A DNA stretch of 64,000 nucleotides from positions 25,797-89,796 of the forward strand of contig JBNJGB010000024.1 of NCBI GenBank assembly GCA_051747385.1, read 5' to 3'. The DNA comes from Myxococcota bacterium. Its GTDB lineage: Bacteria; Myxococcota_A; UBA9042; PHBI01; JACKFB01. Positions 1 through 64,000 of this stretch are shown here, piece after piece. Positions within the stretch are counted from its first letter, which is position 1; each line of letters begins with the position of its first letter. Both the position numbers and the translations under genes were made by a program. The notes under the pieces were generated by a model. It had not been told where the DNA came from. It saw nothing but the letters and a program-made list of their open reading frames with translations, and did no database searches.

Positions 1-1172
1 ACGAAGCGCTCGAACCACATGCCGATGTTGACGAAGATCGACAGGACGAACAGGGCGATGGGGCTGCGGCGGACCTTCTTGAACCACACGAACTGGGGCG
101 AGATGACGTTGCAGCTCACCATGATCCAGTAGGCCCAGGAGTAGTCGCCGAAGGCGCGGTTGACGAAGGCGAACGACTCGTAGGGGTTGCCGGAGTACCA
201 GGCGATGAAGAACTCCATCGCGTAGGCGTAGCCGACCAGCGAGCCGGTCAGGAGGATGATCTTCGCCATGTTCTCGAGGTGCTTGATGGTGATGAGGTGC
301 TCGAGATCGAAGATCTTCCGGATGGGGATGAGCAGCGTCAGCACCATCGCGAAGCCGGAAAAGATGGCGCCCGCGACGAAGTAGGGGGGGAAGATGGTGG
401 TGTGCCAGCCGGGGAGCTGGGCCACCGCGAAGTCGAAGGACACGATGGTGTGCACGGACAGCACGAGCGGCGTCGCGAGGCCGGCGAGGATGAGGTAGGC
501 GATCTCGTAGTGCTGCCAGTGCCGGTTGGAGCCGCGCCAGCCCAGGGAGAAGATGCCGTAGGCGATCTTCCGGGCCCGCGTCCTGGCGCGGTCGCGCATC
601 GTGGCGAGGTCGGGGATCAGGCCGACGTACCAGAACAGCAGCGAGACGGTGAAGTAGGTGGACACCGCGAAGACGTCCCAGAGCAGCGGGCTCCGGAACT
701 GGGGCCACATGCCCATCTGGTTGGGGATGGGGAACATGTAGTAGGCGACCCAGATACGGCCGACGTGGATGCCGGGGAAGAGACCCGCGCACATGACGGC
801 GAAGATGGTCATCGCCTCTGCCGAGCGGTTGATCGACGTCCGCCACTTCTGCCGGAACAGAAAGAGGATGGCGGAGATGAGCGTCCCGGCGTGGCCGATG
901 CCGACCCACCAGACGAAGTTGACGATGGCCCAGCCCCAGCCGACGGGGTTGTTCAGGCCCCAGACGCCGATGCCCTCCCAGATGAGCCACGCCACGCTGG
1001 CGCCCAGGACGCCCAGCAGGGACAGGCTCGCCAGGAAGACGATCCACCACTTCCGCCAGTCGGTGCGCTCCATCGGGGAGGCCACCGCGTCGGTCAGGTC
1101 CTTGAAGTTGTCCTTCCCGAGGACGAGCGGCGTGCGTCCGGAGACCGGATCCAGGTCGTAGTTCACCGACAT
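1..1172 (-). CDS. actC: ACIII subunit ActC (NrfD/PsrC-like polytopic quinol-interacting membrane subunit); C-terminus lies beyond the window start
   Basis: Not in the ORF track because it is truncated at the window edge. Minus-strand translation from the ATG at 1172 gives [53 protein letters not shown]..., a highly hydrophobic NrfD-type protein. The start is 4 nt downstream of the actB stop. Confidence 0.75.
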
Positions 1173-1176
1173 CTCG

Positions 1177-4100
1177 CTACACCAGTTCCGGGTTGGGGTT
1201 GCGGAGCTTCGCCAGGTACGAGGTCCGTGGCTTGACGTTCAACTCGCTCATCATCACGTAGTCGCGAGGCTGCTTCTTGGCGCGGGAGACGCGGCTGTCC
1301 GGGTCCGCCACGTCGCCGAAGACGATGGCGCCGGTCGGGCACGTCTGCTGGCAGGCGGTCTGGATGGCGCCGTCCTCCACCACGCCGTCGCCGTCGACCT
1401 TCGCGTCGATCTGCGCCTGGTTGATGCGCTGCACGCAGTACGTGCACTTCTCCATCACACCCCGGAACCGGACGGTGACGTCCGGGTTCTTCTGCATCTG
1501 GTGCAGCGGGTGGACGTCCTGGTTGAAGTTGAAGAAATTGAAGCGCCGGACCTTGAACGGGCAGTTGTTGGCGCAGTACCGCGTGCCGATGCACCGGTTG
1601 TAGGCCATGTCGTTGAGCCCGTCCGGGCTGTGGGTCGTCGCCGCCACCGGGCAGACGGTCTCGCAGGGCGCGTTCTCGCACTGCATGCAGGGGACCGGCT
1701 GGACGACGGCGTCGGGCTGGTCCGGGTCGTCGCCCACGTAGTAGCGGTCGATGCGGATCCAGTGCATCTCGCGGCCCTCGAGCACCCGCTCCTTGCCCAC
1801 GACCGGGATATTGTTCTCGGAGTTGCAGGCCACCGTGCAGGCGTTGCAGCCGATGCAGGCGTTGAGATCGATGCTCATGCCCCACTGCTGCTTGCCGGTG
1901 AGCGCAGGCTCCTCGAAGGGCGAGCGGATCATCTCCGGCTCGAGGATCTCCCCGTCCTCGACGAACTTCGGGTGCTCCCGGTACTCGGCGAGGGTGGCCT
2001 CCCGGGCCATGGGGCGCTTGTCGTACCCGAAGCCCGGCTCCAGCGTGTCGTGGTGCTGGGTGGTCGCGAGCGTGTAGGTGCCGGCAGCCTTCGTCACGCT
2101 GGCGCCACTCGCGAACCACTGCGCTCCGGTCGTGCGGAGCGTGTAGGTGTCGAAGCCGCAGTCGGCGGCGACGACGCCCAGGCTCTTCCGGCCGTAGCCG
2201 AGGGGGAGCACGACCGTGTCCTCGGCCACGCCCGGCGTGGGCCAGGCCGGGAGCTCGAGGCTGCGCCCGCCGTGGGAGACGGTGAGCATGTCCCCGGCGG
2301 TCACGCCGAGCCTGCCCGCCGTCTTCGGGGCGATGAGGGCGGCGTTGTCCCAGGTGAGCTTGGTGATGGGGTCCGGGATCTCCTGGAGCCAGCCGTTGTT
2401 GGCGAAGCGGCCGTCGAAGATCGTGGGATCCAGGATGAAGTCGATCTCGAAGCCCTCGGCGTCGCCGGCGTCGCCAGGGACGGCGCCCGCCAGGCCCTGA
2501 TAGGTCGGTGACGGGCCGGCCTCGCGGGCGGGCAGGTCGGCGACGCCGCGGTGGAGCCAGCGGCGCCAGTTCTCGTCCGACAGGGCCCCGTCGGTGGCGT
2601 CCTGCCAGAAGCCCTTCACCAGGTCGTGGCCCGTGAGCCACTTGCCCTCGACGATGCGCGCCGCGAGCTCGAGGATGCTCGACGTCTTGTGGAGCGGGGC
2701 GATGAGGGGCTGGACGATGGAGACGGTGCCGTCGGCGGCGCGGAGATCGCCCCACGACTCCAGGTAGTGGCTCGTCGGCAGGTGCCAGTGGGCGACCCGC
2801 GCCGTCTCGTCGCGGTGGGTGCCGGCGTGGAACACGGCCTCGGCACGGGAGAGCTTGTCCCCGAGCTCCAGGTCGGCCGGCGCCGTGTAGGCGGGGTTCG
2901 CGCCCAGGACGATCACCGTGTCGCAGTCGCCGGTGTCGAGCGCCTCGGCCAGCTCCGCCACGGAGTGGAGCTCCGGGAGGTCGTCCTCCGTGTACCAGTG
3001 GACGTGCTTCCCGTCGGCGCCGATCATGGTGTTGACCATGTGGCCGAGCGCGTGGACCCACGCGGGCTGACGCTCGCCGACGACCACCACGGAGCGGCCC
3101 CGGTTGTCCAGCAGGTCCTTCGCGATGGCCTTGACGTGCTCCGTGCCGCGAGGGTGGGCGTCGAAGGTCGCGTCGCCGAGCTTGCCCGCGGCGCCCGGAG
3201 CGTTCATCCCGTGGCCGTCCAGCAGCTCGGAGGCCAGGGCTTGGAGGAAGTCGCCCACCCGCGTTCCCTTCACGGCGAGGCGGTGGTCCGCCATGGCGGC
3301 CGTGACCGAGAACATCGGCCCGACCGCGTACAGGCGGTTCATCTCGTCCTTCGGGCCCTCGACCCGGCGGCCGTCGGAGAAATGCCGGGCCGCGGCGACC
3401 GCGTCCCCCTCGGTGTGGAGGAAGTCGCTGTCCAGGGAGACGACGACCTTCGCGCCCTCCAGGTCGTAGCGCGCGGCGGCCCTGTCACCGGCGGCGAGGG
3501 CGGCGCCGGCGCGCGCGTTGGCGGGCCAGGCCGGGTCCGAGACGACGATGCGGACCTGCGGGAAGGCCTCCTTGAAGGAGGAGAGCAGGCCCCGGAAGGT
3601 CGGCGAGACCACCGACTCCACCACGAGGGCCATGGAGGCGCAGTCGTTGTCGCGGGCGGCGGCCAGAGTCTCGTCGAACGCGGCCCAGGCCTTCTTCCAG
3701 GTGGTCTGCTGCTCGCCGTGGTACGGCTTCGTCGACCGCTCGGGGTCGTACAGCCCCAGGATCGACGCCTGCGCGTACGTGCTCGCGGCGCCGAGGGAGC
3801 CCGGATGCTCAGGGTTGCCCTCGATCTTGGTGGGCCGGCCGTCCTGGCTCTCGACCACCAGGGCCTGCACCGCGGCGCCGAGCTGGAAGGCCGTCGCGTA
3901 GAAGTTCGGGCGACCGGGGATGCGGTCCTCCGGACGCCTCGCGAACGGCATGATGTGCTCGGCCGGCTTCCGCACGCACCCTGCGATGCCGGTCCCCGCG
4001 AGGGCGGCGCTCGCGCCCATCAGCCCCATGAACTTGCGGCGGCTGACCCCGTCCACCTCCAGCTCGGCGGCGTCGGGCGTAAACTCCGGGGCGGGCGGCG

Positions 4101-4182
4101 CCGAGGGGCCGGGCGGCGAGGCCAGCTCCTCCAGGCTACGCCACTGTCGCCTGGTCTTCTTGGTGTCGCTCATCGGTGGCAC
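1177..4182 (-). CDS. actB: ACIII subunit ActB: molybdopterin-oxidoreductase-like domain fused to a 4Fe-4S ferredoxin domain, with a Tat signal
   Basis: 1001 aa. Twin-arginine motif [19 protein letters not shown]. Four Cys clusters: [46 protein letters not shown] and CTYCVQRI. The gene order with actA and actC is typical of ACIII. Confidence 0.85.
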
Positions 4183-4817
4183 CCCGAGCAGTGTTCAGGA
4201 GGGTTCACCGCGCGGGTCCGGTTCGGGTCCTGCGCCGGGTCGTAGTCGGCGGTGGCCGGATCCCACTCCATGTCGGTGACCTGGTCCAACGGCCGGAGGT
4301 TGGGCTCCGGATCCCGGTGGCAGTCCAGGCACCAGCTCATGGACAGCGGCTTCTGGAGGGTCACGACCTTCATCTGGTCGATGCGTCCGTGACACGACGA
4401 GCAGCCGACGCCCGCGGCCACGTGGACGCTGTGGTCGAAGTAGGCGTAGTCCGGCACCTGGTGGACGCGCACCCATGGCACGGGCTCTCCCGTCTCCCAG
4501 GACTCGCGGACCGGGGCCAGCTTCGGGCTCTCCGCGCGCACCTGCGTGTGGCAGTTCATGCACGTGGCGGTCGGCGGGATGGCCGCCTTCGCCGCCACCT
4601 CGACGGTGTTGTGGCAGTAGCGGCAGTCCATGCCCAGGTCGCCGGCGTGCAGCGCGTGGCTGAAGGGGACCGGCTGCTCCGGCCGATAGCCCACGTCGGT
4701 GTACCAGGGCGAGAACCAGTACCACACCGCCCCGACCACGCCGACCAGGACCAGCGGCGCGCCGACGCCGATGGCGGCGGGAATCTTGTTCGTCCAGCGG
4801 GGAAAGATGGCCGCCAC
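4170..4817 (-). CDS. actA: ACIII subunit ActA, membrane-anchored pentaheme cytochrome c
   Basis: 215 aa with an N-terminal TM helix and five CxxCH motifs (CRYCH, CMNCH, CSSCH, CLDCH, CSGCH). It overlaps the actB start by 13 nt. Confidence 0.85.
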   Translation of the reverse strand: MAAIFPRWTNKIPAAIGVGAPLVLVGVVGAVWYWFSPWYTDVGYRPEQPVPFSHALHAGDLGMDCRYCHNTVEVAAKAAIPPTATCMNCHTQVRAESPKLAPVRESWETGEPVPWVRVHQVPDYAYFDHSVHVAAGVGCSSCHGRIDQMKVVTLQKPLSMSWCLDCHRDPEPNLRPLDQVTDMEWDPATADYDPAQDPNRTRAVNPPEHCSGCHR

Positions 4818-5162
4818 GTCAATCCACCTTCGTCAACGGTTCCGTGGTTCGCAGCGTGCCGCCTGAGGCGACTGCCGGGCACTCGGACCCGGCGCTGGGA
4901 GGGCCGGATTTCGACCCCCCGGGGCGATATCGGGCGCGGACGGTACCAGCACGGTCGCCGGTAGGCAATAGCTCGATCGGGCCCTGTGGGCGACCCCGTC
5001 GGGCGTGCTGCATGTCGTTGGAACTATTCGTGTTCATGTGCTCTTCGCGAGCCTCGTGTGAGCCGCCCCGGAGCACCCTGTGCCGGGTGGGGGAGTGCCA
5101 CGGGGACATGGATCATTCGGAGGGGGCGGTGAGACTCCCATCCCCGCAGGGATCCCTGCCGG

Positions 5163-5846
5163 TCACAGGCGTCCCTCCTCGCCGGCCTCGCGCAGGACGT
5201 GCTGGGCGCGGTGGAACATCTCGTCGACGCCGTCGTCCGTGGACGAGTAGTAGCCGCGGATCCGGCCCAGGTCGTCCACGAGCACCAGCCTGGTGGTGTG
5301 GGCGATGTCGTAGACGTTCGCGTCGATCGGCTTCTTCTCGCCCATGGCCGTCCCGAATCCGTCGACCACGAGCGCCCGGATGTCTTCCTCGGAGCCCGTG
5401 AGGAAGTGCCACCGGTCGAAGTCCACGTCGTACTTCTGCGCGTACTCCCGCAGGACCTCCGGGCGATCGGTCTCGGGGTCGACGGTGACGCTGACCTGCT
5501 CCACCGGGACGCCCGCGCGCTCCACGCGCTCCGCCAGGTCGGCCATGGCGCCGGTGACCATGGGGCACGTGGTGGTGCAGGTCGTGAAGATGAAGCTGGC
5601 CACCCAGACGTCGCCCTCCAGCCCGTCGAGCCCGAAGGCGTCGCCGTCCTGGTCGACCAGCTCGAACTCCGGGACCTCTCCGAGCACCGGCGGCGGGTCC
5701 GGCACCTGGCGGAACAGGGGGCGGGACAGGGTGATGGCCAGGATCCCGAAGACGGTGCCCCACAGCCACGGGTGCTTGCGCAGGGAGCGCTGGATGGGGC
5801 CTCCGCGGTACGCCATGTCGTCCTGCCGAGCGGGCGCGTCGCTCAT
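5163..5846 (-). CDS. SCO1/SenC family copper chaperone (thioredoxin-like; cytochrome oxidase CuA assembly)
   Basis: CTTTCP (CxxxC) motif and an N-terminal TM anchor. The true start, MSDAPARQ at 5846, overlaps the permease stop as ATGA; the longer track ORF 5163..6608 is a frame run-on. Confidence 0.85.
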   Translation of the reverse strand: MSDAPARQDDMAYRGGPIQRSLRKHPWLWGTVFGILAITLSRPLFRQVPDPPPVLGEVPEFELVDQDGDAFGLDGLEGDVWVASFIFTTCTTTCPMVTGAMADLAERVERAGVPVEQVSVTVDPETDRPEVLREYAQKYDVDFDRWHFLTGSEEDIRALVVDGFGTAMGEKKPIDANVYDIAHTTRLVLVDDLGRIRGYYSSTDDGVDEMFHRAQHVLREAGEEGRL

Positions 5847-6703
5847 CGTCCGCTCCTCCCGTGCCGGCCGGAGACGAGGACGGCGAGGCCGCCGGCGGCG
5901 ACCGCGAAGCCGAGCAGGGCGAGCAGCGCCGTCCCGGGCCCGGCGACCGAGGCCGGGGCGACGCCGCCGTGCAGCGCGTGGCGCACCCCGTCGACCATCC
6001 AGGTCATGGGGTTCGCGGCCATCACGGCGTCCATCCAGCCCCCCTGGGGCGGGAACATGGCGCCGGAGACCATCCACAGCGGCAGGAGCAGCACGGCCAT
6101 GATGGCGTGGTAGCCGTGGGTGGAGCCCACGACCCAGGCCAGGCTGAAGCCCAGGCCGACCAGCCCGACGCAGCCCGTGACGAGCGCCGCCAGCAGGGGC
6201 AGCCAGGCGACGTCGCTCAGGGCGTAGCCCGCCAGCGGAGCGGCCAGCAGGCAGAGCAGCGCCTGGACCAGGGCCACCGTGGTCACGCCGGCGGTCTTGC
6301 CGGCCACCAGGGCGGCGCGGGACGCCGGTCCCACCAGGATCTGCTGCAGGAAGCCGTGCTGGCGATCCTCGATGACGGCCATGGTCGCGAAGACCGTGGT
6401 GAAGAGCACCACCATCACCAGGATCCCGGGATAGGACCAAGTGAGGTAGTCGACGCCGTCCAGGCCGGGGATCCGGAAGACCCCCGACATCCCGGCGCCC
6501 AGCAGCGCCCAGAAGATGAGCGGCTGGAGCACGACGCCGATCCAGCGGGAGCGCTCGCGGAGGAGGCGCAGCATGTCGCGGCGCCACAGCGCGCTGATCA
6601 CGCCCCACTCGACGGCGGCGGCCGAGGGACGCGCGCGCTCCTCGGCGGCGGCATCGGCCGCGTCGGGCCGGGGGAGGGTGTGCGCGGAGGAGGACGTGCT
6701 CAC
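5843..6703 (-). CDS. ABC-2 type transporter permease
   Basis: 286 aa with six predicted TM segments. It shows the ABC-2 family pattern and is start/stop coupled to the upstream ATPase and downstream SCO1. Confidence 0.75.
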   Translation of the reverse strand: MSTSSSAHTLPRPDAADAAAEERARPSAAAVEWGVISALWRRDMLRLLRERSRWIGVVLQPLIFWALLGAGMSGVFRIPGLDGVDYLTWSYPGILVMVVLFTTVFATMAVIEDRQHGFLQQILVGPASRAALVAGKTAGVTTVALVQALLCLLAAPLAGYALSDVAWLPLLAALVTGCVGLVGLGFSLAWVVGSTHGYHAIMAVLLLPLWMVSGAMFPPQGGWMDAVMAANPMTWMVDGVRHALHGGVAPASVAGPGTALLALLGFAVAAGGLAVLVSGRHGRSGR

Positions 6704-7656
6704 GCCGCCACCTCCACGCTCTCGTCCGCGTCCAGGGTGTTCCCCGTCCTCTCCAGGAAGACGTCGCCCAGGCCGGGGCGGCGGACGCTCACCGCGTTCA
6801 GGCGGCCGGGGGGCAGGGCCTCGACGATGCGCACCACGACCTCGTGGCCCCGCTCGCAGGTGACGTGCACCTCGCGGCCGTCCACGTGCGGGGACAGGCC
6901 GAGGTGCTCCTCGACGGCGGCGGCCAGCGCCTCGGGATCGTCGCCCTCGAGGACGACGCGATCTCCGCGGAGGTTCGACTTCAGGTCCTCGGGCGTCCCC
7001 TCCGCGACGACCCGGCCGCGGTCCAGCACCACGAGGCGGTCGCAGCGCTCGGCCTCGGCCGGGCGGTGCGTCGTCACCAACACGCCGGTGCCCGCGCGGA
7101 CGGCGAGGTCGGTCACCTGGCGCCAGGTGCGCTGGAACGCCGCCTCGTCGAGACCCGCCGTGGGCTCGTCCAGAAGCAGCAGGCGCGGGCCGTGCATCAT
7201 GGCCCGGGCCAGGTCCAGGCGGCGGCGCATCCCGCCGGAGTAGACCTCGACGGCCTCGCCGGCGCGATCCTCGAGATCCGCGTGGGTCAGGGCGCGCGCG
7301 ACGGCCTCGCGCAGGGCGTGGCCCGACAGGCCCCGCATCCGCCCCGAGAGCTGCAGGTTCTCACGCCCGGTCAGCTTCGCGTCGAGGCTCGGCGCCTGGA
7401 AGACGTACCCGAGGGCCGCGCGGGCCGCCCTGTCGATCCGCTCGAGGGTGCGCTCGAGGAAGCGGATGCTCCCCTCCTGCCGCGGGATCAGCCCGCCCAC
7501 GACGGACAGGAGCGTCGACTTGCCGCTCCCGTTCGGCCCGAGGAGGCCCACGACCTCGCCGGGGCCGACGTGGAGCGACACGCCGTCCAGGACGCGCCGA
7601 TCGCCGAAGCGATGGGCGAGAGCCTCGACCGCGAGCAGGGTGGGGGTGGGGGTCAT
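6700..7656 (-). CDS. ABC transporter ATP-binding protein (ABC-2/NosF-like), 318 aa
   Basis: Walker A GPNGSGKST, signature YSGGMRRR, Walker B LLLLDEPTAGLD. The start MTPTPT at 7656 overlaps the ctaB stop as ATGA; the track ORF 6700..8460 is a run-on. Confidence 0.85.
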   Translation of the reverse strand: MTPTPTLLAVEALAHRFGDRRVLDGVSLHVGPGEVVGLLGPNGSGKSTLLSVVGGLIPRQEGSIRFLERTLERIDRAARAALGYVFQAPSLDAKLTGRENLQLSGRMRGLSGHALREAVARALTHADLEDRAGEAVEVYSGGMRRRLDLARAMMHGPRLLLLDEPTAGLDEAAFQRTWRQVTDLAVRAGTGVLVTTHRPAEAERCDRLVVLDRGRVVAEGTPEDLKSNLRGDRVVLEGDDPEALAAAVEEHLGLSPHVDGREVHVTCERGHEVVVRIVEALPPGRLNAVSVRRPGLGDVFLERTGNTLDADESVEVAA

Positions 7657-8564
7657 GCGAGGAGGAGCCGGTCCAGCACGAACGCGATGGTGAGGAGGGG
7701 GAGATACGCGAGGGACGCGAGGAAGAAGTTGCGGGCCCAGCGGGGACCGGTCTGTGCGCGGAGGCCGGTGAGGCTCCAGGCGAGGAACCCGAGGCCCGAG
7801 CCCAGCGCCACCATCAGGTAGAGGGTGCCGGTCACGCCGAGGGGGGTGAGCAGGAGGCTCACGGGGAGGAGCGCGGTCGTCCAGGCGACCGCCTGGCGCC
7901 GGGCCACCTCGTCGCCGCGGACGATGGGCACGACGCGGATGCCGGCCCGGGCGTAGTCCTTCTTGCGGTACAGGGAGATGGCCAGGAAGTGCGGGAGCTG
8001 CCAGAGCAGAAGGATGCCGAAGAGCACCAGGGCGGGCTCGTCGATGCGGTTCGACGCGGCCGTCCAGCCCATGAGCGGCGGCATGGCGCCGGGCACGGCG
8101 CCGATGATCAGCGCGAGGGGCGTCCGGTACTTGAGCGGGGTGTAGACGGCGACGTAGGAGACCAGGGCGAAGGCGCCGAGGGCCGCCGTCAGGAGGTTGG
8201 TGGTCGTGGCGAGCACCCCCAGGGAGACGACGCCGAGCGTCACGCCGAAGACGAGGGCATTCCGGGGATGCATCCGCCCGGCGGCCACCGGGCGCCGCTT
8301 CGTGCGGGCCATGCGCCGATCGGGCTCGCGCTCCCACCACATGTTCAGGGCGTTGGCGGAGCCCACGGCCATGGCCGTCCCGAGGAGGGCGCCGATGAGG
8401 CCGACCCAGCCGGTCACCTCCGGAGCCAGCCAGAGGCCGGCCGCCGTCATCAGAAGGCACATCCGGGTGATGGACGGCTTGGTGAGGGCCGCGTAGTCGC
8501 CGACGACCTGGCGGAGAGAGCGGGGCGCGGCGGGCGCCGACGCCGTGTGGGGGGCCTGGCTCAA
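7653..8564 (-). CDS. ctaB: Protoheme IX farnesyltransferase (heme O synthase)
   Basis: UbiA-family polytopic protein with the typical LTKPSITRM...NMWWEREPD...VPGAMPPLMGW motifs. The start is uncertain: a TTG at 8564 overlaps the upstream stop as TTGA, and an AGGGGG Shine-Dalgarno sits 7 nt upstream. There is no in-frame ATG before the conserved N-terminus. Confidence 0.75.
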   Translation of the reverse strand: MSQAPHTASAPAAPRSLRQVVGDYAALTKPSITRMCLLMTAAGLWLAPEVTGWVGLIGALLGTAMAVGSANALNMWWEREPDRRMARTKRRPVAAGRMHPRNALVFGVTLGVVSLGVLATTTNLLTAALGAFALVSYVAVYTPLKYRTPLALIIGAVPGAMPPLMGWTAASNRIDEPALVLFGILLLWQLPHFLAISLYRKKDYARAGIRVVPIVRGDEVARRQAVAWTTALLPVSLLLTPLGVTGTLYLMVALGSGLGFLAWSLTGLRAQTGPRWARNFFLASLAYLPLLTIAFVLDRLLLA

Positions 8565-9019
8565 AGGATGACCCCCTGCTGGCCGGTGGTGCAGTACTGG
8601 ATGAGGGCCCGGTAGGCGTTCGTGCACGCCTTCTTGTTGGCGCGGGTCACGTCGTGCTCCTCGCACTTGTGATAGGTCCACTGCGCCCGCGCCGTCTCCG
8701 TGTCCCCGAGGCCGTCGCAGACCTCGCTGCGGTCCCGGGCGGCGAGGCAGTGCTCCATGGCCATGGGCACCGCGTGGTCGCAGAGGGTCTTCATCGCCTC
8801 GCAGCGACCGTTCCAGTCCAGCACCGCGGCCACGCATCCATCCGCGTCGAGTCGCACGCCCATCTCGTCGAACTCGGCCATGCTCTGCTGGATGTGCCGT
8901 TCGGAGGCGCGGTAGTTCCGGAAGGCGAGGACGCCCAACACGATCGCCAACACGAAAACGGTGCCGATCACCACGATCGCACCCCTGGCGGACCTCTCCT
9001 GTTGGTTGTCCTTCCCCAT
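8561..9019 (-). CDS. Hypothetical membrane-anchored Cys/His/Met-rich protein (152 aa)
   Basis: N-terminal TM helix (AIVVIGTVFVLAIVLGVLAF) followed by a soluble domain with 8 Cys, including CDHAVPMAMEHC. It is co-directional with and translationally coupled to ctaB. Confidence 0.5.
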   Translation of the reverse strand: MGKDNQQERSARGAIVVIGTVFVLAIVLGVLAFRNYRASERHIQQSMAEFDEMGVRLDADGCVAAVLDWNGRCEAMKTLCDHAVPMAMEHCLAARDRSEVCDGLGDTETARAQWTYHKCEEHDVTRANKKACTNAYRALIQYCTTGQQGVIL

Positions 9020-9180
9020 AGCGGCGCCTCTCTACGTGGACGAAGTGGGGCGTGTCAACGACGGGATCCGGGTTCACTTCTGGTTAAGTCGTGATTCCAG
9101 AAACCGCGTCGTTGAGCACGTTCAGCGCCCGTGGGGGCCAGGGCGTTGACGCGACCTCTCCGGGGGGTTACGGGCGAGGG

Positions 9181-10134
9181 ATGGTAGCACGCGAAGCCGA
9201 TCCCGTGGTCGTCGAGCGGGCGCTTTCGGTCCTCCGTGACGGCGGATGCGTCGCCCTCCCCACGGAGACCGTGTACGGCCTGGCCGTGGACGCCCGATCG
9301 GAGGCCGCGATCCGCCACCTGTTCGCGATCAAGGGGCGCCCGGCCGACCGCCCCCTGCCGGTCCTTCTGCCGGACGCCGGGGCGATGGGGGGCTGGGCCG
9401 AGGAGGTCCCGGAGGCCGCGCGGAGGCTGGCCGACGCGTTCTGGCCCGGCCCGCTCACCCTCGTCCTGCGGCGCGCGCCGGGCTTGCCCGACGTGCTGAC
9501 CGCCGGCGGCCCCACGATCGGGCTCCGCGTGCCCGATCACCCTGCGGCCCTGGCCGTGCTCCGCGCCTTCGGGGACGGCCTCGCGACCCCCTCGGCGAAC
9601 CGCCACGGGACGGTGAGCGCCACGAGCGCGGAGGGCGTGCGGCGGGACCTGGGCGAGGACGTGGACCTCGTGGTGGACGGCGGGCCGTGCGAGGTGGGCG
9701 TCGAGTCCACGGTGGTGGACGTCAGCGGACCGCGGCCCCGCGTCCTGCGCGCCGGAGCCGTCGGCCGGGAGGACCTGCAGCGGGCCCTGGGCTCGGACCT
9801 CCCGCTCGAGGGTGGCGAGGCCGGGGCCGTGACCGCGTTCCGGCCGGGGACTCGCACGGAGATCGTGCCCCGGGAGGCGATCGAGGCGCGGGCGCGCGGG
9901 TGCGTGGCTCGGGGCGAGGAGGTCGTGGTCCTCGTCACCCCGGGTCTCCTTGCGCTGCCCGAGGCGGTCCGGCGGGTGGGGCTCCCGGCCGACGAGGGCG
10001 AGCGGCGCCGGTCGTTCTACGTCCTCCTGCGGGAGGCCGACGCCGCCGGCGCGGACCGCGTCCTCGTGGAGGAGCCTCCCGATACCGCCTGGGGGCGGGC
10101 CATCCGGGAGCGATTGCGGGCGGCCTCGCCGTAG
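9181..10134 (+). CDS. tsaC: L-threonylcarbamoyladenylate synthase (YrdC domain plus Sua5 C-terminal domain)
   Basis: LPTETVYGLAVD motif, and GLRVPDHP. The ORF extends to 9091 but the M at 9181 (MVAREADPVV) fits the family N-terminus. Confidence 0.8.
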   Translation: MVAREADPVVVERALSVLRDGGCVALPTETVYGLAVDARSEAAIRHLFAIKGRPADRPLPVLLPDAGAMGGWAEEVPEAARRLADAFWPGPLTLVLRRAPGLPDVLTAGGPTIGLRVPDHPAALAVLRAFGDGLATPSANRHGTVSATSAEGVRRDLGEDVDLVVDGGPCEVGVESTVVDVSGPRPRVLRAGAVGREDLQRALGSDLPLEGGEAGAVTAFRPGTRTEIVPREAIEARARGCVARGEEVVVLVTPGLLALPEAVRRVGLPADEGERRRSFYVLLREADAAGADRVLVEEPPDTAWGRAIRERLRAASP

Positions 10135-10284
10135 GCGGGGCGCTCTCGCAGGTCGGAGCATCGATCGCCGCCGGGGGCGGCGGCGGTCCGACTGCATCGT
10201 CCCCGTGTCCTCCGCGCCTTCGCGGCTTGGCGCCTTTGCGCGAGCCTTTGGGAGCCGGGGAGAGGAGTCTGAACGACCCGCGTC

Positions 10285-10329
10285 CCCGAAAGGGAAAGGC
10301 CCCCGCCGCCTCGAGGGCGACGGGGGCCT
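10285..10329 (-). terminator. Putative intrinsic terminator downstream of tRNA-Glu
   Basis: On the minus strand, a GC hairpin (GGCCCCCGTCGCC-CTCGA-GGCGGCGGGGGCC, about a 12-bp stem) is followed by CCTTTCCCTTTC. Confidence 0.4.
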
Positions 10330-10332
10330 TCC

Positions 10333-10408
10333 TGGCGTCCCCAGAGGGAATCGAACCCTCGTTACCGGCTTGAAAGGCCAGCGTCCTGGGCCACTAGACG
10401 ATGGGGAC
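10333..10408 (-). tRNA. tRNA-Glu (anticodon TTC), CCA encoded
   Basis: Reverse complement is GTCCCCATCGTCTAGTGGCCCAGGACGCTGGCCTTTCAAGCCGGTAACGAGGGTTCGATTCCCTCTGGGGACGCCA. This is near-identical in architecture to canonical bacterial tRNA-Glu, with anticodon loop CTTTCAA. Confidence 0.85.
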
Positions 10409-10425
10409 CCGATCGGTCGTTGTCG

Positions 10426-10498
10426 TGAGCCGAGCGGGGGTCGAACCCGCGACCATTGGATTAAAAGTCCAGTGCTCTACCAGCTGAGCTATCGGCTC
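10426..10498 (-). tRNA. tRNA-Lys (anticodon TTT)
   Basis: Reverse complement is GAGCCGATAGCTCAGCTGGTAGAGCACTGGACTTTTAATCCAATGGTCGCGGGTTCGACCCCCGCTCGGCTCA. It folds as a cloverleaf with a GAGCCGA/TCGGCTC acceptor stem and anticodon loop CTTTTAA. Confidence 0.85.
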
Positions 10499-10536
10499 CG
10501 AGCGGGCAGCCTTCTAGCGGAGCCGCCCGGGCACCG

Positions 10537-11694
10537 TCAAGCCGTGCCCGTCGGAGCCTCGCGGCGGGCGCGCATCATCGCGATGAAGGGATCGAAGAGG
10601 TAGTGCGCGTCGTGGGGCCCCGGGCTCGCCTCGGGGTGATACTGGACGCTGTAGCACAGACGGGCCTCCGAGGCGAAGCCCGCCACGGTGTCGTCGTTCA
10701 GGTTCAGGTGCGTCACCCGCGCGCCCTCGGGGAGCGAGCCCGCGCGTACGGCGAAGCCGTGGTTCTGGCTCGTGATCTCGACCTTGTGGCTGTCCTCGTG
10801 GCGCACCGGGTGGTTCGCCCCGTGGTGGCCGAACTTCAGCTTGTAGGTGTCCGCGCCCATGGCCAGGGCCAGGATCTGGTGGCCGAGGCAGATGCCGAAC
10901 AACGGCACCTTCCCCACGAGCCCGGCCACCTCCTCGCGGGCGCCCGCCACGGCGGCCGGATCCCCGGGGCCGTTGGACAGGAAGACCCCGTCCGGCTCCA
11001 TGGCGAGGACCTCCTCTGCGGGCGTGTCCGCCGGGACGACCGTGACCTCGCAGCCCCGCTCGAGCAGGTGGCGGAGGATGTTGTTCTTCACGCCGAAGTC
11101 GTAGGCGACCACGCGGTACGGCCGCTCGGGCTGCGGGAAGGCCTTCGCGTCCGACGGGTCGAGGTGCTGCGGTCGCTCGATCCAGCAGTAGGGGCCCGGG
11201 GTGGTCACCTCGCGCACCAGGTCGCGCCCCACCAGCCCGGGGACGCCCGCCGCGATGGCCCGCGCCTCGTCGTCGCTCGGGGCGGGGCTGAGGATCACGC
11301 CCGGCTGGGCGCCGGCCTCGCGGATGTGGCGCACCAGCGCGCGGGTGTCCACCTCCGTGATGCCCACGACGTCGTGCTCGACCAGGTAGGAGTGGAGATC
11401 CTGCGTGCCCCGGTAGTTCGAGACCACCGGGCTCACGGCGCGGACGATCAGACCCGCGGCGAAGACGCGGCGAGACTCGGGATCGTGCGGGTTGACCCCG
11501 TAGTTGCCGATCTCCGGATAGGTCATCGTCACGATCTGCCCGGCGTAGGACGGATCCGTGAGGATCTCCTGGTAGCCGGTCATGGCGGTGTTGAAGACGA
11601 CCTCGCCGGCCGCCTGCCCTCGCGCTCCGAGGGCGCGCCCCTCGAAGATGGTGCCGTCCGCCAGGGCGACGACCGCCCGCTCCCGCTCGCTCAT
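10537..11694 (-). CDS. carA: Carbamoyl-phosphate synthase small (glutamine amidotransferase) subunit
   Basis: 385 aa. CPSase small-chain N-domain plus a class-I GATase with catalytic FGICLGHQ. Its start overlaps the pyrC' stop as ATGA. Confidence 0.9.
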
Positions 11695-12992
11695 GTCACC
11701 TCCGCGTCGCTCGCACGCCAGATTTCACGGCCGCCTACCAGGGTCCGGACCGCGCGTCCACGGAGAACGCGACCGACGAACGGTGTGTTCCTTCCCCGGC
11801 TCCGCAGGGTGGAGGCGTCGGGGATCCAGGTGGTGCGCGGATCGATCACGGTCAGGTCCGCCCGCGCCCCGGCCGCCACCGAGGTCGCCTCGATGCCCAG
11901 GACCGCCCTCGGCCCGGCCGACAGAAGCTCCACGGCACGCAGCGGGGAGATCACGCCCTCGTCCACCAGCATCAGCACGAGGGAGGCCGTGGTCTCGATG
12001 GCGCTGACGCCCGTGGCGGCCGCGTCGAACTCCCGGGCCTTGTCCTCCGCGTGGTGGGGCTGATGATCGCTGACCACGGCGTCGATGAGCCCCTCCGCCA
12101 GGGCCTGCCGGAGCGCCTCCCGGTGGTGTGCGGCCCGGAGCGGGGGCCGGACGCGCGCGTCGGGATCGTAGTGTTCCAGGGCCTCCACCGTGAGGCTCAG
12201 GTGGTGGCCGGTCACGTCGCAGGTGACGGGCACGCCCCGCTCCCGGGCGGCGCGCAGGGCCGCCAGGCCGTCGGCGGTGCTCAGGCGCTGCAGGTGCAGG
12301 CGCTGGCCTGTCAGCTCCGCCAGGAGCGTGTCCCGGGAGACCCCGATGGCCTCCGCCGCGGCCGGGCTGCCCGGGAGCCCCAGGCGGGTGGAGGCCAGGC
12401 CCTCGTCGCAGAGCCCCTCCAGGGTCGGCTCGGTCGGCGAGATGAACACGGGGATGCCGAAGCCGCCGGCGTACTCCAGGAGGCGCCGCATGAGGCGCGC
12501 GCTCCGCAGCGGGTGCTCGCCCTGGCTCACCGCCACGCAGCCGGCCTCCTTCAGCTCGCCGATCGGGGCCAGGGTCTGGTCCCCCAGGCCGGCCGTCGCC
12601 GCGCCCACCGGCAGCAGGCGCGCGCCCTCGGCGGTCTCGGAGCGCTCGAGGATCTGGCGGACCACCGCCTCGCGATCCGTCACGGGCCGGGTGTCCGGGG
12701 TCGTGCACACCGCCGTGTATCCTCCGGCGGCCGCGGCCCTCAGGCCCGTGTGGACGTCCTCCTTGAACTCGAAGCCCGGCTCTCGGAGGGCGCAGCGCAG
12801 GTCCACGAGGCCCGGGACGAGCCAGCAGCCCTCCAGGGACTCGACGCGATCGCAGGGCTGCGGGGAGACGTCGCCGTCGCCGGGCAGGGCCACGCCGGTG
12901 ATCCGATCGCCCTCGACGATGACCGTGCCCGGGGCGTCCGTGCCCTCCACGGGGTCGAGGATGCGGGCGTCGTTCAGGACCAGGCGTGCCAT
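11691..12992 (-). CDS. pyrC: Dihydroorotase-like protein, probably non-catalytic PyrC' type
   Basis: 433 aa amidohydrolase fold with conserved [11 protein letters not shown] and VSDHQPH. The N-terminal metal-binding HxH is replaced: [11 protein letters not shown] where the family has DxHVHLREPG. Confidence 0.8.
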
Positions 12993-12993
12993 G

Positions 12994-13929
12994 TCAGCCC
13001 TCCTCCGCGAGGCCGCCGCCGGCCACCAGGTACAGGACCGCCATCCGCGCGGCCACCCCGTTGGCGACCTGCTCCAGGATGACGTTGTGCTCGCCGTCCG
13101 CCACCTCCGGCGCGATCTCCACGCCGCGGTTCATGGGGCCGGGGTGCATGACGATGGCGCCCGGCTTCGCCAGGGCCAGCCGCTCCCGGGTGAGCCCGAA
13201 GTAGCGGAAGTACTCCCGGTCGTCCGGGAAGAGGTCGTGGCCCATGCGCTCCTTCTGGATGCGGAGCATCATCACCACGTCGGCGCCCTCCAGGGCCGGC
13301 TCGATGCGCCGGTGGGCCGTCACGCCCAGGTCCTCGAGGTGCGGCGGCAGCATGGTCGCGGGACCGGCCACCCGCACCCGGGCGCCCATGGTGGTCAGGC
13401 CGAAGACGTTCGAGCGGGCCACGCGGCTGTGGTCGATGTCGCCGACGATGGCGACCTCCAGGCCGTCCAGCCGCCCGCAGTGCTGGCGCATGGTCATCAT
13501 GTCCAGCAGGGCCTGGGTCGGGTGCTCGTGCCAGCCGTCCCCGGCGTTCACCACGGCCGCGTCGATGTGTCGCGTGAGCAGGCCCGGGACCCCGGCGGAG
13601 GCGTGCCGGACGACCAGGATGTCCGGGGCCATGGCCTGGAGGTTCCGGACCGTGTCGATGAGGGTCTCGCCCTTCGACAGGCTGGACGTCGAGGCGCTGA
13701 AGTTCAGCGTGTCCGCGGACAGCCGCTTCTCGGCGATCTCGAAGCTGCTCCGGGTGCGCGTGGACGACTCCACGAAGAAGTTCACGACGAGCACGCCGCG
13801 GAGCGCGGGCACCTTCTTCATGCGGCGCTCGTTGACGCGCTTGAAGTGCTCGGCCAGGTCCAGGATCGCCGTGAGCGTGTCCCGACCGAGGTCCTCCATC
13901 CCCAGGAGGTGTGGCAGCGTGATGGCCAT
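12994..13929 (-). CDS. pyrB: Aspartate carbamoyltransferase catalytic subunit
   Basis: 311 aa with STRTR, HEHPTQ and HPGP motifs. The start, [10 protein letters not shown] at 13929, overlaps the pyrR stop by 1 nt. Confidence 0.9.
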
Positions 13930-14486
13930 CAGGCCCCCTCCTTCACGTAGAGCGCGATGCGATCCTCCGGGGCGCCCTCCTCGATCAGCTCCACCTTGAC
14001 GGAGTGGCGCCGCTCCGTCGTGATCTGCTGGCCGACGAAGTCCGCCTGGATGGGAAGCTCCCGGTGGCCCCGGTCCACCAGCACGGCGAGCCGGATCCAC
14101 TCGGGCCGGCCGTAGTCGATGACCGCGTCCAGCCCGGCCCGCACCGTGCGCCCCGTGTAGAGGACGTCGTCGACGAGCAGCAGGCGCATGCCCGTGACGT
14201 CGAAGGGCATCTCCGTGCGGCCCACGACGGGCTGGGGCAGGCCGATGAAGACGTCGTCCCGGTACAGGGTGATGTCGATCATCCCCTCGGCCGGCCGGAT
14301 GCCCTCGTCCTCCTCGATGAGATCCACGAGCCTGCGGCCCAGGTGCACCCCGCCGCGGTGGATGCCGACGACGGCGAGGCGTTCGACGCCGCCCGTGGAC
14401 TCGACGATCTCGCGGGCGATGCGCCTCAGCGCCCGTCGAATGCCGTCGGCGTCGAGGAGGATGCGCTGGAGACGAAGCTCGCCCAT
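13929..14486 (-). CDS. pyrR: PyrR bifunctional pyrimidine regulatory protein / uracil phosphoribosyltransferase
   Basis: 185 aa with the PRPP-binding loop [13 protein letters not shown]. Confidence 0.85.
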
Positions 14487-14493
14487 GGTTCCC

Positions 14494-15555
14494 TCAGTCG
14501 AGCCAGGTGAACAGGCGCGAGGTGTCCCGCGCCCACCAGATCACGAACGCGTTGCCCTTGATGTCGTCGAAGTCGACGAAGCCCCAGAAGCGCCCGTCCT
14601 CCGACCGATCCCGGTTGTCGCCCATCACGAGGACGTGATCCTCCGGGACCACCACGTCGGGCCAGGCCTCGTTGGCGCCGGCGTCACCGATGTAGCGGCC
14701 GTGGCTGTCGCGGAGCGGCCAGTCGGGCTGGTTGACGCACCGGGCCCGGCCGAACACGCCGCCGCCGGGCGGGGTGAGCATGTGCTGGGTCGTGTACGTC
14801 GTGCCGTCGACCGTCTCCTCCTGCCGGACGCAGGGGCACTCGGCCACCGCGGCGCCGGCCTCGTCCCGGCCGCTGTCGTACACGGCGCACCGCGCCTCCC
14901 CCAGCACCTCCGTCGGGACCGGTTCGCCGTTGATCCACAGCCGGTTGTCCTCCAGGCGGACCCGGTCGCCGGGCAGCCCGATGACCCGCTTGATGTAGTC
15001 CTCGCCCTTGTGGGCGCCCGCGTGGTCGAACTCGAAGACGATGACGTCGCCGCGATCGGGCTCGTCCCAGTGGACCATGCGGTGGGACGAGAAGGGCACG
15101 TACAGCCCGAAGGCGATCTTGTTGACGAAGAGGCGATCCCCGATGTGCAGGGTCGGCAGCATGGACCCGCTGGGGATGGAGAAGGCCTCGAAGAAGAACG
15201 ACCGGATGAGCAGCGCCAGGCCGACGGCCCAGGCGATGGCCTCCACGTACTCCCGGAGCATGGTCTTGCGCCAGGAGCCGAAGTGCTCCTCGAGGGAGCG
15301 GTCGAGGGCCTCGGTCGCGGTCGCCAGCCTCTCCAGGTCGGCGTCGCGGCGCCCCCTGGCGGGGAGCGCGTCCCGCACGGCGTCCAGGTCCCCCCGCACG
15401 GTCTCCACCGCGGCCGAGCCAGCCCGCGTGCCCTTCTTCCGGACGAGCGTCGTGGCCTCCCGCACCAGCTCGCGGGCCCGGCGAACGAGTCGCTTGCGGG
15501 AGACCCCCTTGGAGCCTCCTCCGCGAGACGACCGGGTGTTGCCAGGCGGAGACAT
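14494..15555 (-). CDS. lepB: Signal peptidase I with a long basic N-terminal extension
   Basis: SGSMLPTL (Ser box), GDRL, KRVIGLPGD and GDNRDRSEDGRFWG boxes. Confidence 0.85.
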   Translation of the reverse strand: MSPPGNTRSSRGGGSKGVSRKRLVRRARELVREATTLVRKKGTRAGSAAVETVRGDLDAVRDALPARGRRDADLERLATATEALDRSLEEHFGSWRKTMLREYVEAIAWAVGLALLIRSFFFEAFSIPSGSMLPTLHIGDRLFVNKIAFGLYVPFSSHRMVHWDEPDRGDVIVFEFDHAGAHKGEDYIKRVIGLPGDRVRLEDNRLWINGEPVPTEVLGEARCAVYDSGRDEAGAAVAECPCVRQEETVDGTTYTTQHMLTPPGGGVFGRARCVNQPDWPLRDSHGRYIGDAGANEAWPDVVVPEDHVLVMGDNRDRSEDGRFWGFVDFDDIKGNAFVIWWARDTSRLFTWLD

Positions 15556-15650
15556 CCGAGCTCCGGAGCAGGGGTTCTTCGCGGCGCTCAGCGCATGGCG
15601 CGCGGCTCGCGCACGGCTTATAGGTGCCGGGGATCCCCGGTGTCAACGCC

Positions 15651-15836
15651 TCAGGGGCCGCCGAGCAGGGCGGTCGCAAAGTCGACCGCCCTCCCTTGCC
15701 TTTGCCCTTGCCCTTGCCCGTGCCTGCTCTCAGACGCGCAAAACCCATCGTTTCCGAGCGGGTGCAATCCGGGGCCGGGCGCCGTACCGCCGCACGGCCC
15801 TGACCTTTCCGACTTTGCGATTGCCCTGAGGGGCCG
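15651..15836 (+). mobile_element. Family A MITE-like element, copy 1 (core 15666..15826 plus flanking 10-bp direct repeats)
   Basis: From 5' to 3': AGGGCGGTCG, then a 9-bp hairpin (GGGCGGTCG-caaagt-CGACCGCCC), then five CCCTTG-type hexamers, then a conserved CCATCGTTTCCGAGCGGGTG box, ending in GCGATTGCCC. The ends form an imperfect terminal inverted repeat (GGGCGGTCGC versus GGGCAATCGC). Flanked by tcaggggccg and tgaggggccg. Confidence 0.5.
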
Positions 15837-15850
15837 AGTCGCCGCGCCCG

Positions 15851-17677
<1,827 letters not shown>

Positions 17678-17760
17678 CGGGCTCCTGATGCGTGGGCGCG
17701 GGACGCGCCCGGGGCTCGTGGGGGCGAACGGACAGGGGGTAGAGCGCGCGAGGGCGCGGA

Positions 17761-18705
17761 CTATTCCCCGGCGGCCACCGCGGCGCGGAACCACGGGGCG
17801 CTGCGGGTGAGGCCCTCGCGGAGGCCCACGGCGGGCTCCCAGCCGAGCACCCGGCGGGCGAGGGCGATGTCCGGGCGGCGCACCTTGGGGTCGTCCGCCG
17901 GGAGATCCCGGTGGATCACCTCGCTGGTGCAGCCTCCGAACAGATCGATGCAGATGCGGGCGAGCTCGAGGATGCTGTGCTCGTCCGGGTTGCCCAGGTT
18001 CAGCGGGCCGGCCTGGTCGCCGTGGACCATGCGGACGACGCCCTCGACCAGGTCGTCCACGAAGCAGAAGCTCCGCGACTGGGAGCCGTCCCCGAACACG
18101 GGAAGGGCCCGGCCGCGCAGCACGCGCTCCATGAACGTGGGGACCACGCGGCCGTCGCCGAGGCGCATGCGGGGGCCGTAGGTGTTGAAGATCCGGATGA
18201 TTCGGCCGTCGACGCCGTGGACGCGCCGGTACGTGGAGGTCGCGGCCTCCGCGAAGCGCTTGGCCTCGTCGTAGCAGGCGCGCGGCCCCACGGGGTTCAC
18301 GTGGCCCCAGTAGTCCTCCGGCTGGGGGTGGACCTGGGGATCGCCGTACACCTCGCTCGTGGACGCCAGGAGGAACACGGCGCCCTGGTCGCGTGCCGCC
18401 TCCAGGCAGTGCAGCGTACCCTCGGATCCGGCGCGGAGGGTCTCGACCGCCAGGCGCGCGTAGTCCACCGGGCTGGCGGGAGACGCGAAGTGAAGGATGG
18501 CGTCGGCGGCCGGCGCGTCGCCGAGCCCGTCCACGACGTCGGCCTCCACCAGATCGAAGCGGGGCTCTCGCTCCAGCCCCGCCAGGTTGGCGCGCGCGCC
18601 GGTGGACAGGTCGTCGACCCCGACGACCTCGTGGCCGTCGGCGACGAACCGCTCACAGAGGTGCGAGCCGATGAAGCCCGCGCCGCCGGTGATGATCACC
18701 CGCAT
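17761..18705 (-). CDS. UDP-glucuronate decarboxylase / NAD-dependent sugar epimerase-dehydratase (UXS-like)
   Basis: [12 protein letters not shown] Rossmann motif and the catalytic YDEAKR (YxxxK). Confidence 0.85.
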
Positions 18706-18748
18706 CTGGAATCGCTCTCCCCACGCGCGTCGAGGTCCGTGGCGCCGG

Positions 18749-18943
18749 TCAACCGTCCCCCTCGTCGCCGATGGCGAGCCCGAGCTGGGTGGGGAGGCGA
18801 TCCCGGTACTTCTCCAGCGCCAGGTCGATCCCCTCGCGGATGAACTGCGCCATGGGCGTGCCGGTCACCTGGCTGAGCAGCTTGAGCTGCCGATCCTGCT
18901 CGACGGTGATGTAGATGGTCGTCGCGACCTTCCTGCTCGCCAT
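18749..18943 (-). CDS. Ribbon-helix-helix (CopG/Arc-like) small DNA-binding protein, 64 aa
   Basis: TIYITVEQDRQLKLLSQVTGTPMAQFIREGIDLAL fits a beta-strand plus two-helix RHH fold. No toxin partner is present. Confidence 0.5.
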   Translation of the reverse strand: MASRKVATTIYITVEQDRQLKLLSQVTGTPMAQFIREGIDLALEKYRDRLPTQLGLAIGDEGDG

Positions 18944-19030
18944 GCCGGCCTCCGTGGCCGCGCGAAGCTAGCGGGGCCCCGCGGGCCTTGTCAATGACGG
19001 GCGTCGGTCGGGGCGGAGCGCCAACGGCGA

Positions 19031-19256
19031 CTCACAGCTCCTCACGTGGCGCGAGACGAAGTGCTCGCGCAAAGACGTGAAGACGCAAAGGAAAACGGCA
19101 CGCTCCGGCCCGGGTCGCTCGCTGCTGGCCTGCCGGTGGCCTGGCAGCCTCGGCCGAACCGGTGTGCGAGCGGTTTGCTGGCCTTCGAGGTTCGGCGGCG
19201 CGGCGCGCGATTGTCCGCGAGATCGCGGTATCCCGAGATGTGCAGGGCTGTGAGCC
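19031..19256 (+). mobile_element. Family B MITE-like element, copy 1
   Basis: About 80% identical over roughly 225 bp to 45052..45275. Ends form a terminal inverted repeat (ctcacag ... ctgtgagcc). Contains a conserved hairpin GCGCGAG-acgaagtg-CTCGCGC. Confidence 0.45.
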
Positions 19257-19373
19257 TCCGGCGAGGGTCCTGCGCCCGGCCGTCCGTGGAATTTCGGGGG
19301 CGTGCGCGTGCTTGTCTACGGGTGAGCCCACAACTATAGTCCGCGCGCCTTCCAGCGCGCAGGAGCCAGGCGA

Positions 19374-21035
19374 ATGAGCGAGCGCGACGACAAGCAGCGG
19401 GGCGGCAGCGTCTCGGCCACCGACGAGGGGGTCGAGCCGGCCGCCGCCGGGCGCCGGCCCACGGTGGTCCGGGTGGGCCAGGGGGAGCAGGCGCCGGAGC
19501 CCGAGCCGACGCCCGAGGAGCGCCCGAAGCCGGCGCCACGGGTCGAGGTGGAGACCGACGGGGACTTCGCCGCGCTCCTCGCCGAGCAGGAGGCGGGCGG
19601 AGATCAGCCCGACGGCTTCCGGCCCGGGGACAAGGTCGAGGGCGTCGTGGAGGTGGTCAGCCTCCACGGAGACGAGGTCTTCCTGGACCTGGGCGGCAAG
19701 GTCACGGGCTACGTCCTGAAGGAGGAGCTCCGCGATCTGGAGGGTCACCTCACCGTCGAGCAGGGCGACCGCCTCGAGGGCGTGGTCGCCGGCATGGACG
19801 CGAACGGCGTCCGGGTCCGCACGTCCGTGGGCCGCGGGGTCCGGGACCGCGAGGCCATCATCGAAGCGTACGAGGCCGGCCTGCCCGTCGAGGGGAAGGT
19901 GGTCGACGTCAACAAGGGCGGCTTCGAGGTGGAGGCCGCCGGGGGCCGCGCGTTCTGCCCCATGAGCCACATGGACCTGTTCCGGCCGCCCGAGCCGCAG
20001 GAGTACGTGGGCCGCACGCTCACCTTCAAGGTGCTGGAGCTCCGGGAGGGCTCGCCGGTCCTGTCCCGCGCGGAGCTCCTCCGGGAGCAGCGGGCCGAGC
20101 AGGCCGCCGAGCTCAGGGAGCGCCTCGTGCCGGGCGCCCGGCTGCCGGGCGTGGTCCGGAGCATCCAGAAGTTCGGCGCGTTCGTGGACCTGGGCGGCGT
20201 GGATGGCCTGGTGCACACGAGCGAGCTGAGCTGGGGCCACGTGGACGATCCCCACGAGGTGGTCTCCCTCGGCCAGGAGGTGGAGGTCGTCGTCCTCGAG
20301 GTGGACGAGGACCGAGACCGGGTGGGGCTGTCCATCGCCCGGGCGCAGGGTGACCCTTTCGAGGACGCCATGCAGGCCATCCAGGTGGGCAGCGTCGTGG
20401 ACGGCACGATCGTCCGCCTGACGAACTTCGGGGCGTTCGTGAACCTGGCGCCCCACGTGGACGGGATGATCCACGTCTCCGACATGGCCCACCACCACGT
20501 GCGGCACCCCAAGGAGGTGGTCTCCAAGGGGGATCACGTGCGCGTGAAGGTCACCGGCATCGACCTGGGGCAGCGCCGCATCGGGCTGAGCCTCAAGGAC
20601 CTCTCCGACGACCCGTGGGACAGCGCCGAGGAGCGATACTCCCCGGGGACCGTCGTGAAGGGCACCGTCGCCCGGATCGCCCAGTTTGGCGTCTTCATCG
20701 ACCTCGAGCCCGGCGTCACGGGACTGCTGCACGCCAGCGAGAGTGGCGTCCCCCAGGGACAACCCCTGCAGTCCGCCTACAAGCCCGGCTCCGAGGTGGA
20801 GGTGCGCATCCTCCGCGTGGACTCGGACGAGCGGAAGATCGGGCTCACCGTGAAGGACGAGTCCGAGCGGGCGGCGAAGCCGCGTCCCAGGGGCGGTGGA
20901 CCCCGGCGTGGCAGTCCTCGCGGCGGCGGGCAGCCGAAGGTCTGGCGCGATCGGGAGGCGCAGGAGCCCGCCGGCGACAAGGGCCTCGGGACCCTGGGGG
21001 AGAAGCTGATGAAGGCCCTCGAGAAGGACGACTGA
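19374..21035 (+). CDS. S1 RNA-binding domain protein (ribosomal protein S1-like, 5-6 S1 repeats)
   Basis: 553 aa with repeated G-x-V/I...GFGAFVDL...GL(V/I)H.S(E/D) S1 motifs and an acidic/basic low-complexity N-terminus. Confidence 0.8.
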   Translation: MSERDDKQRGGSVSATDEGVEPAAAGRRPTVVRVGQGEQAPEPEPTPEERPKPAPRVEVETDGDFAALLAEQEAGGDQPDGFRPGDKVEGVVEVVSLHGDEVFLDLGGKVTGYVLKEELRDLEGHLTVEQGDRLEGVVAGMDANGVRVRTSVGRGVRDREAIIEAYEAGLPVEGKVVDVNKGGFEVEAAGGRAFCPMSHMDLFRPPEPQEYVGRTLTFKVLELREGSPVLSRAELLREQRAEQAAELRERLVPGARLPGVVRSIQKFGAFVDLGGVDGLVHTSELSWGHVDDPHEVVSLGQEVEVVVLEVDEDRDRVGLSIARAQGDPFEDAMQAIQVGSVVDGTIVRLTNFGAFVNLAPHVDGMIHVSDMAHHHVRHPKEVVSKGDHVRVKVTGIDLGQRRIGLSLKDLSDDPWDSAEERYSPGTVVKGTVARIAQFGVFIDLEPGVTGLLHASESGVPQGQPLQSAYKPGSEVEVRILRVDSDERKIGLTVKDESERAAKPRPRGGGPRRGSPRGGGQPKVWRDREAQEPAGDKGLGTLGEKLMKALEKDD

Positions 21036-21040
21036 GGGGC

Positions 21041-21742
21041 GTGCGGAGAGGCAGGCCGAACTCGTCCCGCGCGGCCCTGGTCGTGGGGTTCCTGGTCCTG
21101 GGCGCCGGTGGCCTGACCGCCTGCCCCGAGTGGTTGGAGATGCCTCCGCCGCAGGGCGGGGACACGGGGGCGCCCGAGCCCGTGGCCCTCGAGGGTCCGC
21201 CGGTCCACCTGCCCTCGCGGGGGCCGAGGGTGGACGGCGCGGGGCCGCTGGTCCCCATGACCCCGGGGCTCCGGGTTCCGGACGGCTACTGGACGCGGGT
21301 GCGCCTGGACGCCGCCGACCTCCTGCTTCCCTGGACCTGGGCGGTCGCCCACACGACGTCGGACGGGGAGGGGCCCCACCTGGTCCTCCGCCTGCTGGCG
21401 GCCGAGGGCCCCGTGGCGCCGGACGCGCGGGCCCTCCGCGCCGTCATTCCGCTGGCCGTTCCGGAGGGGACGCGCCTGGAGGCCCTGGAGGGGCTCGAGC
21501 TGGGACCCGAGGCGATGGCGCAGGCCACGATCGGCCTTCGGACCGACGCCCGGAACCGCTGGCTCGTCACGCCTCGCCGCCTGGCGATCACCTCCGTGCG
21601 CCCCCGCGTGGTCGTGGGCACGCTGGAGGGCGTGGCGCGGCGCGGATCCCAGGGACGGCGCGAGCGCGTGTTCCAGGCGGGGTTCCTCGCCCTCCGCGCC
21701 GACCGGGGGCCGGAGGCGGCCGGAGCACCGCCCGGCGGCTGA
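21041..21742 (+). CDS. Hypothetical lipoprotein (start uncertain; possible GTG)
   Basis: Signal/lipobox ALVVGFLVLGAGGLTAC. No in-frame ATG. The protein-like composition contrasts with the Arg/Pro-rich overlapping frames. Confidence 0.4.
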   Translation: MRRGRPNSSRAALVVGFLVLGAGGLTACPEWLEMPPPQGGDTGAPEPVALEGPPVHLPSRGPRVDGAGPLVPMTPGLRVPDGYWTRVRLDAADLLLPWTWAVAHTTSDGEGPHLVLRLLAAEGPVAPDARALRAVIPLAVPEGTRLEALEGLELGPEAMAQATIGLRTDARNRWLVTPRRLAITSVRPRVVVGTLEGVARRGSQGRRERVFQAGFLALRADRGPEAAGAPPGG

Positions 21743-21821
21743 CAGTCGCCGCGGCTTTCCAGTAGCCTCGGGGTATCCCACCAAGCGTCGAGCGGCGCGT
21801 GTCCCCGCGCGGAGGTGCAGC

Positions 21822-22880
21822 ATGGCCCGAGTCCGGCACGAGGGTCCGCCGAAGGTCGTCGTCGTCTCCGGTGACGCCGGGTTCCGCCGGGAGGCGAGCG
21901 AGGCGCTCGGGACCGACCACGAGGTGTCGACCGAGGCGAGTGCGGGCGGCGCCGCGGCCACCGTGGAGGAAGGCCGCGTGCGCGCGGTGGTGTGCGACGA
22001 GAGCCTGGGCGACGACGCCCTCTTCACGCTCGCGGTCGCCGCGAGGCAGGCGCCCGCCGCGGCGCGGATCCTGGTCGGGCCTGCCGAGGATGCCGACCGC
22101 GTCGTCGAGGCCGTCAACCGGGCGGGGATCCACCGCTACGTCCGCGCGCCGTGGAGGGCGGAGGCTCTCGCGGACGCCGTGCGGGAGGAGATCGAGCGCT
22201 CCCGGCGCGGGGAGGTGGAGCTGGCGCGGGCGACACGCTCCCTGGGCCACGACCTCCGCGGCCCGCTGCAGACCATACAGGGATACGCGGAGCTCCTCTC
22301 CTTGAGGTTCCGGAGCCAGCTGGACGAGTCCGCCGGCCGCTTCCTGGACAACCTGCTGGAGGGCGTCGGCCGCACGTCCAAGCTCCTGGAGGCCATGCTG
22401 TCCTACCTGACCGCCCGGCGGGCCGTGCTCGAGCCCGAGGCCGTGGCCCTGGACCGGGTGGTCGACGCGGCCCGGGCCAACGTTGCGGGCGTCCTGGAGG
22501 AGGCCGAGGCCGACGTGGAGGTGGGCGACCTGCCCGCGGTCCGCGGCGATCAGGCCCGCCTCGGGACGGTCATGGAGCACCTGCTGGCCAATGCCGCCTG
22601 CTATCGGCGGGGTCCGGGCGTGCGCATCCGGGTGGACGCCCAGCGCCGGGACGGGGAGGTCGAGGTGAGCGTCCGGGACGACGGCCGGGGGATGCCCGCC
22701 GAGGACGCCCCGGCCGCCTTCGACCCGTTCGTGCGGCTCTGCAGCGACGACGAGGTCGTCGGGGAGGGGATGGGCCTCGCCATCGCCCGGGTCCTCGTGG
22801 AGAAGCACGGCGGCCGCATCTGGCTCGAGACCGAGCCCGACCGCGGCACCACGGTGCGGTTCACGCTCCCTGCAGCCTGA
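21822..22880 (+). CDS. Histidine kinase with an N-terminal receiver-like (possibly degenerate) domain
   Basis: H-box SLGHDLRGPLQTIQGYAELL and HATPase_c motifs DDGRGMP and GEGMGLAIARV. The N-terminal roughly 120 aa are receiver-like (VVCDESLGDD). Confidence 0.75.
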   Translation: MARVRHEGPPKVVVVSGDAGFRREASEALGTDHEVSTEASAGGAAATVEEGRVRAVVCDESLGDDALFTLAVAARQAPAAARILVGPAEDADRVVEAVNRAGIHRYVRAPWRAEALADAVREEIERSRRGEVELARATRSLGHDLRGPLQTIQGYAELLSLRFRSQLDESAGRFLDNLLEGVGRTSKLLEAMLSYLTARRAVLEPEAVALDRVVDAARANVAGVLEEAEADVEVGDLPAVRGDQARLGTVMEHLLANAACYRRGPGVRIRVDAQRRDGEVEVSVRDDGRGMPAEDAPAAFDPFVRLCSDDEVVGEGMGLAIARVLVEKHGGRIWLETEPDRGTTVRFTLPAA

Positions 22881-22940
22881 CAGGTCTGCGCACCCCGAGC
22901 ACCGGCGCCGCCGTGTCCCTCCGCTCGCCGGACCACGACG

Positions 22941-23762
22941 CTACAGGAGCAGCGACCACACCGGGCGGGTGAGGCGCAGGCCCAGGAACATCAGCGCGGG
23001 GCCGTACTTCTTCCGGCTACGCAGGAAGCGGTACTGGCCCATGAGGAACGGCGGGGCGAGGAAGGCGTCGGCGAGGTCCTGGGACTCGCGCGCGTTGACC
23101 TCCTTCAGGCGCTCGCGGGTGGCGCCGGCCCGGAAGCGGCGGGGGCGCCCCTCTTCGACCCAGGACTCGGCGATCTCCTGGGCGCGCGGGATCAGGTCCT
23201 CGGGGGCCGTCACCTCGTCGACCAGCCCGATGTCGAGGGCCTCCCGGGCCGTAGGCTTCCAGCCCTCCTCGCCGAGCATGCGCCGGGCGGCGGCCTCGCC
23301 GACGAGGTTCGGCAGGTGCTCGGTGGAGCAGCCCTCGGGGGGCACGCCGAGGCGCGCGAACGGTGTGGAGAACGTCGCCCGCTCGGAGGCGATGATGGCG
23401 TCGCACAGCGTGGCCGACGTGACCGTCGCGCCGATGGCCGGGCCGTTCACGGCGACCAGGATCGGCTTGTCGAAGTCGATGAAGTGGTCGAAGACGGCCT
23501 GGTTGTGGCTGGCGATCAGGTCCCGCAGCTTGCGCGGGTGGTCCAGCTGGATGGTCGACGAGAGGTTCACGCCGGCGCTGTAGTAGTCGCCCGCGCCCGT
23601 GAGCACCAGCGCGCCGACGGCGTCGTCGGAGGCCGCCTCGTCCATGGCGCCGAAGAGCGCCTCCATCATCTCCAGGGTCCAGCCGTTCAGCCGGCGCGCG
23701 TTGTTCATCGTCAGGGTGCGCACCCCGTTGTTCGTGGACACCAGGACCAGCTCGTCGGACAT
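22941..23762 (-). CDS. Enoyl-CoA hydratase/isomerase family protein
   Basis: Crotonase-fold motifs (LVLTGAGDYYSAGVNL, ILVAVNGPAIGATVT). The true start is MSDELVLV at 23762. Confidence 0.8.
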   Translation of the reverse strand: MSDELVLVSTNNGVRTLTMNNARRLNGWTLEMMEALFGAMDEAASDDAVGALVLTGAGDYYSAGVNLSSTIQLDHPRKLRDLIASHNQAVFDHFIDFDKPILVAVNGPAIGATVTSATLCDAIIASERATFSTPFARLGVPPEGCSTEHLPNLVGEAAARRMLGEEGWKPTAREALDIGLVDEVTAPEDLIPRAQEIAESWVEEGRPRRFRAGATRERLKEVNARESQDLADAFLAPPFLMGQYRFLRSRKKYGPALMFLGLRLTRPVWSLLL

Positions 23763-24039
23763 GGCTCTCCCTCGTGGGCGATGGTGGCGCGGTCGCTCCG
23801 TGCGCGAGCAGCCTACACGCGAGCCGGGGGAGGTGCACCGTCGCGTCGGAGGGCGGCCTGATGCGCTCCGAAATCCGTGCGTGTCAGAGGGCTTCCAAAG
23901 GGGTACCATGCCCCCCGGCCGCAGACGGCCCGTCACCCCCTCGCTGTCGCCCGCTCCGAGCCGCGGCTCGGCGCCGCGGGGCGCGTTGACAGGCTCTCGC
24001 GGCCGGTGCTAACCGACGGCCCTTGCAGCGGAGGAGACC

Positions 24040-25218
24040 ATGCGCGAAGTCGTCATCGTCAGCGGTGCCCGGACTCCCATCGGCAGCTTCAACGGCGCGT
24101 TCGCGTCGGTCCCGTCCCCCAGGCTCGGGGCGGTGGCCATCCGAGCGGCCCTCGACCGGGCGGGCGTGGACCCGGCGACGGTCGACGAGGTCCTCATGGG
24201 CTGCGTGCTGCAGGCGGGCATCGGCCAGGCTCCCGCGCGGCAGGCCTCCATCTACGCCGACGTGCCGACCTCGGTCGGCGCGAGTACGGTCCACAAGGTG
24301 TGCGGCTCCGGCCTCAAGACGGTCATCATGGCGAGCCAGATGATCCGCTGCGGCGACGCGGACATCGTCGTGGCCGGCGGCATGGAGAACATGACCATGG
24401 CGCCGTATCTGCTGCCGAAGGGCCGCAACGGCTATCGCATGGGTCACGGCAAGGTCCTGGACGCCATGGTCCTCGACGGCCTGTGGGACGTCTACAACGA
24501 CTACCACATGGGCTCCGCCGCGGAGCTGTGCGCCCGCGAGTGCAACGTGCCCCGCGAGGCGCAGGACGACTTCGCCAAGGAGAGCTACCGGCGCGCGAAG
24601 GAGTCCGTCGAGAAGGGCTACTTCGACAGGGAGGTCGCCCCGGTGGAGGTCCCCCAGCGCAAGGGAGACCCCCTGGTCGTGGACAAGGACGAGGAGCCGG
24701 GCCGCGGCAAGCCGGAGAAGTTCCCCAAGCTGCGCGCCGCCTTCGAGAAGGAGGGCACGGTGACGGCGGCCAACGCGTCCAGCATCAACGACGGCGCCTC
24801 GGCGTGCGTCGTGATGAGCGCGGACAAGGCCAGGGAGCTGGGCCTCACGCCCATGGCCCGCATCCTGTCCGCGGGGGCGCACGCCCAGGACCCGGAGTGG
24901 TTCACCACCGCGCCCACCGGCGCCGTGAAGGACGCGGTCGGCAAGGCCGGCCTGGAGCTGGGCGACATCGACCTCTTCGAGATCAACGAGGCGTTCTCCG
25001 TGGTGGCCCTGGCGGTGGGCGATCAGCTCGGCATCGACATGGACAAGGTCAACGTCCGCGGCGGCGCCGTCGCCCTGGGGCACCCCATCGGGGCGTCGGG
25101 CAACCGCATCCTCGTGACGCTGCTGCACGCCCTGCAGGACCAGGGCGGCCGCTACGGCTGCGCCGGCATCTGCCTGGGCGGGGGCGAGGCCATCTCGGTG
25201 GTCGTCGAGCGCGTCTGA
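24040..25218 (+). CDS. Acetyl-CoA C-acetyltransferase (thiolase II)
   Basis: VCGSGLKTV active-site Cys, [18 protein letters not shown]-terminal [12 protein letters not shown]. Confidence 0.9.
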
Positions 25219-25276
25219 GTCAGCCGACAAACCCGCCGGGGCGGGGCGACCGCCCCGGCCGCGAAGGGAGCAGACC

Positions 25277-26125
<849 letters not shown>

Positions 26126-26150
26126 CGCACCGGACCGAGGAGACCCCCAC

Positions 26151-26933
26151 ATGCCGTACGATCACCTGCTGTACGAGCGCGAGGACTCGGTCGTCCAGCT
26201 CACCATCAACCGGCCCGAGGTGCGGAACGCCCTGAACCGGAAGACCCTGGTGGAGCTGAGGCGCGCCTTCTTCGACTTCCGGCACGACCAGGACGCCCGC
26301 GTGCTCATCATCACGGGGGCGGGCAGCAAGGCGTTCGTCGCCGGCGCCGACATCGCCGAGATGTCCGACATGACCCAGGAGCAGGCGGAGGAGTTCGCCA
26401 AGCTCGGTCAGGCGCTCACCATGGAGATCGAGGGCGTGCCGAAGGCCGTCATCGCCGCGGTGAACGGCTTCGCCCTCGGCGGCGGCTGCGAGCTGGCGAT
26501 GGCCTGTGACTTCATCCTCGCCAGCGACAACGCCCACTTCGGCCAGCCGGAGGTGAACCTGGGGCTCATCCCGGGCTTCGGCGGCACCCAGCGGCTGGCC
26601 CGCATCGTGGGCCGCGCGAGGGCCAAGCAGCTCATCTTCACCGGCGAGATCATCGACGGCGCCCGGGCGCGGGAGCTGGGGCTGGCCAACGCCGTGTACA
26701 CGCAGGACGAGCTCCTGAAGCACGCCCACGACATCGCCCGGACCATCGCCTCGAAGGGCCCGCTGGCGGTGGGCGCCGCCAAGCGGTCGCTCAACCGCGG
26801 CTACGACCTGAGCCTCGAGGTCGGCCTCGAGTTCGAGTCGATGCTCTTCGGGACGATGTTCAAGACCGAGGACATGCGGGAGGGCACCAGCGCCTTCCTC
26901 GAGAAGCGAAAGCCCGCCTTCAAGGGCGAGTAG
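26151..26933 (+). CDS. crt: Enoyl-CoA hydratase (crotonase)
   Basis: LIITGAGSKAFVAGADI and AAVNGFALGGGCELAMACD motifs. Confidence 0.9.
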   Translation: MPYDHLLYEREDSVVQLTINRPEVRNALNRKTLVELRRAFFDFRHDQDARVLIITGAGSKAFVAGADIAEMSDMTQEQAEEFAKLGQALTMEIEGVPKAVIAAVNGFALGGGCELAMACDFILASDNAHFGQPEVNLGLIPGFGGTQRLARIVGRARAKQLIFTGEIIDGARARELGLANAVYTQDELLKHAHDIARTIASKGPLAVGAAKRSLNRGYDLSLEVGLEFESMLFGTMFKTEDMREGTSAFLEKRKPAFKGE

Positions 26934-27009
26934 GACGAGCGTCCCCGCCGGTCGAACAGTCTGCGGCCCGCGCACGGACGCATCGGCCCCCACACGGAAG
27001 AGGAACCCG

Positions 27010-28167
27010 ATGGACTTCCAGCTCACCGAGGAGCAGTCGCTCCTCCAGCAGATGACCCGAGACTTCGCGGAAAACCGCGTCCGCCCGCAGGCCGCGGAGC
27101 TCGACCGGGACCACCGCTATCCGGCGGACCTCGTGGCCGAGATGTCCGAGATGGGACTGATGGGCATGTGCGTCCCCGACGAGTACGGGGGCTCCGGCAT
27201 GGACGCGATCTCCTACGTCATCGCGATGGAGGAGATCTCCCGGGCGTGCGCCTCCACGGGCGTCATCATGAGCGTCCAGAACTCCCTGGTCTGCGACCCG
27301 ATCCTGAAGTTCGGCTCGGAGACCCAGAAGCGCAAGTGGCTGGTGCCCCTGGCCAAGGGGGACCTCCTGGGCTGCTTCGCCCTGTCCGAGCCGGGCACGG
27401 GCTCGGACGCCGCCGCGCAGACCTGCATGGCCGTCAAGGACGGCGACGAGTGGGTCATCAACGGCACCAAGAACTGGATCACCAACGGGCCCCAGGCGGA
27501 CGTCTGCGTCCTCATCGCCATGACCGACCGGTCCAAGGGGACCCGGGGCATCATCGCCTTCGTCGTCGACCTGAACCAGGAGGGCGTCGAGCGCGGCAAG
27601 CCCGAGGACAAGCTCGGCATCCGCGGCTCCGGCACCTGCAGCCTCATCTTCGAGGACTGCCGGGTGCCCGACGCGAATCGGCTCGGCGAGGTCGGCGACG
27701 GCTTCAAGGTGGCCATGGCCACCCTGGACGGCGGGCGCGTCGGCATCGCGTCCCAGGCCCTGGGCATCGCCCGCGGCGCGTTCGAGGCGGCCACCTTCTA
27801 CGCCCAGGAGCGCACGGCCTTCGGCGGCCCCATCGCCCGCCTGCAGGCCATCCAGAACAAGCTGGCGGACATGGCGGTGGAGATCGACGCCGCCCGGCTG
27901 CTCACCTACCGGGCGGCCCAGCTCAAGGGGCAGGGCAAGCGGTTCTCCAAGGAGTCCGCCATGTGCAAGCTCTACGCCTCGGAGATGTCCCACCGCGTCT
28001 GCCACCAGGCGCTGCAGGTCCACGGCGGCTACGGCTACGTGAAGGAGTACGCGGTCGAGCGGCACTATCGGGACCAGCGCATCACCGAGATCTACGAGGG
28101 GACGAGCGAGATCCAGCGGCTGGTCATCGCCCGGTCCGTGCTCAAGGAAGCCGAGTCGAGGATGTAG
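27010..28167 (+). CDS. Acyl-CoA dehydrogenase (butyryl/short-chain type)
   Basis: ACAD N, middle and C domains; YEGTSEIQRLVIAR and catalytic region ERHYRDQRITEIYEG. Confidence 0.9.
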   Translation: MDFQLTEEQSLLQQMTRDFAENRVRPQAAELDRDHRYPADLVAEMSEMGLMGMCVPDEYGGSGMDAISYVIAMEEISRACASTGVIMSVQNSLVCDPILKFGSETQKRKWLVPLAKGDLLGCFALSEPGTGSDAAAQTCMAVKDGDEWVINGTKNWITNGPQADVCVLIAMTDRSKGTRGIIAFVVDLNQEGVERGKPEDKLGIRGSGTCSLIFEDCRVPDANRLGEVGDGFKVAMATLDGGRVGIASQALGIARGAFEAATFYAQERTAFGGPIARLQAIQNKLADMAVEIDAARLLTYRAAQLKGQGKRFSKESAMCKLYASEMSHRVCHQALQVHGGYGYVKEYAVERHYRDQRITEIYEGTSEIQRLVIARSVLKEAESRM

Positions 28168-28171
28168 GCCC

Positions 28172-29314
28172 ATGGACCTGGAGCTGACCGGCGAGCAGGC
28201 GCAGATCCGCGACCTGGCCCGGGACTTCGCGCGCCGGGAGCTGGCGCCGAAGGCCGCCGAGCTGGATCGCACCGGCCGTTTCCCGACGGAGTCCTTCCGG
28301 GCGCTGGGGGAGCTGGGCCTGCTGGGCGTCAACGTGCCCGCGGCATACGGGGGCGCGGAGGCCGGGGTGCTCTCCCTGACCATGGCGCTGAACGAGGTGG
28401 CCTACGCCTGCGCGTCGACGGCGGTGGGCATGAGCGTCACCAACATGGTCGCCGAGACCATCGCCCGCTTCGGCTCCGAGGGCCTGGCCGGGAGGTACGT
28501 CCCCCGGCTCACCTCCGGCGAGGCGGTGGCCGGGGCGTTCTGCCTGTCCGAGCCCGGCGCGGGCACGGACGCGGCCGGGCTGCAGGCGACCGCGCGCAGG
28601 GAGGGCGACCACTACGTGCTCAACGGCACGAAGATGTGGATCACCTCAGGGGATCACGCGGGCGTGTTCATCGTCATGGCGCGCACGGGGGCTCCGGACA
28701 GCCGCCACGAGGGCATCAGCGCCTTCGTGGTGGAGCCGTCCTTCGAGGGCTTGTCCACCGGCAAGCCGGAGGAGAAGTGCGGGCTCAAGGGCTCGTCCAC
28801 GGTCCCCGTCATCCTGGAGGACTGCGTCGTCCCGGCGGACAACCTCCTCGCCGACGAGGGGATGGGCTTCACCATCGCCATGGCGGCTCTGGACGGCGGC
28901 CGCATCACCATCGGCGCCATGGCCAACGGCATCGCGCGGGCCGCCCTCGACGCCGCCTCGACCTACGCCCTGGAGCGGAAGCAGTTCGGCAAGCCCATCG
29001 GGACCTTCCAGGCCATCCAGCACAAGCTGGCCGACATGGCCGTGGGGATCGAGGCCTCGGAGCTCCTCGTCCGGCGGGCGGCGTGGCTCAAGGAGCGCGG
29101 CGAGCGCCGCTTCACCCGCGAGGCCGCCATGGCGAAGGTCCACGCGACGGAGAACGCCAAGCGGGTGACGGACGAAGCCATTCAAATCCACGGCGGCTAC
29201 GGGTATACGCGGGAGTATCCCGTGGAGAGGTACATGCGGGATGCGCGCGTGACCACGATCTTCGAGGGCACCACGGAGATCCAGAAGGTGGTCATCGCCA
29301 GGGAGATCCTCTGA
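28172..29314 (+). CDS. Acyl-CoA dehydrogenase, second paralogue
   Basis: Same ACAD architecture; FEGTTEIQKVVIAREIL. It is 4 nt downstream of the first ACAD. Confidence 0.9.
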   Translation: MDLELTGEQAQIRDLARDFARRELAPKAAELDRTGRFPTESFRALGELGLLGVNVPAAYGGAEAGVLSLTMALNEVAYACASTAVGMSVTNMVAETIARFGSEGLAGRYVPRLTSGEAVAGAFCLSEPGAGTDAAGLQATARREGDHYVLNGTKMWITSGDHAGVFIVMARTGAPDSRHEGISAFVVEPSFEGLSTGKPEEKCGLKGSSTVPVILEDCVVPADNLLADEGMGFTIAMAALDGGRITIGAMANGIARAALDAASTYALERKQFGKPIGTFQAIQHKLADMAVGIEASELLVRRAAWLKERGERRFTREAAMAKVHATENAKRVTDEAIQIHGGYGYTREYPVERYMRDARVTTIFEGTTEIQKVVIAREIL

Positions 29315-29326
29315 AGTGGAGAGACC

Positions 29327-29758
<432 letters not shown>

Positions 29759-29768
29759 GCGGCGTCGC

Positions 29769-30308
29769 ATGAGCGAGTCCTCCGACGAGGAGCTCATGCG
29801 GCGCTACGTGAGGGACGGCGAACGCCGCGCCTTCGAGGAGCTGTTTCGCCGATACGGGGCGCGGCTGCACGGCTTCTTCCTTCGCGCCGTGGGCGACGAC
29901 ACCGAGGCGAGGGATCTCGTCCAGAAGACGTTCCTGCACTTCCACCGGGCGCGGAAGGACTTCGATCTGTCCCGCGAGGTGCGGCCGTGGCTGTACACCA
30001 TCGCGGTGAACGTGCGGCGGGAGTTCTTCCGGCGGCGGAAGCGCAAGCCGGAGACCGCGCTGGACACCGAGGTCCACCCGACCCCGGTGACCATGCCGAC
30101 GGCGAGCACGTCGATCCAGCGCCTCGTGCAGCGATGTCTGGACCAGCTCCCGGACGGTCAGCGCGAGGTCATCCTGCTGCACTGGTACGAAGAGCTGAGC
30201 TTCCCCGAGATTGCGGAGTTGCTGGGCGCCTCCGTGTCCGCCGTGAAGGTGCGCGCCCACCGGGGCTACAACAGGCTCCGCGAGATGTTGGGCGAGGGCC
30301 ACGCGTGA
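29769..30308 (+). CDS. ECF-family RNA polymerase sigma factor
   Basis: Sigma-70 region 2 (DLVQKTFLHFHRARKDF) and region 4 (FPEIAELLGASVSAVKVRAHRG). Confidence 0.85.
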   Translation: MSESSDEELMRRYVRDGERRAFEELFRRYGARLHGFFLRAVGDDTEARDLVQKTFLHFHRARKDFDLSREVRPWLYTIAVNVRREFFRRRKRKPETALDTEVHPTPVTMPTASTSIQRLVQRCLDQLPDGQREVILLHWYEELSFPEIAELLGASVSAVKVRAHRGYNRLREMLGEGHA

Positions 30309-30352
30309 CGAGACGTGTAACCAACCCCGCCCGGAGAGCGTAGGGGACAGAG

Positions 30353-31075
30353 ATGGACGAGCCGATCCCCACCGACCCGAACCTGCTGCAGGACCGGGAA
30401 GAGATCCGCCGCGCGGCCCCGCGCGACGCGGAGCTGGACGCCCTGTTCGAGCGGGTCGCCGAGGAGACCGTCGACCGGGAGCCGGGGCTCCTGGACCGCC
30501 TCCGTGAGATGCCGACCCGCTGGCGGATCCTCCTGGTGGTGGCGCTGGCGGTGCCCGGCGCGGGCGCGATGCTGGCCGCCATGGGCATCCGGCCCGACCT
30601 GTCGCCGGGCGGCGCCGTTCGCTACCTCTCCACCCTGAGCATCCTCGTCGCGACGGTCTCCCTCGCCGTGGCCCTGAGCCTCCGGGGCCCACACCGGCGG
30701 CCCGTCGGCCGGTGGGCGTGGGCGTTCACCATCGCCGCCCTGCTGCTCCCCGTCTTGCTGGCGTTCCTGCCGAGCCTGTGGACCGGCGAGACTCCCAGCG
30801 TCACCGGACTCGCCGGCCCGGGCCTTGCCTGCCTGGGCCTCGGCCTGGCCACGGCCGCCATGGTCGGAGGCCTCGTGCGAGTGTTCCAGCGCTCGCAGCC
30901 CGGCACCGACTGGCACCTCACGGCCATGGCCGCCGCCGGGGGCCTCGTGGCCTTCACGACCGTGGAGCTTCACTGCGCGTCGAACGACCTGCTCCACCTG
31001 GTCATCGGCCACGGCCTCATCGGCCTTGTCTTCGCCGTCGTCCTCTGGGTGGTCGTGCGCCTGCGCCGCGAGTGA
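30353..31075 (+). CDS. Putative membrane anti-sigma factor (DUF1109/NrsF-like)
   Basis: About 85-aa cytoplasmic N-terminus followed by about six TM helices, immediately downstream of the ECF sigma gene. Confidence 0.45.
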   Translation: MDEPIPTDPNLLQDREEIRRAAPRDAELDALFERVAEETVDREPGLLDRLREMPTRWRILLVVALAVPGAGAMLAAMGIRPDLSPGGAVRYLSTLSILVATVSLAVALSLRGPHRRPVGRWAWAFTIAALLLPVLLAFLPSLWTGETPSVTGLAGPGLACLGLGLATAAMVGGLVRVFQRSQPGTDWHLTAMAAAGGLVAFTTVELHCASNDLLHLVIGHGLIGLVFAVVLWVVVRLRRE

Positions 31076-31200
31076 CGCGAGGCCTCGCGCAACGAATCGC
31101 CTCCAATCCGTCACGAGGAGGAGGGTGGGCGGGGGTGGGCCACCCGCGCCGGCGAGGTCGCCTGGCGACCATCCACACCTCCCCAGCTCCAGAGGGCTCG

Positions 31201-31244
31201 CGCCAAGTCACCAAGCCGCCAAGCCGCCAAGCCGCCAAGCCGCG
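31201..31244. repeat. Octamer tandem repeat (CCAAGCCG), about 4.5 units
   Basis: ccaagtca ccaagccg ccaagccg ccaagccg ccaagccg read directly. A nearby GTCCAC x3 hexamer run sits at 31384..31402. Confidence 0.6.
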
Positions 31245-31492
31245 GATCCCAGCGGGAAGTTGGAGCAGGACCGCCGTCCGCGGCGGTCACTCGCCGCTCC
31301 AACGGCGTCGGCAGCACGACGGGGCCCGGCCCCGAGCCCACTTTCGGTGCGACCAAGACGTCGTGCCCGGTGAGCGCGACCACGTCCACGTCCACGTCCA
31401 CGACCCCGTTTCGCGGCCTCTCGGCGAGTCGTGACCCATCGGCGGGCGACGCCGCCGGCGCTGCGCTGGCCTGTCGTGGTGACGCCGAGAGC

Positions 31493-32239
31493 CTACTCGT
31501 CGCAGTACCCGGCGCCCTGGTAGTAGCTCGAGCAGGCCGTGAAGTCGTCTCCGCAGGGCTGGGCGGCGGTGGTGTCGCACAGGCGGCGGCAGCCGTTGCC
31601 GACGCAGACGAGGCCGGCCTTGCAGGCGGCAGCCTCGTTGTCGCACGGGTCCTCCACGTCGCCGTCGCCGGCGGGGAGGCACACGGGCTCCGGCTCGCCG
31701 TCCACGAGGTAGCATCCCTTGCCGTCCTCGCAGTCCTGGGCGAGGAGGTCGCAGGTCTCGTAGATGCCCTCCTGCGCGCAGACCGAGTACGGCGAGTCCT
31801 GCAGGTTCAGGCAGTCGCCGTTGTCCGGGCAGTGGATGGGCGTCTCGCAGAAGGTGTAGCAGCGGAACTCGGTCTGGTTCAGCGACAGGCAGATGCCCTC
31901 GGTGCAGCTTCCGTCGACGTCCTCGCCGCACCGGGCGCCCGGCTCCAGCCCCCCGGCCTGGACGCAGCTCGGCTCGGTGGCGTCCTGGTCGGCGTACGTG
32001 CAGTTCTCACCCGCCGCGCAGCCCTCCTGGGTGATGGGATCGCAGGCCCCGGCGCCGGTCGTGTCGTCGCCGGCGGAGTCGCCGGGACCGGTGGAGTCCT
32101 CGCCGCCGGAGGCGTCGGGATCGCCGCTCACGGTGTCCGTCGTCCCGTTGTCGCCGTCGTCGTCGCAGGCGACCTGCAGGAAGGGGAGTGCCGCGAGGCA
32201 CAGGACGGCGGCGAACCGGGAGATGGCGCGGGTGGACAT
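31493..32239 (-). CDS. Secreted Cys-rich repeat lipoprotein (myxo-type disulfide-rich repeats), 248 aa
   Basis: Signal/lipobox MSTRAISRFAAVLCLAALPFLQVAC. Three tandem Cys-rich repeats of about 58 aa (C..C..G.NC........C...G). The true start at 32239 lies inside the spurious 600-aa track ORF. Confidence 0.75.
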   Translation of the reverse strand: MSTRAISRFAAVLCLAALPFLQVACDDDGDNGTTDTVSGDPDASGGEDSTGPGDSAGDDTTGAGACDPITQEGCAAGENCTYADQDATEPSCVQAGGLEPGARCGEDVDGSCTEGICLSLNQTEFRCYTFCETPIHCPDNGDCLNLQDSPYSVCAQEGIYETCDLLAQDCEDGKGCYLVDGEPEPVCLPAGDGDVEDPCDNEAAACKAGLVCVGNGCRRLCDTTAAQPCGDDFTACSSYYQGAGYCDE

Positions 32240-32307
32240 GGGCGTGCTCCTGCCTGCTCGGGACATCGGCGTGATGATGGGAGGAGGTCCCGCTCGACGC
32301 AAGGGAA

Positions 32308-35028
32308 TCACCCCCCGGACGGGAGGGGCTCCCAGCGACACACGAGGCCGGGCTCCGGAGGCTCGCCGCGCCGCTCGAGGATCAGCACGGGATAGTCCCG
32401 CCCGTACTTGAGTCGCGGGTCGCGGAAGACCTTCGCGAGCCTGAACCAACGCCTGGTCGTGGGCAGCTTCCGCATCCGCCGGGGCGTGAAGTAGCTCCGG
32501 GACGTGGACACCAGGAAGCGCACGTCGTCGGCGCAGACCTCGTTCCAGTAGGCCTCCTCGTCCAGGAGCCCGGAGCGGAAGCGCTTGTTGTTGGTGTCCG
32601 CCTCGTCGGCCGCCAGCCGGCGGTCGGAGGCCAGCGCGACGAGCGGCGCCGAGGTGGAGGCGCCGGCGAGGGTCTCGTGAGGCTCGCTGCGCTCCCGGAT
32701 CCACGCGGCGATGTCGGGCAGGGACGAGAACAGCCGCTTCTTGTTCCACAGGTAGTGGCGATAGCCGCGCTCCATGTCGCCCTTGAGCCGGTGATCCCCC
32801 CAGAACAGCGCCCGCACGGGAGCGTCTGCGACCTCCGGCAGCACCGCCGCCTCGGTCCACTCGTAGTCGTTGCGCTGGCCCAGGTCCCGGAACTCGCTCG
32901 GGAAGATGTGGTTGGCCTTCGCGGCCCAGGGCTCCCAGAGGGACAACAGGGCGAACGCGACCGTGGCGGTGGCCAGGCGAGCCGCGCCGAGGCGGTGCTC
33001 CCTGGGACCCGTGACGGCCGTCCAGGCGAGGCGGACGCCACGCTGGAAGACGTAGCCCAGGCAGAGGGCCAGCGCGGGGTAGATGAGGGTGAAGTAGAAG
33101 CTGTACAGCTCGCGGAACATGCTGAACTGGACGAACAGCGCGAGCCCCACGCACCAGACGATGGCCGCCGTGCCGTCCGCGCCGTCGCGCCAGAACCGCC
33201 GCGGATCCACGAACCGCCACAGGGGGCCGGGGCGATCGCGGCGGAGGAGCCAGGAGGCGGCCCCGAGCACCGGGGCCAGAAGTCCGGCCGTCCACAGGTG
33301 CGCGTGATAGTAGACGTCCTTGGTGAAGGGCTTGCCGTCCACCATCACCTTCAGGTTGTGCGTCAGGGCGGCCGGCAGGGATTTTCCGCCGCCCATCAGC
33401 GGGATCATCCGCTGGTCCTGGAACTCCTTCAGGCCGTGATAGCGGTACACGCCGTCCACGAACGCGTCACCCGCGGCCAACAGGAAGACCAGGTTGATGC
33501 CTCCCCACACGGCGACGAAGGCCGCGATCTGGCCCACGGCGAAGCGGCGATCCCGGAACAGGCCCAGGGCGAGGAGGGCGCAGACGGCGGCCATGCTGTA
33601 GAAGCCGGTACACGCGGCGAGGCCGAAGAGCACCCCGGCGGTCCGTCCGCGGCCGGACAGGCTCTGCCACAGGCCCAGCGCGAGCCACATCACGGTGAGG
33701 TTCACGCCGGTCATGTTCGTCGTGGCCTTCAGGGTCTCCGCCGCGAAGAGGAAGGCGACCACGGCGAAGGCCGCCCCGATCCGCCCGAAGCCGCGGCGCC
33801 CGACCGCCCACACGGACAGGCCGGCGATGGCGCCCGCCAGCACGCTGAAGACCTTGGCCAGGGTCAGGGACCAGCCGAAGATCCAGAAGAAGAACGCGGG
33901 CAGCAGGATGTGCAGGGGCGGGTGGGCGAAGAAGAAGTCCACGTACGGCCAGCGGCCGCTCCGCGCCAGGTCGGCGGCCATGTAGAAGTAGATGTTCTCG
34001 TCGGTGTTCGACGGCCCCATGGCGTGGAGCTTGAGCAGGGCGTAGAGGACGAGCACCGCCGCAGGGACGGCCAGGTCCGCGGCGACCCCGACACGCCGGC
34101 GCGGGAGGGCCGGGAGCGGAGCGTCCTCCAGGTCGACCAGGAGGCCCGTGCCCTCGAGGGCGAGGAGAAGCAGCAGGGCAGCGATCAGCAGGCCGCCCGC
34201 CACCTGGCCCGATGCTGCCCCGTCCAGGAGGAGGGGCGCCAGGAGGTGGTGGGCCGCCACCAGCCACGCGCCCACGGCCGCGAGGTGGAGGGCGGGAGGG
34301 TGGCGGGCCCGGGAGCGCTCGGCCTCGTCCCCGCCGCGCCAGGCCACGCGGCCGACGTCCAGCCAGGCGGCCCCCACCGGGAGGAGGCCGAGGACGAGGA
34401 CGGCTCCGGCGAGCAAGTCGACGCCGCGTTCGCGCAGGAGGTCCAGGCCCGTCATGACGGGGACGTGCGCCTCGTTGAGGTGATACCAGGGGACCAGCAG
34501 GACGGCCGTGGCCCACAGCAGCGCCACGGCCCCGACCGCCACGGGGAGGCGCGCCGAGGGGCGCAGCAGGGCTGCCCGGGCGGCGGCGGCGAGCGCCACG
34601 AAGGGCAGGGCGCTCGGGAAGCCCACGAAGTGGCCGTGGGCGTGGGCGAAGGGCGAGAGGTGCCACTCGGGGTGGCGTCCGAACAGCGCCATGGCGCCCA
34701 GCCACGCCGCCAACAGGCCTCCGCCCCGGATGAGGCGCCGCGTCGGACCGTCGAGCCGGGTGGAGACGAGCGCGAGCACCGCGCCGAGGCCGGCCAGGAG
34801 GCGGCCCAGGTCCCACAGGCCCGAAAAGCGCAGGTGGTCCTCGGCCGGGGAGGCCAGGGCGGCCGCCACGAGGACGATCGCGGCGGCCGCGAGGGGCCCG
34901 AACCTCTCCAGGGGCCCGGCGGGGCGCGGCGGTCGTGGTTCCGGCGCCGGTCCAGAGCGGTCCTCGGGCGGGGCGGGCGTTGCCCCTCGGGCCTCCCTGC
35001 GCTCGTGGCGTCGCCTACGCTTCGCCAC
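32308..35028 (-). CDS. Large polytopic membrane protein, glycosyltransferase family 39/ArnT-like (putative)
   Basis: 906 aa with more than 15 predicted TM helices and a soluble C-terminal domain. The central region resembles PMT/ArnT-type lipid-linked sugar transferases (family call is low confidence). Confidence 0.6.
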   Translation of the reverse strand: MAKRRRRHERREARGATPAPPEDRSGPAPEPRPPRPAGPLERFGPLAAAAIVLVAAALASPAEDHLRFSGLWDLGRLLAGLGAVLALVSTRLDGPTRRLIRGGGLLAAWLGAMALFGRHPEWHLSPFAHAHGHFVGFPSALPFVALAAAARAALLRPSARLPVAVGAVALLWATAVLLVPWYHLNEAHVPVMTGLDLLRERGVDLLAGAVLVLGLLPVGAAWLDVGRVAWRGGDEAERSRARHPPALHLAAVGAWLVAAHHLLAPLLLDGAASGQVAGGLLIAALLLLLALEGTGLLVDLEDAPLPALPRRRVGVAADLAVPAAVLVLYALLKLHAMGPSNTDENIYFYMAADLARSGRWPYVDFFFAHPPLHILLPAFFFWIFGWSLTLAKVFSVLAGAIAGLSVWAVGRRGFGRIGAAFAVVAFLFAAETLKATTNMTGVNLTVMWLALGLWQSLSGRGRTAGVLFGLAACTGFYSMAAVCALLALGLFRDRRFAVGQIAAFVAVWGGINLVFLLAAGDAFVDGVYRYHGLKEFQDQRMIPLMGGGKSLPAALTHNLKVMVDGKPFTKDVYYHAHLWTAGLLAPVLGAASWLLRRDRPGPLWRFVDPRRFWRDGADGTAAIVWCVGLALFVQFSMFRELYSFYFTLIYPALALCLGYVFQRGVRLAWTAVTGPREHRLGAARLATATVAFALLSLWEPWAAKANHIFPSEFRDLGQRNDYEWTEAAVLPEVADAPVRALFWGDHRLKGDMERGYRHYLWNKKRLFSSLPDIAAWIRERSEPHETLAGASTSAPLVALASDRRLAADEADTNNKRFRSGLLDEEAYWNEVCADDVRFLVSTSRSYFTPRRMRKLPTTRRWFRLAKVFRDPRLKYGRDYPVLILERRGEPPEPGLVCRWEPLPSGG

Positions 35029-35998
35029 GGAGGATCTCCGCCAGGACGCGGTTCGCCTCGGTGTAGGGGTCCGTGTCCCGCGCGATGAGGCGGTCCAGCA
35101 GGGCGTGCTGATCCTCCCGGGGGCCCAGGGCCTCCGCCATCCGCTCCACCAGGTGGTCGCGGACGATGGTCTCCAGCACGTGGGCGGCCCGGTCCCGGAG
35201 GCGGGCCACCTTCGCCGCGTCGTCCGACGGCCGATCCTGGTGGTCGTGCACCGCCTTCAGGAGGTCCGGGATGCCCTCGCCGCGCACCGCCACGGTGGGC
35301 ACGATGGGCGGGCGCCAGTCCCCCTCGTCCTCCGCCAGGCTCTGCAGGGCCCGGATGTCCCGGATGGTGCGGTCGACGCCCTCGCGGTCGGCCTTGTTGA
35401 TGGCGAAGACGTCGGCGATCTCCAGGATGCCGGCCTTGATGGCCTGGATGTCGTCGCCCAGGCCCGGCACGAGCACGACGACCGAGGTGTGGGCCAGCTT
35501 GACCACCTCCACCTCGTCCTGGCCCACGCCGACGGTCTCGAGGAGGACGACGTCGAAGCCCATGGCGTCGAGGATGGACACGACGTCGGCCGTGGAGCGG
35601 CTCAGCCCGCCCAGGTGTCCCCGCGTCGCCAGGCTGCGGATGAAGACCCCGCGATCCGTGGCGTGGTCCGACATGCGGATCCGGTCGCCCAGGATGGCGC
35701 CGCCGGAGAACGGGCTGGACGGGTCCACCGCCACCACGCCCACCCGGAGGTCCTGGTCCCGGTAGTAGCGGATGATCCGGTCCGTCAGGGTGGACTTCCC
35801 GGAGCCCGGGTTGCCCGTGATCCCCACGATGCGCGCCCGCCCCGTGTGGGGATACAGGCGCTTGAGGATCTCGACGGCCACCGGCTGGCGATCATCCACC
35901 AGGCGCATGGCCCGGCCGGCGGCGCGCTCGTCTCCCTCCAGGATGCGCCCGACGAAGGCGTCGAGGGCCTCGGGATCAGCGGTCACAGGTCGTCGCAT
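35015..35998 (-). CDS. meaB: Methylmalonyl-CoA mutase-associated G-protein chaperone MeaB/ArgK
   Basis: P-loop GNPGSGKST, DxxG and NKAD motifs. The true start, MRRPVTADPE at 35998, lies inside track ORF 35015..36085. Confidence 0.85.
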   Translation of the reverse strand: MRRPVTADPEALDAFVGRILEGDERAAGRAMRLVDDRQPVAVEILKRLYPHTGRARIVGITGNPGSGKSTLTDRIIRYYRDQDLRVGVVAVDPSSPFSGGAILGDRIRMSDHATDRGVFIRSLATRGHLGGLSRSTADVVSILDAMGFDVVLLETVGVGQDEVEVVKLAHTSVVVLVPGLGDDIQAIKAGILEIADVFAINKADREGVDRTIRDIRALQSLAEDEGDWRPPIVPTVAVRGEGIPDLLKAVHDHQDRPSDDAAKVARLRDRAAHVLETIVRDHLVERMAEALGPREDQHALLDRLIARDTDPYTEANRVLAEILRGEA

Positions 35999-38069
35999 GG
36001 CCCTGGGGTCCCTCCCACGTCGCGGAGGCGGAGGACTCGGTCTCGCGCCAGCGCGCACCGGCGGCGCGCCACGCCCGAAGCTCACGACGGAGCAGCGCCT
36101 CCCGGAGGCTCTCCGTGTCGGACGTCTCGGTCCGGGCCCAGCCCTCGTCGCCGCGCGCCAGCCAGCGCGAAGGCTCGTCCCCGCCGGGCTCGAGCAGAGC
36201 GCGCTCGCCCTGGACGACGAGCGCCGCCTCCCGGTGGGCCGAGAAGGCCGGGGTGGGCCACGCCGCGGGGACGATGGCCCGGACGTCCACGCCCTGGACG
36301 CCGTCGGGCGGGTCGACGCCGGCGAGACCCCACACCGTCGCGGCGAGGTCCGTCAGATCCACGGCCGAGTCCGACGCGGGCACCGGCGCGCCGACGACCC
36401 ACGCGGGCACGTGGGCGACCTCCGTGTGCATCGCCACGTCGCCAGGGAGGGCGCCGGCCCCCACACCCGCCACCACGACCACGGCGTCGGGCGCCAGGGT
36501 GCGCGCCTGCTTCACGAAGTCCCCGACGGCCGCCATCACCTCGTCGGCCTTGCCCTTCCGGAGCACCTCGAGGAACGCGCGGTCCCGCTGGTCCAGGGTG
36601 CGCCGTCCGGCGCGGACGTCGGACAGCACCTCGCGCGTGGTGGCGGGGTCCCACGGGGGATCGCCGCGCCCGCCCCAGTGCTCCTTCCAGGCCTCGCCCC
36701 GGGGCAGCCACGGCGGCCCGGTGTCCCCCAGGAGGGCGGCCGCGAAGACCTTGCCGTCCCCGGCCTCGCGCAGAGCGTCGACGAGGCTCGTGAGCACCGG
36801 CGCGGCGTGGGGCAGCAGGTCGCCGCCGGAGGCGAGGAGAGAGTCGTCGAAACCGCGCACCGGCGAGGCCTCGCCACCCAGCGGCACCGGGCCGGCGCGC
36901 AGGATGGTGTCCCACCCGGCGTCGCGGAGGCTCTTGGCCAGGGTCGGAATCTCGTCGTTCAGGCGGTCCGAACGCGCCTGCACGCCGTGGCCCGCCGGAT
37001 ATCGGCCGGTCCACAGCGACGCGACGGCGGGCCGCAGGTCCAGCGCGGAGGTCCACGCGCTGGTCAGCAGCGTCGCGTCCGGCAGGTCGTCCTCGCCGAC
37101 GTCCGTCGCACGGAGCCCTCTCACGCCGACGAGGATGATCTTGTCCGCGGTGGTCTTCGCCGGCGGCGTCTCCGACCGGGTGCCGGGGACGGTGAGGGTG
37201 GGGGCCACGAGGCCCGCGGCGCCGCCTCCCTCCCCCTCGACGCCGAGGCGGAGCCACACCGGCGACCGGCGGCCGCCCCGGGAGAGGTCGAGGTTCCACG
37301 GCATCTGCAGGGCGGCCGGCAGGGCGGCCACGCGGTCGACGGCGCCCTCGGCGCTGATACGCTCCACGACCACGCGGAGCTTCGAGGCGTCGCCGCGAAG
37401 CCGGACGCCGGACGTCTCCAGGGCCTGCTCGGGCTGCAAGGGCGCGGGCATGGTCACCTGCACGCCGCGCTCGAGCCAGAGCACGTCGCCGGCGGCCAGC
37501 GGTCCGGCGGGGGCCTCCCCGGGGGGGGCCGCCTCCGTGTCGAACACCACCGCGTGGAGGAGGGCGCGGACGTCGCGCGGCATCCCGGGACCCTCCGGCG
37601 CTGGGCGCGTGACCTTCGAGAAGGTCATCGTCAGGCGGCGCCGCCCGGCGTCGTCCGGCTTTATCGCCAGGCCTGCGCGCTGCCACCCCTCCTCCAGCGG
37701 GTGGGTGCCGAGCTCGCGGTCTCCGAGGGTCACGGTGAGATCCCGCGGGCCGTGGGCCGGGCGGAGGAGCAGGTCCATGCGCCTGGCGCCGGCGGGGACG
37801 ACGACCTGGAGGACGGCGCGGGGGTGGGTCACCGGTCGATACGACCAGCCCTCCCCGTCGCAGCCGGGCTCGCCGAACGCGTAGGTCCCCTCCGGGCCGG
37901 CGGCGGTGAAGAAGCCCGGCCCTGAGGCGTCGACGCGGCCGGTCCCGTATGCCGCCAGCCGGATCAGGTCGGCGGAGTCCAGGCGCCCGGGGAGGGCGGC
38001 CGTCGCCTCCGGGGCGAGCGCCGCGAAAACCAGGAGGGCCAGCGCGTGACGAGCGAGGATCCGGATCAT
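35976..38069 (-). CDS. Secreted alkaline-phosphatase/sulfatase-superfamily protein with a degenerate active site (pseudo-sulfatase), 698 aa
   Basis: Signal peptide MIRILARHALALLVFAALAPEATAA. The central region aligns to the sulfatase N-terminal domain (ILVGVRG..., SLWTGRYPAGHGV, LAKSLRDAGWDT), but the CxPxR formylglycine motif reads LRPAV. The upstream 185 codons of the track ORF cross a repeat element and are not coding. Confidence 0.55.
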   Translation of the reverse strand: MIRILARHALALLVFAALAPEATAALPGRLDSADLIRLAAYGTGRVDASGPGFFTAAGPEGTYAFGEPGCDGEGWSYRPVTHPRAVLQVVVPAGARRMDLLLRPAHGPRDLTVTLGDRELGTHPLEEGWQRAGLAIKPDDAGRRRLTMTFSKVTRPAPEGPGMPRDVRALLHAVVFDTEAAPPGEAPAGPLAAGDVLWLERGVQVTMPAPLQPEQALETSGVRLRGDASKLRVVVERISAEGAVDRVAALPAALQMPWNLDLSRGGRRSPVWLRLGVEGEGGGAAGLVAPTLTVPGTRSETPPAKTTADKIILVGVRGLRATDVGEDDLPDATLLTSAWTSALDLRPAVASLWTGRYPAGHGVQARSDRLNDEIPTLAKSLRDAGWDTILRAGPVPLGGEASPVRGFDDSLLASGGDLLPHAAPVLTSLVDALREAGDGKVFAAALLGDTGPPWLPRGEAWKEHWGGRGDPPWDPATTREVLSDVRAGRRTLDQRDRAFLEVLRKGKADEVMAAVGDFVKQARTLAPDAVVVVAGVGAGALPGDVAMHTEVAHVPAWVVGAPVPASDSAVDLTDLAATVWGLAGVDPPDGVQGVDVRAIVPAAWPTPAFSAHREAALVVQGERALLEPGGDEPSRWLARGDEGWARTETSDTESLREALLRRELRAWRAAGARWRETESSASATWEGPQGHATTCDR

Positions 38070-38174
38070 GCCAACCGTCCGTAGCCGTGGCCGGTTCCGC
38101 CGTTGTCGGGACGCCCATCCTGGGGCGTGGAACGGAGTGCGGTTAGCACGCGGCTTCGCGCCGTGTAAAGGCAC

Positions 38175-38371
38175 CCGCCGGGTTCGGCCAGGGCGGTCGC
38201 ACAGTCGACCGCCCTCCCTTGCCTTTGCCCTTGCCCTTGCCCTTGCCCTTGCCCTTGCCTGCTTTCGAAGGCGTAGAGTCCATCGTTTCCGGGCGGGTGT
38301 CATGCGGTGCCGGGCGTCGGACCGCCGCGCGACCCTCCCTTGTCCGACTTTGCGATTGCCCCGCGGGTTCC
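38175..38371 (+). mobile_element. Family A MITE-like element, copy 2 (core 38190..38361)
   Basis: Same hairpin; seven CCCTTG hexamers (copy 1 has five); the CCATCGTTTCCGGGCGGGTG box; the GCGATTGCCC end. Flanked by direct repeats cccgccgggttc and cgcgggttcc. Confidence 0.5.
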
Positions 38372-38424
38372 CCTGGGCGGCGCGACGTTGACGCCCGGGG
38401 GGCGAGGCGCCAGCATCCACGCTC

Positions 38425-38913
38425 ATGAAGCGATCATCCGTGTTGTTCGTGTGTCTGGGAAACATCTGTCGCTCGCCCCTCGCCGAGGGGGTCTTCCGCG
38501 ACGAGGTCGCACGCCGCGGGGTGGAGGGCCTCGTCCGCGTGGACTCCTGCGGTACCGGGGGCTGGCACGTGGGGGAGGCGCCCGACCCGCGGAGCGTCGA
38601 GGTGGCGCAGCGGCACGGCCTGGACATCAGCCACCAGCGGGCCCGGCAGCTTCGCGGCGAGGACTTCTACGAGTTCGTCTGGATGATCCCCATGGACCGG
38701 TCCAACGAGCGGGTGCTCGCGGCGTCCCGGCCGGACGACCACGACGGCCTCGTCCGGCGGTACACGACCTTCGTGCCGGGCCGCGCCCCGGAGGACGTCC
38801 CGGACCCGTACTACGGCGGCCCCCGGGGCTTCGACGACGTGTTCGACCTCATCCGGCGCGGGGCAGGCCCCCTGCTGGACGAGATCCTGGCGGACCTCGA
38901 GGCGCGCCGATGA
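38425..38913 (+). CDS. Low-molecular-weight protein-tyrosine phosphatase
   Basis: P-loop CLGNICRSP at the N-terminus and a DPYY loop; 162 aa. Confidence 0.9.
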   Translation: MKRSSVLFVCLGNICRSPLAEGVFRDEVARRGVEGLVRVDSCGTGGWHVGEAPDPRSVEVAQRHGLDISHQRARQLRGEDFYEFVWMIPMDRSNERVLAASRPDDHDGLVRRYTTFVPGRAPEDVPDPYYGGPRGFDDVFDLIRRGAGPLLDEILADLEARR

Positions 38914-39767
38914 ACCTCCCGGGCACGGTGGAGGACCTGATCCGCGACGCCACCGGCCACCCGCCCAAGGCCGTCCGCCCGGTCGGCGGGGGCTGCATCA
39001 ACCAGGCGGCGCGCGTGGAGACGGACGGCGGGGCCGTCTTCGTGAAGTGGAACCCGGGCTCGCCTCCGGGCTTCTTCGGGGCCGAGGCCGACGGACTGGA
39101 GCGCCTGGCCGCCACACGGACCGTGCGCGTTCCCGGGGTCCGGGCCGTCGACGACGAACGGCGCGTGGGCGCCATCGTGATGGACTGGGTGCCGGACGGA
39201 CGCGATCGCTCGGCGGCGATGGAGGACGCCGGGCGCAGGCTCGCCGAGCTGCACGCCCGGAGGGGCCGTCCGCCCGGCCTGGAGCGGGACAACTTCATCG
39301 GCTCCATCCCGCAGCGGAACACGCCCCCGCCGGACGGCCGCTGGCTCACGTTCTTCCGGGAGCAGCGCGTCCACGCCCTCGCAGGCGCCCTCCCGGCGCG
39401 GGTCCGGCGGGACCTGGAGGCGCTGGACCTCGAGGGCCTCCTGACGGAGCCGGAGGGTGGCTGCGCGCTGCTCCACGGCGACCTGTGGGGCGGCAACGTC
39501 ATGGTGGGCGAGGGCGGCGCCGGCTGGATCGTCGATCCCGCCGTCTACCACGGCCACCCGGAGGTCGACCTGGCCATGACCCGCCTGTTCGGCGGGTTCG
39601 GCCCGCGGTTCTACGACGCCTACCAGGAGGTGGCGGGGCCGTTCGACGCGGATCTGGACGCTCGCCTGGAGGTGCTGAACCTCTACCCCCTGCTGGTGCA
39701 CGTGCACCTGTTCGGCGGCGCCTACCTGGGCCAGGTGGAGGCGGTGGTCCGCCGCTTCGCACGCTAG
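38910..39767 (+). CDS. Fructosamine/ribulosamine-3-kinase family protein (FN3K homologue)
   Basis: Kinase-like fold with LLHGDLWGGN and PAVYHGHPEVDLAM. The ATG at 38910 overlaps the phosphatase stop as ATGA. Confidence 0.85.
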   Translation: MNLPGTVEDLIRDATGHPPKAVRPVGGGCINQAARVETDGGAVFVKWNPGSPPGFFGAEADGLERLAATRTVRVPGVRAVDDERRVGAIVMDWVPDGRDRSAAMEDAGRRLAELHARRGRPPGLERDNFIGSIPQRNTPPPDGRWLTFFREQRVHALAGALPARVRRDLEALDLEGLLTEPEGGCALLHGDLWGGNVMVGEGGAGWIVDPAVYHGHPEVDLAMTRLFGGFGPRFYDAYQEVAGPFDADLDARLEVLNLYPLLVHVHLFGGAYLGQVEAVVRRFAR

Positions 39768-39867
39768 CCTCGCTTCGCACGCTAGCGTCGCGGGCCGGGC
39801 GGTTTTCTGGACGGATCGGCGGGCGGGCGCCACCTTCGAGGCGAACGAAGCACGGAGGACGCGCCCC

Positions 39868-40206
39868 ATGGTCGCCATCTGGTTCGATCCCTCGACCGCC
39901 GCCACCGATCGCCTCACCGCCAGCGTCACCGTCGGCTCCGCCGCCGAGACGACGCGGACCCTCGACGTGGGCGTGCGCTCCATCGGGCGCCGAGGCGTCG
40001 TGCTGAAGACCGCCGGCGACCTGGGCGGCGCCCGCCACGCGTGGATGGATCTCGCGCTGCCCGGCGGACGCAGCATCCGGCCCCTCGTCGAGATCGGCCG
40101 GTCGGACCAGGGGCACACCCCCGTGCGCTTCAAGCACCTCTTCCCGCGGGATCGCGAGGCCCTCGAGGCCTTCCACCTCTCCCGGGCGACGACCTCGGGC
40201 TACTGA
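39868..40206 (+). CDS. Small hypothetical protein, possibly PilZ-like
   Basis: 112 aa. A C-terminal VRFKHLFPRDREALEAF segment resembles the PilZ-domain C-terminus. Weak call. Confidence 0.3.
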   Translation: MVAIWFDPSTAATDRLTASVTVGSAAETTRTLDVGVRSIGRRGVVLKTAGDLGGARHAWMDLALPGGRSIRPLVEIGRSDQGHTPVRFKHLFPRDREALEAFHLSRATTSGY

Positions 40207-40213
40207 ACACCGT

Positions 40214-40999
40214 TCAGGAGCTGATCGGCCCCTCGGCGTCGCGCTCCGGCCGGGTCGGAAAGGCGTGGACCGTCGCCGGGATCCGGTCGGCGAGCGGCGC
40301 CAGCAGATCCGGGATCTCGTGCCACCGGTAGATCTGGCTGAAGTGGCTCAGGACGAGGTGGTCGCACACGAGGCGGTCGGCGCGCTCCAGCAGGTCCCGC
40401 AGGTGGACGTGCCCGCCCGCGCGGCAGTCGTCGTAGTCCTTCCGGTCGTCGAGGAACGTGCACTCGATGAGGAGGGTCGCGGCGTCGGCGACGTGGGGGC
40501 TCCGCTCGAGCACCTCGGGCAGGGTGTCCCCGGTCACCGACAGGAGGCGGCGCTCGACGGGGGCGGTCACCTCCACGCCCGACTTGCGCAGCCGGGCGAT
40601 CTCCGGGCCCGGCACCCCGTGGTACTCGGCCTTCAGCTTGTCCACCGTGTGGATCACGCTGTAGCCGAGCGACGGCACCGGGTGATAGGTCCGGAAGGGG
40701 ACCAGCTCGAGGCCGCGGCGCAGGGGATAGCGCGCGCCGGGCTCGGCGGCGACGAGGTGATAGCGGCTCTCGAAGCGCTGGATGCGATCCCAGGCGGCGA
40801 TGAGCTCCCGGACGGCGTCGGCCATCTGGGCGGGCACGTACACCGTGGGCGGCGCCATCCTGTAGAGCTGGCGCAGCGCCAGGAGATACGGCAGGCCGGC
40901 GGCGTGGTCCATGTGCGTGTGGGTCAGGGCGAGGTGATCGCAGCGCAGGGCGTCGCGGTGGCCGCGGCCCACGTCGATGGCCAGCTTCCACTCCGGCAC
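40214..40999 (-). CDS. Metallo-beta-lactamase-fold hydrolase (RNase Z-like family); N-terminus probably extends to about 41075
   Basis: HxHxDH motif THTHMDHAAG and a downstream conserved Asp/His. The given start is the first canonical GTG. The conserved N-terminal strand (EIREFSLRGFSLGG) lies upstream in-frame with no ATG, GTG or TTG. Confidence 0.6.
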   Translation of the reverse strand: MPEWKLAIDVGRGHRDALRCDHLALTHTHMDHAAGLPYLLALRQLYRMAPPTVYVPAQMADAVRELIAAWDRIQRFESRYHLVAAEPGARYPLRRGLELVPFRTYHPVPSLGYSVIHTVDKLKAEYHGVPGPEIARLRKSGVEVTAPVERRLLSVTGDTLPEVLERSPHVADAATLLIECTFLDDRKDYDDCRAGGHVHLRDLLERADRLVCDHLVLSHFSQIYRWHEIPDLLAPLADRIPATVHAFPTRPERDAEGPISS

Positions 41000-41173
41000 G
41001 ACGACGCAGGTCTCGACGCCGCCGAGGGAGAAGCCTCGCAGGCTGAATTCGCGGATTTCGGCACCCCCCGGACCCGTCGGTGGAACGTCGCCCCGGCGCG
41101 GCGCGGAGCGTCTTGTGGGCGTCGTGCGGCCCGTGGTACAAAGCGCCGGACCTCGCGCGAGGAGGATCGTCGC

Positions 41174-41746
41174 ATGCACACGCCCGTACGTCGATGGGTA
41201 CGCCTCTCCCCCTCCGCCCGGTGGGGAGCGGCGCTCGCGGCCGTGGTCGCCCTCGCGTTCGGCCTCGTCGCGTGCAAGGAGGAGCTGGATCCCGAGGTCG
41301 TCGGCCGCGGCCTGCCGGACACGGGCAGCACGGGCACCCCGACGCCCGAGATGGCGCAGCGGTGCAAGCTCGACGAGAAGGTGGACGCCCCCGAGGAGGG
41401 CACCCCCGAGCGCGTGGTGGCTCGAGTGCTCGGGGCTGCGAAGGCCGCCGGAGACGAGGACGACGAGGCAGAGTTCCAGCGCTTCTTCGGCCAGTTCGCC
41501 GAGGGACAGGACGAGAGCTGGGCCCGGTCGCAGTACTGGAAGGCCGCCCGCAAGCACGCGGACCTGTTCGTCTACGGCGGGGGCGGCGACGAGCCGGTCA
41601 CCTACGTGATCTGCCGCCGCCAGGAAAAGGACGGCGGGGTGACGCTCTACCTCGGCTCCAAGGACACGCAGAAGAAGTCCCACGTGCCCATCACCCTGGA
41701 GAAGCAGGAGGACGGGGCGTGGAAGGTGACGAAGTTCAGCCCCTGA
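41174..41746 (+). CDS. Hypothetical lipoprotein, 190 aa
   Basis: Strong GGAGGA Shine-Dalgarno 7 nt upstream of the ATG. Lipobox AAVVALAFGLVAC. It forms the C-terminal part of spurious track ORF 40265..41746. Confidence 0.7.
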   Translation: MHTPVRRWVRLSPSARWGAALAAVVALAFGLVACKEELDPEVVGRGLPDTGSTGTPTPEMAQRCKLDEKVDAPEEGTPERVVARVLGAAKAAGDEDDEAEFQRFFGQFAEGQDESWARSQYWKAARKHADLFVYGGGGDEPVTYVICRRQEKDGGVTLYLGSKDTQKKSHVPITLEKQEDGAWKVTKFSP

Positions 41747-41803
41747 GCGGCCCGCGCGGGCGCGCGGCGCGACGCGTGGTGTGACACGAGAGAGGCGAGG
41801 CGC

Positions 41804-43540
41804 ATGAAGACGTGGATGCCAGCCGCAGGCGCGGCGCTGCTCATGGTCCTGGTCGCCGGGTGTGACACCGGTCGGGAGACGGCCCCGAGCACCATGGAGG
41901 TGCACGCCCTGAGCGGCGGGTCGTGCGCCGAGGGCGCGTCCATCGACCCGCTCCAGGACCTCGAGGAGGTGGAGGTGAGCCTCAGCCGCTTCGACCCGGA
42001 GGCGGAGGAGGGCGACGGGTTCGAGGTCATCCGCTCCGTCAGCCGGAGCGTCTCGGACATGAGCTTCACCCTGTCGGGCGTCCCGGAGACCACCGGGGTG
42101 GGGCATCGGATCGTGCTCTCCGGCGAGGGGCAGCAGGCCCGGTGGTACGCCGCGGACATGGACGTCACGGTCCGACGGAACACGGACAACCCCGTGGACC
42201 TGCTCCTGACGCGATTCGGAGGCTTCTCGTGCGTCCCGACGGACACGAGCCTGGTCAACGCGGTCTTCCCGGCCGCCGCGGAGCTGGGGGATGGCCGGCT
42301 GTTCATCAGCGGCGGATTCACGCAGCTCCTGAGCGATCGCCAGGGTGGAACCTACCTGGGCGCCCCGAGCAGCCAGGCGTTCATCTTCGACCCGACCACG
42401 GGTCTGGTGGACGAGGTCATCGACATGGGCGAAGGAGAGGGCCGCGCCGGCCACGCCGTCGAGTTCATCCCGTCGCCCACCGGCGAGGACCGGGGCAAGG
42501 TCCTCATCCTCGGGGGCATGACGCGGCTCGGCGTGGACTCGGGCGCCGGCTTCCCGTTCACCTTCGACAAGGAGGACGGGCGGCGGGACTTCCTGCTGTA
42601 CGACCTGTCCACGTCGTCGTTCGTGGAGGGCACCGACGACGCCATGCAGGTGAAGCGTGGCTTCCCGCGCACGCACCTCATGGCGGACGGCACCGTCGTC
42701 GTCACCGGCGGTGGCCAGTGGCCCCAGGAGGCGTCGACCGACTACCAGGAGGTCGAGGTCTTCGACCCGCAGCAGCAGGCGGGGGCGTGGTTCGTTCCCG
42801 GCACGGCGGGCTTCATCAGCGACTGGCCCCGGACCGGACACAGCCTCAGCTTCCTGGGCAACACGCCCGAGCAGGGCCTGACGCAGCTCCTCGTCTGGGG
42901 CGGTACGACGCCGCCGGGGCAGCGGAAGGGCACCGACTCGGTGGCCGAGATCATGACCCAGTCCTCGCAGCAGGTGGAGGGGATCGACGGCTCGTTCTCG
43001 CCCGTCACCGTCCAGGTCCAGAACCCGGATGACGGCGTGCCGTTCACCTTCTTCCACGAGATGACCCCGCTCGGCGAGCAGGACTTCCTCCTGACGGGCG
43101 GCGTGCGGGCCCAGTGCGCAGGCCAGGGTCAGGACTGCACGCTCCGGGCGCCGGCGGCGGACGAGGCCTGGCACGTCCACATCCAGACCGGCGGCGACGA
43201 CCCGGTGGCTCAGGTCCGCAAGGTGCCGGGCATGGGCGCCGGTCGCGTCTTCCACTCGGCGCACCTCAGCGCCCCGGGGGGCGTCGCGGTGGTCGGTGGC
43301 CTGGCGGGCACGAATGCGGTCCAGACCGACAAGATCATGCTGTTCGACGAGGCCGACTCCTCCTGGGCGGCCGATCCGGCCGGCGGCGACCGGTTCGAGG
43401 GGCGTGGCGCGCATCTCGGGGTCACGCTGGGCTCGCGGGCCGCGCTGCTCGTCGGCGGCGAGACCAACCTCACCGACCTGGACGGCAACACCGGCGCCTT
43501 CGTCGAGGTGTTCGCGCCGTCCAATCTCCACACTCCCTAG
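41804..43540 (+). CDS. Kelch-repeat (galactose-oxidase-like beta-propeller) lipoprotein, 578 aa
   Basis: Lipobox LLMVLVAGC. Repeated Kelch signatures GRLFISGG, KVLILGG, TVVVTGG, LLVWGG, FLLTGG, VAVVGG, ALLVGG. Confidence 0.75.
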   Translation: MKTWMPAAGAALLMVLVAGCDTGRETAPSTMEVHALSGGSCAEGASIDPLQDLEEVEVSLSRFDPEAEEGDGFEVIRSVSRSVSDMSFTLSGVPETTGVGHRIVLSGEGQQARWYAADMDVTVRRNTDNPVDLLLTRFGGFSCVPTDTSLVNAVFPAAAELGDGRLFISGGFTQLLSDRQGGTYLGAPSSQAFIFDPTTGLVDEVIDMGEGEGRAGHAVEFIPSPTGEDRGKVLILGGMTRLGVDSGAGFPFTFDKEDGRRDFLLYDLSTSSFVEGTDDAMQVKRGFPRTHLMADGTVVVTGGGQWPQEASTDYQEVEVFDPQQQAGAWFVPGTAGFISDWPRTGHSLSFLGNTPEQGLTQLLVWGGTTPPGQRKGTDSVAEIMTQSSQQVEGIDGSFSPVTVQVQNPDDGVPFTFFHEMTPLGEQDFLLTGGVRAQCAGQGQDCTLRAPAADEAWHVHIQTGGDDPVAQVRKVPGMGAGRVFHSAHLSAPGGVAVVGGLAGTNAVQTDKIMLFDEADSSWAADPAGGDRFEGRGAHLGVTLGSRAALLVGGETNLTDLDGNTGAFVEVFAPSNLHTP

Positions 43541-43603
43541 GAGCGGTGCCGGGATCCCGGCCGCCGCGTCCCACGACTCGTTTCCAGGCGAGGAGACCCT
43601 CCC

Positions 43604-44995
43604 ATGCTCCACCCGCGGGGGAAGACGTACCGCACCCTGGCCGTCCTGACGGCCGTGGGCGTGTTCAACCTCGAGATGGTCGCGCTGATGCACGGCCGGC
43701 TCACGCTGCCGACGGCCCGGGCGCAGGCCCAGCCGGAGGCCCCGGCCCGAGCGGCCGCGGAGGAGCGCCGCGTCGCCCTCATCGTGTTCCCGAGGCGGAG
43801 CGCCGACGAGGGGGACGCCCAGGTCCTTCAGACGCTGATGCGCCAGGAGGTCGAGCGGTTGAAGGACGTGAGCGTCGTCACCGGCTCGCCCGATCCCGCC
43901 GAGGACGCGCAGTCCGTGGCGGCCGACCTCGTGGAGGCGGGCTTCCGGGCGCTGAACGTGCGGGATCACGTGGAGGCCGAGGCGAGGCTCTCGGAGGCCT
44001 ACGAGAAGCTCATCCGTCACACGGGTCCGCTGGACCGTCGCCTGATGGCGCGGGCCCTCAAGGGGCTCGGCGTGGCCCGGGTGATGGCCGGCCAGATGCG
44101 CGCCGGCAAGGACATGATGCGCGCGTCCCTGAACCTGTGGCCCGAGCAGATCCCTCCAGAGTACGGCTACACGCTCGACGTGCTGAACGCCTTCAAGGAC
44201 GTCCAGCGCCAGCGGACCGAGCAGGCCAGCGGCTCCGTCGACGTGGTCACCGAGCCTGCGGGGGCCGAGGTGCGCATCGACGGCGAGGTCCGGGGATACT
44301 CTCCGGTGAGCGTGCCCGACCTGGCCCCGGGGATGCACTGGGTTCAGGCCCAGCTCGACGGGTACGTCCGCCAGGGCTCCCTCGTGGAGGTGCCCTCCGG
44401 CGAGGCGGAGCAGGTGCGGTACTCGCTCCAGGCCCGCCAGGATCACGACGCCTACAGCGACGTCATGGGCGACGTGCAGCGGCGCTTCGGTTCCCGGCGC
44501 GTGGTCGGGCGGGCCAACCCGAAGCTGATCGACATGCTCCGAGCGGACGACGTCCTCCTGGTGCAGGTGGACCCGCGGGGCAACGGCTATCGCCTGACGG
44601 CGTGGCACGGTGACGCCGAGGGCGTCGAGCAGGCGAAGAAGACGATCCAGCGTGACGCCGACTTCCTGTCGAACATCCAGTCCTTCCTCACCGCCACCCT
44701 GGGCGCCGAGCTGGGCGCCGAGGAGGCCGCCCTGCGGCTGGACGCGCCGCCCAAGAGCAGCGTGCTGGCCACGGGCGAGGAGGAGGAGGACCTCTACATC
44801 GACCCGGACGACCCCATCCTCAAGAGCCCCGAGGAGGAGGAGGAGGAGAGCGTCACGAGCAAGTGGTGGTTCTGGGCCATCGTGGGCGGGGTCGCCGCGG
44901 GCGCCGTTGCTGGCGGCGTGGTCCTGTTCTCCGGCACCGACGCTGGTTCCGGCCCCACCGGCGACATCACCGTCGACCTCCACGGGCTCCAGTAG
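43604..44995 (+). CDS. PEGA-domain protein with a C-terminal TM anchor
   Basis: Signal-like N-terminus; PEGA domain (VDVVTEPAGAEVRIDGEVRGYSPVSVPDLAPGMHWVQAQLDGY); acidic stretch; TM helix WWFWAIVGGVAAGAVAGGVVLF. Confidence 0.65.
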   Translation: MLHPRGKTYRTLAVLTAVGVFNLEMVALMHGRLTLPTARAQAQPEAPARAAAEERRVALIVFPRRSADEGDAQVLQTLMRQEVERLKDVSVVTGSPDPAEDAQSVAADLVEAGFRALNVRDHVEAEARLSEAYEKLIRHTGPLDRRLMARALKGLGVARVMAGQMRAGKDMMRASLNLWPEQIPPEYGYTLDVLNAFKDVQRQRTEQASGSVDVVTEPAGAEVRIDGEVRGYSPVSVPDLAPGMHWVQAQLDGYVRQGSLVEVPSGEAEQVRYSLQARQDHDAYSDVMGDVQRRFGSRRVVGRANPKLIDMLRADDVLLVQVDPRGNGYRLTAWHGDAEGVEQAKKTIQRDADFLSNIQSFLTATLGAELGAEEAALRLDAPPKSSVLATGEEEEDLYIDPDDPILKSPEEEEEESVTSKWWFWAIVGGVAAGAVAGGVVLFSGTDAGSGPTGDITVDLHGLQ

Positions 44996-45041
44996 AACCG
45001 CCGTCCCCGGCGCCCCGAGCCGGCAAGCTGCAGTAGGATCG

Positions 45042-45285
45042 CCGTCCCCGGCTCACAGTTCGTCAGATGTCGCGAGACGAAGGGCTCGCGCAAAGACGCG
45101 AAGCCGCAAAGAAGGACGGCATGCTTCGGCTCGGTGTGCTCGCTCTCGGCCTGCCGGTGACGCGGCGGTCTCGGACGAACCGGTGTGCAACCGGTTCGCT
45201 GGCCTTGGGGTCCTGGCGGCTTGGCGCGCGATTCTCTTCGAGGCCCCGGCATTTCGAGTTGTGTAGGCCTGTGAGCCGTCCCCGG
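45042..45285 (+). mobile_element. Family B MITE-like element, copy 2 (core 45052..45275) with a perfect 10-bp target-site duplication
   Basis: Terminal inverted repeat ctcacag ... ctgtgag. The core is flanked immediately on both sides by CCGTCCCCGG (45042..45051 and 45276..45285). It lies in a convergent intergenic region. Confidence 0.5.
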
Positions 45286-45288
45286 CGG

Positions 45289-48200
45289 TCAGTAGATCAG
45301 CTCGAAGCCGGCCGCCGCCGTCGACTCCGTGTGGGCCTCGCCGTCCGTGCCCTCCGGGAGGGACTGGTTGGCCAGGTAGGCGCCGGTGGCGCTGGTGATG
45401 CGGACCACGACGCCCACGCTCCGCGTCTCTCCGGCGGCCGCGTCGTAGAGCAGGGACAGCGGGATCGCCGCCTCGACGGCCTCGTCCCCGGCGTAGACGG
45501 CGCCGTCGATGAGCCAGGGCAGGTCGGCGGGGAGCGACAGGCCGCGCCAGCCGGCTCCCACGGCCGCGGGGTCGTCCACGGCGGGCACGTAGCTGTCCAT
45601 GTCGAGGGTCGCGAAGCCCACCTCCGCGCCGTACCCGGCCTGGGTCACGCGCAGGACGCTCGCGACGGCGTCGTCGACTGCGTGGTCGCCGTCCGTGAGC
45701 GCTGACAGGTCCGTGACGCCGCTGCCGGCGCCGAGGTCGGTGTCCACGTACGCGACGAGGGCGTTGCCGTCGTGGGCCTTCCCCTCCACGGCGAGGTACA
45801 TGAGCTCGCCGTCGCTCGCCGCGTGGAGAGCCGAGAGCGTGTTCCCCGTGCCCCAGTCGCTGGCGATCGTGTTCGTGGCGAGGAGCGTGGCGCCGGTCCA
45901 CTCGTCCAGGGTGCCGTCCATCGTGGGGCGATAGCCCAGGCGGGTGGTCGCGGTGCCCTCGTCGCAGGCGACGACCACCTCCGCCTCGCCGGGCGCGTGG
46001 GGCGGCGCCGTGAACTGCAGGGGACCGGGAGCGTCCCCCCAGGTGGTGGTCGCCGCGATCCCGTCGACGGTGACGCCGCACGAGCCGTCGAGCCCGGCGC
46101 CCGCGACGGCGACGGTCGTTCCTCCGCCGTGGGTGACCGAGCGTGGCTCCAGCGCGGTGACCCCGACAGCTCCCTCCAGGATCTCCACCGTGGAGAGGTC
46201 GGCGGGAGAGAAGCCGTCCACGGCGCCGGTGCGGTCCACGTAGAGCCAGGAAGAGCCGCCGGTGACCGAGAAGCGCATCGTCGCGGCCCAAGTGCCCGGG
46301 GGCGGCTCCACCGCGCCGGTCCAGACGTCGTTGTGGCCCTCCTCGTGGCTGTAGGCGGCGTCGGTCCAGGTCCAGCCCTCGTCAGAGCGGGGATCCGAGC
46401 CCGCGGGGCCGTAGCCGGCCTGGGCCGTGATCCCGAAGCCGGCGCCGTCCCCCTCCGTCACGCCTGGTTCATAGACCTGCGCGGAGAGCACGGGGCCCGG
46501 CTCTCCCTCGGAGGCGGTGAGCTCCTCGGCGACGTCCAGGCGTCCCCAGTCGGGGAGATCGGGCTCGTACGTGAAGGCATCCGGCGCGACGACGCTCTGA
46601 CCGTCGGGATTGTCCACCGCGACGTCGACGGTGCCGATGGGGGCCGGGGGCGTGACCGCGGAGATCGATCCGCTCCCGTCGGCCACCTCCACGTCGGAGG
46701 CGCTGAGCGAACCGAAGCGCACGGCGGCCCCCGCGGCGAAGTTGGCCCCTGTGACGGTCACGGTCGTTCCCCCACCGGTGGGGCCCGAGGCGGGCGTGAC
46801 CTCGTCGATGCTCGGAGCGTTCGCCACCTCCACGAAGGCGTAGCCGCCCGGATAGGTGGCGGAGCCTCCGTCCGGCGCGGTGATCGTCACGTCCACGGTC
46901 CCCGCCGCGTGCGCGGGGGTGATCACTTCGGCGGAGGCGGTCTCGACGGTCTGGACCGTGGCCTCCTCTCCTCCGAAGCGCACGGTGACGCCCTCGACGA
47001 AGCCGCTCCCGGACAGGGTCACCGGGGTCCCGCCGGTCGCGCTCCCGTGATCGGGCGCGATCAGCAACAGCTCGATGGGCGCCGTCTCCGGGACGCAGGC
47101 GCCGTCCTGGCAGACCTCGCCGTCGCCGGTGCAGGGCGCCTGGGGGCCGCACTCCGGTACACAGACACCGTCCTGGCAGACCTCGCCCGCGTCGCACGGG
47201 TCGTCCTCGTCGCACTCGGGCCCGGTGTCGGGCACACACGTACCGTCCTCGCAGATCCCACCGCCGGGGCACGGGTCGTCCTCGTCGCACTCGGGCCCCG
47301 TGTCGGGCACACACGTACCGTCCTCGCAGATCTCACCGCCGGGGCACGGGTTGTCCGCGGCGCACTCGGGCCCCGTGTCGACCACGCAGGCGCCACCCCG
47401 GCAGACCTCGTCCCGTCCCGTGCAGGGCGTGTCGGGGCCGCACTCGGGGGCAGGGTCGTCGGGACAGACGACCACCGCGGTGTTCATCTCGACGCCCTTG
47501 CTGTCCATGGACTGGACCACGTCGTGCGGCTGCCAGCCGCCCGCGCACTCGGCCTCCGCGGACACGCCCCGGGGCGTCGCGTCCCCGTCGACCTTGTACT
47601 CCTGGGCCACGTCCGGGTCCGCGTCCCCCTTGGCGAACACGAAGACGAACTGCGCCTCCTGCCCGGCCTGGAGCAGCCCGTCGTGCGGCCCGAGGTACAG
47701 GGAGTGCTGGTAGGTGAGCACGCCGTCCCCCGCCTGAGCGTCGCCGCGCGCCCCGTCGTCCAGGAGCTGGATCGGCGTCCACGAGTTCATGGTGCCCTTG
47801 ATGAACACACGGTGGCTCTCGAGGGTGACGGCGCCGACCCAGTCCTCGTGCAGGCCCTCCAGGTCGAGGAAGACCTCGAGGTCCCGATCCCCGTGGGCGG
47901 GGACGGTCATCCCCGGGACGTCGACGCGACCCGTGGTGCCGGCCGGTACCTCGAGCTGCCCGTTGGAGCCGCGCCAGATCCACCGCAGATCGGCGTTGAG
48001 GAGGCCGTACGAGAGCAGCCGATCCTGCTCGGCCCGGTAGCAGGCCACCACGCTCCAGACGTGGTCCCCGGCCACCTCGCCCTCGGGCTCGTGTCCGCCC
48101 GCGCTGACGGGCCCGTCGTCGAACAGCGGCGGATAGGGGCCCTCCTCCGGGAGCCAGCTCGAGGCGAACTCCAGCGTGTTCGTCGCCTCGTCCCAGGAGA

Positions 48201-48474
48201 AGGAGCCGGTCCAGATGAGCTCGCCCTCGCCGTAGGTCCGGTTCGCGGTGTCGTCCACGGCGAACGCGAGCGCGGCGTGGTCGTCGGGGCAGGGGTTCGT
48301 GGCGGGGTTGGCGGTCGCGTCCTCCGTGCTGCCGCCATCCATGGCGTCCCCGGAGGTTGCGTCGGGGCTCGTGTCGGCGGGGAGGGGCCCGGTGTCTTCG
48401 CCGTCGGGCCCGTCACATCCGGCGGCGATGGCCAGGGCGATCGTCGCCGCGAGAGTCCAGGTGCGCACCGTCAT
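45289..48474 (-). CDS. Giant secreted lipoprotein with myxo-type Cys-rich tandem repeats and three IPT/TIG-like domains (adhesin-like), 1061 aa
   Basis: Lipobox TIALAIAAGC. Five tandem units of DTGPEC..DxPC.GGEIC.DGxCVP (nucleotide-level repeats 47100..47420). IPT-like GGTPVTLSGSGF, GGTTVTVTGANF and GGGTTVAVAGAGL. Confidence 0.8.
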   Translation of the reverse strand: MTVRTWTLAATIALAIAAGCDGPDGEDTGPLPADTSPDATSGDAMDGGSTEDATANPATNPCPDDHAALAFAVDDTANRTYGEGELIWTGSFSWDEATNTLEFASSWLPEEGPYPPLFDDGPVSAGGHEPEGEVAGDHVWSVVACYRAEQDRLLSYGLLNADLRWIWRGSNGQLEVPAGTTGRVDVPGMTVPAHGDRDLEVFLDLEGLHEDWVGAVTLESHRVFIKGTMNSWTPIQLLDDGARGDAQAGDGVLTYQHSLYLGPHDGLLQAGQEAQFVFVFAKGDADPDVAQEYKVDGDATPRGVSAEAECAGGWQPHDVVQSMDSKGVEMNTAVVVCPDDPAPECGPDTPCTGRDEVCRGGACVVDTGPECAADNPCPGGEICEDGTCVPDTGPECDEDDPCPGGGICEDGTCVPDTGPECDEDDPCDAGEVCQDGVCVPECGPQAPCTGDGEVCQDGACVPETAPIELLLIAPDHGSATGGTPVTLSGSGFVEGVTVRFGGEEATVQTVETASAEVITPAHAAGTVDVTITAPDGGSATYPGGYAFVEVANAPSIDEVTPASGPTGGGTTVTVTGANFAAGAAVRFGSLSASDVEVADGSGSISAVTPPAPIGTVDVAVDNPDGQSVVAPDAFTYEPDLPDWGRLDVAEELTASEGEPGPVLSAQVYEPGVTEGDGAGFGITAQAGYGPAGSDPRSDEGWTWTDAAYSHEEGHNDVWTGAVEPPPGTWAATMRFSVTGGSSWLYVDRTGAVDGFSPADLSTVEILEGAVGVTALEPRSVTHGGGTTVAVAGAGLDGSCGVTVDGIAATTTWGDAPGPLQFTAPPHAPGEAEVVVACDEGTATTRLGYRPTMDGTLDEWTGATLLATNTIASDWGTGNTLSALHAASDGELMYLAVEGKAHDGNALVAYVDTDLGAGSGVTDLSALTDGDHAVDDAVASVLRVTQAGYGAEVGFATLDMDSYVPAVDDPAAVGAGWRGLSLPADLPWLIDGAVYAGDEAVEAAIPLSLLYDAAAGETRSVGVVVRITSATGAYLANQSLPEGTDGEAHTESTAAAGFELIY

Positions 48475-48544
48475 CCCGCTCCCTCCTCCGCGCCCGCTCG
48501 GGCCGGGTCGAGTCGGGGAACGCTAGCGATCGCCTCGGACGACG

Positions 48545-48645
48545 GTCAAGGACCCGGTACCGTCTCGGGGTGTCTCGCCGGTGTCTCGAACGCCGAGCGC
48601 CGAAGCCCCGCCGGAGCGGGCCGGGTCGCACCCCACCGTCTCGGG
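48545..48645. promoter_or_regulatory. Array of GTGTCTC(G) direct repeats plus an inverted repeat in a divergent promoter region
   Basis: accgtctcggggtgtctcgccggtgtctcg, then about 25 nt on, accgtctcgggtgtctcggccggtgagacaccc. GTCTCG occurs six times, with a 9-bp inverted repeat GGGTGTCTC/GAGACACCC. Confidence 0.3.
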
Positions 48646-48756
48646 TGTCTCGGCCGGTGAGACACCCAGGCAGCTCCGAGGCGCCCCGAAGCCCGTCACG
48701 ACGGCGCGCCGGGGCTGGTACGGCCCTTGCTGGAAGCCCGCGCCGGGAGGTGACGA

Positions 48757-50328
48757 ATGAACGCGAAGGCGAGCGGCGTGGGTCTGGTGGGCATCGAAGG
48801 CGTCCTGGTCGAGATCCAGGTCGGCTACCAGGAGGGTCTCCCGGGGCTCGACATCACGGGACTCCCGACGGCGACCATCCGGGAGGCGCGGCACAGGGTG
48901 AAGTCCGCCGTGCGCGCGACAGGCTACGAGTGGCCCGACGTGCGGCTGCTGGCGAACTTCGCGCCCGCGGATCTTCCCAAGGCCGGGACGGCCTACGACC
49001 TGCCGCTCGCGGTGGCGGCCCTGATCTTCGGCGAGCAGGTGCCCCAGGCAGCTGCCAGGGACGCCGTGTTCTTCGGAGAGCTCGCGCTGGACGGCTCCGT
49101 CCGGGCGGTGCCCGGGGCCATCAACGCGGCCCTGGCTGCGCGCGAGGCCGGCCGCCGACGTCTGTTCACCGCCGAGGCGGTGGCCGGCGAGGCCGCCGCG
49201 GTCCCGGACGTCGAGGTCATCCCCGTGGCCAGCCTCGTGGACCTCGTGGAGGGGTTGCACGGGAAGCGTTCACTCCAGCCCGCCCGGGCGACCGTGCTGG
49301 ACGGCCTCCCGCCCGCGGCGGTGGATCTGCGGAACGTGCGGGGACAGCACCGGGCGCGGCGCGCGATCGAGGTGGCCGCGGCCGGCGGCCACAACCTGCT
49401 CCTCATCGGCCCGCCGGGCTGCGGGAAGACCCTCCTGGCGCGGGCGCTGCCGGGGATCCTGCCGGGCATGGACCTGGAGGAGAGCCTCGAGGCTACGCGG
49501 ATCCACAGCGTGCGCGGCTTCACGAGCCGGTCCAAGGGTCTCCTGCGGCGGCGTCCCTTCCGGGCGCCGCACGCGACCGCCTCGTACGCAGCGCTGGTGG
49601 GGGGCGGGAACCCGCCCAGGCCCGGGGAGGTGAGCCTGGCGCACCGGGGCGTGCTCTTCCTGGACGAGACGCCGGAGTTCCTGCGCTCGGCCCTCGAGTC
49701 GCTGCGCGCGCCGCTGGAGGATCGCCATGTCACGATCTCGCGGTCCGGGCGGCAGGTGTCCTTCCCGGCGTCGTTCGCGCTGGTGTGCGCCATGAACCCG
49801 TGCCCGTGCGGGCACAAGGATGATCCGGCGCGACCGTGCCGGTGCACGCCGCGGCAGATCGCGACGTACCGGCGGCGGATCAGCGGGCCCCTGCTGGATC
49901 GGATCGACATCCAGGTGGAGCTGAGCCCGGTGCGAAGCGAGGCCCTGGCCTCCACGGAGCCGGGGGAGGGGTCGGACGCCGTGCGATCGCGGGTCGTCTC
50001 CGCGCGGCAACGGCAGCGCGTCCGGAACCGGGCGGGCGGGCGGCTCGTGACGAACGCCGAGCTCGACCTGGACGGCCTGGAGACCCACGCGGCGCTCGGG
50101 GAGGAGGAGCGGCTGCACCTGGCCCGCGCGGCGCGCGTGCTGGGGCTCACGGCCCGGTCGTGGCACCGCGTCATCCGCGTGGCGCGGACGATCGCGGACC
50201 TGGACGGCCGCGACGAGATCGGGCGGACGGACCTGTCCGAGGCCCTCACCTACCGCGTCCTGGATCGCGGCAGGCCGGGCCGGAGGGGGACGGCGAAGGC
50301 CGGCCGCAGCGGCGGATTCGCGGGCTGA
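48757..50328 (+). CDS. comM: YifB/ComM family Mg-chelatase-like AAA+ ATPase
   Basis: N-terminal Lon-like domain, Walker A GPPGCGKT, Walker B LFLDE, C-terminal Mg-chelatase domain; 523 aa. Confidence 0.85.
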
Positions 50329-50419
50329 CGAGGACGGTTCGAAGCCTGCGACCGATCGCCGAGGGACGGCGGGGGGCGTGGGCCGGAGCGGCGCGCCGAG
50401 GGCGCGCGGGAGGAGAGCG

Positions 50420-51466
50420 ATGAGCAAGGGCTCGGACAAGGGCATGAAGGGACTGTTGGGGCGCGTCGAGAAGCGCTTCGGGAAGGGAGCTGTGATGCAC
50501 ATGGACGACGCGAGGGACAGCGGGATGCGGGTGTTCTCCACGGGGTCGCTGGCCCTCGACGTGGCCCTCGGGGCCGGAGGCCTGCCGTACGGCCGCGTGG
50601 TCGAGGTGTACGGCCCGGAGTCGTCCGGCAAGACGACCCTGGCGCTCCACGCGGTCGTGGAGGTCCAGAAGGCGGGGGGCCGCGCGGCCTTCATCGACGC
50701 GGAGCACGCGCTGGACATGCGCTACGCGGAGGACCTGGGCGTGGACTCGTCGCGGCTGCTGGTGAGCCAGCCGGACTGCGGCGAGCAGGCCCTGGAGATC
50801 GCGGAGATGGTCGCCAGGAGCGACGAGATCGACCTCGTCGTCGTCGACTCGGTGGCGGCGCTGACCCCGCGCGCCGAGATCGAGGGCGAGATGGGCGATC
50901 AGCACGTCGGGCTGCAGGCGCGGATGATGGGCCAGGCGCTCCGCAAGCTCAACGCCGCGGCGAACCGCAACCAGACGGCCGTCCTGTTCATCAACCAGCT
51001 CCGGCAGAAGATCGGCGTGACCTTCGGAAGCTCGGAGACGACCACGGGAGGCAACGCGCTGAAGTTCTACGCCTCCGTCCGCCTGGACATCCGGCGCATC
51101 GGGGCGGTGAAGGACGGCGACGGGAACGCCATCGGCAACCGCACGAAGGTGAAGATCGCCAAGAACAAGCTCGCGCCGCCCTTCCGCATCTGCGAGTTCG
51201 AGATCATCTACGGCCGCGGGATCTGCCGCGCCGGCGAGGTCCTGGACATGGGCATCGAGGCCGGCTTCGTGACCAAGTCCGGCTCCTGGTACGCCCTGGG
51301 CGACGAGCGCCTGGGGCAGGGCAGGGAGCGGGCGCGCGCGGCCCTGCGGGCGGAGCCCGAGCGTCTGGACGCGCTCGTGGCGCAGCTCCGCGAGGGGCTG
51401 ATCGGCGAGGAGGCGGCGGGCTCCGCCGGCTCGGAGGACCAGGCGTCGCTGTCGGACGCGGCCTGA
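50420..51466 (+). CDS. recA: Recombinase RecA
   Basis: [10 protein letters not shown]-loop and highly conserved RecA core. GGAGGAG Shine-Dalgarno upstream of the ATG at 50420; the track ORF begins 14 codons earlier. Confidence 0.95.
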
Positions 51467-51495
51467 GCGGCGGGCAGAGCCCGCGGGAGGAAGAC

Positions 51496-51885
51496 ATGTC
51501 TGTGAACAACGTGCTGCTGGTGGGACACCTCGGGGCGGACCCGGAACTCCGGGCGACCGCGTCGGGGAAGTCGATGTGCAGGCTGAGCGTGGCCACGAAC
51601 CGGCCCAGGCGGGACGGCGCGGAGGCCGACCCCGACTGGCACCGGGTGGTGACCTGGGAGCGCACCGCGGAGAACTGTCACCGCTTCCTGCGCAAGGGGC
51701 GGATGGTGGCCGTGGAGGGGCGCATCCAGTCCCGGCGGTGGGAGGACGGCGACGGGAGGGCGCGCTGGACGACGGAGATCGTGGCGCATCGCGTGACCTT
51801 CCTCGGCGGCCGGGGGGCCGGCGACGGAGGGCGGGAGGCCCGCGCGCCCGCGCCCGAGCCGGTTCCGGACGCGCTGCCCTTCTGA
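51496..51885 (+). CDS. ssb: Single-stranded DNA-binding protein
   Basis: OB fold (NNVLLVGHLGADPELR...GKSMCRLSVATNR), a Gly-rich linker and an acidic C-terminal tip ending DALPF. Confidence 0.85.
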   Translation: MSVNNVLLVGHLGADPELRATASGKSMCRLSVATNRPRRDGAEADPDWHRVVTWERTAENCHRFLRKGRMVAVEGRIQSRRWEDGDGRARWTTEIVAHRVTFLGGRGAGDGGREARAPAPEPVPDALPF

Positions 51886-52118
51886 CGTGGAGCGGACCGT
51901 CCGCCGCGTCGTCGGGCCCGGCCGGGTGCGGCGGCGCGGTGGTCGATTCGGTGGTCGTACACCGGCGGGAGGTGCGCTACGATGACGCCCCGTCGACGCG
52001 ATCCGCTGCGGCGGACGGGCGGGCGCCGGGACGGGCGGCGGGGCACCCGTCGACGAGAGGAACCAGCGCGGGGCGGCGTCGGCGAGACGCGTCGGCCCGG
52101 ACGCCGAGGGAAGGTGGC

Positions 52119-53519
52119 ATGAGCGACACGCTGAAGATCGTGAACCCGTGGTCCAACGAGGTGGCGCTCGAGCTGGCCCTCGACGACGCCGCCGAGATCG
52201 ACCGGAAGGTCTCCGCCGCCCGGGAGGTCGCGGACGAGTGGCGCCACACGCCGGTGCACGAGCGGGTGGCCCTCGTGGAGCGCTTCGTGGACGTCGTCCT
52301 GGCGGAGCACGAGGAGGTGGCCCGCGCCATCACCCGCCAGATGGGCAAGCCGATCAGCCAAGCGCGCGGGGAGATCGGCACCCTGCTCGATCGGGCCCGC
52401 ATGATGATGGACCTGGCGCCGAACGCGCTCGCGGATCGCTCGGTGGCCATCGGCGACGGCATCCACCGGACCCTGGCGCGGGATCCCCTCGGCGTGGTGG
52501 TGGACATCGCGGCCTGGAACTATCCGCTGATCATCGCGGTGAACGTGGTGGTGCCGGCCGTGCTCGCCGGCAACGCGGTGCTCCTGAAGCACGCGAGCCA
52601 GACCGCCGGCCTGGGCCTGTGGTTCCAGCAGGCGTTCCGGAAGGCCGGCGCCCCCGAGGGCCTGGTGACGGCCGTGACGGTGCGAGGGCGCGACGCGGCG
52701 GGGCTCGTCCGGCATCCGCTGGTGGACGGTGTGTTCTTCACGGGCTCCACCGAGGCCGGGCGCGACGTGTACGCCAACGTAGCGACGCGGACGGAGGGCT
52801 TCATCGACGCGGGCCTGGAGCTGGGTGGCAAGGACCCGGCCTACGTGCGGAAGGACATGCCCCTGGACGTGGCGGTGCCGGCGCTCGTCGGCGGGACCAT
52901 GTTCAACGCGGGGCAGTCCTGCTGCGCCGTGGAGCGCATCTACGTCCACGAGAGCCTCTACGAGGCGTTCCTCGGCGGCGTCGTGGAGGAGGTGGGCAGG
53001 TGGAGGCTCGGCGATCCCGAGGTGTCCGACACGCTGCTGGGGCCGCTGGCCTCGGAGTCGGCCGTGGACACCATGGTCGCCCAGGTGGAGGACGCCGTGG
53101 CCAAGGGAGCCAGGCTGCTGGCCGGCGGCGAGCGGCCGTCCGGGAGGGGCTGGTCGTTCCCGGCCACGGTGGTCGCGGACGCCACCCACGAGATGGACGT
53201 CATGCGGGAGGAGAGCTTCGGGCCCATCATCGGCATCGCGCCCGTGGCCGACGACGAGGAGGCCGTCCGGCGCATGAACGACACGCGGTACGGCCTGACC
53301 GCCTCCGTGTGGACCCGGGATCACCACGCCGGCGCGGCGCTCGGCCGGCGCGTGCAGGCCGGTACGGTCTTCGTGAACCGCTGCGACTACGTCGACCCGG
53401 CCCTGCCTTGGACCGGCTTCGGGGACAGCGGCAAGGGGGTCACCCTGTCCGAGGTGGGCTTCGAGCACCTGACGCGGGTCCGGGGGCTGCACGTGCGGCC
53501 CCTGTCGCTCATGGGTTGA
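52119..53519 (+). CDS. NAD(P)-dependent aldehyde dehydrogenase family protein
   Basis: Catalytic Glu box ELGGKDP and Cys box FNAGQSCCAVER. The start at 52119 has a GAGGGAAGGTGG Shine-Dalgarno; the upstream part of the track ORF is a run-on. Confidence 0.85.
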   Translation: MSDTLKIVNPWSNEVALELALDDAAEIDRKVSAAREVADEWRHTPVHERVALVERFVDVVLAEHEEVARAITRQMGKPISQARGEIGTLLDRARMMMDLAPNALADRSVAIGDGIHRTLARDPLGVVVDIAAWNYPLIIAVNVVVPAVLAGNAVLLKHASQTAGLGLWFQQAFRKAGAPEGLVTAVTVRGRDAAGLVRHPLVDGVFFTGSTEAGRDVYANVATRTEGFIDAGLELGGKDPAYVRKDMPLDVAVPALVGGTMFNAGQSCCAVERIYVHESLYEAFLGGVVEEVGRWRLGDPEVSDTLLGPLASESAVDTMVAQVEDAVAKGARLLAGGERPSGRGWSFPATVVADATHEMDVMREESFGPIIGIAPVADDEEAVRRMNDTRYGLTASVWTRDHHAGAALGRRVQAGTVFVNRCDYVDPALPWTGFGDSGKGVTLSEVGFEHLTRVRGLHVRPLSLMG

Positions 53520-53523
53520 GCGC

Positions 53524-54318
53524 GTGGAAGGCGAGATGATCATCCAACCGCTTCCGCTGGAGCGGGTCGGCCCGGGCGGCGATCTGCGCGAGGCCTTCCT
53601 GGCCGTCCAGGAGCCATGGCAGGACCGCGGGCTGGTCCGGTGGATCGACCTCGTGCGGCCCGACGGCCGGTGGCCGGTCGAGGTGGTCGGCGCGTGGCCC
53701 GAGGGGCGGCCGGAGGCCCTGTCCGGGACCATCGTCTGCGTCTGGGCGCCGGAGGTCCTGTCCCGCTTCGACGACCTGCTGGAAGGATCGGGCCCCGATG
53801 GAGTGCGCGGCGACTCCCGGCCGACGGACGGCGCGTGGCACCTCATCGCCGTGACCACGGTGCCGGAGACCCGGGGGACCGGCCTGGGCCGCCGCCTTGC
53901 CCGGGGCGCCCTGCGCGTGCTCGGCGATCGGGACCCCACCACCACGGTCTGCACCTTGTCTCCCGCCGTGGGGCTGGCGGATCTGGCGGAGCAGGTGCCC
54001 GGCGAGAGCTTCGAGGAGCGCGTGCGGGCCGTGCTGTGGCGGGTCTCCGACGACGAGGGCCGCCCCGTCCTCCGCATCCAGCGGTTCCACTTAGGCAACG
54101 GCGCGACCCTGGGGGCCGTGCTCTTCGACAGCCGCCGCGACGACGCGTCGAGCGGGTGCGTGACCCTGCGGTTCGACTACTCGCTCGACCCGGCTGAGCA
54201 GCGGGCCAACCTGGGGTCCTTCCGCCGATGGGTCGAGGACCGCCGGCGCCGGCTTCGTGCCGGGGAGGGACGCTCCCTGAGTCGCCGCGAGGGTGCTCTG
54301 CTGCTGGCCGACACCTGA
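53524..54318 (+). CDS. Malonyl-CoA decarboxylase (MCD)-like protein, short form
   Basis: C-terminal RFHLGNGATLGAVLFDSRRDDASSGCVTLRFDY matches the MCD catalytic-domain signature (RFHLxNGA...S.G.mvNYrY). At 264 aa it is shorter than characterised MCDs. Confidence 0.55.
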   Translation: MEGEMIIQPLPLERVGPGGDLREAFLAVQEPWQDRGLVRWIDLVRPDGRWPVEVVGAWPEGRPEALSGTIVCVWAPEVLSRFDDLLEGSGPDGVRGDSRPTDGAWHLIAVTTVPETRGTGLGRRLARGALRVLGDRDPTTTVCTLSPAVGLADLAEQVPGESFEERVRAVLWRVSDDEGRPVLRIQRFHLGNGATLGAVLFDSRRDDASSGCVTLRFDYSLDPAEQRANLGSFRRWVEDRRRRLRAGEGRSLSRREGALLLADT

Positions 54319-54428
54319 GCCTCGCAGGGCTGTGGCCGGGGCGCCCCGTTTTGAGGCCGCCGTGGCCCGTGATAGTGTCTCGTTTCCGAGCCCCGACCAC
54401 TCGGGCAGCGGGGCTCTGGGAGGTGGGC

Positions 54429-56255
54429 GTGGCGTCAGGGACCGATAGCGGGGCGGGCGATGCCCTGATCGGCAGGACGCTGGCCGGGCGATATCGGGTC
54501 GATCGGCTCCTGGGGCGGGGCGGCATGGGCTCCGTGTATGCGGCAGAGCACATGGCGATCGAGCGGCCCGTTGCCCTGAAGGTGCTGGCGCCCCACCTCT
54601 CGGAGGATCCGGCGCAGGTGGAGCGCTTCAACCAGGAGGCGCGCGCCTCCAGTCGGCTGGAGCACCCCAACACCATCCGGGTCTTCGACTACGGACAGTC
54701 CGAGGACGGCCAGCTCTTCCTCGCCATGGAGCTTCTCGAGGGCGAGGAGCTGTCGCGGGTCATTCGTCGGGAGGGGGCCCTGGAGCCGGCCCGGGCCGTG
54801 CGCATCGCCCGGCAGATGGGCAAGTCCATCGGCGAGGCCCACCAGGCGGGTGTCATCCACCGGGACCTGAAGCCGGACAACGTCTTCCTGAGCCAGATCT
54901 ACGGCGAGCGCGACTTCGTGAAGGTCCTGGACTTCGGGATCGCGAAGTTCACGGACGGGTCGCCCGCCCAGCAGTCCCTCACCCAGACCGGGTTCATCGC
55001 GGGCACGCCATTGTACATCGCCCCCGAGCACGCCCTGGGTCAGCAGGTCACGGCTCGGACGGATCTCTACTCCCTCGGCGTGATGCTCTACGAGATGCTC
55101 ACGGGTGTGCTCCCGTTCCGGGCGGACACCCCGCTGGGCATCGTGATGAAGCACATCCACGAGGCGCCGCCGCCCCTCCGGGAGAAGAAGCCGGACCTGG
55201 AGATCCCGCGGGATCTCGAGGCCCTGGTCCTCCGGCTGCTGTCCAAGAAGCCCAAGGATCGCCCGGCCAGCGCGAAGGAGGTCGGGGACGCGCTCGACGC
55301 CGTCGATTTCAGCGGCTCCTCCGCCCCCCCGGCCAGGCGGTTCAAGGACTTCGGGGTGGGCCAGGAGGAGGAGACCGTCCTGTCCGGGGCTGCGATGGAT
55401 CCGCACGAGGCGCAGCCGTCGCACGCGCCCGAGGCCGAGGTGCACGAGCCGACGCCGGCCCGGATGCCGGCCGTGGCGCGCCGCTCCCACCCGGGGACCC
55501 TCGCGTCCCGACCGAGCACCAGCGGCGCCGGGGCTCCGGCCGAGACGGGGGCCATCGGCGTGGGGCAGGGGCAGCCTGCGACGACCGGGTCCGGGGGAGA
55601 CACGAGTCCGTGGGCGGTGGCGGGCGCCGTCCTGGCGGCCATGGTCGTGATCCTCGGCGGCGGCGTGACCCTCTGGTTCACGGCGGGGCCGGGCGCAGCC
55701 GAGGAGGAGCCCCCGGCGGCTTCGGCCACCGCGTCGCAGGAGACGACAGGCGCGGAGGGCACCGAGGCGGCCGGCGCCGAGACGAACGAAGAGCCCGTGC
55801 CGATCCGGGACGACCGATCGCGGACGGCGGCCGCCGTGCCGCCCGCGGACGGGGAGGCTGGCGCCGAGGACGAGGCCGGCGCGGAGGTGCACGACACCGT
55901 TTCGGCCGAAGGCGAGGGCGCGGAGGAGGAGGCTCCCGAGCCGGAGCCCGCCCGGGTCGAGATCCGGACGCAGCCGGTCGGGGCGGAGATCGTCGACGGC
56001 GAGGAGAGCCTCGGGCAGGCGCCGGTGGAGGTCTCCGTGGAGGCGGGGGGTGAGCGCTCCCTCACGGCGCGCCTGGACGGCCACCGGGACGCTGAGATCA
56101 CGGTGCCGTCCGACGCCGAGGGGCCGGTCGAGGTGACGCTGGAGAAGGTCCGGCCCGAGCCGACCGCGCGCCCGAAGAAGGGGCCCACGAAGCCACGCGC
56201 CAGCAGGAAGGGCGGCGGCTCGGAGGAGCCCGTCTGGAAGGACTGGGACGAGTAG
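54429..56255 (+). CDS. Ser/Thr protein kinase with a TM segment and a C-terminal PEGA domain
   Basis: GRGGMGSVY...ALKVL, HRDLKPDN, DFGIAK and APE motifs; TM helix WAVAGAVLAAMVVILGGGVTLWF; C-terminal PEGA (VEIRTQPVGAEIVDGE...). GTG start with a GGAGG Shine-Dalgarno; the upstream track extension overlaps the previous gene. Confidence 0.8.
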   Translation: MASGTDSGAGDALIGRTLAGRYRVDRLLGRGGMGSVYAAEHMAIERPVALKVLAPHLSEDPAQVERFNQEARASSRLEHPNTIRVFDYGQSEDGQLFLAMELLEGEELSRVIRREGALEPARAVRIARQMGKSIGEAHQAGVIHRDLKPDNVFLSQIYGERDFVKVLDFGIAKFTDGSPAQQSLTQTGFIAGTPLYIAPEHALGQQVTARTDLYSLGVMLYEMLTGVLPFRADTPLGIVMKHIHEAPPPLREKKPDLEIPRDLEALVLRLLSKKPKDRPASAKEVGDALDAVDFSGSSAPPARRFKDFGVGQEEETVLSGAAMDPHEAQPSHAPEAEVHEPTPARMPAVARRSHPGTLASRPSTSGAGAPAETGAIGVGQGQPATTGSGGDTSPWAVAGAVLAAMVVILGGGVTLWFTAGPGAAEEEPPAASATASQETTGAEGTEAAGAETNEEPVPIRDDRSRTAAAVPPADGEAGAEDEAGAEVHDTVSAEGEGAEEEAPEPEPARVEIRTQPVGAEIVDGEESLGQAPVEVSVEAGGERSLTARLDGHRDAEITVPSDAEGPVEVTLEKVRPEPTARPKKGPTKPRASRKGGGSEEPVWKDWDE

Positions 56256-56261
56256 GGGCCG

Positions 56262-56524
56262 CAGGCGGCTTGGACCGCGCGTCGTGCATATCTCGTCGAG
56301 AACCCGCGAAACGTGGTGTGGTCGGCGCACAGCGACCCCACGCGAGCCCGGAGCCCGCCGTCCAACGAACGCGACCGGCGCGCGGGACCGAGGCTGTCCC
56401 CGGCCGCGCGCCGGATACGCCGGTGGGAGTCGCTCCTTCAGGCACGGGCATGGGCAAGGGCAAAGGCAAGGGCGCGAGGCCACTTGCCGAGTTGAGCATG
56501 ATCGACAGGCGGCTTGGACCGCGC
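56262..56524 (-). repeat. Degenerate family A-related element, copy 3, flanked by 19-bp direct repeats
   Basis: Contains the hexamer core in reverse orientation (ggcacgggcatgggcaagggcaaaggcaaggg at 56441..56475) but lacks the hairpin. Flanked by identical caggcggcttggaccgcgc at 56262..56280 and 56506..56524. Confidence 0.4.
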
Positions 56525-56571
56525 CCGCCGGCGCGCTATCTTCCTCCGCGTCGCGACGTCCGGGAGGCACC

Positions 56572-57705
56572 GTGGCGCGAAGATCGAGCAGCAGAGCGTT
56601 CCGTCCCCTCATCCTGGCCCTGGTGGCGTGCCTGCTCCAGGTCGGCGGTCCGGCGCACGCCGCGACCCCGGAGGAGCGAGAGGCGTATCGCCTCTACCAG
56701 GCGGCGGCCGAGGATTTCGACGCGCGGGACTTCGAGGCCGCCGCGGAGAAGCTCGGGCGCGCCCATGACCTGTTCCCCAAGCCGATCATCCTCTTCAAGA
56801 AGGCGCAGGCCCTGGAGAACCTGGGCCGATTGGAGGAGGCCCGGGACGCCCTCGAGGAGGTGGAGCCGGACAGCCGGGGCCTGAAGGCCAAGGTGCAGGC
56901 AGCGCGCCGGCGGCTGGAGGTGCTGCTCGCGGAGCCGGTCAAGGTGTCCGTGCTGACCGGCGAGGTCACCGGTGCGCGCATCCTGCTGGACGGCGAGGAC
57001 GTGGGGAAGACGACGCCCGCCGTGCTGGACCTGGAGCGAGGAGAGCACGTCCTGCGCATCGAGCGGGAGGGCTACGAGCCTCACGTCATCGATCCGCTGG
57101 TGGTGCGCGGCCGCGATCCCATCGTGGCCGAGGTCGACCTGGTGCGGGCCACCGGACGGCTCCGGATCGAGGTGAGCGGAGGGACCTTCGAGGACGTGCA
57201 GGCGAGCCTCGACGGCGAGCCTATGGAGGCCGATCCCGTGGGCCGGACCGTCGTCCGGAGCGTCCCGGTCGGGGCGCACCGCGTCACCTGCCACGCCGAG
57301 GGCGAGTCCCCGGTCGCGCACGAGGTGACGGTGGAGCAGGACCGGGTGACGACTGTCCGCTGCGCCCTCGCGCCCGGCATCTCCTCGGGTCGCGCCTGGG
57401 CCGCCGGCAGCCTGCTCGTCGTCGGAGGCGGTACCTTCGCGTACGGCGGATGGCTGGTGAAGTCCTACCTGGACGACGTGGATCATGCCGACGCCACGAA
57501 CCAGGACCTGGACTCCAACAAGCAGATCTTCGGCCCGGTCCTCCTCGGGGTCGGCTCGGCGGCCATCGTGACGGGCACGGTGCTGCTGGCTCGGCGTCCG
57601 GACGCGTCCGGGGATGACGCGCCGAGCGAGGCCGCGCTGCCGCTCACGCCGCAGCTCGGCGTGCGGCCCGGCGGCGGATGGGTCGGCCTCGGCGGGAGCT
57701 TCTAG
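56572..57705 (+). CDS. Secreted TPR-like plus tandem PEGA-domain protein with a C-terminal TM anchor
   Basis: GTG start with a GGGAGG Shine-Dalgarno. Signal peptide ending PAHA-A. Two PEGA-like domains (VKVSVLTGEVTGARILLDGEDVGKTTP..., LRIEVSGGTFEDVQASLDGEPM...). C-terminal TM. Confidence 0.65.
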   Translation: MARRSSSRAFRPLILALVACLLQVGGPAHAATPEEREAYRLYQAAAEDFDARDFEAAAEKLGRAHDLFPKPIILFKKAQALENLGRLEEARDALEEVEPDSRGLKAKVQAARRRLEVLLAEPVKVSVLTGEVTGARILLDGEDVGKTTPAVLDLERGEHVLRIEREGYEPHVIDPLVVRGRDPIVAEVDLVRATGRLRIEVSGGTFEDVQASLDGEPMEADPVGRTVVRSVPVGAHRVTCHAEGESPVAHEVTVEQDRVTTVRCALAPGISSGRAWAAGSLLVVGGGTFAYGGWLVKSYLDDVDHADATNQDLDSNKQIFGPVLLGVGSAAIVTGTVLLARRPDASGDDAPSEAALPLTPQLGVRPGGGWVGLGGSF

Positions 57706-58206
57706 CCCGGCCTTCTCACCATCCGCCGGCTGCAGCGTGGGATCCGCCCGCGTCTCCGGCGCGTGCTCCCTCCGGCCACTTCGACGTACTGTGAGTACTC
57801 CGGGTCGCTGCGCTCCCCGGCTCTACCGGTCTTGCGGACCGGCGCTGCGGCGCGCTGCGCCGCTTTCAGTGGCCGCCAGTCCGCGCCAAGCCGGATCCAC
57901 GGGCGCCTCCCGGCGCTTCGCTCGGCGTCTCGTGAGAAGCCCGGGCTAGCCTCGACACTGGCCCAACGGGAGCGGTCCTGTTTGGTGCTCCAGCAGCGTT
58001 CGACGGCGCGGACCGCGGGTCTCCGAGGGATATGCGCGCGGATCGGCCAGGCGTGAAGCGCCGGTGCCGCGTCCCGAAGGCGCTGCGAAGCAGCGCGGCA
58101 GCGCTCCGCGCTGCCAACGGAACCGTAGAAGGCCGATCTGAACGAAACCGCCTCGGGCGCGCCTGGTCCGCGATACCCTACAGACTCCTCGCGCCGGGAG
58201 CCGTGG

Positions 58207-59862
58207 TCAGCTCTCGGGTGTCGGGCTCGGAGGCTCCGCGGCCGCGACCGGCTCGTCGCCCGGGGGCGCCATGGGCAGGGTCAGCTCCACGCGCGTGCCT
58301 TCGCCCTCGGTCGAGCGCACGACGATGGCGCCCCCAGCCTCGGCGACGTACGCGTACACGAGCGAGAGTCCGAGGCCCAGCCCCTTCGTGGCGCTGGGAG
58401 CCTTGGTGCTGGCGTAGGGCTCGAAGACGCGGTGAAGGGTGTCCTTCGGGATCCCCACGCCCGTGTCGCTGACGGCGATCCGGATGCAGGGCTCGTCTGG
58501 CAGCGACGGAAACCGGCGCCGCAGCGCCGTGGTCGGCTTGGCGGCGCTCACCTCGACCCGGAGATGCCCCCCGTGCGGCATGGCGTCGAGGGCGTTGCGG
58601 AAGATCTGCTCCAGGCTGTCCGCGAGCTGGACCCGATCCGTGCGGGCCTCCATCGGTCCCGAGCTCACCTCCACGTCCACGTGCACCTCCGGCGGCGTCC
58701 GGCGCGCGAGTCCCTGGGCGGTGTGCCACACGAGATCGGCGACGTCGACACACTCCGTTGGCGAGGCGCTCCTCGAGCGGAGGCGGGACAGGCTGTGGAC
58801 GAGCTGGGTCACCTGGCCCGCCGCGTGCGCCACCTGGTTGAGGTAGCGGCGCTTCCTGGCGTCCGTCTCCCGCGCGAGCAGCAGCTCGACGTAGCCGGCG
58901 ACGGCGGTCATCGTGTTGTTGATGTCGTGGGCCATCCCCCCCGCGAGCCTCGCGGTGGCCTCCATGGACTCCATCTGGCGCATGCGTATCTCGGTCATCC
59001 GCTGCTCCGCCACGTCCTCCAGCAACACGAGCAGCTTGTCCACGACGCCGCCCTCCCGGAAGATCGGCACCCCGGTGTAGACGACCCACACCTCCTTGCC
59101 GGCGACGGTCGTCATGCGGACCTCGCGACTAAACGGACGCCCGGCCAGGAGCCCGCGGAACTGGGGTTGGATGCCCGCCTCCTTGTACGGGACCAGGTCG
59201 CCGATGTTGTACCGGAACGCCTCGGTCAGCATCGAGGGCGGCATCCCGATGATCCGCATGTAGGCGTCGTTCATGGTGATGATCCGGCCGTCGGCGTCCG
59301 CCAGCAGGATGCCCGTGGGGGTGTGGTCGAACACGGATCGGAAGAGGCGCTCGCTCTGTCGCAGCCGGCGGGTGGACTCCTCCACCTCGGTGCGATCCTC
59401 CACCGTGAGCACATGGCAGTGAGGCTCGTCGGCGCCCTCGGGATAGGGCCGGGCGCCAGCGCGGATGAATCGGCGCGAGCCGTCGGGGAAGCGGATCTCC
59501 ATGGGTTCCGGGGGCACCGGGTGGCCGGTGCGGATGGCGCGTGGCAGCGGAAGCTCGTCGAACGGAATCGGCCGACCGTCGGAGTCGAGAGGTCGAGAGA
59601 TCATTCTCTCTGGTGCGAGGCACCACGTGCCCGGCTCCTCCACCTGAAACATCGTGCGGAATGCCTGGTTCAGGTACAGGAGGCGGTGCGGCGATGCAGC
59701 ATCCACGATCAGGACCCCGATGGGGAGCCGGTCGAATACTGCGCTGGGGACTCGATCCTCGTCCACTCTCTCGCTCCCGTTGCGACTTCGACCAAGGGGC
59801 CCGTCCCGGTCCGGGAAGCCGCCACAAGACCCCACCTTGTCCTCTGTCCCGATGCCTGTCAA
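58207..59862 (-). CDS. PAS-domain sensor histidine kinase (two PAS domains, HisKA, HATPase_c)
   Basis: H-box MAHDINNTMTAVAGYVELL, G1 DTGVGIP and G2 GLGLGLS motifs. The N-terminal extent is uncertain. Confidence 0.8.
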   Translation of the reverse strand: MTGIGTEDKVGSCGGFPDRDGPLGRSRNGSERVDEDRVPSAVFDRLPIGVLIVDAASPHRLLYLNQAFRTMFQVEEPGTWCLAPERMISRPLDSDGRPIPFDELPLPRAIRTGHPVPPEPMEIRFPDGSRRFIRAGARPYPEGADEPHCHVLTVEDRTEVEESTRRLRQSERLFRSVFDHTPTGILLADADGRIITMNDAYMRIIGMPPSMLTEAFRYNIGDLVPYKEAGIQPQFRGLLAGRPFSREVRMTTVAGKEVWVVYTGVPIFREGGVVDKLLVLLEDVAEQRMTEIRMRQMESMEATARLAGGMAHDINNTMTAVAGYVELLLARETDARKRRYLNQVAHAAGQVTQLVHSLSRLRSRSASPTECVDVADLVWHTAQGLARRTPPEVHVDVEVSSGPMEARTDRVQLADSLEQIFRNALDAMPHGGHLRVEVSAAKPTTALRRRFPSLPDEPCIRIAVSDTGVGIPKDTLHRVFEPYASTKAPSATKGLGLGLSLVYAYVAEAGGAIVVRSTEGEGTRVELTLPMAPPGDEPVAAAEPPSPTPES

Positions 59863-59966
59863 CGGACTTCCCCGGAGGGCGCGACACGCTGTGACCGGCG
59901 CCCGGAACCGCGGCCTGTTCGGGGTTTCGCCTTGCGTTTCGGGGGCGCGGCGTCTGTAGTGGCGTC

Positions 59967-61202
59967 ATGGCGACCGACGGACCCGACAGCCCTGCGCGAC
60001 CCGACGACCGCCGCGCCCTGACCCACGTGGGCGGGCGCGTCCGACTGATCGGCGACGGCGCGTTCGCGGACCTCCTCGAGGACGCGGCCTGTCCGCCCGG
60101 GGAGGACGACGGGCGAGCCCTGACCCACGGGTTCCACACGTGGCCCGCCCGCATGCACCCGCACACGGCCCGGGTGCTGGTTCGCGCCGCGCCGGCCGAG
60201 GGCGCGATCCTGGACCCGTTCATGGGTGGGGGCACCGTGCCGGTGGAGGCGCTGCGCGCCGGTCGGGCGTGCCACGGCGCGGACGTCAACCCGGTGGCCC
60301 TGGAGGTCGCTTGGGCCCGCACGCGGGTGTGGTCGCGAGAGCGCCTGGAGGCCCTCGAGGCCCGCGCGGGCGAGGTCGTGGCCACCGCCAGGAGGCTGCG
60401 CGCCCAGGCCGGCGTGCCGGACGACCTGCGCCGCCGGGAGGGGCGCTGGTACGATCCGCCGGCCCTGGCGGAGGTCTGGAGCCTGGCGGAGGCCATCCGG
60501 GCCGAGGGGGATCCGAGGCTCGGTCGCATGCTGCGGGCGTGTCTGTCGTCGCTCCTGGTGAAGGCCTCTCGACAGGAGTCCGACACGGTGCCCCGGAAGG
60601 CGCGGAAGCACCGCTGGGTGCCGAAGGGCCGGGTGGAGCGCTGGTTCCGCCGCCGCGTGCGTGAGGTCTGCGGGCGTCTGGCGGATCTGGCCGCCGAGGT
60701 GCCCGAGGGGACGCCGCCGCCGCGCCTGTCCGTGCGGGACGCCCGGGCCCCCCTGCCGGGGCGGATGGGGCCGGTCGCGATGGTGGTGACCTCCCCGCCG
60801 TATCCGGGAGTGTACGACTACGCGGAGTACCAGGACCGCCGGTATGCGGCCCTCGGGCTCGAGTCGCGGGCCGCCCTGCGGGACGAGATGGGGGCGCGAC
60901 GGGACGTGAAGAAGCGCGGCTGGATGTCCGCCGCCTGGCGGTTCGAGCAGGACCTCGGCGCCGCCATGGCACGCTGGCGGGAGGCCCTGCGGCCGGACGG
61001 CCTGGCGGCCCTGGTCATCGGCGACGGCGAGCACGGGGAGGGCGTCATCCGGGTGATGCCTCTCCTGGAGCGCGCCGCCGGGGAGGCCGGGCTGGGCGTG
61101 CGGGCCGCGGCCAGCCAGGCGCGACCGGTGCACGGCCCGGCCCGCCGCGCCGGAGTGAAGCAGCGAGAGGAGCACGTGGTGATGCTGGGGGTGGAGCGTT
61201 GA
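59967..61202 (+). CDS. SAM-dependent methyltransferase with N6-adenine/N4-cytosine-type motifs (motif I then motif IV); DNA versus RNA substrate unresolved
   Basis: Motif I ILDPFMGGGTVPVEA followed by HGADVNPVALEVA (UPF0020-like), and motif IV VVTSPPYPGVY about 190 aa later; 411 aa. Confidence 0.6.
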   Translation: MATDGPDSPARPDDRRALTHVGGRVRLIGDGAFADLLEDAACPPGEDDGRALTHGFHTWPARMHPHTARVLVRAAPAEGAILDPFMGGGTVPVEALRAGRACHGADVNPVALEVAWARTRVWSRERLEALEARAGEVVATARRLRAQAGVPDDLRRREGRWYDPPALAEVWSLAEAIRAEGDPRLGRMLRACLSSLLVKASRQESDTVPRKARKHRWVPKGRVERWFRRRVREVCGRLADLAAEVPEGTPPPRLSVRDARAPLPGRMGPVAMVVTSPPYPGVYDYAEYQDRRYAALGLESRAALRDEMGARRDVKKRGWMSAAWRFEQDLGAAMARWREALRPDGLAALVIGDGEHGEGVIRVMPLLERAAGEAGLGVRAAASQARPVHGPARRAGVKQREEHVVMLGVER

Positions 61203-61633
61203 GCGGAGAGGACGGCTGGAGCGACGAGCGGACGCCCCTCGCCGAGGTGCGGGAGCGGCTGCGGGCCTTCAACCGGGACCGGGAGTGGGGCCAGTTCCAC
61301 AAGCCCAAGGACCTGGCCATGGCCGTCACCATCGAGGCCGGAGAGCTCCTGGAGCCGTTCCTCTGGAAGGCGGAGGGCGAGGACCTGGACGTGGACCGCA
61401 TCCGCGAGGAGATCGCGGACGTGATCATCTGCGCCGTGAACCTCGCCGGGCGCCTGGACATCGACCTCCTCGAGGCCGTGGAGGCCAAGATCCGCCGCAA
61501 CGCCGAGAAGTATCCCGTCGAGCAGGCCCGCGGGCGCGCCGACAAGTACGATCAGCTCGACCAGCGGAGCGCAGGGCCTCGCGCCAAGGCGCCAAGCCGC
61601 GAAGCCGCGGAGAGTTCGGGAAAGATGGAGTAG
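61199..61633 (+). CDS. MazG-like nucleotide pyrophosphohydrolase (all-alpha NTP-PPase), 144 aa
   Basis: EWGQFHKPKDLAMAVTIEAGELLE...EEIADVIICAVNLA matches the MazG/NTP-PPase helix-metal-binding pattern. The TTG start overlaps the methyltransferase stop as TTGA. Confidence 0.6.
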   Translation: MSGEDGWSDERTPLAEVRERLRAFNRDREWGQFHKPKDLAMAVTIEAGELLEPFLWKAEGEDLDVDRIREEIADVIICAVNLAGRLDIDLLEAVEAKIRRNAEKYPVEQARGRADKYDQLDQRSAGPRAKAPSREAAESSGKME

Positions 61634-61718
61634 GAGCGTCGTCCTCGGCGGCGCCCCACGAGAGACAGTCGGGGCGGCGGCGCCGCCGGCGATGGATGCT
61701 CCTCGCCGCCAAGCCGCG

Positions 61719-63330
61719 TCAGAGCTTCCTGTACAGCGCCCAGCGACCCTGGCGCGCGACGAGCTCGACGCGGCGATCCCAGCGGCCGAAGGGATTCCTC
61801 GGGTGCTCGGGACCGCCGTCGCGCACGAGGAAGTAGTCGTACCAGCGGCCGTGGCGCGGGAAGCGGAATCGGTGCGGCGTCCACTCCCAGCGGTTCGGCA
61901 GGCGGGGCGGGGCGGCGCCGTCGGCGTAGCGCACCGGGGATTGCGGGAAGTCCACGAAGGAGAAGGTCGCGACCCCGCCGCGCTCGACGACGTAGTACTG
62001 CCCGAAGTGCAGGTAGGGCGCGTGGTTCACCACCTCGCTGCCCCGGTCGAAGATGAGCGCCGTGAGGCGCTTGCCCGGCGCGGCCTGCCGGACCACCTCG
62101 CGGACGGCGCCGGCCTCGTCCTCGAAGGCCTCGAACTTCTCCACGTGCACCGATGCAGCCCACAACGACAGCGCGGTGGCGGGGACGACCAGCAGCCACG
62201 GCCGCGCGGGGAGGCGCCGCCACGTGAGCGTCGCGAGGCCGAACAGGACCACCAGGGGGGCGAGCCGGTGCGAGATGGGCCAGATCCACTTGTAGGAGAT
62301 GGGCGACAGCAGGTAGATGCCCGCCATCACCACGGCGAGGATCTCCGGCGTGCGCTCCCGGAGCCAGGCCCGCCGCGGGCCGTAGTCGGCGATCTCCTCC
62401 GCCGCCGGGGACGAGCGCCGGAACAGGAAGAGCACCAGGCCGAGGGCGAGCAGGGCGAAGAGGAGGACGTCGTCCGCGTCGCCCCGGTAGGCGTCCAGGA
62501 GCTGGCGCGGGAAGGCGGACAGGCGGTCGAGCATGGGCTCCCAGCGGACGTCCACCGGGGAGACGTTCCGGCCGCCGTGTCCCTGCTGCCACTCCTCGGC
62601 GCCCGCCAGGATCCGCGAGCGCCCGATCCACACGCCGAGCAACGCGACGGCGGGGACCAGGTGGAGGCCCTGGCGCCACCAGTGCCGCGGGTGGAGCCCC
62701 CGGGGCGTCGTGAGGCCGACGATACCCGCGAACAGCCCGTACAGGAGGAACGGCTGGGCGTGGCTGTAGAAGAGCAGCACCGTGAGCGCCACGAGGCCTG
62801 TCCAGCGGATCCAGGAGAAGTCGTCGATCAGGCGCCGGAGCACCGCCAGCGCCCATAGCAGGATCGGGAACGCGGCCACGTAGTTCACGAAGCCCATGAA
62901 CAGGAACGTGTTGTAGGCCAGCGGCGCGGCGAGGAGCGCCACGGCCGGGTCCCGGCCGAAGGCGCGCAGGTAGGCCGCCATCGCCAGGGGCAGGCCGGCC
63001 GCGTACAGGGAAAGGACGACCCGGTTCGCCACCTCCAGGGGCATGAGCCAGGCCAGGGCGTCCACCGCGAAGTAGTAGGCCAGGTACTGGGTGTCGGCCA
63101 GGTGGACCTCGTAGTAGGGCGCCATGCCGAAGGCCGGATCGGCGAGGTCGTGGAGGATGCGGATCGTCGCCAGGTGCTGCGGCAGGTCCATGAACGGCAG
63201 CAGCGACGTCACCCACAGGGGCACCACCAGGGCGACCAGGCTGACCAGCAGCCCGGCGACCAGCCAGGGATCCCGACGGACGGCCGACCAGAGGGGTCGG
63301 GCGGCTGTGGGCGCGGGCTGGGACACGGTG
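61719..63330 (-). CDS. Hypothetical polytopic membrane protein with a C-terminal soluble domain
   Basis: About 11 predicted TM helices after WLVAGLLVSLVALVVPLWV. The track ORF 61719..63689 runs through a repeat element; the real start is probably near 63330 (GTG or internal Met, unresolved). Confidence 0.5.
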
Positions 63331-63393
63331 GCGCTCCTCTCCGGCGGGGCGTCGCCGTGGACGACGCCGGGGCAGCGGCTTATAGCGAGGGCG

Positions 63394-63600
63394 AGGGGGC
63401 TTCGGCAACCGGGAGGGGGCTTCGGCAACCGGGAGGGGGCTTCGGCCAGGGCAATCGCAGACTCGAAGAACTGTGGGCCGTTCGGCGGTACGGCGTCCGG
63501 CGCCGGATTGCACCCGCTCGGAAACGATGGACTTTGCGCGTCTGAGAGCAGGCAAGGGGGGCGGTCGACTTTGCGACCGCCCTGGGGCTTCGGCAACCGG
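63394..63600 (-). mobile_element. Family A MITE-like element, copy 4 (core 63449..63583, reverse orientation), flanked by tandemly repeated 16-20-bp direct repeats
   Basis: The reverse complement carries the same hairpin, one CCCTTG unit, the CCATCGTTTCCGAGCGGGTG box and the GCGATTGCCC end. Flanks: gggggcttcggcaaccggga repeated two and a half times on one side and ggggcttcggcaaccgg on the other. Confidence 0.5.
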
Positions 63601-63660
63601 GCCGTGTTGCGGACTCGCGCGCGTGTTAGCGTGGATCGCCACAGACCAGGAGGATCCGCC

Positions 63661-64000
63661 ATGGGCGACGAAGCCGCCGCCTTCCCCACCCACCTGAGCC
63701 TGGAGGACGCCTCGGAGCGCGTGCACGAGGCCGTCGAGGCTCACCTCGCGCGGGCCGAGCCCGAGATCGTGGAGGTCCCCATCTGGGAGGCCCGCGGCGG
63801 CGTGCTGGGCCGCGACGTGCTCGCGGATCGGGATCAGCCCCCCTTCGATCGCTCCGCCATGGATGGCTACGCCGTGCGCTCCGCGGACGTGGGCGAGGGC
63901 GGGGCGACGCTGAGGGTGGTGGGGGACCTGCCGGCCGGAGCCTCGTGGGATCGAGGGCTGGCCCCCGGCGAGGCCCTGGCCATCATGACGGGCGCGCCGG
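63661..64000 (+). CDS. moeA: Molybdopterin molybdotransferase MoeA, N-terminal part (continues beyond the window)
   Basis: ATG at 63661 with an AGGAGGAT Shine-Dalgarno. Translation MGDEAAAFPTHLSLEDASERVHEA...DQPPFDRSAMDGYAVRSADV matches the MoeA N-terminal domain. Not in the ORF track because it is truncated. Confidence 0.75.
   Translation, partial: MGDEAAAFPTHLSLEDASERVHEAVEAHLARAEPEIVEVPIWEARGGVLGRDVLADRDQPPFDRSAMDGYAVRSADVGEGGATLRVVGDLPAGASWDRGLAPGEALAIMTGAP

Follow-up and report, generated by a model that had tools for sequence, protein, structure and literature searches.

A haem O synthase gene and a SCO1 gene flank an ABC ATPase and ABC-2 permease pair in the 64-kb stretch of DNA analyzed here (the window), which raises the question of whether this transporter takes part in biogenesis of a heme-copper oxidase and, if so, what it carries.

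A Five-Gene Module Joined by Overlapping Start and Stop Codons

The sequence-only reading had placed five minus-strand genes at 5163-9019, and the GC3 frame plot, the ORF list, and direct inspection of the sequence confirmed five consecutive genes with exactly these coordinates. In 5′-to-3′ order on the minus strand they encode an 8-Cys membrane protein, CtaB, the ABC ATPase, the ABC-2 permease, and SCO1, followed by a spacer and the ACIII genes:

8561-9019, minus strand: 8-Cys membrane-anchored helical protein, 152 aa, ATG start
8564-8561, minus strand: junction of the 8-Cys gene and ctaB, TTGA
7653-8564, minus strand: ctaB, haem O synthase, 303 aa, TTG start overlapping the stop of the upstream gene
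7656-7653, minus strand: junction of ctaB and the ATPase gene, ATGA
6700-7656, minus strand: ABC ATPase, DrrA/ABCA-like, with a C-terminal accessory domain, 318 aa, ATG start overlapping the ctaB stop
6703-6700, minus strand: junction of the ATPase and permease genes, GTGA
5843-6703, minus strand: ABC-2 (type V) permease, six TM helices, 286 aa, GTG start overlapping the ATPase stop
5846-5843, minus strand: junction of the permease gene and SCO1, ATGA
5163-5846, minus strand: SCO1/SenC copper chaperone or thiol-disulfide protein, 227 aa, ATG start overlapping the permease stop
4818-5162, minus strand: noncoding spacer from SCO1 to actA, 345 nt
4170-4817, minus strand: actA, multihaem cytochrome c (ACIII)
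1177-4182, minus strand: actB, molybdopterin-like plus Fe-S (ACIII)
3-1172, minus strand: actC, NrfD-like (ACIII), running off the window

All four junctions within the module are 4-nt overlaps of start and stop codons. They had been read as TTGA, ATGA, ATGA, and ATGA; three of these are right, and the third is GTGA. The proposed translational coupling is borne out by the overlapping codons at every junction, and the called frames have GC3 values of 0.93-0.98, which supports their being coding. The arrangement recurs gene for gene in relatives and is far beyond what chance would give. It is best explained by the five genes forming one cotranscribed, translationally coupled assembly module for a heme-copper oxidase.

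The gene identities proposed from the letters agree with profile matches (TIGR01473, PF00005, PF01061, and PF02630). CtaB scores 286.6 bits with TIGR01473 (cut-off 210.3) and 209.7 bits with PF01040, and SCO1, which has a TM anchor, scores 105 bits with PF02630, its C90xxxC94 motif and His183 being located. The 8-Cys protein consists of a single N-terminal TM segment (residues ~15-33) followed by a helical domain, with cysteines at positions 62, 73, 80, 91, 101, 119, 132, and 143 that make up three CX10C pairs and two further residues. It matched no Pfam or NCBIfam model, and its AF2 model, all-helical with a pLDDT of 80, gave no match in a PDB fold search. In 10 loci, each of them ACIII-linked, a homolog likewise opens the module, and the family numbers 205 representatives among 1.84 billion proteins, with all eight cysteines at least 99% conserved; it is an uncharacterized family.

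Placement of the module upstream of ACIII also stands, ActA-ActB-ActC beginning ~345 nt downstream of it, and the act gene order is the same in relatives. No frame of the 345-nt spacer carries a GC3 coding signal, and a consensus scan of it detected no terminator-like or sigma-70-like site. In close relatives a monohaem cytochrome c gene occupies the corresponding place; tblastn found no cytochrome c remnant in the spacer.

The ABC Pair Belongs to a Distinct DrrAB-Like Subfamily

The ATPase (PF00005, 116 bits) has a Walker A motif at G40-S47, the signature SGGMRRR at 140, Walker B LLLLDEP at 159, and an H-loop at 195-197. Its best NCBIfam match is drrA (TIGR01188), with 215 bits against a cut-off of 312, and its nearest PDB sequences are 4yer and the nucleotide-binding domains (NBDs) of ABCA7, ABCA4, and ABCA1. 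The permease scores 74.4 bits with PF01061 and 157.6 bits with drrB (TIGR01247), below the cut-off of 223, and its AF2 model (pLDDT 93.7) has only short periplasmic loops. In a Foldseek search of the PDB with the permease, KpsM, ABCG25, ABCH, and TarG came out ahead, and NosY ranked 18th.

Permeases of this subfamily share the motifs IEDRQxGFLQ (111-120), AW190, [Y/F]198-H199, and PLW210xxSGAMFP, with W190, H199, and W210 present in 82-83 of 83 members. The closest paralogs outside it are DrrAB-like pairs of Halopiger, Halobaculum, and Nonomuraea with 32-40% identity; these lack the subfamily-specific W65, W190, [Y/F]198-H199, and W210, and have no ctaB linkage, their neighbors being TetR or unrelated genes. 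A TetR regulator gene adjoins the haloarchaeal paralog. The ABC pair falls in a subfamily of its own among DrrAB-like type V (ABC-2) exporters. Some homologs carry the JGI annotation "daunorubicin resistance."

Linkage to ctaB and ctaA Is Conserved across at Least Five Phyla

At least 592 loci came from a genome scan, and the analysis covered the best 80 of them. Among these best 80, ctaB lies directly upstream of the ATPase gene on the same strand in 45 of the 68 loci whose flank reaches 2 kb or more, or in 47 of 70 species-level genome loci when loci L024 and L043 are included, and in 35 of 49 loci the CtaB-to-ATPase junction either overlaps or spans no more than 30 nt. ctaA (PF02628) is frequently found upstream of ctaB in linked loci and is itself directly upstream of the ATPase gene in three Acidobacteriaceae loci, and one Rhodospirillaceae locus has a bona fide, convergent ctaB plus DUF420. 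On the other side of the pair, again among the best 80 of at least 592, SCO1 directly follows the permease gene in 17 of 75 loci and DUF420/CtaM follows it in 35 of 80; in one locus (L002) the permease gene is coupled to SCO1 with ctaB absent. CtaM is needed for aa3/caa3 oxidases (PMC9145763). Besides ctaB, the only recurrent neighbors of known or assigned function are the oxidase-assembly genes ctaA, SCO1, and DUF420/CtaM. A CarboxypepD_reg-like protein of no assigned function is one further recurrent neighbor, in 16 loci.

Linked loci occur in Myxococcota, Bdellovibrionota, Acidobacteriota, Elusimicrobiota, and Woeseiaceae, amounting to at least five phyla, and in a neighbor-joining tree of the permease the linked state is found in nearly every subclade. 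In two subfamily clades (Rhodospirillales/Magnetococcales and Verrucomicrobiota) the pair sits apart from cta genes among housekeeping neighbors. In most linked loci (Acidobacteriota, Elusimicrobiota, and most Myxococcota) the pair is accompanied by ctaA, ctaB, and ctaM alone, and the cluster contains neither cytochrome c nor ACIII genes. The sequence-only reading had suggested following the linkage through Myxococcota genomes; the outcome was strongly positive and reached well outside that phylum. It had also envisaged that the pair might cluster with an unrelated exporter family and lack synteny with ctaB in relatives. The pair does cluster with the DrrAB-like family, which is named for drug export, yet it remains syntenic with ctaB, so the central idea survives: on this conserved linkage, the ABC pair probably acts in oxidase biogenesis and is not a passenger.

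A Candidate Mover of Lipid-Tailed Haem

The cargo had been proposed to be copper or a haem precursor. Because the linkage is to CtaB and CtaA, near-constant partners of the pair, and not to SCO1, translocation or hand-over of haem O/A is favored over copper export. With the exporter encoded beside haem O/A synthase genes in at least five phyla, it is therefore a good candidate for a mover of lipid-tailed haem. The nearest PDB ATPases include NBDs of lipid-transporting ABCA proteins, which counts toward haem, and the solved type V fold relatives of the permease (KpsM, TarG, ABCG, and ABCH) carry lipid-linked or lipidic cargo. Synteny is association and says nothing about cargo, and that haem O/A is what the exporter carries, as its synteny and fold suggest, is a possibility we rate somewhat under one-half.

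The module, just upstream of the ACIII operon, would serve an A-type, haem A-containing heme-copper oxidase, with CtaB making haem O, SCO1 serving the copper/thiol chemistry of the CuA subunit, and the ATPase and permease forming a putative homodimeric type V exporter whose gene order would have coevolved with ctaB and ctaA. In UbiA-type enzymes the active site is on the cytoplasmic side; in oxidase subunit I the haem sites lie toward the outer side, as is reported also for those of Bacillus subtilis CtaA (Niwa et al. 2018). The exporter may pick up farnesyl-tailed, amphipathic haem O, and perhaps haem A, at the cytoplasmic leaflet, where CtaB would release it, and ATP would drive its movement or presentation to the outer half of the membrane, the site of CtaA and of the subunit I haem pockets. 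Candidate haem contacts, picked from the sequence, are the invariant His199 and Trp190 (cytoplasmic end of TM5/TM4), Trp65, and Trp210; conserved His and Trp residues are no proof of haem binding. That the exporter moves or presents farnesylated haem for oxidase assembly is the best explanation overall, held tentatively and a little short of evenly balanced. The absence of ctaA from the 64-kb window counts against it, as do the two subfamily clades whose pairs lie away from cta genes and the fact that the nearest family by named models is DrrAB, of drug or lipid export. To our knowledge, the well-studied B. subtilis, Paracoccus, Rhodobacter, and mitochondrial systems do without the exporter, so it cannot be a universal requirement. 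In such systems CtaA-CtaB complexes are thought to pass haem O directly (PMC9145763), and we found no paper describing such a role for an exporter.

Two other readings give the pair a different cargo. The exporter and SCO1, perhaps with the 8-Cys protein, might supply or shuttle copper to the outer-face CuA/CuB sites, either as a copper exporter or as a NosDFY-like ATP-driven mechanical device for a periplasmic chaperone. The SCO1 start overlaps the permease stop in the window, SCO1 is coupled to the permease gene without ctaB in L002, NosY is recognizable as a structural relative (TM ~0.6), and a periplasm-facing Cys-rich protein heads the operon in the ACIII-linked clade; however, SCO1 linkage (17/75) is far weaker than that of ctaB/ctaA (47/70), the permease has no detectable sequence similarity to NosY, the ATPase is nearer to DrrA-like proteins than to NosF, the periplasmic loops are short, and a NosD- or NosL-like partner gene is lacking. 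Known bacterial copper export to oxidases proceeds via P1B-ATPases, and we know of no type V exporter that acts as a metal-ion pump, both of which weigh against a copper route; we consider it unlikely. Less probable still, and by a wide measure improbable, is a CcmAB-like haem B exporter feeding the periplasmic c-haems of ACIII and a caa3 oxidase. It would fit the ACIII operon with its multihaem ActA directly after the module, the monohaem cytochrome c genes within the module of relatives, faint precomputed CcmB (PF03379) matches on a few homologs, and the weak alignment that hhalign gives with E. coli CcmB over the coupling-helix motif, but the probability of that alignment is just 16%, the ATPase matches CcmA at only 60 bits (phmmer) and TIGR01189 below its cut-off, ccmC, ccmD, and ccmE are not found nearby, and cytochrome c and ACIII genes are missing from the cluster in most linked loci.

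The DrrAB-like character of the pair invites two further readings, each of which we think rather unlikely. The pair might be a disposal or homeostasis pump that clears surplus or mislocalized haem O/A (or haem B) made by CtaB/CtaA, protecting the membrane and not supplying the oxidase; this draws on the same synteny and fold evidence as haem hand-over, and on the resemblance to DrrAB-like efflux systems, and an accessory protective role would fit the many aerobes that manage without the pair. Translational coupling within a biosynthetic and assembly operon, with CtaM and SCO1, nevertheless better suits a productive role, and there is no stress-efflux-type regulator, unlike the TetR beside the haloarchaeal paralog. 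Alternatively, a DrrAB-like drug, lipid, or polymer pair may have been captured in the cta operon with no role in oxidase assembly. The best NCBIfam matches (drrA/drrB), the "daunorubicin resistance" annotation of some homologs, the two clades with the pair in unrelated neighborhoods, and the treatment of mycobacterial Rv1457c-Rv1458c, cotranscribed with Rv1456c, as a drug pump (PMC7761784 and PMC8829022) speak for capture. Against it, without selection the gene order with ctaB, overlapping codons included, would be very unlikely to persist over at least five phyla, the drrA/drrB scores fall under the family cut-offs, and true DrrAB-like neighbors have neither the subfamily residues nor the linkage.

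Comparison with Known Systems

DrrAB systems share with the window pair a separate NBD carrying an accessory domain at its C terminus, a 6-TM ABC-2 permease, the type V fold, and the best sequence scores (215/158 bits to the models and 187/141 bits to the Halopiger xanaduensis pHALXA01 pair). They differ in that the window pair is under both curated cut-offs (312 and 223), in their TetR-linked or unrelated contexts as opposed to linkage with ctaB, ctaA, SCO1, and ctaM, and in lacking W65, W190, H199, and W210.

The resemblance to NosF/NosY that the sequence-only reading had drawn did not hold beyond the general ABC-2 fold (TM ~0.55-0.6 to 7o0y/7znq), and a NosF/NosY-like identity was rejected. 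The permease has no detectable sequence similarity to Sinorhizobium meliloti NosY and does not match PF12679, and NosY ranks only 18th among its PDB fold matches; the ATPase scores 129 bits to NosF versus 187-189 bits to DrrA-like ATPases. The analogy of an ABC system inside a metalloenzyme maturation operon is shared, but the window pair is linked to haem-modifying enzymes and not to a copper enzyme, and no nosD, nosL, or nosZ lies near the module.

The mycobacterial operon Rv1458c-Rv1457c-Rv1456c is similar by description, an ABC ATPase and ABC-2 permease being cotranscribed with a third membrane protein, Rv1456c, which is probably a CtaA/Cox15 homolog. The operon is conserved in Corynebacterineae. 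All mycobacteria retain it, and disrupting it causes a growth defect (PMC7761784); KEGG-based work placed the third protein in oxidative phosphorylation (PMC4745158), and the literature reads the operon as a drug-efflux pump (PMC7761784 and PMC8829022) or a glycolipid flippase. In the one actinomycete chromosome examined, that of Nonomuraea, no ABC genes were found near ctaB or ctaA, and the best permease homolog (32% identity) is located elsewhere. Among published cta clusters, Caldithrix abyssi has ctaB directly upstream of ACIII with SCO1 within the cluster, in the order ctaB-ACIII-SCO-cox (PMC5317091), and in Staphylococcus aureus CtaM adjoins ctaB (PMC9145763), whereas an ABC transporter goes unmentioned as a cluster member in both the 2022 review and the Caldithrix genome paper. 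COX operon diagrams in a 2014 paper merely draw an "ABC transporter/permease" symbol (PMC4013037), and a 2026 supplement lists, with no remark on it, K01990 plus PF01061 next to HAS and HOS in genomes such as that of Gloeobacter.

CcmAB(CD) is likewise an ABC system concerned with haem whose permease is small and has six TM helices, and a generic coupling-helix motif is shared (IEDRQHGFLQQ in the window, DDLQDGSLEQL in CcmB). It differs in its genomic partners, ccmCDE being absent at the window, and a CcmAB-like identity was rejected on sequence (TIGR01189, 121.8 bits versus a cut-off of 131.6). In CydDC, TMD and NBD are fused, and the heterodimer has the type IV exporter fold; TIGR02857 covers no more of the window ATPase than its NBD, and the membrane domains are not homologous. 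CydDC, needed for cytochrome bd maturation, has been described as a haem transporter (bioRxiv 10.1101/2022.04.07.487047). The likeness that we propose is a functional analogy, that of an ABC transporter dedicated to haem supply for one class of terminal oxidase. As a haem flippase or hand-over device, the module exporter would parallel CydDC, which serves cytochrome bd, and CcmAB, which serves c-type cytochromes, and, if this is true, would be their heme-copper-oxidase counterpart.

Gene content and surroundings of the module

The window has a G+C content of ~72%, for which reason raw ORF lists are full of shadow frames, and the limits of the module genes were set from a GC3 frame plot together with reading of the sequence. 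The genes and their surroundings are as follows.

Genes of the module and its flanks (window coordinates)
4818-5162, minus strand: SCO1-actA spacer, 345 nt, no coding signal in the GC3 plot
5163-5846, minus strand: SCO1, 227 aa; PF02630 (SCO1-SenC), 105 bits
5843-6703, minus strand: ABC-2 permease, 286 aa, GTG start; PF01061 (ABC2_membrane), 74.4 bits, cut-off 26.9
6700-7656, minus strand: ABC ATPase, 318 aa; PF00005 (ABC_tran), 116 bits
7653-8564, minus strand: CtaB, haem O synthase, 303 aa, TTG start; TIGR01473, 286.6 bits, cut-off 210.3
8561-9019, minus strand: 8-Cys protein, 152 aa; from GC3 frame plot and sequence
10336-10408 and 10426-10498, minus strand: two tRNA genes; Rfam RF00005, 63 and 72 bits
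10537-14486: carA-pyrC-like-pyrB-pyrR block, separated from Sua5 by the two tRNAs
14494-15555: lepB, beyond the pyrimidine block
15851-17794: lepA, beyond lepB

Gene limits, junctions, and profile matches all confirm the sequence-only reading of five translationally coupled minus-strand genes. All four junctions are 4-nt overlaps (TTGA, ATGA, GTGA, and ATGA), and three of the codons had been read correctly; the third, between ATPase and permease (6700-6703), is GTGA with a GTG start rather than ATGA. CtaB scores above the cut-off of the haem O synthase (CtaB/CyoE) equivalog model, and SCO1 belongs to the SCO1/SenC family, with a C90TTTC94 (CxxxC) motif and the conserved H183. The module also lies, as had been stated, directly upstream of an alternative complex III (ACIII) operon: after the 345-nt spacer, profiles identified ActA (multihaem c), ActB (molybdopterin-like plus 4Fe-4S), and ActC (NrfD) in order. 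The remainder of the operon is beyond the window, and in relatives it continues with ActD, ActE, and ActF. A consensus scan of the spacer found no terminator-like or sigma-70-like site, and a search for a cytochrome c remnant in it found none; across the module, scans for promoters, terminators, and Rfam families gave nothing relevant except the two upstream tRNAs. Upstream of the module are a divergent Sua5/TsaC gene, the two tRNAs, and then the pyrimidine, lepB, and lepA genes.

Neither ctaA, encoding haem A synthase, nor a DUF420 gene is found in the 64-kb window. In the closest relatives (L004, L005, L090, L091, and L001 were compared), ctaA stands between the Cys-rich gene and ctaB, and SCO1 is separated from actA by a gene for a monohaem cytochrome c. 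The window lacks both: at 8561-8564 the stop of the Cys-rich gene overlaps the ctaB start, and between SCO1 and actA there is only the gap.

Linkage to ctaB and ctaA across genomes

Related loci were found with two conserved permease peptides, IEDR[QHA]xGFLQ and PLWx[VLI]SGA[ML]F, which, applied to GTDB contigs with one genome per species, gave at least 592 loci; the best 80 were analyzed by searching their six-frame ORFs with the window proteins and counting positions. Of the 68 loci among these that retain 2 kb or more of flank, 45 have ctaB as the same-strand gene immediately before the ATPase, and the tally becomes 47/70 once two loci in which merged ORFs had hidden ctaB (L024 and L043) are added. 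In three Acidobacteriaceae loci, ctaA takes the place of ctaB directly upstream, and CtaA is encoded upstream of CtaB in at least 16 loci. The CtaA calls were confirmed by PF02628 above threshold and the CtaB calls at distant loci by TIGR01473 above its cut-off. The CtaB-ATPase junction is overlapping or no longer than 30 nt in 35/49 loci, an approximate count because start codons are predicted. SCO1 directly follows the permease less often (17/75), and ACIII follows the module in about nine loci. The same gene order is seen in metagenomic relatives for which Pfam annotation was precomputed, the closest of them reading Sua5 (divergent), Cys-rich, CtaA, CtaB, ABC, ABC2, SCO1, cytochrome c, and ActABCDEF. 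Conservation of the linkage, which had been proposed as a test, thus holds across at least five phyla.

In a neighbor-joining tree built from 83 permeases, with E. coli CcmB and YadH as the root, linked loci occur in almost all subclades: Myxococcota, Bradymonadia, Silvanigrellaceae/Bdellovibrionales, Vicinamibacteria, Terriglobia, Elusimicrobiota, and Woeseiaceae. The link is missing from two clades, one of Rhodospirillales and Magnetococcales and the other of Verrucomicrobiota, and their real neighbors are lineage-specific housekeeping genes; the ORFs that they appeared to share beside the permease are alternate-frame shadows of it and not genes. Within the otherwise unlinked alphaproteobacterial clade, a Rhodospirillaceae MAG (L049, 4735-6874) encodes ctaB (TIGR01473, 255 bits) and DUF420 convergent to, and immediately after, the ABC pair, and in L071 DUF420 is ~2 kb away. 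One locus is rearranged (L002, 8001-10802): the permease is followed by an overlapping SCO1 and then an ABC ATPase, beside rlmL and without ctaB.

Outside the subfamily, the nearest reachable homologs of the pair come from haloarchaeal plasmids (38-40% identity) and from Nonomuraea (32%). These DrrAB-like pairs adjoin a TetR regulator or unrelated genes, not ctaB, and ctaB is itself without a neighboring ABC pair in Thermomicrobium, haloarchaeon DL31, and Nonomuraea. The association thus characterizes this subfamily and extends neither to ABC-2 transporters in general nor to every ctaB gene. The actinomycete test case was the 11.85-Mb Nonomuraea gerenzanensis chromosome, NZ_LT559118.1 (L086 and L093), which is filed as "plasmid I" in a plasmid collection and has hardly any annotation.

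The ABC pair is a DrrAB-like ABC-2 exporter

The ATPase has intact motifs (Walker A GPNGSGKS at 40, signature SGGMRRR at 140, Walker B LLLLDEP at 159, and H-loop TTH at 195), and its nearest solved relatives are the nucleotide-binding domains of the lipid transporters ABCA7, ABCA4, and ABCA1. The AF2 model of the permease (pLDDT 93.7) matched KpsM, TarG, ABCG25, and NosY in Foldseek with probability 1.00; KpsM ranked best (TM 0.73 on target), followed by ABCG25, ABCH-9C, and TarG, with NosY at rank 18. With these nucleotide-binding motifs and a separate six-TM permease of type V fold, the pair belongs to the ABC-2 (type V) exporters. Among curated models, DrrA and DrrB are nearest, yet both score below cut-off (drrA, TIGR01188, 215.4 against 312.45; drrB, TIGR01247, 157.6 against 223.05), so the pair falls outside DrrAB as those models define it.

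Using phmmer, we compared the pair with E. coli CcmA/CcmB and YadG/YadH, with Sinorhizobium meliloti NosF/NosY from nosRZDFYLX on pSymA, and with the DrrAB-like pairs of Halopiger and Nonomuraea. The ATPase scored 187-189 bits with the DrrA-like proteins, 129 with NosF, 105 with YadG, and 60 with CcmA; the permease scored 141 bits with DrrB-like proteins, 22.5 with YadH, and 9.1 with CcmB, and NosY gave no match (-5.4 bits). Assignment to the NosFY family was rejected, there being no similarity to NosY and NosF being more distant than the DrrA-like ATPases. The NosY-type domain PF12679 has no match on the window permease at E ≤ 0.01, the neighborhood lacks nosD, nosL, and nosZ (the neighbors are ctaB, SCO1, ACIII, Sua5, and pyrimidine genes), and no nos-type cluster recurs among the best 80 of the at least 592 loci. 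The resemblance to NosF/NosY claimed from sequence alone is consequently one of fold class only.

The subfamily is defined here by permease motifs IEDRxxGFLQ and PLWxxSGA[ML]F, by W65, W190, [Y/F]198-H199, and W210, and by adjacency to ctaB or ctaA. The window permease carries every one of these features, and ctaB overlaps the ATPase start. W190, H199, and W210 occur in 82-83 of the 83 members of the family and are missing from the haloarchaeal and Nonomuraea paralogs as well as from YadH and CcmB. We assign the pair to a subfamily of DrrAB-like ABC-2 exporters that is tied to the cta assembly cluster.

Additional proteins encoded beside the ABC pair

The 8-Cys protein consists of a single N-terminal TM helix followed by a helical domain (AF2 pLDDT 80). 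It has no Pfam or NCBIfam match and, in Foldseek against the PDB, no hit below E = 1. An exhaustive profile search of 1.84 billion proteins found only 205 representatives; among the 134 full-length members, conservation is nearly confined to the eight cysteines, which are at least 99% conserved. CX10C pairs occur on three helices, one pair per helix, and there are two further cysteines. Such spacing points to helical hairpins stapled by disulfides, like those of the mitochondrial twin-CX9C COX factors, or possibly to metal sites formed by thiolates. A fold likeness to the Csp3/Ccsp copper-storage proteins had a probability of only ~0.06 and was given no evidential weight. Homologs occur at loci L004, L005, L007, L008, L009, L021, L027, L051, L074, L090, and L091; the gene opens the operon in the ACIII-linked clade only and, in the loci examined, never occurs with DUF420.

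Further neighbors were recovered by all-against-all clustering of every ORF in the best 80 loci. DUF420 (PF04238, 134-156 bits) directly follows the permease or SCO1 in 35/80 loci (for example, L037 10672-11181, L065 10770-11216, and L010 11334-11792), in lineages that include Myxococcota, Acidobacteriota, Elusimicrobiota, and Woeseiaceae. Known as CtaM, DUF420 is needed for the aa3 and caa3 oxidases in Staphylococcus aureus and Bacillus subtilis, and a 2022 review assigned it to Bacillota and called it not widely distributed (PMC9145763); its range now extends to Myxococcota, Acidobacteriota, Elusimicrobiota, and others. In 16 loci (for example, L037 6293-7057, L065 6209-7066, and L030 789-1859), a conserved protein of ~270 aa with a C-terminal CarboxypepD_reg-like beta-sandwich domain is encoded either upstream of ctaA or in the interval between SCO1 and ctaB; it may be a further periplasmic assembly factor. 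Every other recurrent neighbor with a known or assigned function is an oxidase-assembly gene.

Proposed cargo and mechanism

The ABC pair probably acts in haem-copper oxidase biogenesis. The functional link to oxidase assembly drawn by the sequence-only reading stands on gene order, without the NosFY kinship and with haem favored over copper as cargo. Farnesylated haem is favored because CtaB is the constant partner, CtaA the next, and SCO1 an occasional one, and because exporters of this fold class carry lipidic or lipid-linked molecules away from the inner leaflet. That the pair moves haem O/A, as synteny, fold, and the conserved His and Trp residues suggest, is a tentative assignment to which we give a little less than an even chance.

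Prenyltransferases of the UbiA type work on the cytoplasmic side of the membrane, the haem sites of CtaA and of subunit I are nearer the outer side, and the two propionates of haem make spontaneous flipping of the porphyrin head unlikely. An ATP-driven flippase or hand-over device would overcome this by carrying farnesyl-haem from CtaB to CtaA or subunit I. In a secondary-structure map of the model, the invariant His199 and W190 lie at the cytoplasmic ends of TM5 and TM4, the end at which a leaflet-borne substrate would first meet a type V exporter; their predicted placement fits substrate entry and is suggestive only. The invariant His and Trp residues are obvious targets for mutagenesis. CydDC provides a precedent for a haem ABC transporter specific to one oxidase (bioRxiv 10.1101/2022.04.07.487047).

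Serious counter-arguments hold both estimates down. Haem O is thought to be channeled within a CtaA-CtaB complex in model organisms, which manage without such a transporter (PMC9145763), and two clades of the subfamily are unlinked. The same two clades would suit an exporter unrelated to the oxidase, to which, given the gene order elsewhere, we allow a slim chance. A safety valve for surplus haem, which would share the haem cargo and the CtaB partnership, has a similarly low probability. Copper export towards SCO1, the other route first suggested, accords with the SCO1 genes that follow some permeases and less well with the constancy of CtaB, and its chance is slimmer. Supply of haem B by a CcmAB-like system is very improbable, and kinship with CcmAB was rejected: the ATPase scores 121.8 with TIGR01189 against a cut-off of 131.6, PF03379 (CcmB) has no match on the window permease, and a profile-profile comparison (hhalign) of permease and CcmB gave a probability of only 16%, aligning chiefly the generic ABC-2 coupling-helix motif that is all the permease has in common with E. 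coli CcmB.

Comparison with known systems

A full-text literature search found no published role in oxidase assembly for this ABC pair. The 2022 review of bacterial oxidase assembly factors makes no mention of ABC transporters; it has CtaA "possibly" passing haem A to apo-subunit I and expects more factors (PMC9145763). In a 2014 paper, "ABC transporter/permease" symbols appear in drawings of COX operons but are not discussed (PMC4013037), and a 2026 synteny supplement places K01990 and PF01061 beside HAS and HOS, for example in Gloeobacter violaceus, with no comment in the text. An ATP-driven exporter whose genes stay beside ctaB and ctaA in five or more phyla is a candidate, open to test, for a section of the haem O/A path into subunit I. 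The fullest version of our reading, rather unlikely as a whole, would make the pair a flippase or hand-over machine for farnesyl-haem (haem O/A), the first dedicated one for haem-copper oxidases, working between CtaB and CtaA or subunit I, with mycobacterial Rv1457c-Rv1458c as an analog doing the same job and the 8-Cys protein as a new periplasmic assembly factor whose twin CX10C helical hairpins recall the twin-CX9C COX factors.

In Mycobacterium tuberculosis, Rv1457c-Rv1458c is co-transcribed with Rv1456c, which we take to be CtaA, and may be an analog of the window pair. Rv1458c-Rv1457c-Rv1456c has also been treated in the literature as a glycolipid flippase. It is present in all mycobacterial species, and its disruption causes a growth defect (PMC7761784); Rv1457c-Rv1458c has been treated as a drug pump (PMC7761784, PMC8829022), and a KEGG-based study placed Rv1456c in oxidative phosphorylation (PMC4745158). 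If the Rv1456c-Rv1458c operon is analogous, a system filed under drug efflux would move to respiratory-chain biogenesis.

Follow-up and report, generated by a model that had tools for sequence, protein, structure and literature searches.

An unnamed family of membrane-anchored eight-cysteine proteins encoded beside haem O and haem A synthase genes in Myxococcota-like bacteria

Introduction

The copper side of haem-copper oxidase biogenesis is well charted (SCO1, PCuAC, Cox11), the handling of haem a much less so. To our knowledge, the organisation of CtaB and CtaA, the helpers at their outer face and the route of haem a to subunit I are only partly understood. Surf1, CtaM/DUF420, CtaG/Cox11, PCuAC and SCO1, which act on haem a or copper insertion, are helpers with a membrane anchor whose genes lie within or next to cta/cox operons. 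The mitochondrial twin-Cx9C (CHCH) proteins Cox17, Cox19, COA6 and COX6B are likewise dedicated to oxidase biogenesis; they are small helical proteins of the P-side of the respiratory membrane, in which Cys pairs about three helical turns apart staple antiparallel helices through disulfides.

Small proteins with a membrane helix are also known as modulators of sensor kinases; MgrB, for instance, acts on the kinase PhoQ via periplasmic cysteines. Structures of Alternative Complex III (ACIII) have revealed lineage-restricted extra subunits without homologues elsewhere (PMC5928083). Among the proteins encoded with or found in ACIII, ActG and ActH are small helical or single-TM, cofactor-free and lineage-restricted; ActG is unresolved in the R. 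marinus structure (PMC5928083).

Here we analyse ORF152, the first gene of an operon in DNA of a Myxococcota bacterium. The type of operon is already known, and the family to which ORF152 belongs is new. Being conserved, confidently predicted in its fold, unannotated and coupled to ctaA/ctaB in Myxococcota-like bacteria, ORF152 is a testable candidate for a helper of these enzymes.

Results and Discussion

The gene and its operon

The window, i.e. the whole stretch of 64,000 nucleotides that was analysed (contig JBNJGB010000024.1, positions 25,797 to 89,796), contains the following features around ORF152.

1177..4182, minus strand: ActB-like molybdopterin/FeS subunit of ACIII, assigned by synteny and by 47–53% identity to the gene in the ActB position of most related loci
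4170..4817, minus strand: ActA-like multihaem cytochrome c of ACIII (Pfam Cytochrome_C7)
5163..5846, minus strand: SCO1/SenC copper chaperone (PF02630, E 3.8e-30); ATGA overlap with the permease gene
5843..6703, minus strand: DrrB-like ABC-2 type permease (Pfam ABC2_membrane; TIGR01247, E 4e-46, below cutoff); GTGA overlap with the ATPase gene
6700..7656, minus strand: DrrA-like ABC transporter ATPase (Pfam ABC_tran; TIGR01188 drrA, E 1.1e-63, below cutoff); ATGA overlap with ctaB
7653..8564, minus strand: ctaB, haem O synthase (Pfam UbiA; TIGR01473 at 286.6 bits, above its cutoff of 210.3, E 2.5e-85)
8561..8564, minus strand: TTGA junction, where the TGA stop of ORF152 overlaps the TTG start of ctaB (read from the sequence)
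8561..9019, minus strand: ORF152 (X in its relatives), eight-Cys protein, first gene of the operon (ORF list, start and stop, GC3, 204 homologous cluster representatives)
9027..9032, minus strand: GAGAGG, a Shine-Dalgarno-like hexamer 7 nt 5' of the ATG at 9019 (read from the sequence; putative function)
9091..10134, plus strand: divergently transcribed Sua5/TsaC gene (Pfam Sua5_yciO_yrdC)

ORF152 is a genuine gene. It runs from an ATG at 9019 to a TGA at 8563–8561 and encodes 152 aa, with a GC3 of 0.93 versus a GC2 of 0.44; no earlier start is possible, as the frame is closed by a stop at 9034. The product contains five His, six Met and eight Cys (residues 62, 73, 80, 91, 101, 119, 132 and 143), the segment CDHAVPMAMEHC corresponding to residues 80–91. 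Since the TTG at 8564–8562 lies in the ctaB frame and overlaps the ORF152 stop, ctaB starts with TTG instead of ATG; GTG 8627, the next candidate start, is located within ORF152.

Four-nucleotide start/stop overlaps (TTGA, ATGA, GTGA and ATGA) join ORF152, ctaB, the ATPase, the permease and SCO1 in this order. A preliminary description of this DNA had correctly reported the overlap of ORF152 with ctaB, as well as a protein of 152 aa with one N-terminal TM helix and eight Cys. It had also placed SCO1 three genes downstream, which is right when counted from ctaB; from ORF152, SCO1 is the fourth gene, the DrrA/DrrB-like ATPase and permease lying between. Further downstream, the ActA-like gene shares 57–72% identity with the gene that precedes ActB in related loci with a full-length ActA, and Fer4/Molydop_binding domains are on record for homologues of the ActB-like gene. 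The Sua5/TsaC neighbour occupies the same position in three related loci (L006, L009, L021), conserved without an evident functional link.

A conserved family without a name

A word-indexed homology search retrieved only 3–6 relatives of ORF152, and an exhaustive search was needed to recover the family. With clusters at 50% identity, it comprises 204 representatives at E≤1e-3, of which 149 reach E≤1e-10. Nearly all 204 are 130–200 aa long, and all members derive from MAGs or metagenomes. The top profile-search match, P0002, is a close relative of the window protein (E 6.6e-82). Conservation was counted in an alignment of 112 members; a separate subfamily alignment with the motif CxAMK[ST]LCD yielded 4 genome loci and 7 metagenome loci. 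The family is characterised by an N-terminal TM helix followed by the pattern Cx10C-x6-Cx10C-x9-C-x(about 17)-C-x(about 12)-Cx10C, together with W69 and R97, and the window protein agrees with every invariant column.

The window protein has no match in Pfam or NCBIfam, and Pfam finds nothing consistent across the 112 relatives. Searches of all PDB sequences, by phmmer with ORF152 and with the family profile, returned only noise or designed TM helices (no profile match at E≤10), and comparison of the ORF152 model with known folds gave no meaningful match. Literature searches covering ACIII subunits, accessory proteins of CtaA and clusters of ctaB with SCO1 turned up no description of the family. 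The bacterial family to which ORF152 belongs is conserved and as yet has no name, in agreement with the earlier impression that the protein was uncharacterised; with more than 200 clusters, it is currently without a Pfam or NCBIfam model. One JGI record automatically names a member 'Zn ribbon protein'.

None of the Pfam/NCBIfam models of Surf1, CtaM/DUF420, CtaG/Cox11, PCuAC or SCO1 matches ORF152 or its relatives, even though ORF152 resembles these helpers in its membrane anchor and in its position at a cta operon. ORF152 is not a SCO1/SenC protein, as it has no PF02630 match and no CxxxC, and its model is all-helical where SCO1 has a thioredoxin-like fold.

Invariant cysteines and the predicted fold

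The soluble part of ORF152 forms a single domain.

8582..8857, minus strand: eight-Cys all-helical domain, residues 55–146 (conservation, Cys parity and paired gains, AF2 pLDDT 94; topology from the P0074 fusion and N-tails)

Seven of its Cys (C62, C73, C80, C91, C101, C119 and C132) are invariant in the alignment and C143 is present in 111 of the 112 sequences. Other conserved positions are R97 (105), W69 (101), L92 (100) and G54 (91). The His and Met residues of CDHAVPMAMEHC behave differently: H82 is shared by just 8, M86 by 9 and H90 by 16 of the 112 members, and position 88 (M in 67, V in 19, T in 8, L in 7) acts like an ordinary hydrophobic core site. The preliminary description had proposed copper handling on the grounds of these His/Met residues; as they are not conserved, that argument is not supported, and an assignment based on non-conserved residues is hereby corrected. 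For the same reason, and with no Pfam match, ORF152 does not qualify as a PCuAC protein (PF04314) or another periplasmic Cu(I) chaperone of the His/Met type. Nor is any His, Met or Tyr prominently conserved as a haem axial ligand, apart from the aromatic position 136.

The Cys in the soluble part number eight in 98 members, ten in nine and nine in five, and are thus even in 107 of 112. In the ten-Cys sequences the extra residues are paired: they lie at about positions 125 and 130 in seven, at 59 and 100 in P0034, and P0147 likewise carries two. Even parity and paired gain favour disulfides, and four of them probably staple the domain through its eight invariant Cys. The preliminary description had named a disulfide-rich periplasmic fold as its alternative, and this is the reading that Cys parity, paired gains and the P0074 topology (see below) favour.

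A helical fold is predicted with confidence. AF2 models are all-helical both for full-length ORF152 (pLDDT 94.1, pTM 0.83) and for the domain alone (pLDDT 94.3, pTM 0.87), the latter comprising about seven short helices in about 95 residues. With the spacing of the window protein (Cx10C-x6-Cx10C-x9-C-x17-C-x12-Cx10C), three helices carry one Cx10C pair each, the two Cys, 11 residues apart, being on one helical face. C62/C73 and C80/C91 fall on neighbouring helices with a turn of six residues between them, which is the geometry of a stapled hairpin. Saposin-like (SAPLIP) domains, disulfide-stapled, helical and lipid-binding, with six nested Cys, were also considered as a match and were rejected on fold similarity.

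The small size, the helical fold, the presumed location on the P-side and antiparallel helices whose paired Cys are some three turns apart are reminiscent of the CHCH proteins, and the oxidase-related role that we propose below is a further likeness. In contrast to CHCH proteins, ORF152 has Cx10C rather than Cx9C pairs, eight Cys in about seven short helices rather than one hairpin, a membrane anchor and a bacterial origin. Unlike Cox17 it has no adjacent Cys and hence no CC copper site. The hairpin geometry is analogous only. Homology to COX17 or COX6B1 was rejected: hhalign gave probabilities of 0.2% and 0.4%, respectively, with manually entered reference sequences, and PF05051 (COX17) is absent from the window protein and matches one of its 112 relatives (E 0.0027).

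The same data bear on whether the Cys, if reduced, could bind Cu(I) as thiolates, as Cox17 does or as in a small bundle resembling the Csp copper storage proteins (four-helix bundles with many Cys lining the core), and supply SCO1 and the oxidase's CuA/CuB sites. Eight invariant Cys within a helical bundle and the stray COX17 match would fit such a function, as would the fact that X shares its operon with SCO1 in the window, L004, L006, L009, L012, L013, L015, L016, L023 and L024, and that SCO1 directly adjoins X on the P0002 contig. However, a single match at E 0.0027 is expected about 0.3 times by chance in 112 scans, ORF152 has no CxxC, CC, CxC, MxxM or Met-rich motif, and Cys 11 residues apart on the same helix should, from helix geometry, be separated by ~16 Å and would not share a metal ion. 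Moreover, parity and paired gain point to disulfides, and the constant neighbour of the family is CtaA/CtaB, not SCO1. We therefore regard Cys-thiolate copper binding as a minor and unlikely alternative.

Membrane anchor and topology

The N-terminal part of ORF152 contains its only membrane segment.

8921..8980, minus strand: single TM helix, residues 14–33 (hydrophobic stretch within AF2 helix 12–53)

In the AF2 model this hydrophobic stretch is the start of one long helix spanning residues 12–53. The TM segment displays a small-xxx-small pair, residue 25 being S in 57, A in 31 and G in 10 members (98 of 112 in total) and residue 29 being G in 87. The preceding N-tails (median 18 aa, up to 48) are charged, and basic beside the TM segment. 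The positive-inside count is neutral, with 2.38 K+R on either side of the TM helix. In P0074, a zinc ribbon of cytoplasmic type and three TM helices, with the TM2–TM3 loop SARRSGKQTKAKG, are fused to an ORF152-type domain; this arrangement places the domain outside the cytoplasm. Taken together, the fusion and the N-tails suggest that the ORF152 domain faces the periplasm. Export by the Tat pathway was considered and rejected, as RR occurs in 21 of the 112 N-tails and a Tat-like pattern in 10, the window protein having none.

Topology also bears on the idea of a cytoplasm-facing metal-cluster protein with two Cys4 sites (Zn or Fe-S), e.g. an electron donor to haem A synthase. The eight invariant Cys might make two four-Cys layers in the helical bundle, the neutral positive-inside count would permit this orientation, the automatic name of the JGI record would suit a zinc site, and we know of no electron donor of the bacterial CtaA. 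Nevertheless, we consider such a protein very improbable: the P0074 fusion and the charged N-tails place the domain outside, the Cys spacing is unlike any known Fe-S or zinc motif, the paired gain of extra Cys suits disulfides, and seven loci, including the window, have X with ctaB and without a nearby ctaA.

Genomic neighbourhood in relatives

Counted over distinct loci, the X gene adjoins ctaA or ctaB in 18 of 21 informative loci and is immediately upstream of one of them in 17. It lies immediately 5' of CtaA in ten loci (L001, L006, L009, L014, L015, L023, L024, L025, L026, L027) and immediately 5' of CtaB in seven (the window, L004, L012, L013, L016, L020, L021), whereas one contig has the order CtaB-SCO1-X. 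A 4-nt overlap with the next gene is found in the window, L001, L003, L006, L009 and L027. Even the distant member P0147 (E 7e-12) retains the order X>CtaA>CtaB. SCO1 and ACIII usually follow downstream of the X and cta genes. The neighbourhood with ctaA/ctaB and SCO1 is thus kept in relatives, and the absence of the gene from the side of ctaB in related genomes, which the preliminary description considered would refute its proposal, was not what we found.

The ActA and ActB genes lie downstream of X and on its strand in the window, L004, L006, L009, L012, L013, L015, L016, L018 and L023, and in L018 ACIII is present without ctaA/ctaB between it and X. Given the published lineage-restricted extra subunits (PMC5928083), X might be a structural subunit of ACIII, or of an ACIII-oxidase supercomplex, that is specific to its lineage and has a role comparable to that of single-TM ActG or of helical, periplasmic ActH. 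Like these, ORF152 is small, helical and lineage-restricted. ActH, though, is soluble and Cys-poor as described, whereas ORF152 is TM-anchored with eight Cys, and the act cluster has ActG as its 3'-terminal gene, whereas ORF152 is at the 5' end, before the cta genes. X is always at the cluster end far from the act genes, and its translational coupling is with ctaA/ctaB, not with an act gene. The ACIII genes of L026 are transcribed divergently, and X remains with CtaA. The family profile has no match among all PDB chains at E≤10, and identity with ActA–F or ActH was rejected, there being neither a sequence match to any PDB chain nor a fold match to the solved ACIII. A subunit of this kind is accordingly improbable.

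Three divergent members, in L018, L002 and L017, are not beside ctaA/ctaB; the domain is therefore not exclusively tied to the haem synthases. In L018, X lies 5' of a RegB/RegA-like two-component pair and ACIII. Here it overlaps by 14 nt the gene of a six-TM histidine kinase, whose best match is ActS/PrrB/RegB (NF033792, E 1.5e-63, 215 bits against a cutoff of 350); an ActR/PrrA/RegA-like regulator follows (NF033791, E 5.8e-48, 163 bits against a cutoff of 250). In L002, X precedes a sigma-54 response regulator, and in L017 it stands alone with a receiver gene alongside.

Such neighbours raise the idea of a periplasmic redox or thiol sensor, in which the oxidation state of the Cys would modulate a membrane partner via the TM helix and so tune the expression or activity of the aerobic respiratory chain. 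X is always first in its operon, and its tiny cytoplasmic tail would leave the membrane helix as the only route for a signal. MgrB-type modulators share with ORF152 an N-in single-pass anchor and periplasmic Cys, and the overlap of a divergent-subfamily gene with a kinase gene extends the likeness. On the other hand, ORF152 is roughly threefold larger and has a folded domain with eight Cys, and most members adjoin biosynthetic enzymes, not kinases. Linkage to regulators is found in only three divergent loci versus 18 with ctaA/ctaB, neither the RegB nor the RegA match reaches its NCBIfam cutoff, and redox-switch Cys usually form one or two pairs, where ORF152 has four fully invariant, structural-looking ones. 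We find a sensor function distinctly unlikely.

Proposed role

As an unannotated family encoded nearly always just upstream of the haem O/haem A genes, ORF152 and its relatives are candidates for a new factor that aids oxidase assembly; copper binding, the original suggestion, is not the reading that we favour. Our tentative preference is for an accessory factor that is tethered to the membrane and assists the haem O/haem A synthase module. ORF152 leads a series of translationally coupled genes for respiratory biogenesis, and its product would consist of a short basic cytoplasmic N-tail, a TM helix with a small-xxx-small face, a helical stalk and a compact all-alpha periplasmic domain. Acting as an accessory or assembly subunit of CtaB, and of CtaA where present, it might dock through its TM helix to these polytopic enzymes. 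The rigid domain, held over their outer face, could then either stabilise the complex or pass the farnesylated haem on to the haem-copper oxidase. Both the physical partnership with CtaA/CtaB and the haem-handling or stabilising role, like the periplasmic location and the disulfides, are what we infer. The predicted all-alpha, disulfide-rich domain, in which conserved His/Met copper ligands are absent, would set such a factor apart from thioredoxin-like SCO1 and from beta-rich Cox11 and PCuAC.

A bolder and rather doubtful version of this proposal is that ORF152 is a bacterial, membrane-tethered and independently evolved counterpart of the CHCH-type oxidase assembly factors, a partner of haem A/haem O synthase needed for the delivery of haem a or for the redox upkeep of the outer-loop Cys of CtaA. 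If this were true, the family would offer a way to study how newly made haem A comes to be inserted into subunit I in bacteria.

Gene X and its operon

The gene termed X here encodes a 152-residue protein with eight cysteines and lies directly 5' of the haem O synthase gene ctaB (TIGR01473, E = 2.5e-85, above the cutoff). The features of this part of the window are:

8561-9019, minus strand: X, 152 codons, ATG 9019 to TGA 8563-8561
5843-7656, minus strand: DrrA/DrrB-like pair (ABC ATPase, ABC-2 permease), flanked by ctaB and SCO1 and translationally coupled to both
10333-10498, minus strand: tRNA-Glu (ttc) and tRNA-Lys (ttt), between Sua5 and the pyrimidine block
10537-14486: carA-pyrC-pyrB-pyrR pyrimidine gene block

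The hexamer GAGAGG is located 7 nt 5' of the ATG at 9019, and no start is possible further 5' because of an in-frame stop at 9034. The codon composition of X (GC3 0.93, GC2 0.44) is that of coding sequence in this high-GC genome. The start deposited for the GenBank version of the protein, ACQEXJ_16380 (P0001; 136 aa, Myxococcota MAG), is 16 codons late relative to X and cuts off an N-terminal tail conserved in relatives of 55–60% identity; ATG 9019, preceded by GAGAGG, is to be preferred.

The stop of X overlaps the start of ctaB in the tetranucleotide TTGA, which bears out the coupling reported in the preliminary description, with the refinement that ctaB begins with TTG rather than ATG. 4-nt overlaps (ATGA, GTGA and ATGA in turn) chain ctaB to the genes for the DrrA-like ATPase, the ABC-2 permease and SCO1; the last, previously counted as three genes downstream, does lie downstream, third in line behind ctaB. 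A 345-bp gap (4818-5162) separates SCO1 from the ActA- and ActB-like genes of Alternative Complex III (ACIII) on its 3' side, and the Sua5 gene 5' of X is transcribed divergently.

An unannotated protein family

As first described, X is uncharacterised: it matched nothing in Pfam or NCBIfam, and literature searches found no published description of its family. A word-indexed homology search returned only three relatives, including the GenBank version from the Myxococcota MAG. Searching 1.84 billion representatives exhaustively with a profile recovered 204 relatives at E≤1e-3 (149 at E≤1e-10), nearly all of 130–200 aa and matching end to end. All named members are annotated 'hypothetical protein' and come from MAGs labelled Myxococcota, Deltaproteobacteria, Pseudomonadota, Silvanigrellaceae or Candidatus Schekmanbacteria; no cultured carrier was found among them. 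A Pfam scan of 112 aligned members gave nothing consistent, the stray matches (COX17 in one, E = 0.0027; Coa3_cc in two) being roughly at chance level over 112 scans. What is new here is an unannotated protein family without a matched fold, added as a further component to an operon of a known kind.

Conserved linkage to haem O/A synthases

Contig gene tables, together with tblastn searches in which the proteins of the window were queried against every fetched locus, gave the following arrangements.

Position of X in related loci (L numbers)
X directly 5' of CtaA, 10 loci: L001, L006, L009, L014, L015, L023, L024, L025, L026, L027
X directly 5' of CtaB, no ctaA in the cluster, 7 loci: window, L004, L012, L013, L016, L020, L021
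Order CtaB-SCO1-X: one contig

The typical full cluster reads X - (CtaA) - CtaB - (ABC ATPase, ABC-2 permease) - SCO1 - (cytochrome c) - ActA - ActB - ActC. X overlaps the next gene by 4 nt in the window, L001, L003, L006, L009 and L027, and the order X>CtaA>CtaB is kept even around the distant member P0147 (E = 7e-12). The preliminary description would have yielded to absence of the gene beside ctaB in relatives; in 17 of these loci X adjoins CtaA or CtaB. The observation is confirmed and its interpretation partly supported. The safest statement is that the gene is real, that its family is conserved and unannotated, and that this family has a functional tie to the cluster for biogenesis of the aerobic respiratory chain, the haem O/A synthases being the genes to which it is tied most closely.

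Since ACIII is nearly always downstream, and extra ACIII subunits are on record (PMC5928083), X might instead be a lineage-specific subunit of ACIII or of a supercomplex, like ActG/ActH. We consider this unlikely: the coupling of X is to the cta genes, which it accompanies where the cluster splits, as in L026, where the ACIII genes are divergent and X is still beside CtaA.

Loci departing from the cta pattern carry a divergent X subfamily in which a Pro-rich insertion follows the stalk. In L018 (2536-8697) and L019, X overlaps by 14 nt a gene for a six-TM histidine kinase (best model ActS/PrrB/RegB, E = 1.5e-63, below the cutoff), followed by a RegA-like regulator and then ACIII (ActA/ActB), an arrangement that, in some lineages, links the eight-Cys domain to the control of respiration by redox state. 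A sigma-54 response regulator comes after X in L002, and X stands alone beside a receiver gene in L017. That X senses redox state in the periplasm and acts on a partner in the membrane, a reading to which only this divergent subfamily lends support, appears distinctly improbable.

In L027 (2928-6559), the locus of a distant relative, a GAF-domain gene runs 4 nt into the start of X, and a 207-aa gene with no Pfam or NCBIfam match occupies the usual SCO1 position after ctaB.

Predicted fold, cysteines and topology

The AlphaFold2 model of X built on the family alignment is confident and all-helical (pLDDT 94.1, pTM 0.83). A long helix (12-53) comprises the TM segment and stalk and is followed by shorter ones at 59-71, 77-82, 84-92, 98-103, 106-109, 112-121 and 126-144; the domain alone (44-152) was modelled equally well (pLDDT 94.3, pTM 0.87). 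The hydrophobic stretch at residues ~14-33 falls within the long helix, in agreement with the membrane anchor noted previously. The fold matches listed for the models include no saposin-like, CHCH, Csp or ACIII chain, comparison with solved ACIII subunits gave no match, and neither did the family profile against all PDB sequences.

X has five His, six Met and eight Cys (62, 73, 80, 91, 101, 119, 132, 143). Seven of the cysteines are invariant in the 112-member alignment and C143 is found in 111; next come R97 (105), W69 (101), L92 (100) and G54 (91). Three helices bear Cys pairs exactly 11 residues apart (62/73, 80/91, 132/143), which would place each pair on one helical face, three turns apart. 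A 6-residue turn joins the first two of these helices, and the candidate pairing C62-C91 and C73-C80 would staple the hairpin. The soluble part contains eight Cys in 98 members, ten in nine and nine in only five; the extras of the ten-Cys members are paired (~125 and 130 in seven, 59 and 100 in one, two in another). Judged from sequence, disulfide partners in a protein that is exported would be expected to show just such a pattern.

By simple counting, K+R are equally frequent on both sides of the family's TM helix, but other features point in one direction: the N-terminal tails are charged, of up to 48 residues, and basic beside the helix. A conserved Tat signal was sought and rejected. In P0074 (272 aa), a homologue from the representative search, an N-terminal zinc ribbon (CPDC...CRFC) and three TM helices with a strongly basic TM2-TM3 loop precede the eight-Cys domain, which suggests that the latter lies outside the cytoplasm; this fusion is a useful natural topology marker. 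Such a topology contradicts X being a cytoplasmic metal-cluster protein, which is highly improbable. Cys parity, paired extra cysteines and P0074 favour the disulfide-rich periplasmic fold initially entertained, and the C-terminal domain is probably a rigid, disulfide-stapled helical bundle in the periplasm.

The copper-handling role proposed at the outset is not supported as far as it rests on His and Met. In the motif CDHAVPMAMEHC (residues 80-91), H82 is kept in 8, M86 in 9 (Arg in 60) and H90 in 16 of the 112 members, and at position 88 M interchanges with V, T and L, as in a core. Copper handling through Cys thiolates would fit SCO1 in the same operon, but X lacks a copper motif and conserved His/Met, and its Cys pattern is disulfide-like; we regard it as doubtful. 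SCO1, PCuAC, Cox11, Surf1 and CtaM were rejected as identities of X, with no model matches and a different fold class.

A possible accessory subunit of the CtaB/CtaA module

From context, we tentatively propose, at somewhat below even likelihood, that X serves the CtaB/CtaA module as a membrane-tethered accessory subunit. Its TM helix would dock it on CtaB/CtaA, and the domain in the periplasm might stabilise them or assist the hand-over of farnesylated haem. G29 is found in 87 of 112 members and residue 25 is small (S, A or G) in 98, which would form a small-xxx-small face typical of membrane helix-helix packing. For the haem-a branch of oxidase assembly, which is poorly understood, X offers a new and concrete candidate.

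The nearest analogy in possible working mode may be the mitochondrial CHCH (twin-Cx9C) oxidase assembly factors, disulfide-stapled helical hairpins on the P-side of the membrane that are dedicated to oxidase biogenesis. Unlike these, X has Cx10C spacing, eight Cys in a larger domain, a TM anchor and no CC site; membership was rejected on every test, with no sequence or profile similarity.

Other genes of the window

No ctaA gene was detected in the whole 64-kb window (1-64000; tblastn, E≤1e-5), in contrast to the ten related loci that have it between X and ctaB; either the gene resides elsewhere in the genome or the oxidase uses haem O. The DrrA/DrrB-like pair, whose cargo could be haem, copper or something else, occupies the same place in L006, L009, L012, L013 and L024. 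At the position of the SCO1-ActA gap, L004, L006, L009 and L023 have a monohaem cytochrome c gene; tblastn (E≤1e-5) found none in the gap of the window, where the gene was apparently lost or never gained. Finally, ActB has a possible ATG start (4173) that overlaps the stop of ActA as ATGA (4165-4190), so the ORF finder's GTG at 4182 may be 3 codons too early.

Follow-up and report, generated by a model that had tools for sequence, protein, structure and literature searches.

A short non-coding element of 138-175 bp, referred to here as Family A, was found in three full copies, all of them intergenic, in the 64-kb stretch of Myxococcota DNA analysed (hereafter, the window), as examined by alignment. 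Every copy has 19-nt terminal inverted repeats and is abutted by 10-bp target duplications, and the reconstructed empty site of one copy is a perfect tandem array, in agreement with the original prediction of a MITE with target-site duplications. Given that the ends of the element agree with those of the ISAs1 family in all respects compared while the transposase is missing, we regard it as a MITE of the ISAs1 type. Specifically, Family A is probably a MITE with ISAs1-type ends, on which an ISAs1-type transposase would act in trans.

Copies and Architecture of the Element

Family A had been described as four copies of one architecture. Three full copies were recovered, as listed below, but the fourth shares only 41 nt with them and has no element ends. 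The intervals originally proposed as the limits of the copies did not hold, as they contain flanking sequence, and the one for copy 3 also spans an unrelated 20-nt tandem array at 63393-63446.

15666-15828, plus strand: copy 1, full element of 163 bp (defined by alignment and ends)
38189-38363, plus strand: copy 2, full element of 175 bp, the most diverged copy (microsatellite at 38216-38259, box at 38280-38299)
63447-63584, minus strand: copy 3, full element of 138 bp (single CCCTTG unit, box at 63511-63530)

When the copies were aligned outside the CCCTTG tract, copies 1 and 3 were 90% identical, and copy 2 was 80-82% identical to either. An nhmmer profile built from the three copies retrieved all of them from the window at E-values of 1e-39 to 1e-51. 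Furthermore, a count of exactly three in the window was obtained for each of the GGGCGGTCGCAMAGTCGACCGCCC hairpin, the CCATCGTTTCCGRGCGGGTG box and the 3' end, where 0-0.16 would be expected by chance (window G+C, 72%). The three architectural features named previously were borne out by motif counts: the 5' hairpin, GGGCGGTCG-CAMAGT-CGACCGCCC, occurs three times where none is expected by chance; the conserved box CCATCGTTTCCGRGCGGGTG was likewise counted three times, with 0.04 expected; and the GCGATTGCCC 3' end is present in the copies. In copy 1, these internal features and the microsatellites of copies 1 and 2 lie as follows.

15667-15692, plus strand: subterminal hairpin of copy 1, AGGGCGGTCG-CAAAGT-CGACCGCCCT (motif count)
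15693-15724, plus strand: CCCTTG microsatellite of copy 1, 5.3 units (TRF)
15745-15764, plus strand: internal box of copy 1, CCATCGTTTCCGAGCGGGTG (motif count)
38216-38259, plus strand: CCCTTG microsatellite of copy 2, 7.3 units (TRF)

In copy 1, the first 10 nt of the left inverted repeat recur in inverted orientation inside the element, and pairing of the left repeat with this internal copy produces the hairpin. The hexamer counts given before were about right for copy 1 (~5) and copy 2 (~7); however, the single unit belongs to the reverse copy, copy 3, and not to the supposed fourth copy. Read on the complementary strand, the hexamer tract is (GGGCAA)n, which in copies 1 and 2 conforms to a G-quadruplex motif. 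Between copies 1 and 2, the ends and the 20-nt box differ at 4 of 64 positions, against 19 of 67 in the segments between them (Fisher p 0.001, with blocks defined post hoc). The low divergence of the ends and the box is most simply read as the result of selection acting on master copies to preserve sequences needed in cis for transposition.

The region at 56262-56524, which had been proposed as a degenerate fourth copy, is not an element copy, since its homology is limited to 41 nt without element ends.

56439-56479, minus strand: isolated fragment, hexamer module only (90% identity as reverse complement)

This fragment includes a CCTTTG variant unit and the CCCGTGCCTG tail, and the locus has 5.5 hexamer units. 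It corresponds to the sole significant nhmmer match in the window besides the three copies (56438-56477, E 5e-5). Neither the hairpin, the box, CAGGG ends nor inverted ends were found at 56262-56524. On the other hand, the 19-nt direct repeats reported there are real: CAGGCGGCTTGGACCGCGC occurs at 56262-56280 and 56506-56524 as perfect repeats 244 nt apart, around a non-coding stretch.

Boundaries, Terminal Inverted Repeats and Target Duplications

The limits of the element are CAGGG...CCCYG, since the similarity between copies stops exactly there in the alignment, starting 1 base earlier and ending 2 bases later than had been described. An imperfect terminal inverted repeat is present as predicted, although its length is 19 nt and not 10. 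In copy 1, the left (CAGGGCGGTCGCAAAGTCG) and right (CAGGGCAATCGCAAAGTCG) repeats match at 17 of 19 positions; read inward, the right end is CGGGGCAATCGCAAAGTCG in copy 2 and CAGGGCAATCGCAGACTCG in copy 3. Five of the six ends start with CAGGG, the exception being the right end of copy 2, which reads CGGGG and is mutated at position 2. The direct repeats said to bracket each copy are likewise real and abut both ends in 3/3 copies, but the strings quoted for them were imprecise and their true length is exactly 10 bp.

15666-15684, plus strand: left terminal inverted repeat of copy 1, CAGGGCGGTCGCAAAGTCG
15810-15828, minus strand: right terminal inverted repeat of copy 1, CAGGGCAATCGCAAAGTCG read inward
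15653-15665, plus strand: upstream target duplication of copy 1, AGGGGCCG(CCG)AG, with a 3-nt CCG insertion
15829-15838, plus strand: downstream target duplication of copy 1, AGGGGCCGAG
38179-38188, plus strand: upstream target duplication of copy 2, CGGGTTCGGC, 8/10 with two substitutions
38364-38373, plus strand: downstream target duplication of copy 2, CGGGTTCCCC
63585-63594, minus strand: upstream target duplication of copy 3, GCCGAAGCCC, 10/10
63437-63446, minus strand: downstream target duplication of copy 3, GCCGAAGCCC, part of the 20-nt tandem array

For copy 1, the flanks GGCCGCCGAG and AGGGGCCGAG match at 7 of 10 positions without gaps and at 10 of 10 when the CCG insertion is allowed. 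When registers of 4-15 nt were compared, the best flank register was 10 nt and was unique in every copy, whereas cross-copy pairings of flanks, used as a control, gave only 1-5 matches. Against a background of 200,000 random site pairs with the same spacing within the window, the probability of at least 7 matches was 0.008, that of at least 8 was 0.0015 and that of 10 was 1e-5. Decay of the duplications since insertion would account for the imperfect repeats of copies 1 and 2 in this set of only three copies.

Copy 3 allowed an internal reconstruction of the empty site. Deleting this copy together with one repeat in silico yields a perfect 3 x 20-nt array of CCGGTTGCCGAAGCCCCCTC. The insertion target of copy 3 is this 20-nt tandem array, which occupies 63393-63446 and 63585-63601. 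Every 20-nt unit also contains TTGCCG, a possible -35 element of the minus-strand gene whose start is near 63326.

Likeness of the Ends to the ISAs1 Family

The ISAs1 family is characterised by inverted repeats of 14-22 bp, a CAGGG start and a 10-bp direct repeat (PMC11946415). One of its members, ISArsp11 on an Arthrobacter plasmid, has the left inverted repeat CAGGGCTGATGCAAAGTCG, the right inverted repeat CAGGGCTAATGCAAAGTCG and a 10-bp direct repeat (PMC6305408). Each inverted repeat of ISArsp11 is identical at 16 of 19 positions to the corresponding end of Family A, and at position 8 the two elements also share a G in the left repeat and an A in the right one. When the ISArsp11 inverted repeat was used as a probe with up to 3 mismatches, three matches were found in the window, all of them Family A ends, against 0.01 expected.

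Individual annotated elements gave the same picture of the family's ends. The H-repeat of E. coli K-12, which carries yhhI, has the ends CAGGG...CCCTG. A tblastn search with YhhI matched 868 plasmids, from which 6 loci were fetched. Ends could be defined in five of these six ISAs1 loci, and all five read CAGGG...CCCTG, with the left and right repeats in agreement at 16-21 of 25 positions; in the sixth, a Bradyrhizobium element, just one CAGGGC-type end was observed. Perfect 10-bp duplications flank three of the five, namely ISRm21 of Sinorhizobium (CCCTTGAGGG), the Azospirillum element (GCCGGTCACG) and the Ralstonia element (GCTGCGGGGG), while a clear duplication was not evident around the two Streptomyces ISAs1 elements, whose ends are also CAGGG. 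In the Azospirillum element, the inverted repeats begin with CAGGGCAATCGC, the same 12 nt with which the right end of Family A opens, and the transposase is annotated as "ISAs1-like element ISAzs15 family", with PF01609 and PF13808.

Taken together, the CAGGG...CCCTG ends, the 19-nt inverted repeat, which falls in the 14-22 range, and the 10-bp duplication of Family A all agree with the ISAs1 family, as compared with the published ISArsp11 and individual annotated ISAs1 elements. The original prediction had not recognised any described family. This stands in so far as Family A is a new sequence family, yet its ends carry the ISAs1 signature seen in the literature and in annotated ISAs1 elements. 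ISAs1 insertion sequences are about 1.2-1.4 kb in length and encode a transposase (PF01609 plus PF13808), whereas Family A is 138-175 bp and has none. The missing transposase is expected of a non-autonomous derivative; Family A is therefore designated ISAs1-type and is not counted among the ISAs1 insertion sequences.

An alternative is that Family A is a MITE moved by a DDE transposase of another or undescribed family, its ISAs1-like ends being coincidental or convergent. No cognate transposase lies in the 64-kb window, where tblastn did not detect an ISAs1 transposase, and the similarity to ISAs1 is restricted to the inverted repeats: in comparisons with seven ISAs1 loci, none was found beyond the terminal 12-19 nt. 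With the Azospirillum transposase as a query, only relatives of alphaproteobacterial type were returned and no Myxococcota ISAs1. However, coincidence or convergence would have to produce three independent features at once, namely a CAGGG terminus, inverted repeats of fitting length and a duplication of 10 bp, in addition to ends that are 16/19 identical to one published ISAs1 inverted repeat and 12/12 to another. We consider this alternative unlikely and retain the assignment to an ISAs1-type transposase.

Gene Context, Coding Capacity and RNA Structure

Neighbouring genes were identified with Pfam. Copy 1 occupies the spacer of two minus-strand genes, lepA and lepB, 22 nt past the stop codon of the former (15851-15853) and about 110 nt upstream of the start of the latter (15555), and is antisense to both. 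Copy 2 has a minus-strand gene on one side and, on the other, the plus-strand gene for an LMW phosphotyrosine phosphatase (38425); copy 3 lies between divergently oriented genes, within the 20-nt tandem array. This inconsistent orientation relative to the neighbours fits insertion wherever it is tolerated and not a dedicated regulatory role.

Promoter candidates were seen by eye in the flanks. TATAAG hexamers resembling -10 sites lie outside the element, and a candidate lepB promoter, TTGACA-18-TATAAG, is located directly outside the left end of copy 1. The sequence CTATAAGCCG occurs twice on the minus strand, at 15614-15623 and 63376-63385, each about 50-70 nt upstream of the start of a minus-strand gene; the genes downstream are lepB and an ORF resembling a membrane protein. 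Both sites probably represent TATAAG-type -10 regions, which the promoter scan rejects, position 6 not being T. The scan scored no promoter-like or terminator-like sites inside or beside the copies.

The element has no coding capacity, as had been proposed. Six-frame translations show no conserved reading frame: the GK frame is common to copies 1 and 2 but shifted in copy 3, and its upstream residues differ between copies; a GK-repeat small protein was ruled out on the same two grounds, frame and residues. A six-frame translation with the microsatellite removed matched nothing at E<=10 among 5.8 billion proteins. Separately, spurious long ORFs or N-terminal extensions run across the copies at 14188-15948 (plus), 14684-15748 (minus), 61719-63689 (minus) and 38068-38391 (plus), and automatic annotation could mis-call gene starts where such false ORFs cross the copies.

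The copies might instead be structured RNA genes or cis-regulatory RNA, such as an sRNA, an attenuator or an mRNA stabiliser, or a MITE exapted for such a role. Several observations point in this direction. Both strands fold far more stably than shuffled controls, with z-scores of -5.3 and -3.5, and all mismatches in the terminal helix, together with four one-sided changes in an inner helix, still allow G-U pairing when the plus strand of the element is read. The lower divergence of the ends and the internal box, and the position of copy 1 just beyond the lepA stop codon, could be read in the same way. However, the strong folding arises because of the terminal inverted repeat itself, and the asymmetry between the left and right ends is also present in ISArsp11 and is therefore inherited, not selected for RNA pairing. 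In addition, Rfam 15 had no family over the copies, with nothing meaningful at E<=10 for copies 1 and 2, and only two tRNAs reached the gathering score across the window. Covariation, which had been named beforehand as evidence that would count against a MITE, did not emerge: consensus folding of the two strands yielded 0 and 1 compensatory pairs, although three copies give little power. An RNA function also sits poorly with copies that are antisense to both neighbours in one case and between divergent genes in the other two, with the lack of promoter-like and terminator-like sites in or next to them, and with target duplications, which require transposition. We judge this reading to be very unlikely.

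A further conjecture is that the element has been domesticated, with the box, the hairpin and the hexamer tract forming a cis-regulatory cassette in which the repeat number tunes neighbouring genes such as lepB. If true, this would amount to contingency-locus behaviour in a Myxococcota lineage, acting via transcription or read-through; we rate it as highly improbable. Finally, the perfect GC-rich hairpin of 9-10 bp at one end and the intergenic location of the copies resemble a hairpin element derived from IS200/IS605 or a REP/BIME-like palindrome that a RAYT (Y1) transposase has dispersed, but the REP-like structured repeat offered in the original prediction is hardly tenable, since the hairpin is confined to the three full copies in the window, at one end only and never solo, and terminal inverted repeats with fixed 10-bp duplications are not made by those systems.

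Distribution and Other Repeats in the Window

Family A has three dispersed copies in the 64 kb of the window. The core 20-mer of the element gave 12 and 16 matches in GTDB representative genomes and JGI metagenomes, respectively, all of which were limited to the 20-mer and correspond to chance. In viral contigs, the hairpin had 0 matches, and the inverted-repeat pattern had 7, each of which lies inside a coding sequence of a phage and not at the end of an IS. The LepB encoded in the window is 100% identical to the NCBI protein MGM0577311.1, and the next closest among 5.8 billion proteins is 66% identical. In the four nearest retrievable relatives (about 60-66% LepB identity), the element is absent and the synteny upstream of lepB is different; the 62 kb of sequence from relatives held neither an element copy nor a cognate autonomous IS.

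Other repeats were also observed in the window. A second MITE-like family has two intergenic copies, at 19031-19254 and 45052-45275, which are 76% identical and have the ends CTCACAG...CTGTGAG. Its copies are abutted by 10-bp direct repeats, which are CCGTCCCCGG (10/10) in one case and CCAACGGCGA and CCTCCGGCGA (8/10) in the other. Intergenic octamer microsatellites are located at ~10209-10257, 19059-19095, 31192-31243, 45080-45115 and 61565-61653; their units are CGCCAAGC or CGCAAAG-like, a GGGCTCGCGCAAAG-like motif precedes each, and two of them sit within the second MITE-like family. The region at 31076-32307 comprises 1.2 kb without a confident gene call and contains three different tandem arrays, whose periods are 8, 6 and 33 nt.

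Proposed Mobilisation and Significance

As a MITE, Family A is an insertion sequence reduced to a short stretch without coding capacity, which retains just the two ends recognised by the transposase. An ISAs1-family DDE transposase, presumably encoded elsewhere in the genome, would bind the 19-nt inverted repeats. Insertion would take place at a 10-bp staggered cut, the repair of which would leave a 10-bp direct repeat on either side. The length of the CCCTTG tract may shift through replication slippage after or between insertions, and the left-end hairpin and the internal box may be cis-acting sequences or relics of the parent element. Where a copy is co-transcribed with a neighbouring mRNA, for example in the lepA-lepB spacer, the ends would pair into a long stem-loop, which could influence read-through or stability as a putative side effect and not as an established function.

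The assignment predicts that the genome holds an ISAs1-family transposase with matching ends. Family A is a new family of MITEs, from an uncultured lineage of Myxococcota, whose ends are of the ISAs1 type, although the kind of system is known. In practical terms, the consensus of ~160 bp can be used as a mask for spurious ORFs and N-terminal extensions in this genome of 72% G+C; the MITE copies may account for assembly breaks, and the hexamer tract and the presence or absence of copies are possible strain markers. In a text search of the literature, no mention of an ISAs1-derived MITE was found.

Comparison with Known Systems

Bacterial MITEs such as Correia/NEMIS, MITEAba12 and the MaeMITEs of Microcystis are likewise small, non-coding and intergenic, occur in multiple copies, and have inverted repeats and target duplications. 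Family A also resembles them in that it would form a long hairpin if transcribed, whereas its sequence is unrelated to theirs. With regard to the variable tract, BrickBuilt, a MITE of Porphyromonas gingivalis, is reported to have an interior tandem repeat of variable copy number (PMC4596501), as observed here. BrickBuilt is described as carrying a minisatellite, whereas Family A carries a 6-nt microsatellite of 1-7 units in Myxococcota DNA of 72% G+C, and the ends and hosts of the two elements are unrelated.

Follow-up and report, generated by a model that had tools for sequence, protein, structure and literature searches.

A probable MITE of 224 bp flanked by direct repeats at two intergenic sites of an uncultured Myxococcota genome

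Introduction

Prokaryotic MITEs, among them Correia/NEMIS, RUP, ERIC and QMITE, are non-autonomous elements shorter than 500 bp that carry terminal inverted repeats of about 4-30 bp and flanking direct repeats, have no coding capacity, lie between genes, are able to fold back on themselves and are typically, though not obligatorily, AT-rich in composition and in targets (PMC10969869). A GTAG-tagged REP consists of a tag and a stem-loop with a stem of 6-9 bp; the tag may be degenerate (GYAG/GTMG), REPs can donate stop codons (PMC3733652), and insertion sequences are documented to target them (PMC3733652 and its reference 12). In other repeat families, REPs have also been reported inside genes, uvrA being a notable case (PMC3733652). 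REPINs are formed by two inverted REPs and move without making target duplications. Among insertion sequences, the IS4 family (IS231 with its MIC231 cassettes; IS10) makes target duplications of 9-12 bp and prefers short symmetric GC-containing targets, the target being GGG-N5-CCC for IS231A and NGCTNAGCN for IS10; where a duplication measures 10-12 bp and has a short GC palindrome at its centre, IS4-family transposases such as IS231 are its most typical source.

In this work we describe a pair of related intergenic segments, here called Family B, in a 64,000-nucleotide stretch of Myxococcota DNA that was analysed as a whole (the window; G+C content 72.3%). The size, inverted repeats and direct repeats of Family B fit the definition of a prokaryotic MITE (PMC10969869), and like the described MITEs it is shorter than 500 bp, has inverted repeats in the 4-30-bp range and direct repeats, contains no ORF, is intergenic and is able to fold back. 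It differs from them in being GC-rich and inserted in GC-rich targets where MITEs are typically AT-rich (PMC10969869), in having been seen in two copies, and in its 10-bp duplication, which is long for a bacterial MITE. The hairpins that it appears to have targeted share with GTAG-tagged REPs the tag, the GC stems, the position after genes in convergent regions and the donated stop codons; they differ in that only about five occur in the 64 kb and that no RAYT gene was seen there. With its length of 224 bp and its flanking duplications, Family B itself is not a REP.

Results

The two copies of Family B occupy 19031-19254 (copy 1) and 45052-45275 (copy 2) on the plus strand of the window. An ungapped comparison of the colinear pair finds 175 of 224 positions identical (78.1%) with no indels, close to the value of about 80% given in an earlier, sequence-only reading of this DNA; the 49 substitutions comprise 30 transitions and 19 transversions. 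The same pair is found by BLAST within the window (E about 5e-51) and is returned by a repeat search of the window (pair D1, 255 nt at 76%), and an nhmmer profile built from both copies scores copy 2 at E 8e-74. Both copies begin with CTCACAG (45052-45058 in copy 2, 19031-19037 in copy 1) and end with its reverse complement CTGTGAG (45269-45275 and 19248-19254), and in both the boundary of homology coincides with these inverted termini; within the window, CTGTGAGCC is present at the ends of Family B only. The ends are those that had been described, while the length is 224 bp in both copies rather than about 225 bp, below the 500-bp bound of the MITE definition (PMC10969869), and the 'cc' formerly appended to the right end is the start of the flanking repeat. 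At 7 bp the inverted repeat is short for the range of about 4-30 bp into which it falls, and an inverted repeat longer than 7-8 bp was rejected as the ends match at background level further inward.

The interior of the element runs from 8-nt units on the 5' side, through a unique core of about 90 nt, to degenerate units in inverted orientation. Its best-conserved stretch is a 5' hairpin followed by three units, GCGCAAAG-ACGCGAAG-CCGCAAAG (45070-45111 in copy 2, 19049-19090 in copy 1), where the copies are 90-95% identical in 20-nt windows. Special conservation of this stretch may be a matter of chance: by a rough estimate for at most 3 differences in 41 nt, it is not significant once several windows are allowed for. 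A hairpin with a 7-bp stem had been proposed at this position for both copies; it is present in copy 1 (GCGCGAG/CTCGCGC), and the stem in copy 2 has only 6 bp (TCGCGAG). The degenerate inverted units are CTTGGGGT-CCTGGCGG-CTTGGCGC-GCGA (45204-45231 in copy 2, 19183-19210 in copy 1), and when copy 2 is folded to minimum energy they pair with the units on the 5' side. A central hairpin, CGAACCGG-TGTGCA-CCGGTTCG, lies at 45176-45198 in copy 2 and in a weaker form at 19155-19177 in copy 1. The element itself bears GTAGG/GCAGG at its 3' end, so that some of what is counted as right flank could be element sequence.

Copy 2 lies between two convergent genes, a PEGA-domain gene (43604-44995, plus strand) and a TIG-domain gene (45289-48474, minus strand), and copy 1 between a divergent pair, a ribbon-helix-helix (RHH) gene (18749-18943, minus strand) and an S1-domain gene (19374-21035, plus strand) whose product is identical to accession MGM0577315.1. 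The gene map, which is a rough one drawn from third-position G+C content and family searches, thereby agrees with the settings first assigned to the copies, a convergent intergenic region for copy 2 and a divergent region upstream of the S1-domain gene for copy 1. The differences between the copies are distributed evenly over codon phases (18/15/16), and their six-frame translations are unrelated or contain stops; for these reasons Family B can be ruled out as a coding ORF, and the embedded ORFs of about 97 codons, already doubted as genes, are indeed not coding. As in MITEs, there is no coding capacity. Elsewhere in the window, the TIG/IPT-domain gene beside copy 2 contains a tandem 75-bp repeat (47140-47405; three copies, 72-84% identical) that probably encodes repeated cysteine-rich modules, and 32308-43540 holds five consecutive large ORFs of 440-906 aa with high third-position G+C content, for which no Pfam or NCBIfam match was found at the thresholds used.

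Direct repeats abut both copies. Copy 2 stands between two identical 10-mers, CCGTCCCCGG, at 45042-45051 and 45276-45285 (10/10), which is the perfect duplication reported from the sequence alone, and copy 1 too is flanked by a repeat, CCAACGGCGA at 19021-19030 and CCTCCGGCGA at 19255-19264, that matches at 8/10. By an empirical estimate over the whole window, the chance of a 10-mer match at the spacing of the copies is 4.7e-5 for 10/10 and 4.5e-3 for at least 8/10. The repeats differ between copies, the flanking 10-mers of copy 1 agreeing with those of copy 2 at only 5/10, and such unlike repeats fit two independent target duplications, not one duplicated segment. A one-off segmental duplication, or a gene conversion of an intergenic segment, that involved no mobility would account for the fact that only two copies are known and for some similarity extending about 15 nt past each end (the 255-nt D1 pair). 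However, it would not lead one to expect flanking 10-mers more alike within a copy than between copies, similarity beyond these 10-mers that is near background (40-45%), or flanks of copy 2 that recreate a known hairpin when rejoined, and it is to our mind the least probable of the explanations weighed here. Two separate insertions are the better account, because a single insertion copied together with its flanks would have left the repeats about 78% identical between copies. The insertions appear to be old, since the copy 1 repeat has decayed (2/10) to about the extent that the elements have diverged (22%). In both targets the duplication has GGAnCG on its left side and GGTC on its right, and because the adjoining bases are ambiguous the duplication could be 10-12 bp long. 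One further occurrence of CCGTCCCCGG, at 45001, lies 41 nt upstream of the copy 2 repeat within a second hairpin, and the 12-mer GCCGTCCCCGGC is also found at 45000; with a third copy of the 10-mer so near, local repetition of hairpins could mimic a duplication.

With the element and one repeat removed, the flanks of copy 2 join to give AGGATCGCCGTCCCCGGCGGTCA, which matches an intact hairpin at 31267-31289 at 21 of 23 positions across the junction (E 0.002 within the window), and further hairpins at 44990-45012 (21/23) and 61629-61651 (20/23). The rejoined empty site at 45042-45285 would read GTAGGATCGCCGTCCCCGG directly into CGGTCAGTAG. The hairpin that copy 2 splits has its left half at 45033-45051 and its right half at 45276-45291 (plus strand), and a second, intact GTAG-tagged hairpin on the same strand lies at 44992-45012, its TAG being the stop codon of the gene at 43604-44995. 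Read most simply, two REP-like hairpins stand here in tandem and copy 2 occupies the loop of the second. Copy 1 has as its target GGAGCGCC-AAC-GGCGAGGGTC, which looks like a weak form of this hairpin, and these two cases would suggest a shared preference for hairpin targets.

The GTAG-tagged REP-like hairpins of the window (44992-45012; 45033-45051 with 45276-45291; 31263-31289; 61629-61653) are small and GC, for example GACCGCCG-TCCG-CGGCGGTC, and are preceded by GTAG (44992, 45033 and 61630), GCAG (31265) or GTCG (minus strand, near 10190). Their stems of 5-8 bp, combined with the tag, give them the tag and stem-loop of REPs. Hairpins of this type sit just 3' of genes in convergent regions, and in two cases the upstream ORF takes its TAG stop codon from the hairpin (44993-44995 and 61631-61633). 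They number about five in the 64 kb. An abundant family is not supported, the pattern at 3 mismatches giving 34 matches against 29 expected, which is not above chance, and the meaningful matches are only the 4-5 close ones. Family searches of the 64 kb brought up no RAYT gene among the ORFs of the window.

These surroundings bear on the main rival to a MITE, in which Family B would be an intergenic element of REP/REPIN or mosaic type. Either a single-strand HUH (RAYT-like) transposase or recombination among hairpin repeats would have spread it, and the flanking 10-mers would be parts of neighbouring REP hairpins and not duplicated target. Such an origin would be in keeping with the position of the element among GTAG-tagged hairpins, with the third copy of the 10-mer 41 nt upstream, with inner arms that are inverted arrays of 8-nt units and in this respect resemble a REP dimer, with GTAGG/GCAGG at the 3' end, and with the recurrence of the octamer module together with REP units at 31193-31289, 61575-61653 and 10165-10252. 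Nevertheless, we consider it unlikely. REPINs make no target duplications, whereas the repeats of Family B are alike within copies and not between them; the homology ends at the inverted termini in both copies; and no Y1/HUH transposase was detected among the ORFs of the window. With its abutting 10-bp duplications, Family B does not match a pair of inverted REPs that moves without target duplication.

The conserved 5' part of the element is made of 8-nt NCGCNAAG units (45088-45111 in copy 2 and 19067-19090 in copy 1, where one base is changed in the middle unit). Dimers of the unit occur eight times at four loci of the window against 0.01 expected. With copy 1 there are five module sites, four of which lie downstream of a co-oriented gene or tRNA. 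A GTAG-type hairpin follows about 25 nt after three of the module sites. The resulting composite units, at 31193-31289 (plus strand), 61575-61653 (plus strand) and 10165-10252 (minus strand), stand after genes or tRNAs and share one order, from CTCGCGC through 3-6 octamer units and GCGGA...GGGAAG.TGGAG to a GC hairpin tagged with GTAG, GCAG or GTCG. A MazG-like ORF takes its final 20 or so codons, together with its stop codon, from the composite unit at 61575. Two adjacent tRNA genes at 10336-10498 (minus strand) are the only Rfam matches in the window, and an octamer-plus-hairpin unit follows them on their strand.

The module extends well beyond this genome. Among GTDB species representatives, the 20-mer GCTCGCGCAAAGACGNGAAG has 35 matches in 34 loci from very different phyla, of which about 19 are clearly the same object, namely a run of NCGCNAAG units with, as a rule, an imperfect inverted run 10-130 nt further on that has GCGCGAG at its end, often in the form GCTCGCGCAAAGACGCGAAG(G/A)CGCAAAG and then an inverted copy; the remaining matches lie in coding DNA and look like chance. 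Module-bearing loci (L003, L005, L009, L013, L017, L018, L020-L023, L025, L027-L030, L032 and L033) come from at least seven phyla, about eight in all, including Verrucomicrobia, Planctomycetes, Chloroflexi, Bacteroidetes, Acidobacteria, Binatia and Proteobacteria. On one Methylacidiphilum contig (L023), foldbacks at 6776-6862 and 7300-7403 flank a gene for a 127-aa GxxExxY protein (TIGR04256, E 8e-41) in the manner of a small cassette. On another (L027), a module near 3600-3660 lies in frame within a UvrA-family ORF (522-6278, minus strand), where it inserts 17 residues that have no counterpart in the solved UvrA structure PDB 3pih. Similarly, about a dozen modules occupy one reading frame of an MmeI/Eco57I-type methylase gene in Candidatus Viridilinea (L021, 2100-5700, minus strand), and one module lies in frame in an FtsX/MacB-type permease ORF (L003, 940-6357, minus strand).

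In these other phyla the 8-nt module therefore resembles Rickettsia palindromic elements and intragenic REPs (PMC3733652) in lying in frame inside genes. It differs from them in being built of NCGCNAAG units with no clear GTAG or CGTC tag, and the modules of the window differ further in being intergenic or at the ends of ORFs, outside conserved domains. No Rfam family was found for the 8-nt-unit foldbacks, and a literature search by sequence strings returned no paper on the module. It is possible, and we put it forward tentatively, that the 5' hairpin and NCGCNAAG units of Family B belong to an undescribed family of foldback repeats that is derived from one 8-nt unit and present in many phyla. 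Each of the two arms of the module is closer to the unit consensus than to the other arm, which would point to a conserved sequence-specific partner and not to simple selection for a hairpin; such a partner would be a protein or a mobilising enzyme.

We compared the region of copy 1 with its counterpart in relatives. The best S1 homologues beyond the identical record are only 59-64% identical, and a true empty-site test lacks a close relative. Three metagenomic relatives with S1 proteins 58-64% identical (L040, L042 and L044) have their genes in the order LepA-epimerase-RHH<->S1, except that L040 is without the epimerase gene and its RHH gene adjoins LepA. Their RHH-S1 spacers measure 154 nt in L040 (counted from a start codon that was reassigned to fit the protein alignment), 219 nt in L042 and 226 nt in L044, against 430 nt in the window, where subtraction of the element and one repeat leaves 196 nt. 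Neither Family B nor runs of 8-nt units occur in the RHH-S1 spacers of these three relatives. This is an absence at the orthologous site of copy 1 only, and in distant relatives; it is the opposite of what the sequence-only reading had named as a sign of an ancient local duplication, the same sequence at the same position in relatives. Copy 1 lies upstream of a promoter-like site of the S1-domain gene, TTGTCT-17-TATAGT (19312-19340), whose counterpart in L040 is TTGTTT-17-TATACT (about 10073-10101; S1 protein identity 58%). In the alignment of the window with the L040 spacer, one large gap covers the element and the promoter-like site downstream of it is conserved; copy 1 therefore appears to have been added in this lineage, upstream of the S1 promoter, and not to be a conserved leader. 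A TGTCAAT(G/C)ACGGGCG-like motif beside the RHH gene (about 18995-19010 in the window) recurs in L044.

This comparison also bears on whether Family B might be a structured small RNA or cis-regulatory RNA in two paralogous copies. In favour of an RNA, the RNAalifold consensus has 65 pairs, of which 11 survive by way of G-U changes and 2 show compensatory change, a terminal 7-bp helix and two hairpins are conserved, and transitions exceed transversions (30 vs 19). Set against these features, the single-sequence folds are ordinary relative to shuffled controls (z-scores -0.77 and -0.22), as is the consensus fold relative to column-shuffled alignments (z -0.38 on the plus and -0.14 on the minus strand, two sequences giving this test no statistical power); the contexts of the two copies, a divergent promoter region and a convergent gene end, are unrelated; in three relatives the orthologous S1 leader region has no such element, yet the S1 promoter is conserved; and the flanking direct repeats are left unexplained. 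A known RNA family is ruled out by Rfam, which gives no match to Family B at gathering score in the window and only noise at E up to 10 over 44950-45350, so the conserved cis-regulatory RNA family that had been raised as a possible outcome was not seen. We regard an RNA origin as very unlikely.

No third copy of Family B, full or partial, was found in the window by BLAST or with the nhmmer profile, and the profile yielded nothing new as regards further copies. Beyond the window, the 20-mer scan of GTDB species representatives, among whose matches the source genome does not appear, returned only the generic 8-nt module in other phyla; a two-block core pattern searched in JGI metagenomes returned 5 contigs that share only the pattern itself; and BLAST against plasmids returned none. 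The copy number is thus two in 64 kb and none in the collections searched. Family searches identified no transposase family among the approximately 40 ORFs called in the window, no insertion sequence with Family B ends was identified, and a literature search for myxobacterial MITEs found nothing relevant. The window also contains a second repeat family, Family A (15666-15832 and 38189-38367; 82-97% identical). Its ends CAGGGCGGTCGCAAAGTCG and CGACTTTGCGATTGCCCTG are inverted repeats of about 19 bp, imperfect and with TCGCAAAG within them, and it further shows a hairpin on the 5' side, a run of CTTGCC hexamers of variable length and similar short flanks (AGGGGCCG; GGGTTC).

Discussion

On balance we favour, as the probable though by no means certain explanation, that Family B is a 224-bp non-autonomous DNA transposon (MITE) with 7-bp terminal inverted repeats and no coding capacity. 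The MITE-like character first proposed from the sequence is supported by the hallmarks named above, by duplications at both copies, by the hairpin that is rebuilt when copy 2 is removed, and by the element-free spacers of relatives. The points against it are that there are two copies only, that the inverted repeat has just 7 bp, and that no partner transposase was found in the window. Furthermore, both element and targets are GC-rich, in contrast to the AT-richness that is typical, without being obligatory, for MITEs.

If Family B is a MITE, a transposase encoded elsewhere in the genome would have recognised its ends and cut a small GC-rich palindrome, GCCG-N4-CGGC, about its loop with a stagger of 10 bp (possibly 10-12 bp), and gap repair would then have duplicated the target. 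A duplication of 10-12 bp centred on GCCG-N4-CGGC is a likeness to the IS4 family, and the assignment of the putative transposase to that family is offered as a lead only. At 22% divergence the copies would be old and are probably inactive now. Their interior may be regarded as a long imperfect foldback with arms made of 8-nt NCGCNAAG units, and this module could represent sub-terminal protein-binding sites or a REP-like passenger.

Seen in this way, Family B is largely routine, likely an old MITE in an uncultured Myxococcota lineage that is useful mainly for annotation. A MITE explains a 97-codon ORF that is not a gene, the 234 bp by which the S1 spacer exceeds its expected length, and the disruption of a hairpin at the end of a gene. 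In addition, the apparent insertion into the loop of GTAG-tagged REP-like hairpins, accompanied by a 10-bp duplication, would represent REP targeting outside the Proteobacteria. The 8-nt module is a more novel lead than the MITE itself. If the tentative foldback-repeat family is real, Family B would be a transposon with a captured module of this kind, or one built around it, and if the module does form a coherent family, it would raise the question of why genomes so distant retain one and the same 8-nt unit.
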